From Tetramitus jugosus (Eukaryota; Protista; Heterolobosea), in assembly GCA_937625935.1 (NCBI GenBank), contig OW569373.1:409357-473356 (forward strand): a stretch of DNA of 64,000 bases, written 5' to 3'. A program made the position numbers and the translations under genes. Numbering within the stretch: the stretch's first letter is position 1; each line of letters opens with the position of its first letter. Below, in pieces: positions 1 through 64,000 of this stretch. The notes beneath the pieces were generated by a model, which worked only from the letters and a program-made list of their open reading frames with translations, was not told the origin of the DNA and ran no database searches.

Positions 1-802
1 AAAGAACCAGAGAAAAGGTGATCATTCTGCAGATATCACAGTCATGCTCATTGGTATAGATAATGCTGGTAAAACGAGCATACTATCAGCTCTACAGGGA
101 GAGTGTGACACGAATACGACGCCTACGGTCGGATTCAACAGAGAAACAATCAAGTTTGGCAAGTACAATATTACGTATTTTGATCTGGGTGGAGGCAAGA
201 GCATACGGAAGATTTGGAGAAAGTACTATGCAGCGATTCATGCAGCCATCTTTGTCGTGGACTCTTCAGATGAACAGAGGTTGGAAGAAGCGAGAGAAGT
301 GTTGTTTGAGGCCGTACAGAATCCATTCTTTTGTGGCAAGAGTGTTCTAATACTGGCGAACAAGCAAGATGTGAAAACAGCTCTATCACCGGGTGAGATT
401 GCAGATCACTTACGATTGACTGAATTGACTCAATATGTGTCTAGGTACAATATTCTGCCATGCTCGGCAGTTAACTTTGATAAGAAGGGTGTTGATCCCC
501 AAATCAAAAAGGGTCTTTCGTGGCTTTCTGACTCGATTGACGAAGATTTTGAAGCGTTGAGCAGTCGAATTGACAAGGAGGCAAAGGAGGAGGAAGAACG
601 AGAGAGAAAAGAAAAGGAGGAGAAGATGCAGAGAATACGGGAGAGAAAGGAACGAGAGGCCAGAGAAGAAGAAGAGAGAATCCAAAGAGAAAGGAAAGAA
701 GAAGAGGCTGTCATGGAGAGCCAAGCCAAGGAAGCACATAACAATGCTGTAGCGTCGACAACAGCTACCAGCAGCAGTGTGCAGGACGAATCAAATAAAT
801 AA
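1..802 (+). CDS. ARL13B: ARL13B-like ciliary Arf-like GTPase with C-terminal coiled coil (5' end probably lies outside the window)
   Basis: G1 GIDNAGKT, PTVGF, DLGGG (Gly replacing the usual Gln, typical of ARL13), NKQD, E/K/R-rich coiled-coil tail; frame is open back to base 2 (KNQRKGDHSADITVMLIG). Confidence 0.85.
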   Translation, partial: KNQRKGDHSADITVMLIGIDNAGKTSILSALQGECDTNTTPTVGFNRETIKFGKYNITYFDLGGGKSIRKIWRKYYAAIHAAIFVVDSSDEQRLEEAREVLFEAVQNPFFCGKSVLILANKQDVKTALSPGEIADHLRLTELTQYVSRYNILPCSAVNFDKKGVDPQIKKGLSWLSDSIDEDFEALSSRIDKEAKEEEERERKEKEEKMQRIRERKEREAREEEERIQRERKEEEAVMESQAKEAHNNAVASTTATSSSVQDESNK

Positions 803-988
803 CAGGCTGTCATAAGATTCGCATCTCGTTATTACTATTATTCTCATTTATATGATTGATGATGAGACAATCGTTCATGCAAAGTTTGATAGATAAATCA
901 AAAATATCTCTTTACATGTTTCATTTCGAAAACAACCCACAATATAAGGTGAAATATACAACAACCGAACAATTTCATTCAAAGATTT

Positions 989-2384
989 TTAGAGCTTGCC
1001 TCCCTTTTGAATTCTCAAAAGCTCAGCCTCGGCTTGACCTCTGATTTCAGCGTCAGCCTTGGCCCATTCGTTAACTTGATCTCTGGTCATGTGCTATAAA
1101 ATGGAAAAGTGTCAATTACACCTGGTACAACAAAAATTATGAAAAAAAAGAAACTAAAAATCATCAACATACCTTGAAATCTCTCAAGTCAGTCTCAACA
1201 GTTTGGAATGATCCAAGCAAGCCTTCCCAATCGGAATCCTTGAATCCACCTTCTTGAGCATCTTCCTTCTTCTCACCTTCCTTAGCCTTTTGTTCATCAG
1301 CTTCGAATTCTCTTTGGAGTCTCAAGGAGGAGACTTCAGCTTCAAGAACCTTGGCCTTTCTGTGCATTTCCATAACCTCCTTGAAGACGAGTTCTTCTTC
1401 TCTCTTTTGTGGGGTCAAACCAGCACCACCTTCAATCTTGATGGCATCGGATTCTTCTTGCTTGGCAGACTCTGCTGTGATCCATTCTCTGTTGTATTCA
1501 GTGAGATCATCAGGACCCATTCTCAACTTCTTTCTTTCAGCAGTGTAGTTGGTATCCCAGACGTCATCTTCAATTTCTTGAATAATTTCATCTCTTTGTT
1601 GTGGATAGTATTCATCGAGGAAGTATGGTGAATCAAAGTTGATGATTGGCATACCAAACTCGTCAACTCTCAATAGTTGAGATTCCTTGACAAGTGATTG
1701 AGTGTGAGCCTTGACTAATGGAAGTTTGTCAACCAATTCATCCTTGACAGCATCAAGAATAGGTTGCAAATTCTTGTCAAAACATGTCTCAATGGCATTC
1801 AATTCCAATGTAGGTTGGCTGACCTCAAAAGTCTGATCAAAGTGAGCCTTGATCTCTGAAGCAGTCTTGACACCAATTCTCTTTTCCCAGTCCTTCCAGT
1901 CAATGTCCTCAGTGGATTGAGCAGACTCTTCCAGAGCAGTCTCAACACTGGATGCAGTTCTAAAGAACTTTTCCAATTCGTCCATTCTGGTGGTTTCTCT
2001 GTCAGTTCTGGAGAAAGTCTCAAGGACAATTTTCCAGTCAATGTCAATGGAACCGTCAGCTCCGGTGTGAGTGAAAGCTGGCATCTTGCCACTGAAGCCT
2101 TGTCTCACTTCAGTTTCTGAGAAATCCAAAGCAGAGCGCACAAGCTTAACCATCTCTTCGTCATAGTAAACAGGTTTTGAAAGCTCAGCATTCAAGCTTT
2201 CTTCGTATTGTTCAAAGGTGATGCCAGGATGGCGGCTGACGTATGTTGCTGGACCAAGAGTGGCATTCAACTCCTTGACAACAAGATCAGTTGTCATTCT
2301 TGGAGCATCAGTCAACACTTGCAATGTGGATTGATATCGCTTTTGAGTCGCTTTGACGATTGGTTGATGAACTCTGCGCAACAT
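989..2384 (-). CDS. Mitochondrial protein, probable divergent/extended ATP synthase subunit d; predicted intron 1094-1172
   Basis: N-terminal presequence-like MLRRVHQPIVKATQKRY; DIDWKDWEKRIG resembles the subunit d IDWxxY motif; GT..AG intron joins in phase to a last exon HMTRDQVNEWAKADAEIRGQAEAELLRIQKGGKL*. Confidence 0.5.
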
Positions 2385-2679
2385 TTTTTTTTATTGTTTT
2401 GTAGGAGTAGTGAAAGGGTGAATTGCTGGGTAATGAGCGTTGTGTTGATTTTTTCGATGCATCACGACCGCGAAATTGTGGTCAACTAATTTTTCATTGT
2501 AAGCGGAATAATAATTTATGCCGATGCGGAAGATGTCAAACGAAAAAATGTTTGTTAGTTTTCCAACAATGTATCGAACCACTGCATTATTTGGAGGCAA
2601 ACAACGATGAATACAGACAGCAAGGCCAAAAAAGAGGCAAAGAAAAAAATGAACATTTTAAGTGTTAGATTAACATCCA

Positions 2680-2762
2680 GCACTCTTGTCCGAGCGGTCA
2701 AGGAGCCTGACTAGAAATCAGGTACGGGAAACCGTGCGTAGGTTCAAATCCTACAGAGTGCG
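2680..2762 (+). tRNA. tRNA-Ser(AGA)
   Basis: Acceptor GCACTCT/AGAGTGC, anticodon arm CCTGA-CTAGAAA-TCAGG, long variable arm, GGTTCAAATCC T-loop, downstream T-run. Confidence 0.95.
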
Positions 2763-2821
2763 ATCAATGTTTTAATTTTCTGAGAAACTTCAATTAATCT
2801 AGTTGCCTGACTCTTCCGTGT

Positions 2822-4308
2822 TCAAGGCAGCAATTTTATTACAAGCTCATACACAGCGAAACCGATGCCAGAGGCAGGGAAACTGCGCAAGACAGTTGGT
2901 CCAATACCTCCAGCAAAGCCCTTCAATCCGTGGCTCTTGTAAATAGCATTGGCACATTGGAAAATGTTCTTGAATTGTTTAGGTCGACCCTTGTCATCAG
3001 TTTCCTGAATCTGAATAATTGATTTGCACACGTCGATTGGATGAACAGACGCATGGTACACCATACCCGCCAATCCACCTGACAGAATGACAGTGGCAAT
3101 ATTGGCACCACCATGTGAACTTCCATTCTCGGATCCTTCATTGTCATGCTCCGATATTCCAAACTGTCTCTTTAACGATTCATACACGAAAAAGTAGACA
3201 CCATAACCAGGAACATCGCGCAATAAAGTGGGCACCATACCGAGATAAATACCTCTCAGACCTCCTGCTCTCATTGTGCTCTTGAACACATCAAAGGTTG
3301 TTAGTTGTTTTACACTGGTGGATGCAGCAGAGGAACCGTGCCCCAGACCCATGACTTGCATCTTGTTCTTGACAACATCGACTGGACAGGTCACAATGGT
3401 CGATGCCAATCCTCCAATGGCACCCGCATAGAAATAGTAGGGCAGAGGGAGAGCAGTCATCGGATGACCGTGTTCGCTCTTGAAGAAGGTCTTTTGGAAG
3501 TGAGCCAACGATCTCTCATATCCTCCGAATCTATATTATTTCACATTCACCAATAATAACAATAAAAACAATTACAAAAGTTAAATCTCTGGATATCATC
3601 GCCTTTTCATCAACAGAAAATCAAACTTACAGAACAGCATTTAGTAAGGCACTACCGGCCAATGGCGACGCCAAACCACTAAATAATCCCTTATACTATG
3701 GGAGCACAGTGTCAGTGTACGTTCGTTCAACGTTGTATCAAACAAATTAGTCCTCTTGAAAATGCAACAACAAACAAAATGCACACACGTATCGATCTAA
3801 CATTCCACACATACACCTTCATGTTTGACAATATTTTTCATAACAGAAAAAGTGCCTTGCTTGGCAGCTTCACGATGAATCTTCATTCTCGTTGACACAA
3901 TATCCAACGGATAACCAGCAACCTCTTCACTCATACCTGCTAACGTTCCAGAAATACCAGATTTTCCAATCGAGGCAACCACTCTTGTCAACGCACGTCT
4001 TTAATCATTGACACAACAAACGCAACAAAAGTTAGTAAAGCGTAAATGCAAAATTTTCAGCGACAAGGAAAAAAATCAATGGTACTCACGTTAAACCAGC
4101 GGCCATGCCACCAATTGGGGACTCCTTAGCTCTCGCCTCTTGAAATGTGAAAAATGGAGGACACTGTAAGCAATAAACTCAAAGTACACAAAAAACAAAA
4201 AGACACAATGCGAATCATACCTTGCTCTTCAATTGTGTGAACTCCAGGAATTGAAGTGATCGGCACATGTTCATGGTCCTTACGACGATGATCTGATGAT
4301 GATGTCAT
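2822..4308 (-). CDS. Mitochondrial carrier (SLC25, carnitine/basic amino acid carrier-like), multi-exon
   Basis: Three carrier signature-like motifs (PLDIVSTR, PVDVVKNK, PIDVCKS), RDVPGYGVYF and RSFP; short ORFs at 4126-4308 and 3797-3991 are linked by GT-AG introns. Confidence 0.9.
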
Positions 4309-4651
4309 TATTTACTTGTTGTTTTTTGTTTGTGGTGAAGCTTGAGCTTGCAATTCAATTTTTTATTTTTGGGGAATTTTGTTCCAAAAGCTTGACAGAT
4401 GAGGCTGAACATCCCTCTTCCTTCGAGGGAGAATACCCGAACTCCTAACAAGTGGACATTGACATACAACTAGTGAATTGGGGTCATATGGTGGTGTGAC
4501 CTGTGTGTGGGTTAACATGAATGAAGAGATCTCTCAATTGTAAATTTTGGTGATGTTATCCCGCAAACTTGGACTCTCAAAAGCCCGACTTTTGTCCCAT
4601 CTGAACGTGTTCAATCTGAACAATAAAAAAAAACGAAACCACTCTCAAGAT

Positions 4652-6965
4652 ATGGCGTCACCATCATCAGATAGAGAAGTAGCTTTAAAAAAGGTCCGGG
4701 AAGATTTACTGAAGCTTGCTGATGACAGAAAAAATAACTATGAAAAGTTTCTGCAGACTCTGTACGGTTCAGAGTATGGAAACTCAGAGGAAGACTTGCG
4801 CAGGATTATCGAAGGGGTAGGTATAAGTTAGTGCTTTATTATTATTATTTTTGCTGTTGGTTTTTTGAGCTGTACAGGTTACTGACTGAACAATTTTAGG
4901 ATGCAAGCACGGTAGGTATTTTTTTGTAATCCATTACATTTTTTTTTCAGTTGTTGTTTCAATAGGAGGCTTAGTTGTGTGTGTTATGCTATTATTGGTT
5001 CAGCTTCAAAATCTTTTCTCTGCGGTTGTGGAGCACGAAAACTTGGATGTCCTGCATCTCATATGTGGTCAGTGTAAAAATCAAGTATGTCACTTTGTTT
5101 ATTGTGTCTTGGTGAACAACGAACCAACAATATTCACTCACTCACTCATCCTATCTGAACAGAATTCTGCTTCCGTGCTTCTCTCTGTTGCAGCCGATTT
5201 TGGAGATACGGATATGATCACTGAAGTGTTGAAAGAATATCCTGCCATTTTCCCCCCAGCCGAAACCCATGATAGCGAAGAAAATACTGAAGAGGATAAG
5301 AGTGAAAATGAAGAGACATCGGACGTGACGACTTGTTCTACACAACAGGACATGTCAATGCCTGCATGTGTCTCTCCTGGATCTCCAGCAACCGCTACAA
5401 CATTTGAGAGTGTAGTTGATGATGACAATAAGATGAATATCATAGATACTACAGATGCGAGAGCGACACTGACATTGTCTGAAATGTACGAACAAAATAA
5501 TTATTTGGATTTTGATCAGAACTTGTCAAAGAATGAATTTTGGAGTTTCACCAGAGGGGATGGCAGTTGGAAGGACACGATATCGGAATATGCTTCGGAG
5601 CCACGACCGAACCCTGATCGCAAATATGAAGTTATCTATGTAAATTATAAGAAGGATTGGAAGCTTCAAAAGATAGTGACCGGCGCAAAGAAAATATTTA
5701 AAAAGAGCACTGATTTTGTTACGCTTCTCATGAACTTAACAGACTATGTACATGACAAAATGGGCGGCGACAACTCTAGTAACATCATTCAGTTCGCTAC
5801 TGAGAGGAGCAAACAATACAGACACTATATTGACAATTTAATGAAGGTCAACTCGTCGTGCGTAGTCCATCTTGGGGATATCCAGTTTGGTGTATGTAAA
5901 CACCGAGCAATGTTGTTTAAAGTTATTTGTGACAAGTGGTACAACAGTGAATATGGCTGCAAGTTTCGGGTAATGTCTCGTCTTGTGAGAGGACATTATA
6001 GTGATCAGAAACTCTCTCAGCCTCACGCGTGGAATACTGTTTATAATCCAGAGGATGGGAGATATTATGTCGTTGATTGCATGATGCCACATAGCTCTAG
6101 AGTTTTTGCTGCGGACGATGCACTTTCATCCAGGTACTCCTTCGATCGCACAAAGGGAAGTGTTGGGGGATCATCAATTCGGAATATGTCTTCCCTTGAT
6201 CTCAACACTCTCAAAACCATACCCAATCATCCTAAAATAAGTACCCGTTTAGACAATAATGTGGAAATTGAGTTTGTGTCGAGTAGTTCTGGACAACAAG
6301 AATATGCGAAAAAGATTCTTTCGATGGATAACAAACTTCGCCAACACTCGTTACGTGAGTTGGAGATTATGACATTTCTGAATCATGAATACTTGCTCAG
6401 CCCTCAATATATTCAAGTGACAAAGGACAGTGCAATTGTCATCACAAAGCGAATGACAATGAGCTGTGACAAATTCTTGAATGAAGAACGTTCGTTTGAT
6501 CCTAGCAAGCAGCAAGTGATTCATATACTGCGGAAGGTTGCTATAGCAGTTGAATATATGCACAACGTTGGTATCATACATTATGACATCAAGCCAGCCA
6601 ACATTTTACTGAATGTTCAAGATGGAGACATTGAGTCTGTGAAGTTGATCGACTTTGGTGCAGCGAGGTTGAAAAGTGAAACCATGATGAATGTTCGTCA
6701 TGAGCTCACGCATCGATATGCTCCACCAGAAGCCAAGCAACCAGGAAATCAAGCTACTTTTAGCAAGGAGTTTGATTGCTTCAGTTTTGGAGTGACTTTG
6801 GGAGAATTGTGCACAAAAAAGAAATCCAAGGGTGCATTAACGCGTGAAGACTTTCCAGAAGAATTCAAAGACCTGGTTGCTCTCTACAAGGAATGTACTT
6901 GCTCCAACCGAATATGTCGTCCTCCTTTCACTTCTATTGTCGCCAAACTGGAAGAGCGAGAATAA
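4652..6965 (+). CDS. EDR1/CTR1-type peptidase-like domain plus Ser/Thr kinase; 5' exons interrupted by introns
   Basis: GVCKHRAMLFKVICD...SRLVRG...HAWNTV...YVVDCM (EDR1 domain); kinase AKK, HYDIKPAN, DFG, YAPPE, DCFSFG. Confidence 0.8.
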
Positions 6966-7127
6966 TTGAGGATGTATTTCTCTGAATTGTAAAACGATAA
7001 CATTACAAAAATAGCTCAACCATTTGATGATTCCCCGAGGCTCGCTTCCACATAAAACTGGACGAATTATTTACTTGCAAGCAACTCAACTCTCGACTGG
7101 CCAAAAGAAATAGTTCAACTCGACATC

Positions 7128-8447
7128 ATGGCATCTCTGGGCTCAAGAAAGAAGCAAGTGCTCCTCATTCCCACAACCTCTGATTTTCACTTTTACACGA
7201 CTATACGAAGCTTTGGTTTCTATGCTTTGGCACCCAACGTGTTTGATAAGGTGAATGAAATCTTTTCTCGTCCAATGCACATTGGTCAAAAAGTTGTTCA
7301 TATCCAAGTGAAGCATGTCACTCCTCCCAACGGTAGTGATACCAAGGAGAATACAATTGGTGAGAGTGCAAACAAAGGAGAAGAAACCCCGCTGTCACCA
7401 TCACAGTCACAGTCAGATGCAAACTCTCAGGAAACATCGTCAGTAGATTCTTTGAGTGGTCAACCCTTGTTACATCACTTGAGAGTCGATTGTAGCTTAT
7501 TGAGTGGAGATGCAGCCGAAAGTGTTGCTGTTGAGCAATCGTCCTCGGTCATTAGTGATTCAACAGAATTGCTCGACAAGCAAGGAATTGACATGTTAAA
7601 GGGTCAGTTGAATCGCATGTTTCGTCTGGACTTTGACATAACCGAGTTCCACTCAGTGTTTCCTACTGCTAAGACTGTTGGTTTTGGTCGTTCTTTTCGA
7701 TCCCCCAATCTCTTTGAAGATTGCATCAAAACCTTTACAAATTGCAATACAACATTCCAAAACACCAAAATGATGAATAAGTTGTTGTGCGAACAAGTGG
7801 GAACTCATGGAGCGTTTCCAACTGTTGCACAATTGGCCAATATTGATGAAAAGGAATTGATGGAAAAGTGTAAAGTGGGTTACCGTGCCAAGAGAATGAT
7901 TCAATTTGCAAAGGGAGTAGAAGATGGATCCATTGACTTGAATTGGTTGGAGAGAGCCGATACAACATCAGATGAAGTCAAGAAAAAGTTGTTATCATTG
8001 AATGGATTTGGTGAATTCTCGGCCAACAATGTGTTACAACTGCTGGGCCATTATGAGCAAATTCCAGCTGATTCAGAAACGGCTAGGTATTTGAGAGAAA
8101 GACACAACCACTCCCTAACATCCAAGGAGTCAAAGATGGTGGCTCAGAAGGCACAAGAAGTGTTTCAAGTCTACTCACCATATCAGTTTCTGGTCTACTG
8201 GTTCGAGTTGTACAAGTTCCATAACAGGGCACAGAACGATCAAGTACTAACCCAAGCAGAAGAAAAGGGCTTTGGTCGAGGTTCTAAAACACCACCCAAA
8301 AAGAAGAGAACAAAGAATAATAACGAAGACGACAGCAACAAAAAGCCCAGGAAGTCACCCAGAAAAACTCCACCTCCATCACCAGCAACACCGACTCGAA
8401 TTACACGAAGCATGTCTAAGCTGAGTACGAACACAATTACACCGTAA
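7128..8447 (+). CDS. HhH-GPD DNA glycosylase family protein
   Basis: RSPNLFED, GAFPT, VGYRAKR, HhH LLSLNGFGEFSANNVL, IPADSE; basic NLS-like tail. Confidence 0.85.
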   Translation: MASLGSRKKQVLLIPTTSDFHFYTTIRSFGFYALAPNVFDKVNEIFSRPMHIGQKVVHIQVKHVTPPNGSDTKENTIGESANKGEETPLSPSQSQSDANSQETSSVDSLSGQPLLHHLRVDCSLLSGDAAESVAVEQSSSVISDSTELLDKQGIDMLKGQLNRMFRLDFDITEFHSVFPTAKTVGFGRSFRSPNLFEDCIKTFTNCNTTFQNTKMMNKLLCEQVGTHGAFPTVAQLANIDEKELMEKCKVGYRAKRMIQFAKGVEDGSIDLNWLERADTTSDEVKKKLLSLNGFGEFSANNVLQLLGHYEQIPADSETARYLRERHNHSLTSKESKMVAQKAQEVFQVYSPYQFLVYWFELYKFHNRAQNDQVLTQAEEKGFGRGSKTPPKKKRTKNNNEDDSNKKPRKSPRKTPPPSPATPTRITRSMSKLSTNTITP

Positions 8448-8457
8448 ATATGTTTCC

Positions 8458-9810
8458 TTACACCTCGTCTTCGGCTTTATTTCGAATATTATGCTGTTCT
8501 CTGTATTCATCCACCTCCTTCTTCAAATCATTCAACTTCTTTTGAATTCGATTAGCAATGAGAATGTATGTATCATCCTGGTTTGTCTTTCCATTCTTGA
8601 AATCCTCAATCAGATCATCAAATCGAATTTCTCTACCGAGCTTGACAACGACATGCGCTCCAAAGCTTGGAAGCCACTTTCGTTCACTCTTCACACCTTC
8701 CATACCTCTATGATAGATTGGATAGACTCTTGGAGTGGGATCACTGTCTAGAATGAGCTTACCGACACCACGACGAATCGTATGAATCTCACCATCCTGC
8801 TTTATATATCCCTCTGGAAATACACTGATCCAGTGACCAGAACTCAGCTTGTTAATCGCAATATCCATTGCAGATTGATTAATGGAACCTCCACGTTGCA
8901 TTGGCAGAATACGCAACGTTTTTGCCACTTCAGCAAACACAAAATTGGCAAAACATTGATCGGCAGCACAGATGGGAGAACGCAAAATTTCAGGATTGAA
9001 ATACCACGTGCTAGGAATCAAATTGGCAAACAAGAATGGTTCATCCATCATACTGGCATGATTCAACACTGTCAACAAGCCTGGAACTTTGACGTGCGAC
9101 TCTGTTAGCTCTTGTTGTTCTTGACCACCTCCATTGTCCTTGTTTTCTTGTTGTTCACCATGCTCTGTCAATGAAGAAGAAGAAGCAGCAGCTGCTTCTC
9201 TTTTGATTCTCTGCAGGTTCAACCAATGAACCCAAACCAAATCTTCAAAAGACTCTCTATTGATAAATGTAATGGTATGGAAGAGCTTCATCCATGCTTT
9301 GCACATGTAACCAAAGAAGACTGTGGCAGCTATTGAAAAGATTTTTCTTGTTGTGGTCACATTGTCAAACTCAAAGTGATGTGGCTGCTTGTAGTCCCAA
9401 TAGTTGTGAATCTCTGAGCTTTTTGCTTTTGCGTCATTGTCATCGTTGCCGTTGCCGCCGCCACTACTGCTGTTGCTTGATTCATGATTATTGGCGCCAA
9501 TCGTTGCGGAGTCGGAGGAATTGCGGAAAAATAGAGAGTTCAAGTTTTGGATGGTGTGATGTGGATGATGAGATGAAAACATTGGTGACATCAATGACTG
9601 AGAGGAGTTGTTGCTGGTGGTAGTGAAACGAGAGAAGAATGAAGTCTTGTCAGAGGATGACGCCAAAAAAGATTGAAAAGCTTGACGCATCGAGTCCCAT
9701 GGGATCACTTCATCATTGTTGTTATTCGCTGTTGTTGGAAAAATATGATGTTTGCTTGTTTTAAAGGTAAACAGTGATGATGGTGTTGGAGGATCGTTGT
9801 TGCTGGACAT
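8458..9810 (-). CDS. TAZ: Tafazzin (phospholipid transacylase)
   Basis: NHASMMDEP (HxxxxD), CAADQCF, PMQRGGSINQ, WISVFPEG, GVGKLI. Confidence 0.9.
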   Translation of the reverse strand: MSSNNDPPTPSSLFTFKTSKHHIFPTTANNNNDEVIPWDSMRQAFQSFLASSSDKTSFFSRFTTTSNNSSQSLMSPMFSSHHPHHTIQNLNSLFFRNSSDSATIGANNHESSNSSSGGGNGNDDNDAKAKSSEIHNYWDYKQPHHFEFDNVTTTRKIFSIAATVFFGYMCKAWMKLFHTITFINRESFEDLVWVHWLNLQRIKREAAAASSSSLTEHGEQQENKDNGGGQEQQELTESHVKVPGLLTVLNHASMMDEPFLFANLIPSTWYFNPEILRSPICAADQCFANFVFAEVAKTLRILPMQRGGSINQSAMDIAINKLSSGHWISVFPEGYIKQDGEIHTIRRGVGKLILDSDPTPRVYPIYHRGMEGVKSERKWLPSFGAHVVVKLGREIRFDDLIEDFKNGKTNQDDTYILIANRIQKKLNDLKKEVDEYREQHNIRNKAEDEV

Positions 9811-9887
9811 TTGCTTTTTTTTTTATTCTTGTGTGGAAAATTGTTTTTTCCGATTGATCACTTTTTGTTTCCTTCCTTGTTGAGTGT

Positions 9888-11785
9888 TTAGTAGGCAACG
9901 CCTTCAATGAGAGATTTGGATGTTGGATCGTAGAAGCGAAGCAAGATTTGATCGTACATGTTCTCTGCAATTTGCTCACGTGCATCCACATCATTGATCG
10001 TGTTCAAGTATTGTTCCTTGGCATCAGTGACTGTCTCCTTTGTTAATTCGTGCATGCCTATACCAGATGGATAGAATGGCTCACCATCAATGCCAATGAT
10101 AACAGGTATCCAGTTGATCTTGTTTGCCCTAATGAGCGCCATCTTCTTAAACTTGGCACTTAATTCCTCAGCAATCACTTCAAAGTCTTCAACTGAGCTT
10201 GTTCTAATGAATCGTTCAGCGTAGGCACGAAGTTCTTCTTGGTTTGCAGGATTACTGACATATTCCTTTTGAATAGGTGACAAATAATCAGTCATTTCAT
10301 CTTCCATCAGAGAAGGGTTCAACACTTGTTCATTAAATAGTTCTGCACCAGCATTCATAAAGGTTTGAATTCCTTGCTGTATCATGGAATCCATTCTTGG
10401 GTTTTGCAAATGGATAGTACTCTTCAATGCAAACTTTGGATTCAATACTCGGCGAAGCTCACTTGGTAGAGCAAGGGCGTTCTCTGCACCAGAGAGATTC
10501 TCACCATATGCAGCGTGCACTCTTTGAGAGAAGGATTGTCCGTTATTGGACAGGGAGTCTAGTGCGGAAATATAGTGTGTATCCTCATAGAATCCAAGGG
10601 CGCGGCTCTCACTTTGACGAAGTGCCTCATCAAAATCGTTCAACACAATGTGTTCATAGACATCTTCAGTCTTCTTTTCCTCCAACGTACTTCTGAAATG
10701 AACCTTAATCTTCTCGTTGATGGCAATCCAAAATTCGTTCTGTTCTGCTTCGGATAGTTTCGGCAATGCATTTTTGATTAGGGAGATAGGAACATGCTTC
10801 TTCGAATATTTTTCTTGGTCATATGGTGGTAGAGTAAAGAACTTTCTATCCAACATCACCTGATAAACTTCGAGAACTCTCACTGGATTATAAAGCTTGT
10901 GACATAATTGGATCAATTGATAGAAAACGGATAAATAAGCAGGGTTTGGTTTCGAGTTTCTTGTCACCCGCAACATCTCCTTCAAGAAGAAGAATCCTCT
11001 GCCCAAGTGTTCATTCAAGATGCAACAATCCATCAATCTGTTGAAAGTGACACTACTTGGTGTTATTCTTTGCTTTTGCATGTCGTTATAAATCTGAACC
11101 ACTTCGCCCATATAACCAATGTTCTTTGAGAATGTTTTGATGAGAGCAGTGTAAACTCTAACATCAGGTGATGCGGTAAATCGATGATATGCCTCAACAG
11201 CTGATTTGGTATCACCCGTCTTTGAAGCATCAAAAATTTGTTTTGCTAATTCCTTATTTCTATTGTTCATCTGGTGATCCTTTTGAACACCACTTGGGTT
11301 CAATTCCTTGTTCTTCTCAGCCAAAATCTTCTTGTTAGCTTTTGCGTTTGGAGTGAATCCATACACTGTTCTTGGTTGATTTGCCTTGTATTCGAACGAG
11401 TTCTTTCTTGGTCCTTCGACTCTATCCATTTCAACCTTGCCAAAATCCACTTTCGGGAAAAGTGTTCTGTGTGGCTTGCCCTTTGCTGGTTTACGTGGTC
11501 CCTTTGATCGACCCTTCTTTGTTCTCAACTGCGTTTGGAATGCGGCTAAACATTTGAGAAAAGGTGGTGGTTATTTAGCAATCGCTCAATCATTATCCAA
11601 TCGTCTCACACACAAGAATGAAAAAATGCAACTTGCATTTTCACACAAAAAAGCAAAAAGTGCGATGAGAGACATTGCAAAAGAATGCACATACCTGGAA
11701 ACAAAACTGATGAGGAGTGAGTAGTATGGCTCAATGGTTTGCCACAAATGAGTGCATTCTTAAATAACAGCTGTCTGGTCAACAT
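9888..11785 (-). CDS. Mitochondrial pentatricopeptide-repeat protein; first exon 11695-11785 (MLTRQLLFKNAL...) spliced onto the long ORF
   Basis: PPR motifs PDVRVYTALIKTF and PSSVTFNRLMDCC; CAG|GTATGT donor and TTTAG acceptor join in frame; presequence-like N-terminus. Confidence 0.75.
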
Positions 11786-11988
11786 TTTTCACAGGGTGAT
11801 GTCGTCTTGTTCGATTTCTGCGCTGCAAAAATTTTTGTTGTAACAGGTTGACTTTGCTTTTTTTTACTTTGGTTGAAGTTTCAATGCGAAAAATTTGCTC
11901 GCGACAGTCGGATTCTTTGCTGGCGAACGTTTTGTATTATTTTGATCTCTCTGCCCACACAAAGAAACTACAATAACTAGTTCAAATT

Positions 11989-13157
11989 ATGGTATGTGCA
12001 TCAATATAATTGAGGTGTGAACTGTGTTTAGTTCTCGATTGCCTTAATGCTGCATTTTATGTTTGAATCTATATAACTGTATCATCAACTGATTTCCTAA
12101 CAACAACAACAATGCTTTCATTTCTACTCTGACTTTCAACCCTATTTGCACACAACTCACCAATAATAATAGTCCAATTATTCTCCAAAGTCTCCAGTAG
12201 ACCCACGAAATTTCCCAAATTCTCCACAACAGCAGCAATACTCCTCTCCTATGGGTGGTAGTGCAGACAACAAGGACAACAACAACGTTGGTGGTAACAA
12301 CAATGAGCCAGTTCCTATTGACAAGACCAATTCCACGACTTTGTTTGTTGGTAACTTGCCATTCAACATGCGTGAGAATGAAATGGGAGACTTGTTTAGC
12401 AAGTTTGGAAAGATTAGACACGTCAAGGTTGGTATTGACAAGTACAGTGGAAAGAGCAGAGGTTATGGCTTTGTTGAATTTGAAGACAGAGTGGATGCTG
12501 AAGCTGCATTCAAAAAGTACAATGGTTATGATTTGATGGGCAGAGTGTTGCGTCTTGATTGGGACTTGGGTTTCGAAAAGAAGAGAGAAATGGGATACTC
12601 TGGTGAGCGTGGTGGTGATCGCGGTGGTGGTGACCGTGGCGGCAGAGGTGGCGGTGGCAGCAGAAGAGGCTTCGGAAGACCAATGTTCTCACGTGGAAGA
12701 AGATACTCTCCATATGGTGGTGCTGGTGGTGGTGGTGCCGGTGCTGGTGGTGGCAGAGGAAGAAGTCCTAGAAGATATTCCAGATCTCCTCCTCCAAGAA
12801 GACGCTACTCCAGATCTCCACCAAGAAGATATGAGAGAAATGAGAGAGGTTATGACAGATATGATAGATATGAAAGAAGACCACAATACAGTCCAAGAAG
12901 ACGTAGTCCAAGTCCACGTATGGGTGGTTCTCCTCCTCGCAGAGGTATGTTTCTTTAATGGATGATGAGTTGCGACAGTGAGCGCAAACAACACTTGATT
13001 CGAATGCTAACAATTTTTTTGTTTGTTTTTAGAGGCTTATCCAGGTGATCGCAGAAGCCCAGCCTACGATAGAAGATATTCCGGTTCTCCAGGATCACCT
13101 CCAAGAGGCGATGGACGCCGTGGTGGTTCTCCTCCAATGCAAGATATGAGACAATAG
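11989..13157 (+). CDS. SR/Tra2-like RRM splicing factor; exons 11989-11991 (ATG only), 12173-12944, 13033-13157
   Basis: RNP2 LFVGNL, RNP1 RGYGFVEF, RGG and RS/SP-rich tail; both GT-AG introns keep the frame. Confidence 0.88.
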
Positions 13158-14059
13158 TTTCATCATATGATCACGAAAAATTGTCGATTGAGTCATTGAT
13201 TTGTTGCGCAAAATGAAGTCTAGAGTCTGATCGCGTCACACATGATTGCTCGATGTGTGACCTCCTCGTTTGTATGCACAAGACTATTTCTGGCCGTTGA
13301 ACAAGACATCCGACAACAACAGGACAACAACATTGTTTATCAACAGCAATATTATACAACACACTGTACAATACAATTTAGAAGACCAGCAACAAAGGTA
13401 ATCAAGAGAATCAAGAAGTTGTGTGGGCATATGCAATGATATTTCATTTGACGAAGGCGATTCGTCATCTTGTGGTCCATTCGTTCGTGTTTAAGGGAGC
13501 TATTGAAGGCAAGAAGTTGTTTGCATGTCAGTCATTATTTCTGGTTGGCAAGTTGGCAAGAGGAAAAGGTTTTCGTGTGTTTCAAGGAGAGGTTTCTAAT
13601 TAGATTTTGAGTGTTAAGACTATTCGCCTGAAGAGAAGATTTAGTGTTTGTGGAATAAATATGATGAGATTGACAAAATGGGATGATGAGTGAAAAACAA
13701 GGAGTGGGTTGAAAATGGATTGTATGTAGCTTGTAGTGTCCGTATCTGTTGTGCTTGTGTTCGACATGTCATAACAAACACAGCTTGTTGGTATTGCACT
13801 TGTCTTTCGTGTGTTGCTGAATTGGTATGTATACATATGCTCATCCTTCAAACAACTTATTTCTTTTGTGCTGTAATAAAACCACTGGTAAATAAGGCTC
13901 CACTGTCGTCATAACATTTGGTGTTTTCTTTCTTGGATTTTCCCGGCACGATGCAAAAAAACAGTCCAGTCCACACTTGAAGTTCAAAATTGCGAACGCA
14001 CCAACATTAATTGTGGGCAAATTTCTTTCAGTCAACATACCCAGAAACCCACAAACAAC

Positions 14060-16021
14060 ATGAGCAACCTTTTACTGAAAGAAATTGAAGATTACTTCAA
14101 CGGTAAATATGGAGCTGGAGACAAGCCGCGTCTAGGACAAACCCAGGTAACTTTTGATGACCACGACAAAGCTTGCGACTTTTTGCAGAGGTTACGCCAA
14201 ATAGAACCTGTAACCAATGATGTAGCCGTCTTTATTGACTGCCTTACCTCTATTCAGACAATGACTCATCTTCATCTACCAAAACGTGCATCTCGAAACT
14301 TATTCGAAAAACACAAGGAAGCCTACAACTGTGTTTTATGTCACAGTGCAACACCTATTAGTGATAGCCATGTTATCTCCAAATGTCTCTTCAAACAACA
14401 TTGTTGGGGGTACAACAACGTACCATTTGCAGTTTCAGGATTGAAGGCTTCGTCTGGCGAGGATTCACTCTTTTGTGCTCCTCTGCTATGCAACAAGTGT
14501 GAGCAGCTGTTCAGTAGGTTTGAAGGACATGAAGATATAATTGCCAGAGACTTGAAGGAAAAGAAAGAGTGCACCTACGATTGGAAGTTTGTGAGTTTTG
14601 TTCTCTCTCTCAGTTTTAGAGCATTTTTTAGAAAGTCGTTGTTCGGGGGTGAAGAGTTGAAGTACTATCTGGAGGCATGGCGTTCTTTTCATCCTATGGT
14701 ATCACAACTTAGATCCGTGTTCAAATGGATGAGTACAAATATTAAGAGCTTCTCAGAAGCTCAACCAGATTTTACGCTGGAAGAGTGTGAAGGTATTGAT
14801 GAGTTTCTACCACTCTTTGTCATTGGTGCTCAACCATATGCGAGCCAACCAATATTTTCTGACGTACAAATTCTCAAAAAAGACATCAACTCAGCCGAAG
14901 GGGGGATTTGTACGTTTACACACACGAGATTCTTATCGTTTGCGGTTGCCTGGCCAAGGTTTACACATGGTTATATTATCCAAGAAGATGGTCTCCTGTA
15001 TCCTGATTGGTTCGGATATCAGAGAATTTTACCAAACGGTTGGAGGCACCAAAAATTGGGGTTGAAGTACGGATCACCGAATGTACTGAACAAGTTAGTT
15101 GTAGCTGATTCTGAGGCAAGTGAGAGTTCTAACCATTCAGATAAGATGTTAAGGTATGTTGAGAACTACAGTAGGACTCAAGCTCTCAAGATTGCCACAA
15201 CAATCACGCTTCCTACCAGGATTGGTTGCTTTTTCTTTTATGACCCGTGCAAATTGGAATTGCACATCAATAAGTACCAAACAGATATCGAGTGGAAGAC
15301 CGAGAAACAGCGCGCCTATGCAAATTTTACTGATATGAGCTACTGGCGTGTAGTTCAAATAGGAGTTAAGAACTTTATCCTCTTCCATATTTTTAATCCT
15401 CGACCAACGGCCATTCAAATTGAGTTATTCGAAATGAAAGGAGGCAGGCTCTACCATCACAACTACGGTCTTGTTGAATGGAGTCAAATAGATAAAATCT
15501 ACGGCTTAAGGGACTATCTCCTACGAGAAAGCAGATCTGAGAACTTACCAAAAGAGTTACCTGCAAGCTGGATGGAAAACATTCAAGCGCCAATAGAGGC
15601 AAATGAAATCGGTGACTACTTTAGCTATTTCAAATATCAATCACAAATGGGTGATACAAGCTTCAAAATGGGTGAATACTGCCTTGCACTTGTGTGTTTC
15701 AAGAGGGCGTTGTTAGCACTAGAAGCAATCGAATGTTCAAACCTTCAAATGGTTCGCTACTTTAAGCTACTGACGTATACCCAGTTACACGGGGCCGTAG
15801 ACAAACACCACATGTTGTTTGGTGACAAATTTATGTCATACCTGCCTGATGAGAGTAGCACTGCGGTCGATTTATCATGCAGACATTGTCAAAAACAACA
15901 TACCAGTAATTTTCCACTCAAGAGATGCATGGCATGCAAGAACGTGCTTTATTGCACTAGCAATTGCCAGAGAGATGATTGGCCGAGACACAAGACTGAG
16001 TGCGCTCAGCTGAAGAGGTAA
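14060..16021 (+). CDS. Protein with N-terminal HNH-like zinc/nuclease motif and C-terminal TPR-like helix plus MYND zinc finger
   Basis: CVLC...SHVISKCLF...LLCNKCEQLFSRFE; C-terminal CRHC..LKRCMACKNVLYCTSNCQRDDWPRHKTEC. Confidence 0.75.
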   Translation: MSNLLLKEIEDYFNGKYGAGDKPRLGQTQVTFDDHDKACDFLQRLRQIEPVTNDVAVFIDCLTSIQTMTHLHLPKRASRNLFEKHKEAYNCVLCHSATPISDSHVISKCLFKQHCWGYNNVPFAVSGLKASSGEDSLFCAPLLCNKCEQLFSRFEGHEDIIARDLKEKKECTYDWKFVSFVLSLSFRAFFRKSLFGGEELKYYLEAWRSFHPMVSQLRSVFKWMSTNIKSFSEAQPDFTLEECEGIDEFLPLFVIGAQPYASQPIFSDVQILKKDINSAEGGICTFTHTRFLSFAVAWPRFTHGYIIQEDGLLYPDWFGYQRILPNGWRHQKLGLKYGSPNVLNKLVVADSEASESSNHSDKMLRYVENYSRTQALKIATTITLPTRIGCFFFYDPCKLELHINKYQTDIEWKTEKQRAYANFTDMSYWRVVQIGVKNFILFHIFNPRPTAIQIELFEMKGGRLYHHNYGLVEWSQIDKIYGLRDYLLRESRSENLPKELPASWMENIQAPIEANEIGDYFSYFKYQSQMGDTSFKMGEYCLALVCFKRALLALEAIECSNLQMVRYFKLLTYTQLHGAVDKHHMLFGDKFMSYLPDESSTAVDLSCRHCQKQHTSNFPLKRCMACKNVLYCTSNCQRDDWPRHKTECAQLKR

Positions 16022-16084
16022 TTTGGTCAACTTTGTTTGACTTGATGTTCTTCATGATTGCTCTCACATATTCAGATACTGTTT

Positions 16085-17703
16085 TCATTCACCAGGAGTT
16101 TGCCCAATACAAATTGAAATGTCGCAAAAATTGCCCATTGACAAAACTTTCAGTAAATTCCTCGAGAACTCTTGAGACTTCATTTTGCTTCTGACGAAGT
16201 AAAGCACAGAATGTTGTTGACCACATGCAACTCTCATCTCCAAATCACGAGACATATTCATCTTGTTTTCAACAAACGATAATTTAAAAATACAAGCCCT
16301 TTGAAGTGTCACTGCTTGAGGAAGACTGAAAAATAATTGATCTGATTTTAAAAGGTCAGTGAACAACTCGTTGGTTATTGTGTCCCAATGAAATCATAAA
16401 ATATGTACATACTCACAGAATTGTATCCGCATGCAATAATTCTGTTGTCATCTGTCGTGCAGATTGAATGCCACGATCCGGCAGCAATTGTTTGAATACG
16501 ACTCGGTGGGTCCTTCATGACTGAATCAACAGAATCTGGAAATATTATACTCTTTCTATCCAGTGCATCCCGACTCGAAGTCATACCTACCAACTTTTGA
16601 ATAAGTGGTGATTCTCTAACCGACTGACATCGACGTTCTGCCTTCGGCTCCTGACCACACTCACCGTGGAAATTATTACCACAGAATAGAACTCTCTTCT
16701 GATAATCGAGAAACATGGTGTGATTATTACCACATTTCACATCTTCAATAAACGAATCATGCTGTATCTTGATCATATGTGGTACATGTTTGGTTCGATT
16801 TCTCTCGAGTGTCTGCTCCAATCCCAACTGACACGAGTCATTCATTCCAATTCCATAACACTGACCTGTCACAGTCAAAAATATTGTGTGACTATAACCG
16901 AGAGCAATACTCTTGATTGCATGAGGTATTGAACTGAGATACTCAAATCGCGTAAACTCCATTAGATACTGCGGTTGACGAGAGAGAGACGTATCGGATT
17001 CATCACTAATCTCACCCAGATTGCCACCTCGACTACATCCAGCGAACCACACGGACCCATCAGCACACAGAACAGCAGATGCCTGTGGTCCACAAAACAC
17101 ATTGACAACCACTGGAAAATCATCGTGATTCAACTGTGGATGAACAATGGGTCGATCCACTGATGCTGGCGATCCCAAACCAGAACTATGCTGTCCCTGA
17201 ACGCCCATTGTCAAAATAACAGGTTTACTTTGACGATCTCCCATGGAAACAGATGAACCATAGTACTCATTCTTTGCTTGACAAACGAAAAAGACATGAT
17301 TCTCTCCACATGCGACATCATGAACAAAGTACGTTTCATTCAATTCTTCGAGACCGAGTTGTGAGATGGCATTTGGTGGAATTGCACTATTGGACACGGT
17401 GACTATCCTTACCACATGTTCACCACTACCATATACTTGACCATTCTCACACAAGTACCAGGTCCTCGAGTTACCACAGACAATTTTTTTGATGGGTGCG
17501 GGCAATTGTGTGGAGGTTGTTGTGCTATCGTTGTTCACCTTGCTACTCTCGTAGGCAGTGTTCAAGATGTTATCATCATAGTACAGCTTTGTCATTGGTT
17601 GATCTCCTTGTTTTTTTCTCGTGTTCGCTCTCTGGCCAGATTTTTTTTTGTGCACGAGCGGAGAAAACTGTTCGCAAGGATCTGGAACTTGAGAAAAATA
17701 CAA
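16085..17703 (-). CDS. RCC1-repeat beta-propeller protein; last exon 16085-16366, 5' end uncertain
   Basis: Repeats IVCGNSRT, VACGENH, IALGYSHT, VKCGNNHT, IAAGSWHS, VACGQQHS; GTGAGT donor at 16416. Confidence 0.85.
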
Positions 17704-18899
17704 AGCAAGAAAATCAGATCTCTGGAAGCAATCCCACTAATTCCTACCATGTTCACAAGTTTCGACAGAACCTTAGAAAATTACTAAAACTCTTTCAAGG
17801 TTGTGTTGTCAAAGAGGAATGAACAGAAATGATGCCAAAGTTATCCATGTTTCACCAGTATTGTTACCTCACCCAAGCCATTACACATAATTTCAGTCGA
17901 ATACTTAATCGATCGTAACTTCGATCCTGATTGTTAGTCTGTAATAAACATTCCTCCATACTGTATCGTGCGATCGATTAAGTATTGGCTTCATTCTATA
18001 TAGAACATTGAAAAGGTCCAGATATTACGAAGTATTTTCCCACTACTCCCTCAAATGAATAGATTTTCAAGTAGAAAAGCCTATTCAACGATAATAAGTA
18101 GACCTACAATGAATTAGATTCTTTGACTCTCCACACATGGAGGTAGTTCTAAAATGCTATAAAAGAACATACTTTGATTCACACACTATCAATATCAGGT
18201 GAGTTCATTAATGGTTATTGGGCATCAAAACTCTCATAGAAAGAAACATTGAAGATGACATTCTCCCTCTTTTCTCTCGAGAATTTGTATGAACAGGCTT
18301 CTTTTCCGTCGAAAGAGAATCTTTCACATAGCATACAAGAGAATGATTGCTCAACTGAAGAGAAACTGGCTTCAATTTACCTGTCCAAAACTTCGTTTGC
18401 ATCGAATCACCATATCCTTTATCTTATTCTCTCCACTCATAGGTTTCATCACCATGACCAAAAGTTTTGTCACGCTTCTTGAGCACACTGGAAACATTCT
18501 CAGGTCCCAATAGCTTCTTAATGTCGTCCACTGACATGTTTTCATGCCATGGACGACCACCTTTCTTGTGTAATCAATACTGCGCTTGGGATCTTGTCAG
18601 TCCTCCTCTCTTTGTCACAGAATTCAACAAACTTATAGATACGGTCACCTTGGCCATCACACATGCAACAAAATATTGGTATTATTGTTTACCAGTTTTC
18701 CTTTACTAGTTAGTTGTGCACCTACCATTGCACCACTGTTGATTATCAACTTGTACAGTCACATTGAGCTCTATTTCGCAGATAAATCGTTTGAAATTCA
18801 GACAGGATCTGTGTTTAGATGTAAGAGATAGCCGGGCTTTTCTGCGTACGCAGTTTTTTTTTAATTCAACAAATGGTGCTCACGCACCACGTTGCGGAA

Positions 18900-21050
18900 C
18901 TTTTATTTTTCTTTTGCGTGAGACCTGGCTTGCCTGCTCTCAATTGCCTAACATGATGTGGAGCTTGCCCAGTGGAGTGGCAGGATTCATTCGCTTCTTG
19001 GAATGTTGTTTTAATCCCTTCATGACTTTCTCACACCTTCCCTTCCAAAGATCTCTGTAGCCTTTGTGCTTAGGACCTTAGTAATAGTAACACATTGTTC
19101 ATTCGTGTCGTCCATCCGTTCCACTCGGTGCCTTGACAAATCATCAAGCACTTGTGTTGCATAGGTTATCCACCGTTTGTCGTTCTTGTTCTTCGGGAAT
19201 AGGAGGTTAGGTCGTTCTACCTCCACTTCTTCCTGATGTACAATTTCCACTGATACCCGAGTTGAGATATGGTCACTTATTGCGCCATTACAAACTATAG
19301 GCTCCACGTTGCCGATCAAAGTCAGCGCAGCTCTGTTCGCCCATGTGGAATCAATGCGGGAGACATTGTTCTATTATAGTAGGTGTGAAACCTATGTACG
19401 CCCAGTGCTTGGTTGATGTCATGCATATTGCAGCTGCTGACCATAGTATTCAATGAATTAGTGTTTGGGTCCTTTCTCTTCGACGTCCTATCTTCCTCTG
19501 ATACCACCGCATTATGGTCACCACCAAATAAAACTTTGCCAGCGACGGATACTCTGCACAGGATCAGGCTGATGCTCTCATAATGCTCTTTGTTTGCTTT
19601 ATGTGGACCGTAGTGGTTCCCTATCGTGAGTGTTTCGTTGCCACATATCACTGTGACTACTTGTAAACGGTCATCACTGTAAACAATCACATGACTTGAT
19701 ACCTACCTTGTGTTGATAATTGTTGCAACATACTTGCTAGGGAATTCGCAGAGGAGTATGCAGTCTATAGCTGCAAGTTGTTTCGTCAGCTTTGTCAGCT
19801 GATCCTGGTGTAAAATTCTTGTTTCTTGCAACAAGAGAATGTCCACATTCCCTTGCTTCAACATATTAATAATGTCAACGACCTTACCAGGTAGACCGTT
19901 GACATTGTACCAGACAACTCCTAACATAATGTAGAGTCGCCTCTTGGGGCTCTCGTTAAAGAGGCGTCCCTCTGTCGAATCGTTGGTAAGCGAGCAGGGG
20001 TATTGATCAATTGCCTTTAACCTCTCATTCATCTCATCCAGTTGAGAGCTTGCGCACCTTTTACCCCTCTTAACTGGTGTGTCTTGATTGTTCAGACATA
20101 TTTCTGCCAATTCATGGAATGCAGATGTGCTTGTTATAGCGCTAGTGCTCTTGCTGCGGCTACACTGCGGATATAGTGCCTGCTCGTCCTGCATCACTTC
20201 ATTACTCTGTGGTTGCAATGTGGATTCCCAGTTGCTTGCTTCGTCTTCCTGTCGAGGCTGAGTGTCGTCACTGCGTCTTGATTCTTCATTAGTTCGTCTA
20301 AGAGGTGTTCTCTTCGTCTTTCTCTTGGTCTTCGCTTGCAGGTTCTTAATGTCTTAGAGTTTTCATCATTTGCTCCATTTGAGCAACCTTTCTACTGAGT
20401 GCTTCGACCATCAGGATTAACTCCTTTCTAGTACTCTCTATCCTTTTGTAAACAGTGTAAAGTTACACATGAGGTTCCACTTTGTGTTCCATGTATTTGC
20501 TTACCTTCATTGACAACGAGGAATCTCCAACTACCGCTTGAGCATATGTTTATGACTTCATTGTCACAAACGCTGTGCTGTTTGTTAATACCACTTGCTG
20601 CACTTTGTCAGCACCGACCAGTGCTGAAACCTCTTCCTCTTTTTTGCCTTCTACCCCATACATGACAAGCTTTTTGTCGTTGTCAAGTCCTCTCTTGATA
20701 AATGCCTTGGCATTTTTCACACACTTTCTTGCATTGAAATGAGCCACAAACTCATATATTTCATCCTTCTTGATGTTGAGCCATGCAATGAACTCATTCT
20801 TCTCCCATTTGATTACCTGTACCCTTGTCACCCACGGGGCACACTTGCTTGCAATGTGTCTCGCTACCTCCCATGCAGACCCCTGTTGGTCGTTGCCCTT
20901 GATTACTACTTCACGGCGGTTGACTGAACCACCTTTTGGAAGTGTTGTCCACACTGCATGCCTGTTTTTGACATACTCACGTACCTCCATTGGAGAGGAT
21001 GGAATTTCCGTTTGTTTGCATTCGTTTTTTTTGAAATATTTCAAAAAAAT
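18900..21050 (-). mobile_element. Degenerate non-LTR retrotransposon (ORF1 plus APE endonuclease of ORF2); no RT motifs recognised, 3' limit uncertain
   Basis: APE motifs WYNVNGL, DILLLQETR, IGNHYGP, GGDHNAVV, HTYY, SDH spread over frameshifted ORFs 19020-20218; ORF1-like 20550-21020. Confidence 0.8.
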
Positions 21051-21102
21051 TAAGCCTTTCTGCATATTCCAAATAAGGAAATTGGTGAACATAACAATAT
21101 GA

Positions 21103-21176
21103 GCGGTTGTAGATCAGTTGGTTAGATCGTGAGCTTAACACGCTCAAGGTCGCCGGTTCGATCCCGGTCAATCGTA
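21103..21176 (+). tRNA. tRNA-Val(AAC)
   Basis: Acceptor GCGGTTG/CAATCGT, D arm GATC..GATC, anticodon arm TGAGC-TTAACAC-GCTCA, GGTTCGATCCC, T-run terminator. Confidence 0.93.
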
Positions 21177-22153
21177 GCTTTTTCCTTGATGGGAACACTC
21201 CTCCAAAAAAGTTTTCAGTTTTTGTAATAATGCAAGGAATCTTTGTTCCAACTTCACAATTTTCTTGTTCTGTTCATCGATGAATCGCCTCCAAAATGGC
21301 ATCCAATTTCATTTCAAGATCAGAATTCGACGGACCAAATCCCGTTAATCCAAATGAGTAGTTCTGAATATCAGACAACACACTGTCGTGTAAAACTGAT
21401 CTCAGACTTGTTCCTTTTCGCAGCGTATTCTTCTTTCGGTTCTTCTGCTTCCTTTCTTTCTTTTCTTTTCTGTAATGCACTATCGGGAATGCTTGATGAC
21501 TTACTGTTTTTTTGGGGTGTGTCATCTTCCTCGAGCTCATTTTCCTTTTCCTGCAATATGGGCTGCACTTTGGTGAGAAAGAGCTTCTCAAACTCAGCTT
21601 TTGAAACCTTGTCTCTTGATCCGAGTAATTTTCAGATCGAAATTTCCCTCTCAGGTTGAGCTCGCTTCGATTCCTTGAGGTTGGTGAATTTCGCTTTCTT
21701 CGCTGGACATTTTTCCCAAAGACAAGTTGCATCACAATTGATTGGCTTTTTTGGACAAACCAGCTTATGTCCAACTGAAAAATGTTTATGGCATCACCAA
21801 CATCACTTTGTTCGCCATCAAAAGTATGATTATTTACTTGTTGTATTGATGATGGACTCCGTTGTTGTTGTGTCGATGCTTGTAATACTGGAGTAGTGGA
21901 TAATATGTGCTAATTATCATCCAAATGGTCACGGTGGGCACTGGTATCGAAAACTGACAGATATCAAAGGTTAGCAGTCCTGATTAGTTTCTCTCCATTG
22001 AAGGACTCATCAAATTTACCGGTAGATATTATATGCACTTCTATGTGTACTTCGTACAGAACAATCCTAACACAGAATTTTTACGACTACTGGTGAACAT
22101 CAACAAAGAAGTCCACGAAAATAAGTTAACACCTCAGAAAGTTGTGAAACACT

Positions 22154-22330
22154 TTGGTAACCAGTTCGATGTGGCATGTCTTTGTCATAGATAACTACTA
22201 TGGTAGTCTTGGTCTTGCACAAGAGATGTATGAAGAGGGCAGATACTTTTTGATGTCATGCAAGTCTGATCGTCCATCAGATACCTTCAAGAACTTTGGG
22301 ATGCAGGGAGTGGACAAGTTTGATTATGCT
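22154..22330 (+). mobile_element. piggyBac-like transposase fragment
   Basis: HVFVIDNYYGSLGLAQEMYEEGRYFLMSCKSDR matches the piggyBac DN(Y/W)(Y/F)xS catalytic region. Confidence 0.6.
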
Positions 22331-22414
22331 GTAATTTCAAGTTATTCAGCTGTAATCGACATCCCACCCGACGGATTATCGGCATCCTACAACTCATCAA
22401 TTCGAAACAAATAG

Positions 22415-22720
22415 ATACAAACGAAAGAAATCATTCCATCCTCTCGGGGTGCGCGAGTATGTCAAGAACAGGCATGTGATATGGACTTAACTTCCCACAG
22501 AAGTGAATTATGCAATTCTATACGAATATTCTAGACGATATCTAGTTACGATTATCACCGTTTTCGACTAAAACTAAGTCAAAGACACAATGAGCAATAT
22601 TGTATCATCTGATAATATTCTGTAAGGGGGTGATCATAATGCAGTGGTTGTTAAAGATTATAGAACATTGGGTGGTAAATATCCGAATACGAATGTAAGT
22701 TGCAATATGAAGATTATCAA
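22415..22720 (+). mobile_element. Second, internally deleted copy of the same LINE family, in opposite orientation
   Basis: GAGTATGTCAAGAACAGGCATG matches ORF1 (REYVKNRH) of the first copy; GGDHNAVVVKDYRT..PNTN at ~22625-22695 matches its APE domain (GGDHNAVVSEEDRT..PNTN). Confidence 0.7.
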
Positions 22721-23174
22721 CCAGGATTGTGTAAGTTCCACACCTACTTCCTGTTCCTGGAGAGTTGTAAAATATTTAGCCTTTCTAAGATGGAAATGAA
22801 CAATTCATAAAAACTATTTCAGTTAGCAAAAGGTAAATCGAGGATTGCACAGAGGGTTTATTGAAAAGGTTTTGGATCGGTGGGTCACTCATCTTTGTTT
22901 TTGTGGTTAAGAAACCTTCCGACGATGCATATGATTGCAAAATGCACCAAGGATAAGGTAAAGGGGCGGTGTGTTTCGTTGCTCCACATGCAAGGCTGGA
23001 GTATTTTTGTCGAACATACAAACTCTGGTGCGCCTTGAATGTGCCTATCGTTTTCATCATAAATTATTGGATGTGAGACACAATAGTCAGCAAATTACCT
23101 TTGAGAAAATGTGTGTTTATGAAAAAATGTGACGGACCATTTACAATCTCCTGAATAAATTTTACTATGATAAT

Positions 23175-23290
23175 GCATCGTGATCTGGAGAAGTCATGAG
23201 AGTTGCATGTGGTGGCAACATTCAGTTCTTTATTTCGTCAGAAGCAAAATGAATCTCTAGAATTCCCGAGGAATCTACTGTGTTGTCAAT
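23175..23290 (+). pseudogene. Inverted, decayed copy of the last exon of the RCC1 gene; continues at 25884-25945 beyond the transposon
   Basis: ATGAGAGTTGCATGTGGT...TTCGTCAGAAGCAAAATGAA...GAGGAAT..ACTG..TTGTCAAT matches the reverse complement of 16130-16250. Confidence 0.8.
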
Positions 23291-23691
23291 AGGTCCTTTA
23301 TTCGCGAGAATGCTTGTTCTTCTTTGGTCTTCCTTTTGTTGGAATCCCCACAAAGAAATGAAAAAAAAGTATCTTATTCGCTCAACAATTTATTTTTGAA
23401 GGTTCAAAAACCACATTGCATTTTTTTTTTTTTTTTTACTATGATGAGGATCAGAATGGTGAGGTGGAATATCAGCCACAGTGGTGAGTACTCTCTCATG
23501 ACCAATATGATTGTATGACGCAAATGTACCGACTGTGCTGTGCTGGAACTAGTGAGTGACCGTAGGAGCGGGCTCTGGCACGGCTTAAATATCGACCCTT
23601 GCACTTACTCGTAGATCCAGCACAGCCGATTCACAAATGCACATTCAATCATCCAGTGTCATCTGTACAGTGCACCACAAAAACCTCAAGG

Positions 23692-24756
23692 TCAGCAGTA
23701 ATGACCCAAACCTTTTTTCCACATAAACATCCCACATGCCACAAACACACAACCAGTCAGTAGGGCATGATTGTGTCTAAACTCTGTGCTCAGTGACCTG
23801 CATGTTTTAATAAAGCAATTCACATGTTCAACTACTATCTGCTCAGACCTTGTCACCCTCAAAAATTCACGACAACCGTCGCCGTGAATCATGTTGCTTT
23901 TCAACCCTGCAACGACATAGTCCACATTCTGGAAGCCGGGATCACCCAAAGCAAAGTTTTGTCCTTCTTCATTGCAAATACGTTGGAACAAGCCACATCG
24001 CCTCGCACATGCCGAATCCGACAATCTTCCTGGATAATTAGTGCTAAAAGCAATGATGTTGCCATCGAAATCCACAAGCAACAACGTTTGAATCCAGTGA
24101 CCATTCTTATCGTTGCGATACCATCTGTGTTGTGCAGCAGACGGTTTCTGAATCATATGTGCAGTCCCATCAATAACAAATATGATGCGCTGACTGACAG
24201 ACGAAGATAAGTCACTTAGCTTTTTGTTAGGAATATATTGTATAAAGTGTTCAACCATATAAGGGATCGTTGCGTTGATACATTTGGAAACAACATATTC
24301 CGAGACGCCAAACTCGGATGATAGAATAGAATATCTCGGGTACTGGATGATCCAGTACATTGTCAATAGGATCTGGTTTTCAAAAGTGAGGCATTTGGAT
24401 TCATCACTCATAATGAGTTCAAATCTTCGCATTGCTCCAACAATCTCGTCAAACTCATTCTGAGTAATGTGGAGTAGCTGCTTGAACTGGCGATCGGAGC
24501 CAGAAGACCATCTATTGTAAACATCGTTTCCCTTGTACGACTGCCTCCTCTTGTTCTTGACCACACCGCGTCCAAGGCCATGATTTGTTTGGGATCTTCT
24601 CATGGCTGATCGCCCATAATCAATCGACTCTTCACTCAAGCATGAAAGGAGAAGTAAGATTGTTGCCGCCTTCACCTTTTTGTTGCTGTTCATTGTTTTG
24701 TTGAAGACGAGGTTGACTTCAACAAAAGCTTTGAAAACCAAACCAAGAAAAAACAT
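23692..24756 (-). CDS. Harbinger/IS5-like DDE transposase (ATG start probably MNSNKK at ~24693)
   Basis: HTH region (LSSEFGVSEYVVSKCI), FVIDGT, WYRNDKNGH, PGRLSDS, LGDPGF, IVVEHVNCFIK. Confidence 0.9.
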   Translation of the reverse strand: MFFLGLVFKAFVEVNLVFNKTMNSNKKVKAATILLLLSCLSEESIDYGRSAMRRSQTNHGLGRGVVKNKRRQSYKGNDVYNRWSSGSDRQFKQLLHITQNEFDEIVGAMRRFELIMSDESKCLTFENQILLTMYWIIQYPRYSILSSEFGVSEYVVSKCINATIPYMVEHFIQYIPNKKLSDLSSSVSQRIIFVIDGTAHMIQKPSAAQHRWYRNDKNGHWIQTLLLVDFDGNIIAFSTNYPGRLSDSACARRCGLFQRICNEEGQNFALGDPGFQNVDYVVAGLKSNMIHGDGCREFLRVTRSEQIVVEHVNCFIKTCRSLSTEFRHNHALLTGCVFVACGMFMWKKGLGHYC

Positions 24757-24762
24757 CTCGAC

Positions 24763-25764
24763 ATGTTCACAACCGATATCAGCGCTGCACTACTTAGTGT
24801 ACGATCGACAACATCATCACAACAATCATTACCTGGTATCTCATCATCACCACCATCAGCACCATCAAACGGTGCCAGTCAATTAGACCAGTCATCATCA
24901 AATCAGTCACAGGATTCTCGAGTATCTGATGCTCTTGGATTCCCTTCAGATGATGAGGATTTACTTGATAAGGCTATTTCTCCCGTTACACTCAGAAGTT
25001 CTAAATCTCCTCGTCAACCGGTCGTTCGGATCAATAAAAAATGGTCGCGCATTCTTTGTTCCGCATATGTCATGTGCGATCTGAAAATGGATTCGCTGTT
25101 CCGAGAAAATCGCGTTCGAACCGTCATGGCCCAAATAAAGAAGGCTATGGAGGAGAAGACAAAACAGCCTGTCGACGAAGAGACCGTGAAATTGAAGATT
25201 CAAAATCACATCTATTCAAAGAACACAGCCAGAAATGAGAAACAGGGGAACAGGTTGGGAACGAAGAAACGAAGCGCTGTCATTGCCGGATTGAATGAAG
25301 ATACCTCCGAGGACGAGGTTGATATTGTGCCCGATGTGGTTCGACCCCTGAGTGATCTTGAGCAACTGCTCGAAGATGGAGAGGATGATCATGCGTCGTC
25401 ATCCGTTGACAGTGAAACAATCCGAACAGCAGATAATTTCTTGGAGTTCTCTCGACAGGAGAAATCGAACACCCAAATTAGGAATGAAGCGATCTCCGAG
25501 AAACGAGGCGAGAAAATTTCTCTGTCAAACAAGATCAGGCGCCAAGAGGAATCTCGCGACAGAATGGAAGAGATGAAGACCATGGTCATGGCTTCATGTA
25601 TGAGAATTCTTGAAGGTGGTCAAGCGACCACCACAGAAGATGAATTTTCGTCCAGGCTTTCAAGGATTGAGCAAGCCCACAAGGACACTCAAAGAGATGT
25701 TGTTGCTATCAGGCAGTTGATGGACCGCTTGTTGCAACACTTGGATGGCGAAGAACAACAATAA
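24763..25764 (+). CDS. Second ORF of the transposon (putative DNA-binding partner with C-terminal coiled coil)
   Basis: Intact 333-aa ORF between the TIRs, divergent from the transposase; helical core INKKWSRILC...VKLKIQN; Myb/SANT assignment not verifiable by eye. Confidence 0.7.
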   Translation: MFTTDISAALLSVRSTTSSQQSLPGISSSPPSAPSNGASQLDQSSSNQSQDSRVSDALGFPSDDEDLLDKAISPVTLRSSKSPRQPVVRINKKWSRILCSAYVMCDLKMDSLFRENRVRTVMAQIKKAMEEKTKQPVDEETVKLKIQNHIYSKNTARNEKQGNRLGTKKRSAVIAGLNEDTSEDEVDIVPDVVRPLSDLEQLLEDGEDDHASSSVDSETIRTADNFLEFSRQEKSNTQIRNEAISEKRGEKISLSNKIRRQEESRDRMEEMKTMVMASCMRILEGGQATTTEDEFSSRLSRIEQAHKDTQRDVVAIRQLMDRLLQHLDGEEQQ

Positions 25765-25957
25765 ATTGAATGGAACCTTCCACTTTATTTTACAACGAAT
25801 AAGATCTGCAGAACCATCCCCAACAGCTTGGAAGATTTTGGGTGCCCAAAATCTTGTCAAACAAAATTCAGAATAAAAGCCCTAATGGCGACATTACCAT
25901 CTGTGTTGGTCCCTGGAAAATGAAGGTACTGTTCCCTGAATACTGCTGATGTATCGT

Positions 25958-28339
25958 TTACGTTTGAGATTGTTGCTCTTGTTGTTGCATTCTGTCTCGT
26001 TGTTGTTGTCTTTGTTCAGTGACTTGCTGACGTCTGATTCTGATTCGCCGCCGTATCGTTATCTCATTCATGATAAAGTATGCTACAATGAAGCCAACCA
26101 ATAAGTATAGCTGCCAGTTCTCAGAGAAACTGTATCCCCATTCATCCAATTCTTCTTCAGTTTCATTACTGAGTTTGCTCTTGGGTTGTGTGGTTACTTG
26201 ACGAATAGAATAGATGGACACCGAGGAATCTTCATACAGAACCAGCAACTTTGATGATTCACCAATGAACTGTGCATCAATCACTCTCAGCAATGTCTTT
26301 GGTGTCGTTGAAGTTGTCTGGGAAGATAGAAGACGAGACAAGAAACCATCGGCATCTGATTTCGTTTTCACATCGAGAGAAGTTGCGTTCGGTGTAATAA
26401 ATCGATGAATGATCTGATGTACGGTCCATAAGTCTCCGGCTTGAGAAATCACATATATCGAATCCAAATTCTGCATTACTAGGGCAATTAAGTTACCCTG
26501 ATGATTAATGACAATTTTTGATGGCATCGAATATCTGTTCAGCTGAAGAAGTTGTTGCTTCTGTTTCTGCAATAATTCGCTCACTAACCTTTCAATGGAA
26601 GAGCTATGATCATGCGTGTACATTCGACTATAGTAACTGCTTCTCATTTGGAGTGACATGTCGTTCGAAGGACTTATGTTCTGTTGTGTGACATACTTTG
26701 AAAAATCAAATGTCTTGACAGATATGAACTTTCGAATGTCTGAATCGAACATGTTTTCAGGTATTTCGATCGGCCCTTGTATCTCTGGCCTTATTTTAGC
26801 AATCACAAGCTCTCCAGTCTCTGAGCAAAACACAGCTGTCTTTGCATCACCTGACTGATACGTTGGTCTCTTGCCATAAAAATAAATATCATTGAGAGAG
26901 TTTCCAGTGTGTCTCACAATGTTGGACATGACTCTTTTCACTCTACCATATGTCGAACTCTTCCAATGAACATTTCTCGTCTCCTCGTGATTCTTTGAAC
27001 TGTCTGCCGAAGACGTAACATAATAGATTCGCAAGTACAGATCAATCCCATCTTCTTCATAGTCTTCTCGATCGGAATTTCGAATACTATCGACATCAGA
27101 AACCAATTCCCACGTGAAAATAAACTGATTACTCATCTCTTGAGCAGAAATGACCTGATGAATCATTTTGGAGTCATCATTACCCAATATTAAATCAACA
27201 TTGGATGACAATTGTTGATGAGGATGATTCGCTTCTTCTTGATTGTCTCTGCACACATACCGGAATGCATAACGATCATTTACAAGACTCAAATAAGCAC
27301 AATTATTGTGATAAATTGAATTTCCAACGGACATGACACTGCGAGAGCCCTTGACTGGCCAATCATACGTTCTTGAAGTCACCTCTCTCAATTGATCCTT
27401 CTTCGAATCATCATCATCATCATCATCATGTTCATGTTCAACAACACAATAGGACTTCAAATGCGATTTGACATTCAATCCATCATCTTCCTCCGTCTCA
27501 AAACTCACAATGACACAATTCGGAGAAGAAACATCTTGTTGTGCAAACACGACTCTACCCACCATCAACTCATGCTCTTGAACCAGTTTCCACTCGTGTC
27601 GTGATTCACTACTCAAAATCGCTTCAAATTGCTGTATCAAACAAGTAGTACCAGTCGATTTACCTTTTGACAATGTCGTATTATTTGAACCAACCATGAT
27701 AACTCTAGGAGAAACAACAGTCAGAAACACACGTGTTGTCATCATCATCTTCTTGACTGACTCTTCTTGTTGTTGCTTCTTGTTAGAGTCATGCTGAACA
27801 ATATGAGTAAAATACCATGATCTCGACAATTTGTTATTATTTTTACTCGTCATGGTTTTATGAAAATTGGTCGAATAGAATTTTGAGTCTTCCATGTACT
27901 TTTGTTTCGTTGCATCATCATGATCTTCATCAACAATAGGAGAAGTAGTAGTAGTCGTATTAATTGAAATGGAGGAATGATCCATTGTTGATGAGTGATG
28001 ATGATGATGATGATGCATGAGAATACTAGGAGAAGAAATGCATGATTTTGCATCGTGATCACTCTCACTCTGCGACACGAGTAATTTTTGTGCGTGTAAA
28101 GGTAATGATTGACGCCAAAAATCATAGGATAATTGTTGATTGGATGATGATGTGAGGAGTGATGATGATGATTTTTGATGATGATTGTTTGTAGGAGAAG
28201 CAGAATGATAATAGTAATCATCATCATCGAGGTCAGTTGGTGATGGATCAAAGTAGGATGATAGGGCCATCAAGAGAAAAAAAATGGCAATGACAATGAA
28301 GATGGCTTTGGATTGTTGGTTGGGTAGGAACACGGCCAT
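25958..28339 (-). CDS. Hypothetical membrane protein (N-terminal signal anchor, C-terminal TM, beta-rich lumenal region)
   Basis: 793-aa ORF with hydrophobic segments AIFIVIAIFFLLMAL and LYLLVGFIVAYFIM and low-complexity runs. Confidence 0.7.
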   Translation of the reverse strand: MAVFLPNQQSKAIFIVIAIFFLLMALSSYFDPSPTDLDDDDYYYHSASPTNNHHQKSSSSLLTSSSNQQLSYDFWRQSLPLHAQKLLVSQSESDHDAKSCISSPSILMHHHHHHHSSTMDHSSISINTTTTTSPIVDEDHDDATKQKYMEDSKFYSTNFHKTMTSKNNNKLSRSWYFTHIVQHDSNKKQQQEESVKKMMMTTRVFLTVVSPRVIMVGSNNTTLSKGKSTGTTCLIQQFEAILSSESRHEWKLVQEHELMVGRVVFAQQDVSSPNCVIVSFETEEDDGLNVKSHLKSYCVVEHEHDDDDDDDSKKDQLREVTSRTYDWPVKGSRSVMSVGNSIYHNNCAYLSLVNDRYAFRYVCRDNQEEANHPHQQLSSNVDLILGNDDSKMIHQVISAQEMSNQFIFTWELVSDVDSIRNSDREDYEEDGIDLYLRIYYVTSSADSSKNHEETRNVHWKSSTYGRVKRVMSNIVRHTGNSLNDIYFYGKRPTYQSGDAKTAVFCSETGELVIAKIRPEIQGPIEIPENMFDSDIRKFISVKTFDFSKYVTQQNISPSNDMSLQMRSSYYSRMYTHDHSSSIERLVSELLQKQKQQLLQLNRYSMPSKIVINHQGNLIALVMQNLDSIYVISQAGDLWTVHQIIHRFITPNATSLDVKTKSDADGFLSRLLSSQTTSTTPKTLLRVIDAQFIGESSKLLVLYEDSSVSIYSIRQVTTQPKSKLSNETEEELDEWGYSFSENWQLYLLVGFIVAYFIMNEITIRRRIRIRRQQVTEQRQQQRDRMQQQEQQSQT

Positions 28340-28360
28340 TATTCTTTGTATTTTTTTTTG

Positions 28361-28361
28361 G

Positions 28362-28405
<44 letters not shown>
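28361..28405. repeat. (GTT)15 microsatellite just upstream of the 793-aa gene
   Basis: Direct reading. Confidence 0.95.
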
Positions 28406-29514
28406 ATGTTGTTTGTTTGGTGTGTTGCGATTGTGTGTGTGTATGTGAGTGGAATGAGAGGATGTTGCGAATACACACGTGTGATTTTTTTTATTTGATT
28501 AAGCTACTCGGCGAAATGGGAAGGAGCTTTGTGGAAAGTTGGTGGATAAGCAACCACAGCCATTTTTGCATCGACGGGGTTACAAAATGCCAAACATTGA
28601 AAGCAGGCCGAAAATTGGCTTTGAGGGTAATAAGAAGTGAAGATCAATAAAGACAAGTTGCACAGGTCGTCTTCTGAGGTCTTGAAACTAAGAAAACTCG
28701 GCTTCTATCACTCTCGAAATGTCACAAAGGTTTTCTTCTGTTAATTTGATTGATGTGGCGGATGCCAGGCTTTTGGCTCCTAACCACACACCTGTTTTGA
28801 ACAGGCTGAACTGCGAAATGAAGTAGTTTTGAAGAAGGACTTTAGTTCTGCTTTGTTATTAGTTGTAGCCCTTTGAGATTCAAATATATTGAGCAAGGAT
28901 CACGACTCTCCAACCAGAATAATTGTGGTTTGGGGGAAGTCGGAATCAAGGATAAGGCTGAAGAAGAGATGGTTTCAAGAGAATTTGTTCTTGTTTTCCG
29001 AAGATTGCACTTCTCTTTGTTCTGAATAAGAAGCCCGTCAGTATGACCAGGACGCTGTTCGTTTGGTGGTTGAGGAGTAAAATAATATCTCTTGAGTTTA
29101 ACGAAACCGGAGTAATTATCGGGAATTTTGGGTTACTTCCATTTTAGTCGTGGAAAATTTCACACCTGAAAAACAATGGAAATACTGTAGTCCAAGTGGG
29201 AGAGGGAATACCTGTGTGGAAGGGCGGATGTCAGAAGATATTTTGTTCATACCCGGTGCGGTCACGTTTTTAACAGATCAGAACAATAATCAATAATCTC
29301 CTAAGGTCTAGTGCGGGGCCGCACAGACGGATCATTTCTGTTTCATTGGATGGAAGAGTCATCTAAGAGCACACGTGGTTCTTTTTGCCACGTCAACAGG
29401 ACAACCTGCAACACTTTGTAGTAAGTATTTAAGTGCTTATGATTAACACAAACACCACAAAGAACACATATATAACACCAGAACAAAATCAACAACCACA
29501 CTGATCAATCAACA

Positions 29515-31827
29515 ATGACAACAACAATTCACAACCTTGGATTTCCTCGTATTGGAGCTAAACGCGAGCTCAAGAGTGCAGTAGAAGCCTATTGGGCAGG
29601 TAAATTATCTGCTGTTGAGCTGGAGGCAGTTGGCGCTGAATTGCGTAAACGACATTGGCAACAACAAGCAAGCTCAGGAGTTCAGAAGATTCCTGTTGGT
29701 GATTTTGCCTGGTATGATCAGATCTTGGAGTGGTCAACAACAATTGGTGCTATTCCAAAGCGTTTCGGACAAGATGAAAAAGAACCAGTTTCTATCGACA
29801 CACTGTTCAGAATGGGTCGTGGAAGAGCTCCAACTGGTACACCAGCAGCTGCTTGTGAGATGACCAAGTGGTTTGATACCAACTATCATTTCATCACTCC
29901 AGAGATCTGGTCTGGTCAGAAGTATAGACTTGCGCGCGATGACCTCTTCAAGCATGTTTCAGAAGCTCAAACAGATGGACACAATGTCAAGGTTGTCATC
30001 CCAGGACCTCTTACTTGGCTTTGGTTTGCCAAGGGAGATGAATTTGAAGGTAATTCCGATGCAACTAAGCTATCCCTGTTGGATAATCTGTTACCAGTTT
30101 ACTCTGAGGTGTTGAAGCGTTTATCTGGACAAGGAGTGGAATGGGTTCAAATTGATGAGCCAATTTTGATTCTTGATCTTCCTTTGGAATGGAGAGATGC
30201 ATTCTCGAGAGTGTACAACAGTTTCTCTGAGTTATCAGGTATTAAACTACTTGTCGCCACCTACTTTGGAGGACTGAGAGATAATATTGACCTCGCACTA
30301 TCATTGAAGGTTAATGCGTTGCATATTGATGCAGTGAGAGATAGAGAACAACTCAATCAAGTTGTTGAGAAGATTGGAGCAGGTAAGATTCTGTCTGTTG
30401 GAATAATCGATGGAAGAAATATTTGGAGAACTGATTTGGATTCAGCTCGCTCAACATTGCTTGTAGCAGCTGAAAAACTTGGAGATCGTCTGTGGATAGC
30501 TCCATCTTGTTCTTTGCTTCATGTACCAGTCGATCTCTCTTTTGAGAATGAATTGGACGAAGAAGTTAAGTCTTGGTTGAGTTTTGCCATTCAGAAAATA
30601 GAGGAATTGTCTCTGTTGGGTTCATACTTGGATGGAGGTTTGAATGTTTCAGAGGAGGTATCTTCAAAAGTGTTAACACAACGAAATGCGTTAAACTCTC
30701 GTTGCTCTTCGAGCAGAACACACAATCCAGTTGTGAGAGAAAAGGTGGACAGTATCAAGTCGATTTCATTGAATCGTGTTGACTTCAGTCAAAGACGCTC
30801 TGCTCAGCAGAAGAAGTACAATCTTCCTCTCTTCCCCACAACAACCATTGGTTCATTCCCACAAACGGCTGATATCCGATCTCTTCGTCGTCGGTGGAAG
30901 AATGGTTCCCTTAACACCAAGGATTATGAAGCTTGTTTGCGCAAAGAAGTTGCACAAGTAATCGGCTTACAAGAAGAAATTGGATTGGATGTTTTGGTTC
31001 ATGGTGAGCCTGAGCGTAATGATATGGTCGAATACTTTGGAGAATTGCTCGATGGATTCGCATTCACTAAGAATGGTTGGGTTCAAAGTTATGGATCACG
31101 TTGCGTGAAGCCGCCAATTATCTTCGGTGACATCTATCGTCCTTCTGCTATGACTGTTGAATGGTCATCGTATGCTCAATCTCTCACAAGTTTGCCAGTA
31201 AAGGGAATGTTGACCGGACCAGTTACTATGCTCCAATGGTCATTTGTGAGAGATGATCAACCAAGAGAATTCACTTGCAAACAACTCGCTATTGTTTTGA
31301 GAGAGGAGGTTCTGGATCTGGAGAAGGCTGGAATTAGTATTATTCAAATCGATGAACCAGCGATCAGAGAAGGACTCCCATTGCGTAAATCAGATTGGGA
31401 ACACTACTTACAATGGGCAGTTGATTGTTTCAAGGTGACAACATCCGGTGTTCATGAAGAGACTCAAATTCACACTCATATGTGCTATTCTGAGTTCAAT
31501 GACATAATTGAATCAATTGCGGCAATGGATGCTGATGTGATCACCATTGAAACATCAAGATCCAACATGGAGTTGCTCAAAGTGTTCGAAAAGTTCTCAT
31601 ATCCAAATGAAATTGGACCTGGTGTCTATGATATCCATTCTCCAAATGTTCCAACTGTTGATTGGATGGTTCAATTGATCAAGAGAGCTACTTCCTTCTT
31701 GCCAAAGGAGCAAATATGGGTGAATCCTGATTGTGGATTGAAAACCAGAGGTCCTGTCGAAACCAAAGAGGCGTTGGTTGCCATGGTCGAAGCAGCTAGA
31801 CTGTTGAGGAAAGAATTTACTAACTAA
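29515..31827 (+). CDS. metE: Cobalamin-independent methionine synthase
   Basis: LGFPRIG, EMTKWFDTNYH, PTTTIGSFPQT, HGEPERNDMVEYF, KGMLTGPVT, Zn ligands IHTHMCY and WVNPDCGLKTR; intronless. Confidence 0.98.
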   Translation: MTTTIHNLGFPRIGAKRELKSAVEAYWAGKLSAVELEAVGAELRKRHWQQQASSGVQKIPVGDFAWYDQILEWSTTIGAIPKRFGQDEKEPVSIDTLFRMGRGRAPTGTPAAACEMTKWFDTNYHFITPEIWSGQKYRLARDDLFKHVSEAQTDGHNVKVVIPGPLTWLWFAKGDEFEGNSDATKLSLLDNLLPVYSEVLKRLSGQGVEWVQIDEPILILDLPLEWRDAFSRVYNSFSELSGIKLLVATYFGGLRDNIDLALSLKVNALHIDAVRDREQLNQVVEKIGAGKILSVGIIDGRNIWRTDLDSARSTLLVAAEKLGDRLWIAPSCSLLHVPVDLSFENELDEEVKSWLSFAIQKIEELSLLGSYLDGGLNVSEEVSSKVLTQRNALNSRCSSSRTHNPVVREKVDSIKSISLNRVDFSQRRSAQQKKYNLPLFPTTTIGSFPQTADIRSLRRRWKNGSLNTKDYEACLRKEVAQVIGLQEEIGLDVLVHGEPERNDMVEYFGELLDGFAFTKNGWVQSYGSRCVKPPIIFGDIYRPSAMTVEWSSYAQSLTSLPVKGMLTGPVTMLQWSFVRDDQPREFTCKQLAIVLREEVLDLEKAGISIIQIDEPAIREGLPLRKSDWEHYLQWAVDCFKVTTSGVHEETQIHTHMCYSEFNDIIESIAAMDADVITIETSRSNMELLKVFEKFSYPNEIGPGVYDIHSPNVPTVDWMVQLIKRATSFLPKEQIWVNPDCGLKTRGPVETKEALVAMVEAARLLRKEFTN

Positions 31828-31938
31828 CAAATGCTGTCCTTTTGAGTAAATATTGGATAAAACATTCTCTATGCGAGCTGAGGAATAATACTCACACTGA
31901 AGTTTTATTGATAAAATAGAATATATGCGTGATCGTGC

Positions 31939-32415
31939 TTAAGCTTGATTTTCCTCCAATTTCTGAATCGTATTCAGCACTTCTGTAACATGGCTCTTGA
32001 AGAATATTTGACTATCATATGAAAGAGCAATCTTACCCTGCTTATCAACAAGGAATGTCTTTCTTCCTCTCACTAGTCCAAACAAATTGCCAGTCACTCC
32101 ATAATCACCTGCCACCTTTTGATCAGGATCCGACAATAGACTGAAGGGCAGTTTATACTTTTCCTTGAATTGTTGATGGTCTTCGACAGTGTCAATGCTC
32201 ACACCATAGACAGCGACATTTTCAGATGCCATTCCTTTAATGGCAGTCCAGTTGTCTCTAAAATGGCACGCTTGTTTTGTGCAGCCTGTTGTGTTATCTT
32301 TTGGATAAAAGTAAATAACAATGTACTTGTCTCCAATGAGTTTCGACAGAGTTACATCGTTATTGTTTTCGTCCTTCAGAGTGAAATCTGGGGCTTGATC
32401 ACCTACTTGTACCAT
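31939..32415 (-). CDS. bcp: BCP/PrxQ peroxiredoxin
   Basis: VGDQAPDFTL, YFYPKDNTTGCTKQACHFRD, GVSID, LLSDPD. Confidence 0.93.
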   Translation of the reverse strand: MVQVGDQAPDFTLKDENNNDVTLSKLIGDKYIVIYFYPKDNTTGCTKQACHFRDNWTAIKGMASENVAVYGVSIDTVEDHQQFKEKYKLPFSLLSDPDQKVAGDYGVTGNLFGLVRGRKTFLVDKQGKIALSYDSQIFFKSHVTEVLNTIQKLEENQA

Positions 32416-32660
32416 GGTTCTCTCGTTCTTGTTGGTTTTGTTTGTTGTGGTTTTGTTTGTGTTTTTTCGGGAGGAAAATTGGAAAAGATTCTGCGCGGTA
32501 TGATGGGCAGCAACAAGAAAAGGTTGTGATCGACCAATCTATTTTTGTTCTTCCTAAAAAACATTATGACCTTTTCTTAACTGTTGTAAACGACTCGGGG
32601 AATCTCAAATACTCCTCCTTGACAGCCTGTTGTAAAAAAAATCCAAAGGAAAACAATCCA

Positions 32661-33719
32661 ATGACACACAGCATCTCCCCAAGAAACAAACAATCATCAG
32701 GATCAATAGGAAAAGATAGGGACTTGCACAGAGTTACTTTCAAGCTGCTCCTTCTAAATAAACGTTTGAGAAGTCGGAATGAACAATTAAAGAGAGAAAA
32801 CTTCCATCTGCAAGTTCGAGTCAAGGAATGCGATCCATTGGAAAGCGCCAAAACAACCGAGATGATAGAAAAACTTCATCATATAGCGACTAATCATCAT
32901 TTCTTGACTTTTCTGAACAATTGTGTTGATTCGACTCAGAATCCCATGTACAACGTGGGCCAAGAAGATAAAAACCTTTTGGATAATCATTCATTGGACG
33001 AACAAAACAAGTCTGCGGCAAAGGAGAAGAATTATCAAGCAATTATTGATGAGAGAGCACTCAATGATAGTTCAATCGAATCTCGAGGTTTGGATGATGG
33101 AATAGATCATATCCGACCGAGAGACACAAGAGAACAATTCGATGAATTGATGAGTTCAATATCTGACCTTCAGTCTCTGATTGTGCAACAGCTAGATTCG
33201 TCTTGCCAATCCGTTGAGAAGAAAAGGAGAAAGATTTACAGTAGGCTCGTTGACTCTTTGTTCGATCCTGGTATCTGGAAAGTGTTGAACAGTGCAATGA
33301 CTCGTAAGAAGACGACAAAACATTGTGTTGTAAAACTGATTCACCAACAAAGGGGGGGAATGACCAACGATAAGGACAACCAATTGGATTACCTCGCTTC
33401 CCATGTTGAAAACTATCTTATCAGATTAATAGAGGATGAGTTTGGTCAAGAGGCTCCAGGTGAGATAAAAGAAAGCATCAGAGAGTGCTCTGCTCTTTCA
33501 ATACGATTGGCATGTTACTTGATTATGTGCAAACCGAAAATGAGTATGATAATGCCCAAAAGAGGAGATACATTTAATTCAGATAAACATGAGAATGCCT
33601 CCTATGAATGTGATGTAATCGTCCAATCATTGAAAAGACCAGGGTTAGTATGCATCAGTGATAATAGAGTGTTCACCAAAGCACTAGTTGAATCAGAAAT
33701 TCGGAAGATTACCGTATAA
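32661..33719 (+). CDS. Coiled-coil protein with GrpE-like C-terminal domain, type A1
   Basis: DERALNDSS, SLFDPGIWK, CKPKM..GDTFNSDKHE..LKRPGLVC..DNRVFTKALVE; paralog of three neighbours. Confidence 0.7.
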   Translation: MTHSISPRNKQSSGSIGKDRDLHRVTFKLLLLNKRLRSRNEQLKRENFHLQVRVKECDPLESAKTTEMIEKLHHIATNHHFLTFLNNCVDSTQNPMYNVGQEDKNLLDNHSLDEQNKSAAKEKNYQAIIDERALNDSSIESRGLDDGIDHIRPRDTREQFDELMSSISDLQSLIVQQLDSSCQSVEKKRRKIYSRLVDSLFDPGIWKVLNSAMTRKKTTKHCVVKLIHQQRGGMTNDKDNQLDYLASHVENYLIRLIEDEFGQEAPGEIKESIRECSALSIRLACYLIMCKPKMSMIMPKRGDTFNSDKHENASYECDVIVQSLKRPGLVCISDNRVFTKALVESEIRKITV

Positions 33720-33897
33720 TCTTTCGGTCTATCAAGATAAGAAACTAAAGTGTACTCGACTGGAGATCCTGCAAATTAGCAAATTTCCAAAAATCCACCA
33801 ACATCGGAAAAATTTTACAAGGAACCACCAGACTTGACACCAGGAATTGTAACATGTAAACCAACAAACCAAACCAAAAGCAAAAACACGAACAGCC

Positions 33898-35202
33898 ATG
33901 ACAACAAAAAATTATCGACCCACACCTACGAAAGCAGAACTAAAAAAAGAGGAGAAAACACCAATAAATAAGAAGTCATTACCTGAAGAGAAGGAAGAGA
34001 TCTCAATGCAGGCCAAGATTGAAGAATTATCGAGAGGGAAGGAAGAACTTTCAAAAAAGTTGGAAAAACTGACAAACAGAAATGAAGAATTACTGAAAGA
34101 AAGGGAAAACTTGGGTTCTAGATGTGATCAACTCGAAGAGAAGCTTCTTTTGTGTTCTGTAAATTCTGGATTTGTTGAATTTGTCAAGACCAACCAAGTA
34201 AAAAGAGTTGAAAGTTTAGAGAAACAAGTTGAGGAGTTGAAGAAAACGAATGAAACATTAAGAGCAGATATTGGAAAGAAAAACTCGAACAAGAAATGTC
34301 AAGAATTGCAGAATACCCTTAACATCCTTCAAAGATCAATGGACGAACTAAAGAAGGAGATTGAGGAGAGAGAAAAAACCTCAAGAAGGGAAAGGGAACA
34401 ACTCGAATCACAAATGAAGAATCAAAGTCTAACCTTTCATGCTGAAAAAGTCGGACTGTTAGAAGAGAAAGAAGCATCCCATCTCCTTTGCGAACAAAAA
34501 GACAAGGAAATAGCTGAACAAAAGCAACTACTCATAAATGAGAGAGCTCGTAATGACAGTTCCATAGGTAGTCATTGCTCCAGCAATGGAGAAATCAAAA
34601 TTCCTCTGGTTAGAGAAGTATTTGAGGAAGCGGTCAATTCTCTTTCTGAATTACTCACTTCTTTCTCCAGTTCCTATATTGGTACTGATGTCTGTAGTTT
34701 CCAAAAGAGCAAGAAGAATTTCCACCAGAAAATGATTGTTTCGCTCTTTGGCGAAGGATTATGGAAGATAGTAAAGAAAAAAGAGAAGCGAACAGAAATG
34801 AGAATCTCTAGTATTTTGACAGGAAAGGAGGGAAATGAAGATGAAAAGAAGATTTTGGAAACATCTCTGATGTCAACAATTGAGACTACTATTTATCGTT
34901 TCATTGAAGCAGAATTTCAATGGATGGTTCAAAGATCTGATGAGATCCAAACATGCATCAAGGCTTGCGCTCAACACGCATTACTCCTGGCTACCCATAT
35001 GACTCTTTGTGAGCCCAAAATGGGAGTGATAGTACCAAAATTTGGTAAGAAAGAGACTTTTAATCCTGAAAAGCATGAAGATGCTTCAGGCACCCACCAA
35101 ATGATTGTCAGTTTTACAAAGAGACCAGGTTTGATATGTACAATTGATAACAGAGTTGTAACAAGAGCATCAGTCGAGACTGTCCTAAAGAATTTAGAAT
35201 GA
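33898..35202 (+). CDS. Coiled-coil protein with GrpE-like C-terminal domain, type B1
   Basis: Long heptad region; NERARNDSS, SLFGEGLWK, CEPKM..FNPEKHEDAS..TKRPGLIC..DNRVVTRASVE. Confidence 0.72.
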   Translation: MTTKNYRPTPTKAELKKEEKTPINKKSLPEEKEEISMQAKIEELSRGKEELSKKLEKLTNRNEELLKERENLGSRCDQLEEKLLLCSVNSGFVEFVKTNQVKRVESLEKQVEELKKTNETLRADIGKKNSNKKCQELQNTLNILQRSMDELKKEIEEREKTSRREREQLESQMKNQSLTFHAEKVGLLEEKEASHLLCEQKDKEIAEQKQLLINERARNDSSIGSHCSSNGEIKIPLVREVFEEAVNSLSELLTSFSSSYIGTDVCSFQKSKKNFHQKMIVSLFGEGLWKIVKKKEKRTEMRISSILTGKEGNEDEKKILETSLMSTIETTIYRFIEAEFQWMVQRSDEIQTCIKACAQHALLLATHMTLCEPKMGVIVPKFGKKETFNPEKHEDASGTHQMIVSFTKRPGLICTIDNRVVTRASVETVLKNLE

Positions 35203-35371
35203 CCTGAAAGCAGCAACATATGCTCCAATAATAAAAAATGGTCCTCTCTTCCCACTAACAATTATTCTTTACAACAAGTTATGAACTTTGATGGTGGTTG
35301 CTCAATAAAGTTGTAAGGTCACTCTCAATCTCCCAGCCAGTCGTCAGTTTTTTTGAATTGTTTGTACTTTT

Positions 35372-37753
35372 TTATTCCAATCTCCCAGCCAGATGAGTAT
35401 AGGTTTGTTTCATCTCCGTCAGATTCAAACCTGAAGAAGAAAAGGAACCTCCTCCAATATCTGCAAAGAGCCGTAGTAATGCATGATTGCTAGATGATCC
35501 CACTCCAACCGTATGCAACTTAAAACCTAGATGAGAGTACGTCGTCATCATGTTGTGTAGAGTGGATGAGGATCCTCCATCACTACATTCACCATCGGTC
35601 ATAAATAAGGCGATAGGTGTGTATCCATGAGGAGATCTTGATAAAATAGATTCGATGGATTTCATAGGTGACAGAAAATCGGTTCCACCATCAGCGTTGT
35701 GATTCATCATGTAATCTCGGACTAAACTGGTACTTAATAGTTTTTGTTCAAAACAAATACTAGCAGAACTCTGGTAGAGAACACAGGATACGATATCATT
35801 GGAAGCCGATCTTTGATCTAAAAAGGCATAGCAAGCTTCATAAAGAGCTCCAACACGGTTTCCATGACTGTACTTAAGGAAGTCGAGGGACGGTTGGACA
35901 TCTCTTCCACCCATCGAGCCAGAAATATCATTAGCAAAAATGACGTGATAGTTATGTTCGGGTTCTTGTGGTGGCACTTCTGTTGTTTCAAAAAGTCCTC
36001 CTTCAAACCTGATCACAGCCTCATACTTCTTACCAGAATTCTTCTCGATTGCATTCAGTTTAATTTCTGATTTTCCAAAGAACATTGTGACATCAACAGC
36101 TCTGTTGATACCCCCAGTTGTATCACTCATGTCAACGATAATCTCACCAATCTTTTTGCCAGCGGGTTCATCCACATAAGTCATGTTTGTTACAAGAGTT
36201 CCGAAAACAGCGATCGACATCGATTTTTGATTTGCAAATGAAGCTTTGTAAATCCTGGAAATTCCCTTATCGAACTCAACTTCTTCTCCAATTGTAACAT
36301 ACTTGTCAAAACAATCCATGCAATAATCCTTCGCTCCAATAGTTTTCTTCTTTTGAGAGTTGTGGGTTCCAAGAATAAATGGTTTTAAAGAAGAACAGCC
36401 ATACGTCATTCTCATTCTTCTAGAGTAAATTATACTAGGATCAGCACCAAGATATAAAGCCCCATCCACAATTGCCTCTCCTGGTTCAGGAGGTACAACT
36501 ATTCCTTTTTTCACTCTTGTACCGAACTTGTCCCTGACTAACTTCTGGAGGACTACCGATCCTCCAAAACCTCCAACAATAAATACATAGTCAAAAGGGG
36601 AATTCGTTTCACTGATACATGATGAGAATTGATCTTCTATCAGTGAAGAGATTTGATCGAGGGTGTCGACGTAAATCTTGGTCATATGATCTGAGGGCAA
36701 AATGATTGTATTACAGTCAGAATCAAAGTTCGCACTCTTCACCCCATTCTTTTTGAGAAGTGAATTAAGAACGCCGGGTGCTGTGATGAAAGCTTTCTCC
36801 CCCAAATCCTTCGTTCGACACTTAGTGCTCTCCCAATTACTCATTAACTCAAAGTGCTGAATGGGATACTTTCTTTTGAAATCGTTAATCAATTGTTCTC
36901 CAAACAATTCACACAAAAGAGTTTCAAACTTCCTATCAAGAACAGAGGAACCGCATACTCCTCCAGTACCACTTGTAATCTCCTTCAACTTTCCTTTGGT
37001 ATAGGTATGAGCTGTCAAATCAACAGTTCCACCTCCCGCATCCAAAACCAAGAACTTTTCGCCTTCTCTCAAAGGACTTCCTTGGCGCTTCAATTGCATC
37101 ATACAATAGACAGCAGCAGCCTCTGGTTCCAGCACTAACATAAAAGCATCCTCTGGAGGATCCTCGACTTCAATCATCCCAGCTCTGTATGCAGCCTTAC
37201 GCATAGCCGCCTTCTCAGAATCTTTCCAAATGGCAGGAATTGTCAAACACCAAATAATCTCACCCGGTTCAATTTCTTTTCCAATCTTTCTTGTTAGGTC
37301 CTCTTTGATCTTGTCAAACAATAACGTGAGATAATCAACAATTACATCATTTGCGTTTTTTTCCGCAGTTCCACTCGTGTCTTTCACGATATGATCGTGA
37401 GTCTGAAGTCCCATCTTGAAAAACTCAAATAGACGCAAGGTCTTGTCCTCATCACCATCCAACATTTCTTTCCAAGCAGTAAAACCCCAATATTCAGGTT
37501 CATCGTCCTCATTGTACGCAATCTTGGTCAGAGTTTTACAATATTTCACTGGTGAGTCCTCCCAGTTCAATTCCTTGTTGCTCTTCATGCATGATTCTCC
37601 AGGGAAACCATATGAATAACCTATTTAGAAAGATTTAGTGATGATGTCCTCCAATACTTGTCAAAAGAATAATTGATTACCTGTTCGTGATGTTCCAAAA
37701 TCAACTGCGATCACAATGGTTTTGGTTACTGTAATATTATCGATGATAGACAT
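35372..37753 (-). CDS. HSPA12-like atypical Hsp70 fused to a C-terminal vWA domain (H1); intron 37621-37680
   Basis: Exon 1 MSIIDN..IAVDFGTSRTG; WCLTIPAIW, EPEAAA, DAGGGTVD, VGGFGGS; vWA DISGSM, GGTDF, FMTDGE, HTVGVG. Confidence 0.9.
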
Positions 37754-37948
37754 TTTTGATGTTTGAAAGAAACCAATATGAGAAAAATGACCTCACAGCA
37801 AAAATCTTGACAAGTGATTGTTGTAACACTGCAGAAAAGAGAAAAGAGGGAGGCTTCCTTCGTTTTTTGACAGATGACGCCCACCATCGCAAAAGTGAAG
37901 GGAAGAAAAATGGATTTTTCGTTTGGTGGGAAACCAAAAAACATCAAC

Positions 37949-39706
37949 ATGGCTGACAAGAGTATTATTGACGAAAGTAGTGGTAATCACAAGAAAGTGG
38001 TTGTTGGTGTGGACTTTGGAACTAATGGAACTGGTTTTTCTTTTTCCTTTACTGGAGATACTGGAAAAACTGTTCATAATTTTCAGGATTGGGATGACTG
38101 TGGAGATGCGAGGTATTGCAAAAATCTGAGTTCTATTCTATATGAAAGATCAGAGGAGATTGCTTCTTCTTGGGGTTACACTGCTGAAAGAGATTATTTA
38201 ACCCAAGATGAAGATTCTGATTCTGATTCTGATTTAGATGTGGCCTCTTCTGTCCATCAGTCACCTACTCAGAAAGTTCTTTTTAAACAATTCAAGATCC
38301 ATATGAAAAAGAATCCTCACGGTAACATTTCCGAAAACGGTCTCGAACTTCCACTAACCAAGGTTATTTCAGATTACTTATACTTTGTTAAGGAGTTGAT
38401 AATGGATAGGGTTACAACATTGGACGCGACCATTGATATCAAGGATATTAGATGGTGTTTTTCTGTACCCGTTGTTTGGGAAGAAATTCACAAGAAACAA
38501 TTAAGAAAGATTGCATTTGAAGCTGGATTTATTGACGACGAAAATTGCCAGGAGAATGATTTTTTGATGGTTTCGGAACCAGAAGCTGCCGCAATTTATT
38601 GCATTGACAATGATATGAAAACAGGAGCAAAGAGTTTGAAACCTGGACAGTTGATTATGATTGTTGATGCTGGAGGAGGTACAGTAGATCTTACAGTCCA
38701 TACTCTCGATACACTGCAACGATTGAAAACAGTGACTATTCCTTCTGGTAACACACTTGGTTCCACAGCATTGGATGATGAATTCCTTTCCATTTTGAGA
38801 GAAAACTTTGGTGAAAAGAACATGGATAACTTCAAAAAAGAGAATCCCTTGATGTTCTTGGAACTCATGTCAAACTGGGAGAAAGCGAAGAGAGATGCAA
38901 AAGATTTCACAAAATCTCTCAAGTTGAATGTTCCTCCCAAATTAATGAAGATAGGAAGAGGATCACCTCTGATGAATGAGGACACCGGAAAGTTAATTCT
39001 GTCTGTCACTCATGTTGAAAGAATTTTCAAGACACCAATCAATGATACTATCCAACAGGTAAAGAAGCAACTATCTGAAACCAAGAAGACGGCTAGAAAA
39101 CCAGTTGATTACATCTTTTTGGTTGGTGGATTCGGACAAAACGAAATATTGAGAAAAAGACTGAAAGAAGAATGTGAGAAAGGTACTACAAAAATTGTGA
39201 TGCCCAAGTTTTGTGGTGAAGCAGTTGTGAACGGTGCTTGTATGCTCGGAAGAGATCCCAGTCTAATTCAAACAAGAAGATCGAGGTACTCATATGGTAT
39301 AGAAGTAGAACAACCTTTCAATCCTTCTATTCACGAAAGTGGACGATGTGTAGCCAAACACGGTGAATATTTATGTACCGGGGTATTCAAGACTTATGCA
39401 AAGAGAGGCCAAGAAGTTGAAACTGACAAGACACAGAGACATTCTTTTTTCATCGCACCCAATCAGGCTGAAGTTGAAGTTAAGATCTATTTCTCACCAA
39501 AAGAAAGAGTAAAGTATGTGGATGAAGTGAATGTTGCTCAGTTGCTTATTATCCCGATAAAGGTACAACCTAAGAATGGGACACAAGAAGTTGGAGTTTT
39601 AATGAAGTTTGGAAAAGCAGAGGTCATCATTGAAGTTGAACTAGAGGATGGCACAGTTACACAAGGAAAAGCGAAATTTTCCTCTGACAGTTTGAAGTTG
39701 TGCTGA
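37949..39706 (+). CDS. HSPA12-like atypical Hsp70 (H2); start probably MADKSIID
   Basis: GVDFGTNGTG, WCFSVPVVW, EPEAAA, DAGGGTVD, VGGFG, RRSRYSYG; no helical lid or EEVD. Confidence 0.9.
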   Translation: MADKSIIDESSGNHKKVVVGVDFGTNGTGFSFSFTGDTGKTVHNFQDWDDCGDARYCKNLSSILYERSEEIASSWGYTAERDYLTQDEDSDSDSDLDVASSVHQSPTQKVLFKQFKIHMKKNPHGNISENGLELPLTKVISDYLYFVKELIMDRVTTLDATIDIKDIRWCFSVPVVWEEIHKKQLRKIAFEAGFIDDENCQENDFLMVSEPEAAAIYCIDNDMKTGAKSLKPGQLIMIVDAGGGTVDLTVHTLDTLQRLKTVTIPSGNTLGSTALDDEFLSILRENFGEKNMDNFKKENPLMFLELMSNWEKAKRDAKDFTKSLKLNVPPKLMKIGRGSPLMNEDTGKLILSVTHVERIFKTPINDTIQQVKKQLSETKKTARKPVDYIFLVGGFGQNEILRKRLKEECEKGTTKIVMPKFCGEAVVNGACMLGRDPSLIQTRRSRYSYGIEVEQPFNPSIHESGRCVAKHGEYLCTGVFKTYAKRGQEVETDKTQRHSFFIAPNQAEVEVKIYFSPKERVKYVDEVNVAQLLIIPIKVQPKNGTQEVGVLMKFGKAEVIIEVELEDGTVTQGKAKFSSDSLKLC

Positions 39707-39774
39707 GCGCAGTTTCGAACTGACAGTACCTAATCAAATCAATAAAAATCAATGACACTCTTTATTCTGTTGCA

Positions 39775-40665
39775 TTATTCCAGTTTTCTTGCAACAGTCT
39801 CCACAGACGCTCTAGCAAACACTCGATTGTCCACTCTGCAGATAAGCCCAGGTCTCTTTACGAATGTAATTACTATCTCCTGTTCGAAAGAAGCATCTTC
39901 GTGCTTGTCAGGATTAAACGATTCTCCATTCGCCCCACTTTTGGGTACAAAAACCGTCATTCGAGGCTCAGAGAGTATTAATGTGCCAGCAAGGTGTAAT
40001 GCATTTCTTGTGAGTGTGTTAATACAAGCAAGTATTTCGACATCTAATCCTATCTCTAGCCCAATCTCTTCACGAATCAACCTCTCAACACTACTGTTCA
40101 AGACACGAAGTAAAGATTCGCAATATCTTTCACTTCCTTTGATTTCTTCTAAAGATATCATTCTCGAAATCTCTGTTTTGCTCATTTTCTTACTTTCCAT
40201 TGTTCTCTTCAACAACTTCCAAATTCCTTCACCAAACAAGGATTCTATCAACCTCTGGTGACACGCTCTCTTGCGCTCTACAAAATCAGAAGTACAGAAT
40301 TCAAACTTTGAGGCAAGAGTTGAAAGAAAGTCAGATAGAGAATTAACTGCTTCATCAAAAACATCTGTCACTTGATTGCTAACACTGCCCAAAGAACTAT
40401 CATTTCTTGCTCTTTCATTAACAATCAATTGGTTTTTCTCATGTATTATCTTGTCTTTCTCTTCTACAATTGTTTTCAATTGTTTTTCCATCAGAATTCT
40501 ACTCTCCTTGAGTTCTCTTCTGAAATTCTCGTTCTGATCGTACAACACTCTCTTTTCGTTTTCCAATCTCTCAATTTCTCTTTTCTTCTCTTGAATTTCA
40601 TTCTCAAGTTCCTCAACTTTTTTTTCATTGCTTTTGTTGTTGCCCCATCCAATCAGAGTAAACAT
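39775..40665 (-). CDS. Coiled-coil protein with GrpE-like C-terminal domain, type B2
   Basis: NERARNDSS, VFDEAVNSLS, SLFGEGIWK, FNPDKHEDAS, VKRPGLIC..DNRVFARASVE. Confidence 0.72.
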   Translation of the reverse strand: MFTLIGWGNNKSNEKKVEELENEIQEKKREIERLENEKRVLYDQNENFRRELKESRILMEKQLKTIVEEKDKIIHEKNQLIVNERARNDSSLGSVSNQVTDVFDEAVNSLSDFLSTLASKFEFCTSDFVERKRACHQRLIESLFGEGIWKLLKRTMESKKMSKTEISRMISLEEIKGSERYCESLLRVLNSSVERLIREEIGLEIGLDVEILACINTLTRNALHLAGTLILSEPRMTVFVPKSGANGESFNPDKHEDASFEQEIVITFVKRPGLICRVDNRVFARASVETVARKLE

Positions 40666-40757
40666 GTTTCTTGCTTTTTGTCGAAATCAAAACTTTATCT
40701 GAGAAAATCAGTTACAATTTCTTTTCTCCGTGACACTACGAATTTTTTTTGGACAAC

Positions 40758-41768
40758 TCAGGTGGATTTGTTGGAAGTTTCAACAAAAGCTTTGCAGAAA
40801 ACTTTGTTGTCCTTTTTGCATATTAATCCAGGTCTCTTCATCAACTCAACAACCATTCTGAATTCTGAAGTTGCATCCTCGTGTTTGTCCGGATTGAATT
40901 CACTGCCTTTCTTTGGTGAAATGATTCCCATTTGAGGTTCAGATACCACCAGGTGAGCCGCGAGAAGAAGAGATTGGCGAGAGCACTCTTGAACCAAAGG
41001 ATCTATCATTTTCATCTCTTTACCAACTTCTTTGTCAATCATAGTTTGGATATGGACTCCAATGTGTGTCTGAAAGAGACATTCCAATTCCTTCTTATCC
41101 AGTCCCTTTTCATCACCTTGTTTTCCAGACAATACCATTGCAACACCGTGTTTGGTTACCTTCTTGGTGTCCATTGGCTTCTTCAAAATCTTCCATATAC
41201 CGGGATCAAGGAGTGATTCAAGAAGCTTTTTGTAAATATTCTTCACTATCCTTTTAGAATCATCTAGAGAATCGGAGCCAAGTTCATTCCTCAAAGTACT
41301 TTGTAGATCTGTAATTGAGTCCATCAACAAGTTAAATTGCTCCTGGACTATTTGAGGCCTGATCGAACCGTCGTTCGAATTGCTAGAAACAATTGAACTG
41401 TCATTACTTGCTTTTGCATTGATTATTGCTTGATTTTTCTCGGCTATTATCTTATCTTTTGCTTCAATAGTAGTTTTCATTGCTTCACACTCTTTCAAAA
41501 GTTGATCTCTTTCGGTAGTACTCGTCTTGCATAAAATTTGGTATCTAGAGTTTAGATCTTGTATATCCGCTTCCTTCTCATTCAATACTTGTACCTGCTT
41601 CTCTTTTTCCTCCTTCAATTGTTGCAGTTGTTGTTGAAAATCTTGAATTTGTTTTTGTTGCTCTTGTAGTTTGAAAGAGTCGTCCGGAGCTGATGGTTCT
41701 AACTCGATTTCTGGAGTCTCCTCCTGCTTTTGAGTCACCCTTGTTCTTCTTGACAGTGATTGACCCAT
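40758..41768 (-). CDS. Coiled-coil protein with GrpE-like C-terminal domain, type A2; N-myristoylation motif
   Basis: MGQSLS start; NAKASNDSS, IRP..EQF, SLLDPGIWK, FNPDKHEDAT, MKRPGLIC..DNKVFCKAFVE. Confidence 0.72.
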   Translation of the reverse strand: MGQSLSRRTRVTQKQEETPEIELEPSAPDDSFKLQEQQKQIQDFQQQLQQLKEEKEKQVQVLNEKEADIQDLNSRYQILCKTSTTERDQLLKECEAMKTTIEAKDKIIAEKNQAIINAKASNDSSIVSSNSNDGSIRPQIVQEQFNLLMDSITDLQSTLRNELGSDSLDDSKRIVKNIYKKLLESLLDPGIWKILKKPMDTKKVTKHGVAMVLSGKQGDEKGLDKKELECLFQTHIGVHIQTMIDKEVGKEMKMIDPLVQECSRQSLLLAAHLVVSEPQMGIISPKKGSEFNPDKHEDATSEFRMVVELMKRPGLICKKDNKVFCKAFVETSNKST

Positions 41769-41979
41769 GCTGAAGTTGATTTGTTATTTTTCTTTCAATC
41801 GTGATGTGTGTCACTTTACAACTATTTTTTTTCAGGCCTGAAATTTGAAGGTTCTCCTGTCCTGGACAGGCTTGTTTCATTCTCCGCATTTTTATCTCCC
41901 GACAACAGTTTCCGCTCCAAAAAAAAGTATGAAGTGTTCTGTGACAGCTCTCCAATGGCCAAGCACAAGAAAGGAGGAG

Positions 41980-42230
41980 AATACTTTAAATATCTTCACG
42001 GCATTCATACACTCAGCATGAAGGATCTGAATATCTCACATCTGGCATTTCCTCATTTGATTGGTATTCTCACGCTCGATATGAGAGGTTGCCATCATGT
42101 GTCTGGCTAAGCATTTGCTCATTTGGCTAGTGTTCATTCACTCAACATCAGTCGTTGCAAAAAATCACATTTAACGTGTTTCCTCATTTGTTTGGCATTC
42201 ACACACTCCTTATGGACGCTTGCGAGCTAA
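41980..42230 (+). pseudogene. Leucine-rich-repeat gene remnant
   Basis: Repeats FxHLxGIHTLxMxxC (YLHGIHTLSM, HLIGILTLDMRGC, HLASVHSLNISRC, HLFGIHTLLMDAC) with an in-frame stop and a frameshift. Confidence 0.7.
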
Positions 42231-42439
42231 GTTACTCTCCTCCAGTCAATTTTTTCAGGATCCTCCTCGAGATACACAAAAATACAGGGGGAGATATCCG
42301 CAGACTCCCTTGGTACATCTGTAGACAAGATAAGACTTTCATCGAAAGGGTGGTTGAGCATTGTGAATCCAGTTCCGTGTAGAGATACTGGTAATCGAAC
42401 ATTCCAAGTTTTCTGGCAATAGCACCTCCTAGGCCTCAG

Positions 42440-42560
42440 ACTGCCAGTATGAACTTTCTTTGCTTCCTCTAGACCAGCGATATATGACCACTTTACTCCA
42501 GTGCTAATTTGCAGGACATCACGACTCATCTCCACTAACTCTTGATCAGACGGGTTTCAT
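42440..42560 (-). pseudogene. Katanin p60/meiotic-clade AAA ATPase fragment
   Basis: RDVLQISTGVKWSYIAGLEEAKK motif; the rest of the AAA domain is absent. Confidence 0.55.
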
Positions 42561-43099
42561 GCGACAAATTTCTTGGGAACTGGCGTCTCATCGTGTTCAG
42601 TACTGCTGTTTGTTTTCTTTTCTCCTGCTTTGTTAATAGATGATACAGCAGATTTTCTTCCGGGTCGGTTCAGTGGTTGTTTGGCATTACTATTCAACCT
42701 CGAGCATTGGTTTCAATCTGTTTCGCTGCCATCCTCTATTTAGGTCAAAGAAAGTTAGATATGTTCTGATAACAAGATTAAGTCACTTTGAACTGACCCT
42801 ATCTGAAGAAACTTGTTCTTCCAGTGAACCTTGAATATATCATCACTGTTGCCATTGTCAGCAGTAGGATCCCTTCTAAAGGAGTTTGTCGTCGTTTCTC
42901 GACCACAATCCATTGCATGAAGCAATCGTTCTGCCATCACTCCGACACGCGACGGAATTCCGTTAGTTCAAAAAAAAGCTACGGTGATTGGAATAACCAA
43001 CGGTTGAATAATCAAACCAAGGCATCCATTTTCGGTTGGTTGGCAAGAAGAGAAAGGAAAGGACCAACAAAAAGAAGCAACAACACTGTAACCTCAATA

Positions 43100-44182
43100 A
43101 TGGTGAGCTGGTGGTCAAAACCAACAACAATCGCGCTCTTTGTAGCGTCATTTACTGTCGTTTCTCTTTTCTTAATGTATCATGTAACAGCAGTGTCGTG
43201 CAGTCGAACACTTCGTTTCCAATCCAATGGTAAATTTAAGATTGTTCAATTCACGGATATGCACTTTGGTGAGAATGGGCAAAATGATGAAAAAACAATG
43301 AAACAACAAGCTCAGATTCTTAAGTGGGAACAACCAGATTTCGTGGTCATATCTGGAGACTCCATCAGTGGTCATCACTATTCCCAAAAAGTTGGTTGCA
43401 TGAAGGATGGAGTCGCTGGTTGCTATCCATTGACTGTCCGAGCAATGATGGATGCCAACATTACTTGGGCATACATTCTAGGGAATCACGACGGAGAAGG
43501 AAATTTGTCTCGTGAGCAAGTTATGAAGCTCGATTTGGGATATCCATTGAGTATGAGTCAAATGGGACCCAATTCGATTAGTGGTCACTCGAATTATGTG
43601 CTCCAAGTTCTTGGATCCAATAGTGACAAAGCTGTCAGTCACCTGTACTTTATGGACACTGGAAACAGAGAATGTATGGGTGTTCCTGGATGGAGTTGTA
43701 TGATGCCTGATCAAGTAGAGTGGTATCGAACAACTTCGATGGAATTGAGAAGAAAACATGGTGCTATTCTTCCTTCTTTGGCCTTTTTCCACATTGCTTC
43801 TCAGGAGTACATGACTTCGCTCAACAATTTACAAGGAAGAGGAACAAAGAAGGAGACAGTGTGCTGTTCATCGGTCAACACTGGAATATTGGGAGCATTC
43901 AAGGAGATGCAGGATGTGAAAGCAACGTATGTTGGTCACGATCACAACAATGACTACATTGTCGATTACAACGGTGTGACACTCAACTATGGAAGAAAGA
44001 CTGGCTTTGGTGGTTACTTTGGTAAGCATTTCAAGAGAGGTGCCAGAGTGATTCAAATCACTGAATCTCCCTTCAAGATCGACACATGGGTGAGACAAGA
44101 AGATGGAACCATTGATAGGCAAACCGACACTCTCACCACATCCAAGTCTCCACAGTTAAAATGTGGTGGCGCAAATTCGTAA
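43100..44182 (+). CDS. Dcr2/PAP14-like calcineurin-like metallophosphoesterase with N-terminal hydrophobic segment
   Basis: FKIVQFTDMH, VVISGD, GNHD, LAFFHI, GHDHNND, RGARVI. Confidence 0.9.
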   Translation: MVSWWSKPTTIALFVASFTVVSLFLMYHVTAVSCSRTLRFQSNGKFKIVQFTDMHFGENGQNDEKTMKQQAQILKWEQPDFVVISGDSISGHHYSQKVGCMKDGVAGCYPLTVRAMMDANITWAYILGNHDGEGNLSREQVMKLDLGYPLSMSQMGPNSISGHSNYVLQVLGSNSDKAVSHLYFMDTGNRECMGVPGWSCMMPDQVEWYRTTSMELRRKHGAILPSLAFFHIASQEYMTSLNNLQGRGTKKETVCCSSVNTGILGAFKEMQDVKATYVGHDHNNDYIVDYNGVTLNYGRKTGFGGYFGKHFKRGARVIQITESPFKIDTWVRQEDGTIDRQTDTLTTSKSPQLKCGGANS

Positions 44183-44391
44183 TTCTCATTTCTATCGCAA
44201 GTACATGTAAATATATGACAAGAGCTTAAGTATTTCGAACGATCCCTTACTGTCTTTTGTTTGATCATCCACTCACTCCAACCACTGAGACTTTAAGTTT
44301 TAACTCAGTTGTTTCGACACCACATATGTACGTAAGAAGAAAGCAGCCATACTAAACTATATACACAGAATTCGCTACCGAATAGATTGAC

Positions 44392-45309
44392 TTAATTGCG
44401 TCCATATTTGTTGCCAGTCAAAAAATCACCCCAAGAACTTCTCGATCCATGCAAATCCAATTTCCACTTCTTGGCCAACAGGCTCAACACACTCTGATCA
44501 TGTCTGTGATCCTTGAAACCTGGATCATTCGGCAATCCGAACGTGTTTTCGTCATCAGTACTTGCTCTCGTATCCTGCATGTACGTTAACCATTCACCAA
44601 TGAATCTCCGAGCTTTGAATGTGTTCTTGACGACGATCGATGCAGCGTTCATTTGCCCTGACAACTTGATTTCCGTATCAGAGTCCATTCCCATCAACAC
44701 AAATAAATCTCGCTTCGTATAATGCCCCTCCGGATACCCCATTGGGAATATAACAATATTCTGTGTGTTTAACAATTTCTCGACGCCATTTCCTGGTACA
44801 ATAAATGGGCTCTTGTTCTCCTTGCCAGAATCCGCGTATATAATGTAGTCATCTGGTTTTGCGACATTGAGCATCGTGTGAAGTATAATATAAGGCTTCC
44901 ACAACCAGTAACCAGAACCTCTCTTCCTTGATAGGATATCCTTGTTCTTCTCTCTAAATTCATTGTCCAACGAGTTCATATTGAACATGAGACACTCATC
45001 GACTTTTCCCTTGGATAGTGCGCACTCACAGTTTCGTTTCTGAGCATTTTTGAAACCTCGATCAGCAAAGTTTATATGATAAATATATCCTGGTTTCGTT
45101 TTTGCTTTTGAATCTGCTGACTGCTGCTGTTGTTGTTGATCGAGAGTGGTGATGGTGACAGATTCATTTGTGGATGTTGTGTCGATAAAGTCACGATAGT
45201 TTATGACCCAAACAACACTCACAACAACGAGAACAATGAAGATAGTAAGTGCCAGTTTGACTCGCGAAGATGAGAGAGCCAATTTTTGAAAATGCGATGA
45301 TGACAACAT
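44392..45309 (-). CDS. Type II membrane glycosyltransferase-like protein
   Basis: N-terminal TM, RGSGYWLWKPYII, IIYADSG, HRHDQSVLSLL. Confidence 0.7.
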   Translation of the reverse strand: MLSSSHFQKLALSSSRVKLALTIFIVLVVVSVVWVINYRDFIDTTSTNESVTITTLDQQQQQQSADSKAKTKPGYIYHINFADRGFKNAQKRNCECALSKGKVDECLMFNMNSLDNEFREKNKDILSRKRGSGYWLWKPYIILHTMLNVAKPDDYIIYADSGKENKSPFIVPGNGVEKLLNTQNIVIFPMGYPEGHYTKRDLFVLMGMDSDTEIKLSGQMNAASIVVKNTFKARRFIGEWLTYMQDTRASTDDENTFGLPNDPGFKDHRHDQSVLSLLAKKWKLDLHGSRSSWGDFLTGNKYGRN

Positions 45310-45688
45310 GATTTGGTTTTGTTGTGAACAAAAATGCCAAACCAACTCTCATGTGTGTCAATTGTCGGGCTCACGCGATAATTTTAGGAGAATTGTTTCG
45401 AGTACCTCACAATCCAGATCGCAGATGTGGACGAGGGTACGAGAGATATGTTGATTATGATTGTTTGACCGAAGACTTCAATTCTCAACATCATGGTTGT
45501 ATGAGTGGGAAAGTCACGATGTCTGCAATCCGAGTCAAAACACAATAACAACCAAAACTTCATAATCAACCTTCTTCAGAGACCTGACGCGAGTGTATTT
45601 CGAAGATTCTTTCGTAAGTGAACGAAATTCTTGAAGACACGACCCATTTTCATTGGCCAATTGCAAATAATTTGGTTGAATAACGTTC

Positions 45689-46198
45689 ATGATTGTTATC
45701 CTACACCCATTTGAAGCTTTGAACATTTTGGGCGTTATCCACAAGAAAAAAACACAAAAAATAAAATACGTCACGCCATTTGTTGTAGTCAGATTCACAA
45801 GCCCAACTGAAGGAGTATCCGTAGAGGGTATAAACAAACCTGATTTGCCAGCATTTTTGAGAGCTGTACATCAACAACATCAATTACAGACGAGCGATAA
45901 TGGTGCTCTAAAACAATTGTCGGACGATGAATTGGCAAAAAAATATTTGGAAATGAATTTATTAGGGGGGGGAATTTTTGGAATGGCCCCTTGTGTAACC
46001 TTGGGCGAGTATAAAAACGATACTGGCCAACACTATATCAAGTGTAGACCCACACCTGTTCTAAACTCATTGGAGAGTCTTGGATGGACTCTCAAAACAA
46101 TGAAATTAACATCTCATTCTTGGGACCTCTCTTATTGCGAAGAGAATGAAGAAAAAACAGATGAGTCAGAAACCACTGTTTATCTCTTCACAAAATAA
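45689..46198 (+). CDS. Hypothetical protein; C-terminus weakly resembles GFRP/KCTD C-terminal fold
   Basis: PTPVLNSLESLGWTLKTM...TTVYLFTK; 5' structure uncertain. Confidence 0.35.
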   Translation: MIVILHPFEALNILGVIHKKKTQKIKYVTPFVVVRFTSPTEGVSVEGINKPDLPAFLRAVHQQHQLQTSDNGALKQLSDDELAKKYLEMNLLGGGIFGMAPCVTLGEYKNDTGQHYIKCRPTPVLNSLESLGWTLKTMKLTSHSWDLSYCEENEEKTDESETTVYLFTK

Positions 46199-46888
46199 AC
46201 ACAACCTCTTCATATGCCAGTAAACACCTTGGTTTTTGTTTGAGTCAGATAGTGTTGCACAAAGCTTCCTCAAAAGATGATTGACTGATGAGGTCAATAC
46301 AGACTCTTTTGGTGGCGAACCCATTGTTTTTATTAATTTCGGGTCAAGCAGCAACAAGGCCTTCCAGTGGAAAAGAGATGCCCACACCCATTGCACCCAC
46401 TGTTGAGAACATTGGATTTCAGGATCCATAGATGACTTGTTGTACCTTCTCAAGAGTCAGCCATATTGGCCTCACGGTCAAGAACTATTCCTATATTTCT
46501 GTCCTCAATTCCACCCTCTCTGGCAAGCATCGCTTCTGTATTCACGCCTTGATGCTCGATGTGATTGGTCAGGGTGTTGATATCGAACAGCACACCTTTG
46601 ATGAAAGGTACTCTCCATATGAAACTTGTTTGGTGGTCGAGGTTCGCTCCAAAGCCACCCAGCGATTCATTGAGCGTTTCAATCACATGACTGGAGAAAA
46701 GGTCAAGCCATCTTCCATCCACATGACAGTTGGTGCTCGCTATCGCAAAACCTGAACTCCACCCTCACACTAATAAACCATAACAAATCCGTCACTATCT
46801 TTGTTGACAACCCACAATGAATTCATCCACTGCTCAGGTGCTTCATACTTGAAGTGAGATTGCAATGAAAATCAACGTGGATTAGATT

Positions 46889-47677
46889 ATGCGATATGTC
46901 CAAGCTGTTACGGAGCAAATGGCCATTTCATTCTTGACACTCGAGCATGACACTACAGCCATTCCATTCTTGCCAACAGAGCACTGCACTAAAGCTAGTA
47001 CCCCATTCACATACAAAACAGGCCTCCACAATCCACCATCTGTTGCTTCTTTGCATCGTGATTTGTTGTTGCATGATGAAGAGTCCAACCTTGGTTTGTT
47101 CTCTCATGCTTTTGCTCCCAAGAAAGTGGAGCTCACTAGTCCCATGTCTTTTGGTTTGACTAGTCATCAAGGCATCAAGGAAACAAGAGACGATGACACA
47201 GTGACCATCATGCCACTTTCATTGACTGACAGAGGGCAAGAGTTGTCAACTGCAAGTGCTTCAGAAGCAGACGAAAATGGTACTTGCAACAGCACATGCG
47301 ACTCGATGAATGAGACGCCGAACAAGGATGAGACACTGGAGATCATCATTGGTGTTGATCGAGCGACCAATCACTGCCAACACTTGGAAATTGACCTCTC
47401 CCAGTTGGAAGCCTCACACACCAAACGATCCAACATTGTGTCACTCTACCAGTGTCAAGTCAATCCGACCAACCAAGAAGAAACGATGGAAAAAAAGTTG
47501 GAGCGAGTGTTTTGTGGCGAACTGAATCTTGACCAGTCCCACTTGTCATGCTTACATCACACACGAACCAAGGGCACTGATGTTGTGGATCACTATCACC
47601 CTGCTCACGAGTATGGTTATGTGCTACAAGTCGATGGCCACGACGAGTTGATTGTGGTGCCCTACTCTACACAATAA
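46889..47677 (+). CDS. Hypothetical protein, possibly part of a spliced or decayed gene
   Basis: 262-aa ORF with no recognised motif. Confidence 0.35.
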   Translation: MRYVQAVTEQMAISFLTLEHDTTAIPFLPTEHCTKASTPFTYKTGLHNPPSVASLHRDLLLHDEESNLGLFSHAFAPKKVELTSPMSFGLTSHQGIKETRDDDTVTIMPLSLTDRGQELSTASASEADENGTCNSTCDSMNETPNKDETLEIIIGVDRATNHCQHLEIDLSQLEASHTKRSNIVSLYQCQVNPTNQEETMEKKLERVFCGELNLDQSHLSCLHHTRTKGTDVVDHYHPAHEYGYVLQVDGHDELIVVPYSTQ

Positions 47678-48199
47678 CAGCCTCACATCACAATGGAGCG
47701 ACGACTCAAGAATGGAGTGGACAACTTCGATTCATAGCCTCAACAAGTCAGTGTTGAACTTCCTCGAGCACCAACACCAGGTTTGCAAAGTCTGACACCG
47801 ACCCATCCAAACAACAACAAGCACCAACGGGAAGAAGCCATTGCTATTGTGCCATCAGTGGAACCGATCAAGACTACCTGGTGCACATTCAGTGGGGTGA
47901 TCGAAGCCGGAAGCTCATGTTTATTTCGGCACCTATGTCTACGTGAGGTACTACAACAGCATGACAGTCATTCACACGGACAGCCTCAAGCAAGTGTTTG
48001 ACTGCGAGAGCAAGGTGCAAATGGATCATTGCTTGCCGTTGATTGAGACCATTCTGTACAAGCGACAACTCACTCTGGATGCACTGGCCGAGGAACTCTT
48101 CTCTCACTTGTTCACGATGATTGACTACAGGCACTTTGCGCAGAAAGACCAGTGGAAGAAGATGCTTGCCCAGTTCCAAACTCGACGAAGAGGGTCCAT

Positions 48200-49470
48200 A
48201 CATTTATTACAGCAGGAGAATATCACACGACGATTTTAACACAAGATGGTCATATTTATTCTTGGGGTTGGACAGATTTTGGTGCACCTTTCTCTGTTGA
48301 CAATGTACCTGTCCGAGTGAGTATGAATGGGTTGTTAAACGAAAAGACAGTATCTCAATTTATAGTGAAATGATTTTGATATGCTTGCTTTGACCAATGG
48401 TGGAAAGTTAGGTTACCTGAAGAGTAACTATTCCACGCGGGTCAACATGAACAATGTTGATTCTGAACAAACCTTAACTAGCTTTTTCATTGGTGCAAAC
48501 ACAATGGGATTCCTTGGAGCCATATGTGAGCAAGGGTATTTTGGTTAAGAGTGTAATCTTTTCAACTGACTGCTATGATGTAGAACGCGAGGATGAAACA
48601 AGGGTCTGCTTTTGGGTGTGTTCAAATGAAAAGATGTTAAATTGATCAGTCGTATCTCGGAAGGAGCGTTCGGTGTTGTATTCGAAGGAGAGTGGAAAAG
48701 TAACACCGTGGCTGTAAAAAAGATGAAAGTATCGGATGATGAATCTTTTGTCAGACAAGTTTGCGTCATCCAAATATTCTCTACTTGTATGGATACTCTT
48801 CTGAATGATAATGGAGACAAGTTTTTGATAACGGAATTCGCTGTGAATGAATGGGAGTTTGCACAAAGTTCTTCATTCAAGCAATGTCACTCTCAAACCT
48901 TTTGATCAGAAGATGAATATCTTATGTCAGATTGCAGATACAATGGCTTATTTGCATGGAAGAAGTTCTCGAATTGTTCACAGAGACTTGAAGCCACAGA
49001 ATATTTTATTAGGTGAGAATTATCATGCCAGAATATGTGACTTTGGTTTGAGTAAAAGCAATGATACATCTTTTACAATCGGGAGATCCTACGGAACAAT
49101 TGAGTACTGTGCTACGGAGCTTTTGAAACATCGAGAACATGATGAAACGTGTGACACTTACAGTTTTGGAATTATTATGCTTGAAATTTTTATCTTGGAT
49201 GCTCCCTATTGCCAGATTTCATACTCATCAGTATTTACGCTTGGATTGGATATTGTGAGAGGATTGAGACCACCCATACAATCAAATGACTCTCAATCAC
49301 TTTTGAACTTCTTCCCAAAGAGTAACACAACGAACATGCCTTCATCCGACATTCCTTCCATTGTGCAAGATTTTTCTCCATTTCCACACGGTGTTGGAAT
49401 GCAGATGCAACCAAGCGTCTGTCATTTGAAGAAATAACAACAGAATTGGACAAAATAGAGAGGAGTAGCA
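48200..49470 (+). pseudogene. Frameshifted RCC1-repeat plus TKL kinase gene remnant
   Basis: ITAGEYHTTILTQDGHIYSWG; SEGAFGVVFEGEW..VAVKK and HRDLKPQN/DFGLSK lie in different frames; the C-lobe is also frameshifted. Confidence 0.75.
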
Positions 49471-49554
49471 AAAACTTTTAAGTTAACTTGGGACTCAAAT
49501 TTTGTTGTTCATGTCATATCTCCGCTCGTTTGACAAATCAAAAACTTGAAAAAA

Positions 49555-52500
49555 ATGGGTCAGGGTTCAGCCACCAAGTACGCTTGGGATGTCGATGAAT
49601 TATTGAGACAACATGAAAAAGAGATTCAAGTATGGAAGATGAAATACGTTCAATCTCTGACAACTATTCAGCAGATACAGAAGGAGCATAATGATTACAA
49701 ACTTGCCACAAAATCCGAAGTAGATCGTTTAGAGCAAGATAAAAGTGAATATATACAGCAGATGCAAGAGGAGCATAATGATTTCAAACTTGCCACAAAA
49801 TCCGAAGTAGATCGTTTAGAGCAAGATAAAAAAGAATTAAGTTCTAAAATACAGAACCAAGCGAATGAAATTAATCGTTTATCAGGAAAGCATAGTCAAA
49901 CTATGAGAAATTTGAATCAGATAAAGAAAAAGTACGATACTTGCAAGGAGGACACGGAAGTTGCAATCAAGAAATTAACCAAAAAGAAGAACAAATTAGA
50001 AACGGAAATGCAAGATCTGAGACGCCAAATGGAGGAGCAAATGCATGAGATCCATAACTTGAAAGAAAGGGGTGAAGGGTATAACATGATGGATGCCTTT
50101 CCTAAAGAGATAAGCGAGGTCATACACATTGAAACTGATTGGATTGCAAACAACAAGTTTGAAGCTCTACGATCACTCTACAGTGTGCACAATGTTTTGA
50201 AAGAACGATCATCTGGGAAAAGATTATCAGGTGATGAAGTAGATGAGAAATTGGTTATCCAAATTGAAGACAATAGAAAGAAACATATGTCCATAAACGC
50301 AAGCATAATGGATGCGAAACCAATTGAAAGAAAAAGAGTGATAGAAGAGAGGTCACACAATCTGAGAGATCTATTAATGAAATTGGATAAGCTTGAATCA
50401 ATTCATACATCGAGAATGGATAAATTATTGTGTCAACTCCAGCATTTAACAACTTATACTCATGTTCAGAGTGGAACAAAGAAAAAAGCTGATTATGAAT
50501 TCGACAAGTTTTATGGTAATGATGCTCAATATAATGAATTGCTGTCTCGAAAGGAGGAATATAAGAAACAGCTAGTGAAACTTGTTAGAAAAGCTTGTTC
50601 TTATTCCGATTGTTTGAAGAAAAACGGTCAAGAGATGATGAAATTAACTGAGGATGAACCAATATTGGATAGTATAGAGAAAGAAGTTAGTCAGGTCAAC
50701 GAAGAGATTGAAAATCTTTTGATCTTACAGGATTCGTATGGAGGATTGAAGCAACAAATGAAAGCATTCGAAAGAGATTCTTGTGAAGTTCAAACACTCA
50801 TGGAGCAACTATTGACGATCACTAAAAAAGAGAAGCAGATGAATTTGGATTGCAGGAAAATTGATCTCGAGATTGACACAATAGCTTGTGATTTAGATGA
50901 CGAAGATACAGAGGAGAAGATGAAAAATTTGAACCGAATGAAAGAGAGAGAAGAAAGACTTCTTATGGAAGTCAAAAAACAAAAACAACGACTGGAAATA
51001 GCATTCCACAACTATGGAGATTACGGTGAGGTTAGGACATTATTACCAAAATCCAAGTCAACTGGAGTCAAACTAAAGGACTATATATTTGTGAGAGATG
51101 TTGGTGGAAGACATAGTAATGTGAAACTATATCGAAATTACAAAGAGGAATTTGTAGTCTTAAAGAAATTTTCTATTGACCATAATCGTAGGGCACTTAT
51201 GAGAGAGTCCTCAAGGATTAATTCTCATCATCATTTGATTCTACCGATTAACAATATTTTTTATCACGATGACGCGGCGTATGTTGAAACTCCGTTCATT
51301 GAAGGAGGTACGCTTCGAGATTGGATGAACAATGGTAAAGAAAAAACAGCAATTGAAATTCAAAATATTATTCGTCTCATTGCTCAAGGAATTCAATATT
51401 TGCACGATCGTGGTACCATTCATTGTGATTTGAAACCAGAGAATATCTTAGTGAAAAAGAATGTATATGATGAAACATGCATTCCAATTCTTTTTAATTT
51501 TGGGATGAGTCGAAACAAAGGTATGAGTAACGATTCAATGATGCAAGGAGGTGAGAAAAACAAGTACATGAGTCCAGAGAGATTAGTAAACAATGAAGAA
51601 CCAACGACAAAAGCTGATATTTGGTCTCTAGGTGTGATTGCCTTAGAGTTAATATCTTTTCCCAATGATGTCACGACACTCATCGCAACTAATTTTAATA
51701 ACACATCATTCTTGAATACTCATCAATGGAATGCCCAGTTGCAGTCAGATACGTCATTGTATGAATTATTAGTGAAAATGTTCAACGAAAGAGTTAAAGA
51801 CAGATATGATATAAATGATGTTCTTCATCATGCTTTTTTGAACAAAGTGATTGATCACAATATAAGCAGTCAAGAATTAAGACCTGATTCCAAGAGTAGA
51901 ATTAATCAAATCAAACTATTTATTGCTGAAAAATCTCGTTCTACCCAGCGGGACTCAAAATTGTTAAGAGTTCAAGATCATCCCAATTGGATTAATTCGA
52001 CTTTGAACTGCTTTTATACAATGACTTCTAGTAATATGATGAAGAGGTTAGTTGTTACATTCGAGGGTGAAGAAGGAATTGATGGCGGCGCACTGACAAC
52101 TGCATTTTATGCAAGAATATTTAACAATATTGCAGAGAAGTTGTTCGAGAAGGTTGACAACAATAATCTATTTGTACCGATTTGTGATGATAAAAACGCA
52201 AAGCAACAAATCAAGAATGAAAGATTGTTCGAAAGTATAGGTAAAGTGTTGATCAAAATGATATTTGATCAAAGAACAATGTCTATATGTTTAGCACCAT
52301 ATTTTATGAGATATTTACTCTGTCCTGATGACAAGGAGAGTGAGTTCGAGCATTCAATGATACATATGAAAGATGTTGATATGGTTGATGCAGAATTTGG
52401 ACGCAATATGAGACAACTACTGGCGATGGATGATATTGGAGCAATGTGTTTAGATTTTGAAGAGATAAATTACACTGATAAGAGAGATGTGAATAACTCG

Positions 52501-53049
52501 AACAAACATGAATTTATAAAGAAGAAAATGCAGAAAAAACTTTTTAGTGATCGGATGAAAAATATGAAATCCATTCGTAGAGGATTTCGAAGTCTTCCAG
52601 AGTTGACATCCTATCTTGACAACATGAATGAAAGAGACATGGCTCTACTTATTACGGATCAACAATTTATTGATAGGCAATTGTTGTTGGAGAGCCACAT
52701 AGATTTCATCGGTGATGCAACTAGTAATGATTGTTCAAGATTAGCAGATGTACTAAAGTCATTGAACAATGAACAATTACAAATGCTAATATACTTTGCA
52801 ACTGGACAAACGGGAATGTTCAATGGCGGATCAAGCGAACCTTTTTGGAATCCCAACGACTCGACACCAAACAGAAGAAATTGTATCACATTTAACTTTT
52901 ATATTGCAAGAAACAAGAATGCCCTACCGGCTGCCCATGTGTGTTTTTACAGTATTGACATGCCCAAGTATAATTCCAGTGACATTATGAAACAAAAACT
53001 GATCAGGGCAATGGAAGAAATGAAGCATGGTGGTTTTACATTATCGTAG
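49555..53049 (+). CDS. Coiled-coil + protein kinase-like + HECT E3 ligase fusion, with N-myristoylation-like start
   Basis: MGQGSA; VVLKK, HCDLKPEN, NFG (for DFG), YMSPE, DIWSLG; HECT VTFEGEEGIDGG, FATG, LPAAHVCFYSIDMPKY, terminal GFTLS. Confidence 0.88.
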   Translation: MGQGSATKYAWDVDELLRQHEKEIQVWKMKYVQSLTTIQQIQKEHNDYKLATKSEVDRLEQDKSEYIQQMQEEHNDFKLATKSEVDRLEQDKKELSSKIQNQANEINRLSGKHSQTMRNLNQIKKKYDTCKEDTEVAIKKLTKKKNKLETEMQDLRRQMEEQMHEIHNLKERGEGYNMMDAFPKEISEVIHIETDWIANNKFEALRSLYSVHNVLKERSSGKRLSGDEVDEKLVIQIEDNRKKHMSINASIMDAKPIERKRVIEERSHNLRDLLMKLDKLESIHTSRMDKLLCQLQHLTTYTHVQSGTKKKADYEFDKFYGNDAQYNELLSRKEEYKKQLVKLVRKACSYSDCLKKNGQEMMKLTEDEPILDSIEKEVSQVNEEIENLLILQDSYGGLKQQMKAFERDSCEVQTLMEQLLTITKKEKQMNLDCRKIDLEIDTIACDLDDEDTEEKMKNLNRMKEREERLLMEVKKQKQRLEIAFHNYGDYGEVRTLLPKSKSTGVKLKDYIFVRDVGGRHSNVKLYRNYKEEFVVLKKFSIDHNRRALMRESSRINSHHHLILPINNIFYHDDAAYVETPFIEGGTLRDWMNNGKEKTAIEIQNIIRLIAQGIQYLHDRGTIHCDLKPENILVKKNVYDETCIPILFNFGMSRNKGMSNDSMMQGGEKNKYMSPERLVNNEEPTTKADIWSLGVIALELISFPNDVTTLIATNFNNTSFLNTHQWNAQLQSDTSLYELLVKMFNERVKDRYDINDVLHHAFLNKVIDHNISSQELRPDSKSRINQIKLFIAEKSRSTQRDSKLLRVQDHPNWINSTLNCFYTMTSSNMMKRLVVTFEGEEGIDGGALTTAFYARIFNNIAEKLFEKVDNNNLFVPICDDKNAKQQIKNERLFESIGKVLIKMIFDQRTMSICLAPYFMRYLLCPDDKESEFEHSMIHMKDVDMVDAEFGRNMRQLLAMDDIGAMCLDFEEINYTDKRDVNNSNKHEFIKKKMQKKLFSDRMKNMKSIRRGFRSLPELTSYLDNMNERDMALLITDQQFIDRQLLLESHIDFIGDATSNDCSRLADVLKSLNNEQLQMLIYFATGQTGMFNGGSSEPFWNPNDSTPNRRNCITFNFYIARNKNALPAAHVCFYSIDMPKYNSSDIMKQKLIRAMEEMKHGGFTLS
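49670..49830 (+). repeat. 87-nt (29-aa) tandem duplication inside the kinase-HECT CDS
   Basis: GAGCATAATGATT(A/T)CAAACTTGCCACAAAATCCGAAGTAGATCGTTTAGAGCAAGATAAAA at 49684 and 49771. Confidence 0.9.
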
Positions 53050-53837
53050 GTTTCTTTGCTTGTTGGAATATGCAACAACATGAAAGGAGAGGCGGCGTTA
53101 GGGATGTCAAAAATAAGATGGGCACTGCAAGACCAAAAGAGCAATTGTTCAGATTTTCACCCGTTTTTTAGACCTCTTGCAATTTTCCAAAAAGTCCGAT
53201 TTTGATGACCAATCCACTTCATCTGATGAGGAAGAGTGACTATCAGGTTCCAGAAGAGAAGTGATATGTATGTGGATCTGTGTTTACCCTAAAACAAAAT
53301 CATCGTGGACAAGTTCAAATTAGAAGATTAAATTTGACTTGCCTTGTATGAAGAGGCTGTCCAACTGTGAAGAAAGGAATGTACGACCAATAAACTCATC
53401 CAGTCCTTTTGGTGTGTCGTCAAAATGCTTCAAACATCTTCTGTTAATGCCTCTGTAGCGAAAGTGTTCGTTTGTGTGAAAGTACAACAAAATGGCAAGA
53501 ACCAATCAGTCTTCCATTTTTTGGATTGGTGTTTCTCAAATTGGTGTTTGTTCAATTTGTGTTTTGGGCTTCTTCCTCATTTTTGTGAAGTATGTGATAC
53601 CGTCCATGAACAACTGGGACAGGCTATTGTTTTGCCTATTCAGCTCTGTGGTCAGTGTTTGGAGCTCAAGAAGAACAACTCCATGCTTCACAAAGTGATT
53701 GACCTTGGTTACAGAAACATGTTCCACAGTTTGTGGGATTCTGATGTAACAGCGATCACTGTCGATTGAGTGGATCGCTACAAGAGTACCTCATCGTTGC
53801 CACCAACAAATCACGTGTTTGTCACTGTGACATCTGT

Positions 53838-53896
53838 GCGTTTAAGGTGCACTCAAGAATGTCTCCATTTTCGGTGGCGTTTAAGGTGCACTCAAG
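53838..53896. repeat. 20-bp direct repeat GCGTTTAAGGTGCACTCAAG x2 upstream of the RGS gene
   Basis: Exact copies at 53838-53857 and 53877-53896. Confidence 0.85.
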
Positions 53897-54050
53897 TTCC
53901 GGTCTGCCTTAAAAGGTTTATCGGAATTATTTTCTCATGAGACATGTCATTGCAAAATGTTTGTGGAGACATGTCTTGGTGGGTTTTTGTTCCTCTTTGT
54001 TTTTTCTAAACCAACAACACACAGCTTTTTGGTCAGAAAAAAACAAACAA

Positions 54051-55310
54051 ATGGATTTCACAAACTATATTATTGATTTCGATTGTGTGCTGAAAGAAGA
54101 GAAAGTAGTTGATGCTTTCTTGAAACATTTGAAGAAGGAGTTAAATTCAGATTCACTGGAATTTCTCAAGGATCATGAACGGTTCCTAAACCTTATTGAC
54201 TCTATGGAGAAGTTGGATGTTGCAAAGAGATTGTTCAATACCTATATAGCTGCAACAGCAAGTAAGCAAGTAAATTTGTCCAGTAGTTCATTGAGGCACA
54301 TTAATACCCAAATGAACCAATTGTCCAAGGAAACGGATTTCAACACATTATTTGCACCCGCTATTGTCAATGTATTGACCTCCTTGAAAATAGATGCGTT
54401 ACCAAGGTTCGTTAGAAGTGCATCCTTTGAATCTCTGTTGAGGAAAAATCCCAACTTGATGAAATCAATAGCCATATTGAAACCATTGTTTTATTTGGAT
54501 ACATCCAGTCTTACTGATGATGATTTTATGAGACCTGTGGTACGAGACACAGATTTCAAGCTATTTGATTTGCTACAAACCGACTCCTTCAACTGGAAGA
54601 TGATTGGATCATCAGATATCAAATCGAAAACTAGATATAATCTACTCAAGTTAAATACTCAACTATTTCCCAATGTTTCAGCATTCAAGAACACTATTAT
54701 GACAAAGTTTCAAACCACTTATGACTGGAACATTGTCAATATAGCCAAGATCATATTAGTAGCCAAAAATTTCAAATTTTATGATTCCAATGTGGCTGGA
54801 ATGGAATTAGTGAGACATTACACACATGAAGAATTATCTACTCTTTTTCCAGAAGTGGAAATGAGGGAGAAAAGATCATGCTCAGTTTATATACAGCACG
54901 TGAAACTTTCGTGGCCTCTTTCATACTCTCCAAAGCATATGACAGTTGTTACGAGTGTGTCATATAATCCCCAAAAAAGAGTATTGATGATGATAGGAAA
55001 AACTCTACTTCCACATGCTAACGTCAATGGAAGTGATCCCATTATCAACTATTATTGCATCAGAATCCAAAGTATTGATGATAACTCTGTGCTATATACA
55101 CTTTTTGGAATGTTGAATTTAAAAGGAATCGCACACAAATTGTTGAAGCCAATCATATTGAGGAGAGCTACAGTTTGTGCAAAGATGTTTGGAAAGTTAC
55201 TTGAGGAATCGAAAACGAATCCTGCACTATGTATGGATCAGAATCTGGATGACAAGTGGGCTGAATCTACCAAGCAGATACTTCTTGATCATGGATTGAT
55301 TGAAAATTGA
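54051..55310 (+). CDS. RGS domain + START-like domain protein
   Basis: AFLKHLKKELNSDSLEF, FNTYI..QVNLS, LKIDALPRFVRS; C-terminal alpha/beta region beginning NWKMIG. Confidence 0.8.
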   Translation: MDFTNYIIDFDCVLKEEKVVDAFLKHLKKELNSDSLEFLKDHERFLNLIDSMEKLDVAKRLFNTYIAATASKQVNLSSSSLRHINTQMNQLSKETDFNTLFAPAIVNVLTSLKIDALPRFVRSASFESLLRKNPNLMKSIAILKPLFYLDTSSLTDDDFMRPVVRDTDFKLFDLLQTDSFNWKMIGSSDIKSKTRYNLLKLNTQLFPNVSAFKNTIMTKFQTTYDWNIVNIAKIILVAKNFKFYDSNVAGMELVRHYTHEELSTLFPEVEMREKRSCSVYIQHVKLSWPLSYSPKHMTVVTSVSYNPQKRVLMMIGKTLLPHANVNGSDPIINYYCIRIQSIDDNSVLYTLFGMLNLKGIAHKLLKPIILRRATVCAKMFGKLLEESKTNPALCMDQNLDDKWAESTKQILLDHGLIEN

Positions 55311-56329
55311 ATTCTTTTTACTCTAAGTTCCAAGAAGAAATCATGCAGTTCAGAGAACATGTCGTTGTTCATTGCTGGTATGATGGTCGACTTGTAGGTT
55401 TAAAGAAGCACGATATACTTCTTCCCTGTGTCAAGTAGGTGCTTGAGAAATTTTGCACACAAATTTCATTACTAAAAAGAGATTTTAGTAATGAAATTCT
55501 TAAGGTATCACCTGGCCATGTATATGTGTATTGTTCTGCCTGTCATTCTATACAGCAACTGTATCGAAAATGATTGGCTGGACAGAGATGAAAAGAAAAA
55601 ACTCTGGCTCTGGCACTTCGCGACTGCCAACTGAATTCTATAATCTGAGAGTAGCAAAGGCATAAGTTCGGAGGAGTGATGAGATAAAGAGCCCCTATCA
55701 AACAAGAAACCTGTTCTCACTTATACGCAAAGTCATGTGGAGGAACTTCATCGAAGAAAAGGTGTTTCAGTGTACCTGTACTGGGAGAAAACTATGGGAT
55801 TACATTCAGAAAGAAAACTATGCAGGTATCATATGCCAATGATCAGCAGCTTACTCTGGGAGGTAAACTATTTGAAGACTGATTGTCAGGGAAGGACGAA
55901 TACAAGAAGCTACTACTCAGAACACTGGAAGAGATAACTCTTTAGCGATTGAATGTTTTTTCAAATAAAACAGATCGACATGCATAACCAATTAACATCA
56001 TTCTGGCTGACCAACAAGGAATTGCACGATATTAATAAAGATAGAGTGCTGCAGATCATTGTGATTGTGATAATCATTGCCTGTTTATGCATTAATTGTT
56101 GCAGTATTACTGGTAATCGCACTACTCTCCTACTTTTTGGTGTACATGCAATAAACATACATCAGAAAGCTTTTGTGCATGAATTAAACCATTATTGACA
56201 GCCTTTCTCAGCGTATCCTAAGTAATTCTACACTGTTCACTACAGAATGCATCCTGTCATATCTGTTACAATTACTGTGTATCGTTGTACGGAGAGTCTT
56301 TAGGATAGATATTGTTGCAGAATAGATCA

Positions 56330-56910
56330 TTAGAGCTTATCAGGCTTATTGTTTCTGTAGTAGTTCTGCACATAGCTATTACCTATATGAGCAATCTGTT
56401 TGCGTCTATTGGTGTAGATATAGTCAATCAGAGTCATTAATTTCTCTTCACAGTTTACTACTCTGGCTACTATTTCAACTTCTGAAGCATTCGGACCAAG
56501 TAGCTGAATAGTATACTGTCTGCATCTGTCAATACCAACTTCTCCCAATGCCTCTATTCTATCTGCATCTGATACTATGTTCAAAAGGAGTCTGCTCCCA
56601 TATTCTGTCTCTTGTTGTTTACTTCCTTTGAATACGAGACATGATCGATAATAGCAATCACTCTCTTAGCATCTGTCTTGTCAAACAGATTATGAATGAA
56701 CTTGTGCAATTCCTGCTCAGATACACACTTATCCTTGTACTTATGATCTCTGACATCATGTAGGAGGGCAGCTGCTGCAACGATATCGGTTCTGAGTACA
56801 CCCTCGTGTTCCGCAATGTCCATAGCATTGTTATAGATAGCTAATGCGTGTTCTACACCATGAGAACTATCAAAATGTTGCGTGTGCTTTTGTACGCTGG
56901 ATACATATTT
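56330..56910 (-). pseudogene. HD-domain phosphohydrolase, frameshifted near 56583
   Basis: HFDSSHGVEH, ALLHDVRDHKY, IIDHVSYSKE, then IVSDADRIEALG in a different frame. Confidence 0.8.
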
Positions 56911-59900
56911 GTTTCTTATTCTGAGGTTTGACTGCTCAGTGTGTTAAATACTATATATGTTCTGTTGTTTCTCAACTATGAACAAGTCACCAGAGATTGT
57001 AAAGTTTACAGTTGCACACTACAGTCTAACGGCTATAAATGTGAAGATAATGACGACGTCGAAGAAAACCAACAGCAGAGTTTGATAGAATAAGTCATTT
57101 CAATGATAGATATTCCTGAATACTACGTCTGGTGCTTCATACAACTTCAATAATGAATGTATTAAGATTCATAAAGCATTGGTTGAGATTATGGAGCAGT
57201 ATGAAGCATAGACTGTTGACCGAGCTGAGAAGAGAAGAATAGCAGCAACATCTACAGCATCATTACAACGAATACAATCATTTAGCAAACGTGGATGAAA
57301 CAAGGAATAGCAAAAGGGGATATTGTAATAGTTGCATTGTACACTATCTATCTCTATGGCCAATCACAGCAAGCACAAGACAATTGGTGGTGAGTACCAA
57401 GTCTATAGTAATTATTGGTTGTAAAGTTGTCGCATCATGTGCCTGATACTCTGCAAATCCTAGCTCTTTGTTCAGCTCTTCTAGTGCATAAGATCCCATA
57501 CCAGGAACAAATATCTGACGAGCTTCAGGGCACTAAAATAGTACAGCGTACTAGGATAGGTTACACCACTCTCTTCCAAAGCATCATTAAAAATATTCAT
57601 GTCGAAGTTATATGTTGCCCAGAACCAAGCTAATACACCAGATGTTGCGTTCAGTTACTGATCGTATTGAACTGAAACATTCATCACTTCTGCGGGCTGT
57701 GGTGCAGTTGTAATCACAGTATCATTAGCTGTGATATTGAACTTCTGTGCATTCTTAGCTGTTTTGGGAAGTGGCTGTATGTAATCTCGATAAGCAAATG
57801 AACCTATACCCTTTTGATTAAATGCACTGAGCTGAGCTATCTGATAGAACTGCTTACCACCTCTACGCTTGATTGTAGACTTTCTGTAGTTAGCGCTTCT
57901 GTAGCACGATTCAAAGTCCAAAAAATATGATCGAACTGTTGCTACCAAGTCTGTTGCACCTAATGCTCGCACATTCGAGTGTCTCAGAGATCCCACAGAT
58001 GTTCGAAGTCATGAGCTTGTATTATTTCCATTCTATGATAATTGGTCAGAGTCTGGTAACATGATGGTGAAAAGGATCATTGATAGATGCAGTACTCTAG
58101 CAGAATTTGTTGATGAATTGGTTACTTTGGTTTGGAACGTGCATATGTTTTGAGTCGTGCTGGATTCGGTACTCGTGTTTTGGTAGAAGAATTGAGGCTG
58201 AAAGTGAAGGATGCTTTAGAATACAAGGTTGCCAGCATCAGGAAGGAACTACTAGATCTTTTCAGAGAAGAAGAATGCGATGATGATCCAGTGAATAATG
58301 AAGTTACAGATCTTAGCATAGATCCAGTACAGCATTGCACATTGAATGCCAACATTGTCAACAACTGGATACTTTAGAGATATTGAATGCTAAAGAATGT
58401 ATTGTTGAAGGAGTGGTCACCACGAATGGAAACTCTTTTATGGTAAGAGACAATTACAATGATAACATGGTAGCACTAGTTCAGATTGTGAAGAAGAATG
58501 ACAAGCGATCACTATTCTGTATTTGTGAAGAGAAGAAGAAAAAATAAATGTCAATGTGTCCTGCATTCAGGTGTAAATTGAGAAATTACCCAGGGAAAAT
58601 TTTCGAACTCCAAAAGGTTTTGGACCATCACAGAGTTACCCTTAACATGGAAGATAATTCCATCACGGTACTTTTCTTATCATAGACCACCGTCAGATTA
58701 ACTAAAAATTCCCCGAATATCTCTTGAAAAAGCATTGAGTTCCGAGCAGTTGGGATCTCTTTTCTTCAAGGTCTGGAAGAGTTATTGTCCCTCCAACTTA
58801 AGCTCCTTTTTTCTGATATCATATCTCATGCAGGTTTGTTTCAGGACAACAACTCATATCATCAGGACCCAGGAGGCAACCCAAACAGAAGCATGGAGAA
58901 AAACATTTGATCACTGTATTCTGCGCTGCACATGTAGCAAATACTGCTGTTCAACTTGCCAGCAGAATGAGAAGAAAGACGGAAGATGGTTATAAAGATC
59001 TGGGATATTTGTCAGAACTCTCACCAAAGAGTACAGAGCATCACAGGTTATGCAGGGGTTTATATTTGAGGCGACAGGCCATTATAGTCCCTTTTACCAG
59101 AATCTGGCTGATTTCAAAGTGATATATGATAATCTGGATACATTTAGAGAAGCTATTGAAATTACAGGACAGTATGCAACTATTCAGAAGAAGCCGCATC
59201 CAGAGTTAACTATACTTCAAACTATGTTTTTGTGCCGATACTGTAACGGCACTCTATGTCAATGTGATCGAAGTAAAATAATGAGACCATATCTGAATAT
59301 GCTGGGAGAAAAGAAAAGAAGCATTTGACGTTTATCCAGCTCGAGGACATATTGTAGAGAAGGTGAAGGTTATCAATGTGGAACAATTGCTTGTTAACTC
59401 TGAATCTCAGATATTTAACTCTGAATATGTTTCTGAGAAGGACATCACTTGCACTCGAAAGATACTTAAGGTCAGAGAAGCTGTATCATTGATGGAGAAG
59501 ACTCTAAAAGCGTGGTGTGACTAGAAGAAGTTATTGGACAGTTCAAATCATCTGGAGCATACCCCAACATTACTGACAAAATCTTGTTCTTTTCTCAGAT
59601 CAAACCTTTCTGCTTCAAAGAAAAGTTAGCAACAGTCATTCTGTACTTCTTGCCTTCCAACACTAGTTCTTTGGTAGGTGTGCCAGTTTTCAGCCACTTG
59701 CCACAACGATCATGTATCCTTCACATCATACTTCTTTACAGAGTCCTTCTTCATTGAGACAAAGAATACAATTGCTTGGAACTCGTCAGGATATGTCAAA
59801 GTAAGAGTGCTTTTGGTGGTTGAACTCCATTTGTTAATCAATAAGTTTAGTGCCTCAGTGTAGATCAGGTGTTTTGTTTCGTTATGGTACTCGCTCAGTG

Positions 59901-60445
59901 TATGTACTACTTGTTGTGACATGTTTTGTTGTGCTGTTTTGTTGATGAGTGGAGCGCCACAAGTCAAATTTCAATTTGCATAGCTGTAAGTTTTTGGCGC
60001 CATGACTTGGAGAAAACCGGGAATTTACAGGACCTACCAGGATCCCAGGTTTTGCACAAAATGGGAATCCCACGGAAAAACTGGGAATTCCTGGGAATCC
60101 CGCTCCCACATTTCGGTTGACCCTCGCTTAAATAAATAAAATTGTTTAGAAAATTCTTCTACTGGAGTGAATATATTTTTCGGACCCTTCTCAAAAATCG
60201 ACGGACCTATTGAGCATTTTTTGAGTACATGTGACCTTTTATGTCGGATTTCATGCTATCATGGTTAATAGATACTCTTTCCCTCATTTTAATTGATTAT
60301 TGTTATTAAGAAATTTTCGATTATTATTTCGTTGAGTTGGGAAATTTGTTGATTTTGCTGACTATCTCGTTTGATCAATATCTTAAGCATGTACTTGTTC
60401 AATGGTTTCTGGTAGACATTTAAATTAAAAGTACCATAAGTCAAC

Positions 60446-60860
60446 TCATAATATTTTTATAATTAGATGTATAAATCCAGGAAAACATTGTGCAAGCGAT
60501 GAATAGGTCGTCAATATGGAATCTATTGTATAGTGCTGCAACTCATATGCAAGTAGTACAAGGTTGGCTAATTCTGGTGCACAATTTTTTTTCCATGGAA
60601 GGCCGATTACTTGCTTAATAATGGTGTTGTTGAGTTCCTCACACCTAATGTAGGTGCAGATTAGTATGAAGTGCAACAACAATTTTATTGAACTTATTTT
60701 TTGTGTTGGTGGTTGCTTTTTGTGAGTGCGGAGTTTCTGGAAAAACTCCGATTGGATGATCAACTGTCCAAATGGTGTCCTGGAGGTCTCTTTAGTGGCT
60801 CAGTGAATGAACAAGCCTTGGATTATTGATTTGTCTTGGAATCGGCAGAAAATTGGGCAT
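60446..60860 (-). mobile_element. Penelope-like element reverse transcriptase remnant
   Basis: KQVIGLP(W)KKNCAPELANLVLLAYE (degenerate QxxGxPMG..CAPxxANL), followed in a shifted frame by RFHIDDLFI at ~60500-60525. Confidence 0.7.
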
Positions 60861-61105
60861 AAATTTCCCTTTCTTTGGGACCGATTTTTTCCTCTCCGAT
60901 GTCTTTGCTTGTATGTTTTATTGTTTTGTTTGCTGCTTTTTTTTTGCTCTTCCAATAATCACTCCGAGGCAATGAAAGCAAACAACATACAAAACCCAAA
61001 CTGCACAATCGTACAAGGGGAAAAGTCAGACAATGACTTTATATTGAGAACAAAAAACATTACACCAGAAGATGCAGCACAAATTATCAGATTCCTAAAA
61101 AACAA

Positions 61106-61873
61106 CTACAACCCTACAGTGCTGAATTCTATCTCTTCTTCATCACTGGAGACTTGCTTTGCCTTCTTCTTTGGACGATCAGATTCAACAGGTTGTCTCC
61201 GTTTCCTCTTTTCAGTTCCATTCTTCTTTGCTCCAGTCGCAGACGATCCTGCGGAACTTTGCTCGAATGATGACAGCCCACCAACATATTGCATTACTTG
61301 TGCAACAGAATGCTTGCATGCAACTGCCACAGGACAAGAACACTTGGAAGTATGGATCTTGTCTGAAGTGAAGAATGTCTCAACATCATAGATGGTGTTC
61401 TCAATGTTTCCAATACACGATCCACATATAACAAACCCTTTATCCTTTTCACGAACGGAGAGTTGTACAATCTTACCATCCTCATGATATTGTGTGCCTC
61501 GAGCCATCACTGCTTCACCATAAAAGATGGACAAATCTTGTCTACTAACAGCAGAGGTTATGACAGTCTTGTACTTGGACAGATCAGCTGTAGCAAATGC
61601 AGGAACTACCTTCTGAGACTTATCTCCATCATCATTTTCATCTTCATCAGATGGAACAAAATCAGCATCGTCATCATCTTGAACTTCCCTGGAAGCTACT
61701 ACCACTCTCCGATCTTTGTTGTTCTTTAACTCCTGCAACAACCTGGGAATGATTGACATATCAACGTTTCTTGGAGCAGGGAGACCTCGGGCCACAGTAT
61801 CCATTGGTCTTTCATCGAAAATGTCACGATCGGTTTCATAAGCGTCATTTTTACCTGTCCTTCTCTTGTTCAA
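61106..61873 (-). CDS. SWIM zinc-finger protein, lacking an ATG start (5' end abuts telomere-like repeats)
   Basis: ARGTQYHEDGKI...YDVE...SKCSCPVAVACKHSVA (CxC...CxH). Confidence 0.7.
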   Translation of the reverse strand: MNKRRTGKNDAYETDRDIFDERPMDTVARGLPAPRNVDMSIIPRLLQELKNNKDRRVVVASREVQDDDDADFVPSDEDENDDGDKSQKVVPAFATADLSKYKTVITSAVSRQDLSIFYGEAVMARGTQYHEDGKIVQLSVREKDKGFVICGSCIGNIENTIYDVETFFTSDKIHTSKCSCPVAVACKHSVAQVMQYVGGLSSFEQSSAGSSATGAKKNGTEKRKRRQPVESDRPKKKAKQVSSDEEEIEFSTVGL

Positions 61874-61888
61874 CTCGTCTCTGGCCTC

Positions 61889-62189
61889 TTGGGTTGGGTT
61901 GGATTTGGGTCTGTGACTTTATATTCGCTTCTGAACCGACAAAATATTGCCTTTTATGGAAGAGGAGTGTCTAAATATGGTTTTGGGAGAGTTTTGAGTT
62001 TGGGTCGGGATTTATGTCATAAGTCCAATCCCAACCCAAAGGGTTTGGGTTTGGGTTTGGGACTTTATATTCGCTTCTGAACCGACAAAACATTGCCTTT
62101 TATGGAAGAGGAGTGTCTAAATATGGTTTTGGGAGGTTTTTGAGTTTGAGTTTGGGGTTCATGTCATAAGTCCAGACCCAACCCGAAGG
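61889..62189. repeat. Two-copy 146-bp-period subtelomeric tandem repeat with embedded telomere-like tracts
   Basis: GACTTTATATTCGCTTCTGAACCGACAAAA... at 61915 and 62061; each copy is preceded by TTGGG/TTTGGG runs and ends in CCCAACCC. Confidence 0.9.
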
Positions 62190-63256
62190 AATTTTCAGTA
62201 CAAATACTTCATCTCAACGAGCTCTAACAGGATTTAACAGGATTAAAACTCTATCGTCTCGAAGAGACGATCGCTCCCTGCTGTAACTAACAGATTTTCT
62301 CTGCAACAGGATAAAAACTGCAACAGACTTCTATGAAAGGATTTTTCAGAAAAGCTTGAGATTATCACTGGACTGTATGATAAGAGAACAGTTTTTACAG
62401 ATTTTAGACTGAAATTTTAGACCTCTAGTATTCATTTGAAGCATTAATTCAGTTATTTCTGTTCTTTTTTGTTGTTGTTTGACATATTGAGTTGCATTTC
62501 GGTGCTCTGGCTTTTGATTGACTTAAAATTCTCTTGACCTGAAGATTATCACCGGTTTTAGAGATATTACGGATAAAATTGAGATATTTCATTGTTGAAT
62601 GAAATAGTTTAGGTCTAATAGGCTCATTTTTTGAATTTCATTTTGTGAATCATATGAAACACTCTTGAACTGGAGAAATCAACTAATTTGTACCGAATTA
62701 TTGATGATGAACGAGAGATTTCATTCTTGAAGGGAATATTTTGACATATTTGACAGGCAGAATGAGATTTAAACTTCTCAGTTCGTAAGATGAGTGCAGA
62801 GTAATAGTCCAGACCCAATCTTCATAAAATAAGAGTAGATCTTGCTTGTTGATAAGAATTCATACCTATGAACGTAATTGACTGAGAAATATTGCAGAAA
62901 ATACTATTTTGGAGTGAGATTGGCTCGTGAGAGAAATATATTTCTATTATTCAGACTTCCTTGGATGCAGAGTTGAATACCCAGACACAACCTGTCATTA
63001 CTGAAGAGAAATAGAAATGATTACATGTAAAACGTGTATATGACTCACTTGATTGCCTCTAAGCTTTCCAGATGTTGAGCTTTTTATGAGGATATTTCTG
63101 TTTTGGACAAAAGCTGAGGAGTGAATGTCAAATGATGGAAATAGAAATGGGGCGAGTGGTTTAACTTCCATTTATCTTATTTGATCAGATTTTAGATGAT
63201 AGATCGGTTCTGTTTTGAATTCGAATGAAATTTTTGATTTTTGGGAAGAAAGTTCA

Positions 63257-64000
63257 TTTGGGTTTGGGTTTGGGTTTGGGTTTGGGTTTGGGTTTGGGTT
63301 TGGGTTTGGGTTTGGGTTTGGGTTTGGGTTTGGGTTTGGGTTTGGGTTTGGGTTTGGGTTTGGGTTTGGGTTTGGGTTTGGGTTTGGGTTTGGGTTTGGG
63401 TTTGGGTTTGGGTTTGGGTTTGGGTTTGGGTTTGGGTTTGGGTTTGGGTTTGGGTTTGGGTTTGGGTTTGGGTTTGGGTTTGGGTTTGGGTTTGGGTTTG
63501 GGTTTGGGTTTGGGTTTGGGTTTGGGTTTGGGTTTGGGTTTGGGTTTGGGTTTGGGTTTGGGTTTGGGTTTGGGTTTGGGTTTGGGTTTGGGTTTGGGTT
63601 TGGGTTTGGGTTTGGGTTTGGGTTTGGGTTTGGGTTTGGGTTTGGGTTTGGGTTTGGGTTTGGGTTTGGGTTTGGGTTTGGGTTTGGGTTTGGGTTTGGG
63701 TTTGGGTTTGGGTTTGGGTTTGGGTTTGGGTTTGGGTTTGGGTTTGGGTTTGGGTTTGGGTTTGGGTTTGGGTTTGGGTTTGGGTTTGGGTTTGGGTTTG
63801 GGTTTGGGTTTGGGTTTGGGTTTGGGTTTGGGTTTGGGTTTGGGTTTGGGTTTGGGTTTGGGTTTGGGTTTGGGTTTGGGTTTGGGTTTGGGTTTGGGTT
63901 TGGGTTTGGGTTTGGGTTTGGGTTTGGGGTTTGGGTTTGGGTTTGGGTTTGGGTTTGGGTTTGGGTTTGGGTTTGGGTTTGGGTTTGGGTTTGGGTTTGG
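63257..64000 (+). repeat. Telomere, (TTTGGG)n, about 124 units with one G-extended variant near 63923
   Basis: Direct reading; G-rich strand runs to the window end. Confidence 0.97.

Follow-up and report, generated by a model that had tools for sequence, protein, structure and literature searches.

The beta-wing of GrpE is the element that wedges the nucleotide-binding domain (NBD). No cytosolic GrpE is retained in eukaryotes, and the function of HspA12 is "presently unknown" (PMC13580251, a 2026 review). In multicellular bacteria, HSP70 and GrpE genes occur in the predicted GAP1-N2 GTPase conflict systems, sometimes with SLATT effectors; the hallmarks of these systems are GAP1, paired GTPases, and FNIII-repeat/DnaJ proteins (PMC7159879; Kaur et al., 2020). 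Here we describe a cluster from the heterolobosean Tetramitus jugosus, found in a window of 64,000 nucleotides (the whole stretch of DNA analysed), in which HSPA12-like Hsp70 genes are accompanied by genes for coiled-coil proteins predicted to end in a GrpE-type beta-wing. The two kinds of protein are likely partners, and their genes keep the same neighbourly order in bacteria and in heterolobosean amoebae. It is apparently undescribed so far: no account of an HSPA12 and GrpE-like pair was found in the literature searched, most subscription papers lying outside that scope. The first-pass annotation had proposed an undescribed operon-like module of eukaryotes; its novelty agrees with this search, but the module is also bacterial.

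Gene content and origin of the cluster

The cluster consists of six intact ORFs in the order and on the strands originally reported, A1(+) B1(+) H1(-) and H2(+) B2(-) A2(-) (Table 1). H1 and H2 form a divergent pair with starts 120 nt apart; the true start of H2 could be a later ATG. The transcript-type contig L095 begins at 32651, near the A1 start. The TTTGGG telomere lies ~21.5 kb beyond the cluster end, and the neighbouring genes in the window are housekeeping ones (MetE, peroxiredoxin, phosphoesterase).

Table 1. Window positions and predicted domains of the cluster genes
Feature	Position	Strand	Description
A1	32661-33719	+	352 aa; class A; coiled coil, helical bundle, GrpE-like beta-wing
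A1 head	~33453-33716	+	GrpE-like beta-wing
Variable block	33726-34900		A1-B1 spacer with the 5' portion of B1; haplotype comparison with L095/L096/L099
B1	33898-35202	+	434 aa; class B; long coiled coil, bundle, GrpE-like head
B1 head	34927-35199	+	GrpE-like
H1	37753-35372	-	773 aa; two exons
H1 exon 1	37681-37753	-	73 nt; start codon and VDFGT phosphate-1 loop
H1 intron	37621-37680	-	60 nt; GT..AG
H1 exon 2	35372-37620	-	HSPA12-like NBD, beta-rich C-terminal part, vWA domain
H1 vWA domain	~35450-35944	-	DxSxS, T, D present
H2	37874-39706	+	610 aa; short-class HSPA12-like Hsp70
B2	40665-39775	-	296 aa; coiled coil, six-helix bundle, GrpE-like beta-wing; structure modelled
B2 beta-wing	39778-40053	-	GrpE-like
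A2	41768-40758	-	336 aa; class A partner; MGxxxS N-terminus
A2 head	40761-41015	-	GrpE-like beta-wing

Both Hsp70s carry VDFGT, EPEAAA, DAGGGTVD, and VGGFG, the phosphate-1, catalytic Lys/Glu, phosphate-2, and adenosine motifs of the NBD all being present, in agreement with their earlier description as HSPA12-like proteins with intact nucleotide-binding motifs. The claimed lack of a lid and of EEVD also agrees with the sequence: EEVD occurs in neither protein, no helical lid is apparent, and the divergent linker has a DPSLI-type, Arg-rich stretch in place of DVLLLD. The canonical DnaK equivalog assignment failed (prok_dnaK, 46 bits vs a cut-off of 823); the closest named relatives are HSPA12 proteins, with oyster HSPA12A-like and fungal proteins matched at E ~1e-30 to 1e-56. 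No viral relatives emerged: searching IMG/VR with the Hsp70 alignment gave none, and nothing in BFVD matched at E<=0.001. The C-terminal vWA domain of H1 keeps intact MIDAS residues, so the two halves of the cluster are not equivalent. Neither this domain nor the H1 intron was mentioned in the first-pass annotation; the 60-nt intron was seen spliced in metatranscriptome X8 and is missing from L096. The four genes checked for transcription (H1, H2, B2, and A2) are all present in soil RNA assemblies, in samples from three studies.

The shared and class-specific motifs of the A and B proteins are present as described. Identity is 43% for A1-A2, 40% for B1-B2, and 35-40% between classes, and the division into two classes is matched by separate tree branches (support 82 and 94). 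The stalk-like N-terminus is a heptad-like charged sequence with weak coiled-coil Pfam matches. No significant family was found for these proteins in Pfam, NCBIfam, or PADLOC: none in the window reaches the curated cut-offs for GrpE (PF01025/NCBIfam) or the Pfam gathering score for MIEAP (PF16026) or GIL1-IRKI (PF24994). Relatives match weakly: among 70 family members, four match the GrpE profile (best E 0.0016) and nine match MIEAP at E<=0.5 (best 6.8e-7). An MGxxxS/T start is found in 5/26 eukaryotic partners vs 0/118 Hsp70 homologues, and that of A2 is a possible N-myristoylation signal; by eye, no organelle presequence is evident in the eukaryotic partner copies.

The mirror layout had been read as a three-gene A-B-Hsp70 unit duplicated whole, which is not supported by two quick trees (SH-aLRT support only). 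H1, of the vWA-bearing class, and H2, of the short class, each group with Naegleria and Acrasis counterparts in the Hsp70 tree, from which one N. fowleri sequence with an early intron was left out, while A and B cluster together, separate from the partners in Naegleria and Acrasis. By these two trees, a single inverted A-B-H duplication is not the simplest history; the H1 and H2 classes are ancient, the A and B genes are specific to their lineage, and the mirror is secondary. No long DNA-level inverted repeat spans the mirror; coding similarities of only 36-85 nt at 70-86% rule out a recent inverted duplication at the DNA level.

Conserved linkage and fold of the partner

In bacteria, an HSPA12-like gene is directly followed by an A/B homologue in 76 of the 81 loci (iterated profile), a set that holds many related Streptomyces; in ~60 loci the partner starts within 50 nt of the HSPA12-like stop. 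That the bacterial partner is an A/B homologue was borne out by a reciprocal profile test. First, the top 15 matches of a eukaryote-only partner profile among 3547 bacterial ORFs all lay directly after an HSPA12-like gene. Second, a cyanobacteria-only profile retrieved only A/B-family ORFs from 1059 eukaryotic ORFs (best E 2e-9). The hosts include filamentous cyanobacteria, actinobacteria, and others, with multicellular or filamentous bacteria predominating; the distribution is patchy (174 stretches in a GTDB scan).

The linkage was found again in Naegleria and Acrasis, as well as in metagenome contigs. The N. fowleri cluster has two Hsp70 and three partner genes, that of A. kona two and two; in Willaertia the linkage is weak (partners at hhalign E 0.0015, probability 16%). 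The proposed cross-species repetition is seen in other amoebae and in bacteria, and this repeated adjacency supports a functional link of A/B to the HSPA12-like ATPase. No natural Hsp70-partner fusion occurs among the proteins retrieved. The suggested obligate A+B heterodimer, in turn, finds no support. With a single partner gene per bacterial operon, and two or three in the other amoebae, the module can do without a heterodimer.

For fungi, the linkage is no more than a lead. At both loci (Aspergillus unguis and Orbilia) a coiled-coil gene stands head-to-head with an HSPA12-like gene; by eye its tail resembles the partner tail, and the nearest Pfam-bearing clusters are GIL1_IRKI_C (0.81) and MIEAP (0.77). 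HMM and hhalign comparisons with the partner family were not significant.

The GrpE-like C-terminal domain claimed for A and B is supported by structure prediction. The AF2 model of the B2 C-terminal region (pLDDT 90), which covers only the last 30-residue helix of the stalk, retrieved GrpE at ranks 1-11 in Foldseek (best E 0.014); in VIA, GrpE scored Z 7.3/7.2, the top rows covering both helices and the head. With a head-only model (pLDDT 83), ranks 1-3 were GrpE at rmsd 2.7-3.4, with modest Z of 4.1-4.8 and no lift in the GrpE scores. Profile matches in the head region were to GrpE chains only (best E 0.011). These models indicate that the A/B proteins end in a GrpE-type beta-wing, the most conserved part of the partner; modest scores, below the Pfam/NCBIfam cut-offs, count against the assignment. 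The mid-section, six helices of ~145 residues, replaces the short helical domain of GrpE. Taken whole, the domain gives TM 0.27-0.44 to GrpE and, between predicted models, 0.62-0.75 to MIEAP, GIL1/IRKI, and fungal families, one of which has a GTPase domain; feature similarity to the MIEAP and GIL1-IRKI families is 0.86-0.88. In the comparison proposed earlier, the wing is GrpE-like, and the predicted fold of bundle plus wing is shared with MIEAP/GIL1.

Divergent B1 allele and possible roles

Other isolates of this species carry a deeply diverged haplotype in place of the variable block, with 46-81% nucleotide identity vs 96-100% in the flanks and dS of 0.7-1.5 vs 0.02-0.03. B1 is polymorphic in its N-terminal three quarters (identity of 37-73% for stalk and bundle but 97% for the head), although the sequences on either side of the divergent allele are 98-99% identical, and the haplotypes are balanced-looking. 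A chimeric assembly is unlikely, as the same A1-B1' junction occurs in a JGI assembly and in an independent one from Logan. The divergent block has a dN/dS of 0.2-0.4, which, being below 1, gives no direct sign of positive selection on B1. Among the bacterial loci, 14 contain patatin and eight DUF4231/SLATT; single loci have a Schlafen-nSTAND3 gene immediately downstream, a Druantia-like helicase island, or a standalone vWA gene upstream. Most loci have no obvious adjoining effector, and no significant match to a core component was found in the PADLOC 2.0 anti-phage catalogue. The effector neighbours, the predominance of multicellular or filamentous hosts, and the B1 allele are hints in favour of the immunity or non-self role suggested earlier.

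On balance, the probable explanation is an HSPA12-clade Hsp70 with its own GrpE-derived partner, an old module locally expanded and serving as a switch in non-self recognition or defence. A conflict role taken by itself, at roughly even chances, is the better-supported of the possible roles. The partners would dimerise through the coiled coil, as homodimers by default and optionally as heterodimers where paralogues exist. The beta-wing may fit between lobes IB and IIB of the NBD in the way that GrpE docks on DnaK, and the partner would govern ADP/ATP exchange by its linked Hsp70 with no J-protein involved; the ~145 residues of helices could block such docking. For some partners, N-myristoylation may provide a membrane anchor. 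Sensing or specificity would fall to the variable stalk, the conserved head would make the switch contact, and the ATPase (H1 with its vWA) would relay to effectors. The housekeeping neighbours in the window, the lack of a PADLOC family match, and dN/dS below 1 count against this explanation.

A good deal less probable is a specialised proteostasis or stress module, in which the same pair would serve particular client complexes as their own chaperone or assembly factor, with no conflict role. Possible clients are exemplified by the cyanobacterial AAA ATPase/radical SAM/WD40 operon; an AAA ATPase is encoded in eight cyanobacterial loci, a radical SAM protein in 11, and a second Hsp70 in seven. 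Transcription in ordinary soil samples and purifying selection on H1 (dN/dS 0.24) fit such a module, and the bivalve HSPA12 expansions have been read as stress buffering (PMC13580251). However, it accounts poorly for the patchy distribution, lineage-specific paralogue turnover, divergent B1 haplotype, and effector-type neighbours; moreover, no J-domain gene was noticed, and the canonical linker and lid are missing.

Rather improbably, the partner would bind Hsp70 without exchange, as a membrane-tethered MIEAP/IRKI-like scaffold or clamp recruiting or inhibiting the ATPase, perhaps in membrane remodelling or organelle quality control. The enlarged bundle, the whole-domain TM values, and the MGxxxS/T starts favour it, but conservation is highest in the beta-wing, even between the divergent B1 alleles, and no need for an anchor was seen in bacterial partners. 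That the linkage is a relic of a transferred bacterial operon with subtelomeric tandem duplication, the proteins no longer cooperating in the amoeba, is very improbable: the cluster is subtelomeric, and one N. fowleri HSPA12 pair and one oyster HSPA12 (the latter with no neighbour of any kind over that distance) have no partner gene within 10 kb, but three or more distant lineages of Heterolobosea have retained the linkage through changes of order and orientation, and every gene is intact with a conserved head.

Beyond the preferred switch reading, we tentatively consider a wider and, as a whole, doubtful one: that HSPA12-clade ATPases and a GrpE-derived superfamily (bacterial partners, amoebal A/B, fungal families, animal MIEAP, and plant GIL1/IRKI) make up a single ancient ATP switch that works independently of J-proteins and serves multicellular bacteria and eukaryotes in non-self recognition or defence, with the polymorphic coiled-coil stalk as a possible specificity determinant. 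If so, animal HSPA12, the expanded bivalve families included, would have its missing cofactors in the MIEAP-domain proteins. No MIEAP-HSPA12 linkage was seen at the one animal locus, and in the literature searched HSPA12 is never named with Mieap, nor are any two of IRKI/GIL1/DUF641/GrpE named together.

Comparison with known systems

With this cluster and its bacterial counterparts, HSPA12-type proteins, for which no cofactor was found in the literature searched, gain a specific candidate; a GrpE-derived lineage appears in eukaryotic nuclear gene clusters, and two orphan domains, MIEAP and GIL1/IRKI, are tied to the GrpE fold. As two genes in one operon make up the minimal bacterial module, and its hosts include the tractable Streptomyces and filamentous cyanobacteria, the role of HSPA12 becomes directly testable, and the divergent B1 allele offers a handle on a possible self/non-self function in amoebae.

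Like the GAP1-N2 systems (PMC7159879), the cluster combines HSP70-type and GrpE-type genes in a candidate conflict setting; unlike them, it lacks GAP1, paired GTPases, and FNIII-repeat/DnaJ proteins, and none of these defining genes was noticed when the gene families that often adjoin the pair in the 81 bacterial loci were listed. The partners share a predicted fold of ~180-200 residues (TM 0.62-0.70) with MIEAP/SPATA18 (PF16026) and plant GIL1/IRKI (PF24994), but the window proteins have no Pfam match to either. Animal HSPA12A/B and the fungal "actin-like ATPase" Hsp70s have the same NBD motifs and lidless architecture, whereas the linked partner and the vWA fusion distinguish the cluster. 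Finally, unlike in the DnaK-GrpE system, the Hsp70s belong to the HSPA12 clade and have no DVLLLD linker, no lid, and no EEVD, a gene for a J-protein was not noticed, and the partner, with its much larger helical bundle, falls below the Pfam GrpE cut-offs; yet, as in DnaK-GrpE and mtHsp70-GrpEL1/Mge1, a gene with an Hsp70-type NBD adjoins a coiled-coil gene ending in a predicted beta-wing, here with the GrpE-like pattern F.P..HE...V...PG...KA.V.

Cluster anatomy and transcripts

The six genes of the proposed cluster are present as described: two HSPA12-like Hsp70 genes (H1, H2) and four partner genes (A1, B1, B2, A2), with a telomeric TTTGGG array ending the window ~21.5 kb past them. The nucleotide-binding and catalytic motifs are conserved in both Hsp70s, which, as the first-pass annotation had stated, lack the lid and EEVD; the canonical linker is missing as well. 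H1 contains a 60-nt GT-AG intron, removed by splicing in a soil metatranscriptome, and has at its C-terminus a vWA domain whose metal-site (MIDAS) residues are intact. Contigs of three RNA studies, which carry no expression levels and may include DNA carry-over, cover H1, H2, B2 and A2; the bin of intron and spacer is uncovered in two of the three studies, and A1 and B1 sit on transcript-type contigs without the H1 intron. Database searches for H1 used exon 2 alone, while the joined two-exon gene was used in local BLAST, dN/dS, motif positions and the tree; since exon 1 comprises 24 codons, the conclusions are independent of the joining. Among named sequences, the closest Hsp70 relatives belong to Naegleria, Acrasis and Willaertia, which makes a heterolobosean amoeba the probable host.

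Features of the window and of compared loci
Locus	Position	Strand	Feature
Window	19300-25800		Mobile-element remains; endonuclease-like fragments ~19700-21100 (by eye)
Window	23692-24756		DDE_Tnp_4 (Harbinger-type) transposase
Window	24763-25764		Divergent partner ORF of the transposase
Window	29515-31827	+	Bacterial-looking MetE (cobalamin-independent methionine synthase; by eye) without introns, two genes away from cluster; possible horizontal transfer
Window	32661-33719	+	A1
Window	33726-34900		Diverged haplotype in same-species contigs L095, L096, L099: A1-B1 spacer and B1 stalk/bundle; flanks 98-99% identical, head conserved
Window	33898-35202	+	B1
Window	35320-35345		B1-H1 spacer: short near-copy of H1 final codons
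Window	37753-35372	-	H1 (start 37753; intron 37621-37680)
Window	37874-39706	+	H2
Window	40665-39775	-	B2
Window	41768-40758	-	A2
Window	41820-42250	+	Directly outside A2: decayed remnant resembling leucine-rich repeats, with stops, frameshifts and three repeats of 65-66 nt
Window	48847-49437		Kinase fragment adjoining the next gene
Window	49546-53049	+	Long coiled coil, protein kinase and HECT ubiquitin ligase joined in one 1167-aa protein, an uncommon fusion
Window	61890-62180		Short duplicated subtelomeric unit with telomere-like repeats
Window	63260-64000		TTTGGG telomeric array
L008 (Willaertia magna)	6605-7703		Additional small actin/Hsp70-fold-like gene in cluster (by eye)
L009 (Acrasis kona)	12023-14566		Long-class HSPA12-like protein, non-vWA C-terminal domain
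L010 (bacterial)	10001-12964		Tandem double-NBD HSPA12-like protein in helicase-rich island
L032 (bacterial)	4453-7308		Upstream coiled-coil gene fused with NBD
L093 (Aspergillus unguis)	2916-9747		HSPA12-like gene head-to-head with Sacsin-like gene and coiled-coil candidate partner

Partner fold and linkage

None of the four partners has a Pfam match. AF2 confidently models the conserved portion of B2 (70-sequence alignment; pLDDT 90, pTM 0.87) as six helices with a small beta domain after them. In a Foldseek search of this model against the PDB, ranks 1-11 were GrpE chains (best E 0.014), and the best VIA-align rows covering helices and head together were E. coli and Geobacillus GrpE (Z 7.3 and 7.2). 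A head-only model likewise had GrpE chains as its top three (Z 4.1-4.8, rmsd 2.7-3.4), and the matches of sequence profiles within the head region were exclusively to GrpE chains. Every score is modest, yet all point to one family. Whole-domain TM scores between predicted structures are higher for fungal families (0.74-0.75), plant GIL1/IRKI (0.69-0.70) and MIEAP (0.62) than for GrpE (0.44). The GrpE-like assignment is thus retained for the C-terminal head, not for membership of the GrpE family proper; judging by models and profiles, the partners are GrpE-derived or GrpE-like proteins with an enlarged helical bundle. An MGxxxS/T start in 5 of 26 eukaryotic partners (A2 included) versus 0 of 118 Hsp70 homologues suggests N-myristoylation in a subset of partners.

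The adjacency of Hsp70 and partner genes recurs in metagenome contigs of relatives, Naegleria fowleri, A. kona and bacteria. A GTDB scan gave 174 HSPA12-like stretches, the best 80 mainly from filamentous cyanobacteria and actinobacteria, and also from Chloroflexota, Thiotrichaceae, Planctomycetota and Acidobacteriota. With a profile made solely from seven eukaryotic sequences, the top 15 of 3547 ORFs were the gene immediately 3' of the Hsp70. The iterated profile, whose E-values are circular, found a single-copy partner gene in 76 of 81 loci, a count that overstates independence because ~50 loci are related actinobacteria; ~60 partner genes lie at most 50 nt from the Hsp70 stop. Reciprocally, when 1059 eukaryotic ORFs were searched with a cyanobacteria-only profile, every ORF recovered belonged to the A/B family (best E 2e-9).

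In the relatives' contigs, A- or B-type genes stand tail-to-tail with H2- or H1-like genes. N. fowleri has a vWA-bearing H gene, a short H gene and three partners consecutively; around its second H pair, 80 kb off, there are no partners within 10 kb. In A. kona, two H genes are accompanied by two partners; W. magna has three H genes and two candidate partners with weak scores. As the A. kona long-class protein carries another domain instead of vWA, the C-terminal slot of this class is swappable. Linkage in fungi is suggestive only, and none was seen at one oyster locus.

History of the cluster and B1 haplotypes

The HSPA12-like proteins of Heterolobosea group in a single clade (99), divided into a long, mainly vWA-bearing group (88) including H1 and a short group (88) including H2, both with Naegleria and Acrasis members. 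Partners group by lineage: A and B together (96), three Naegleria (96) and Acrasis (98) proteins apart. These trees indicate that H1 and H2 are an ancient core around which the A-B pair was duplicated later; the reported mirror symmetry is real, but secondary. GrpE works as an asymmetric dimer (PMC12987570). Since bacteria have one partner gene, a homodimer would be the default form, an A+B heterodimer being possible.

In other same-species isolates (nucleotide identity 98% for A1, 99% for H1) the block ~33726-34900 is replaced. From N-terminus to head, B1 identity is 37%, 43%, 73% and 97%, with dS of 1.5, 1.3, 0.7 and 0.02; dN/dS of the block is below 1. The junction of A1 with the diverged B1 also occurs in an independent Logan assembly. 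The pattern fits an old balanced polymorphism or conversion by a paralogue.

Proposed mechanism and relation to known systems

Anatomy and linkage are established; binding, exchange and biological role we infer as follows. Most likely, a partner dimer docks on its cognate HSPA12-type NBD via the beta-wing and, with no J-protein involved, sets the nucleotide state of that NBD. Specificity would come from the variable stalk, and membrane location, for some copies, from a lipid anchor. Joint action of Hsp70 and partner is probable.

Whether the module serves conflict is an even call. Genes beside the bacterial pair include patatin (14 loci), DUF4231/SLATT (8), GDPD (6), a Schlafen-nSTAND3 protein, a standalone vWA gene and a Druantia-like helicase. 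Seven Streptomyces loci (L049, L072, L073, L075, L077, L078, L083) share an operon of HSPA12-like, partner, unassigned ORF, patatin, GDPD and DUF4231/SLATT genes, a candidate membrane-targeting defence system. Cyanobacterial versions frequently gain an AAA ATPase, a radical SAM protein, WD40 proteins and a second Hsp70. In the cyanobacterial loci L011-L026 a recurrent operon comprises Zn-ribbon/WD40, double AAA ATPase, Zn-ribbon coiled coil, HSPA12-like, partner, second Hsp70, coiled coil and radical SAM genes; we found no published description of it. No match to a PADLOC model was obtained. Alternatively, the same pair could be a specialised chaperone, which we consider unlikely, or, with still lower probability, a scaffold that performs no exchange. 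That the recurrent linkage is just a relic is very improbable.

According to PMC13580251, the function of HspA12 is unknown and eukaryotes retained no cytosolic GrpE. Within incomplete literature coverage, we found no report of an HSPA12-like/GrpE-like partner pair, nor any paper in which HSPA12 is mentioned alongside Mieap or in which two of IRKI, GIL1, DUF641 and GrpE appear together. The host range of the module resembles that of the conflict systems of multicellular prokaryotes (PMC7159879), among which is a different, GTPase-tied theme of HSP70 and GrpE.
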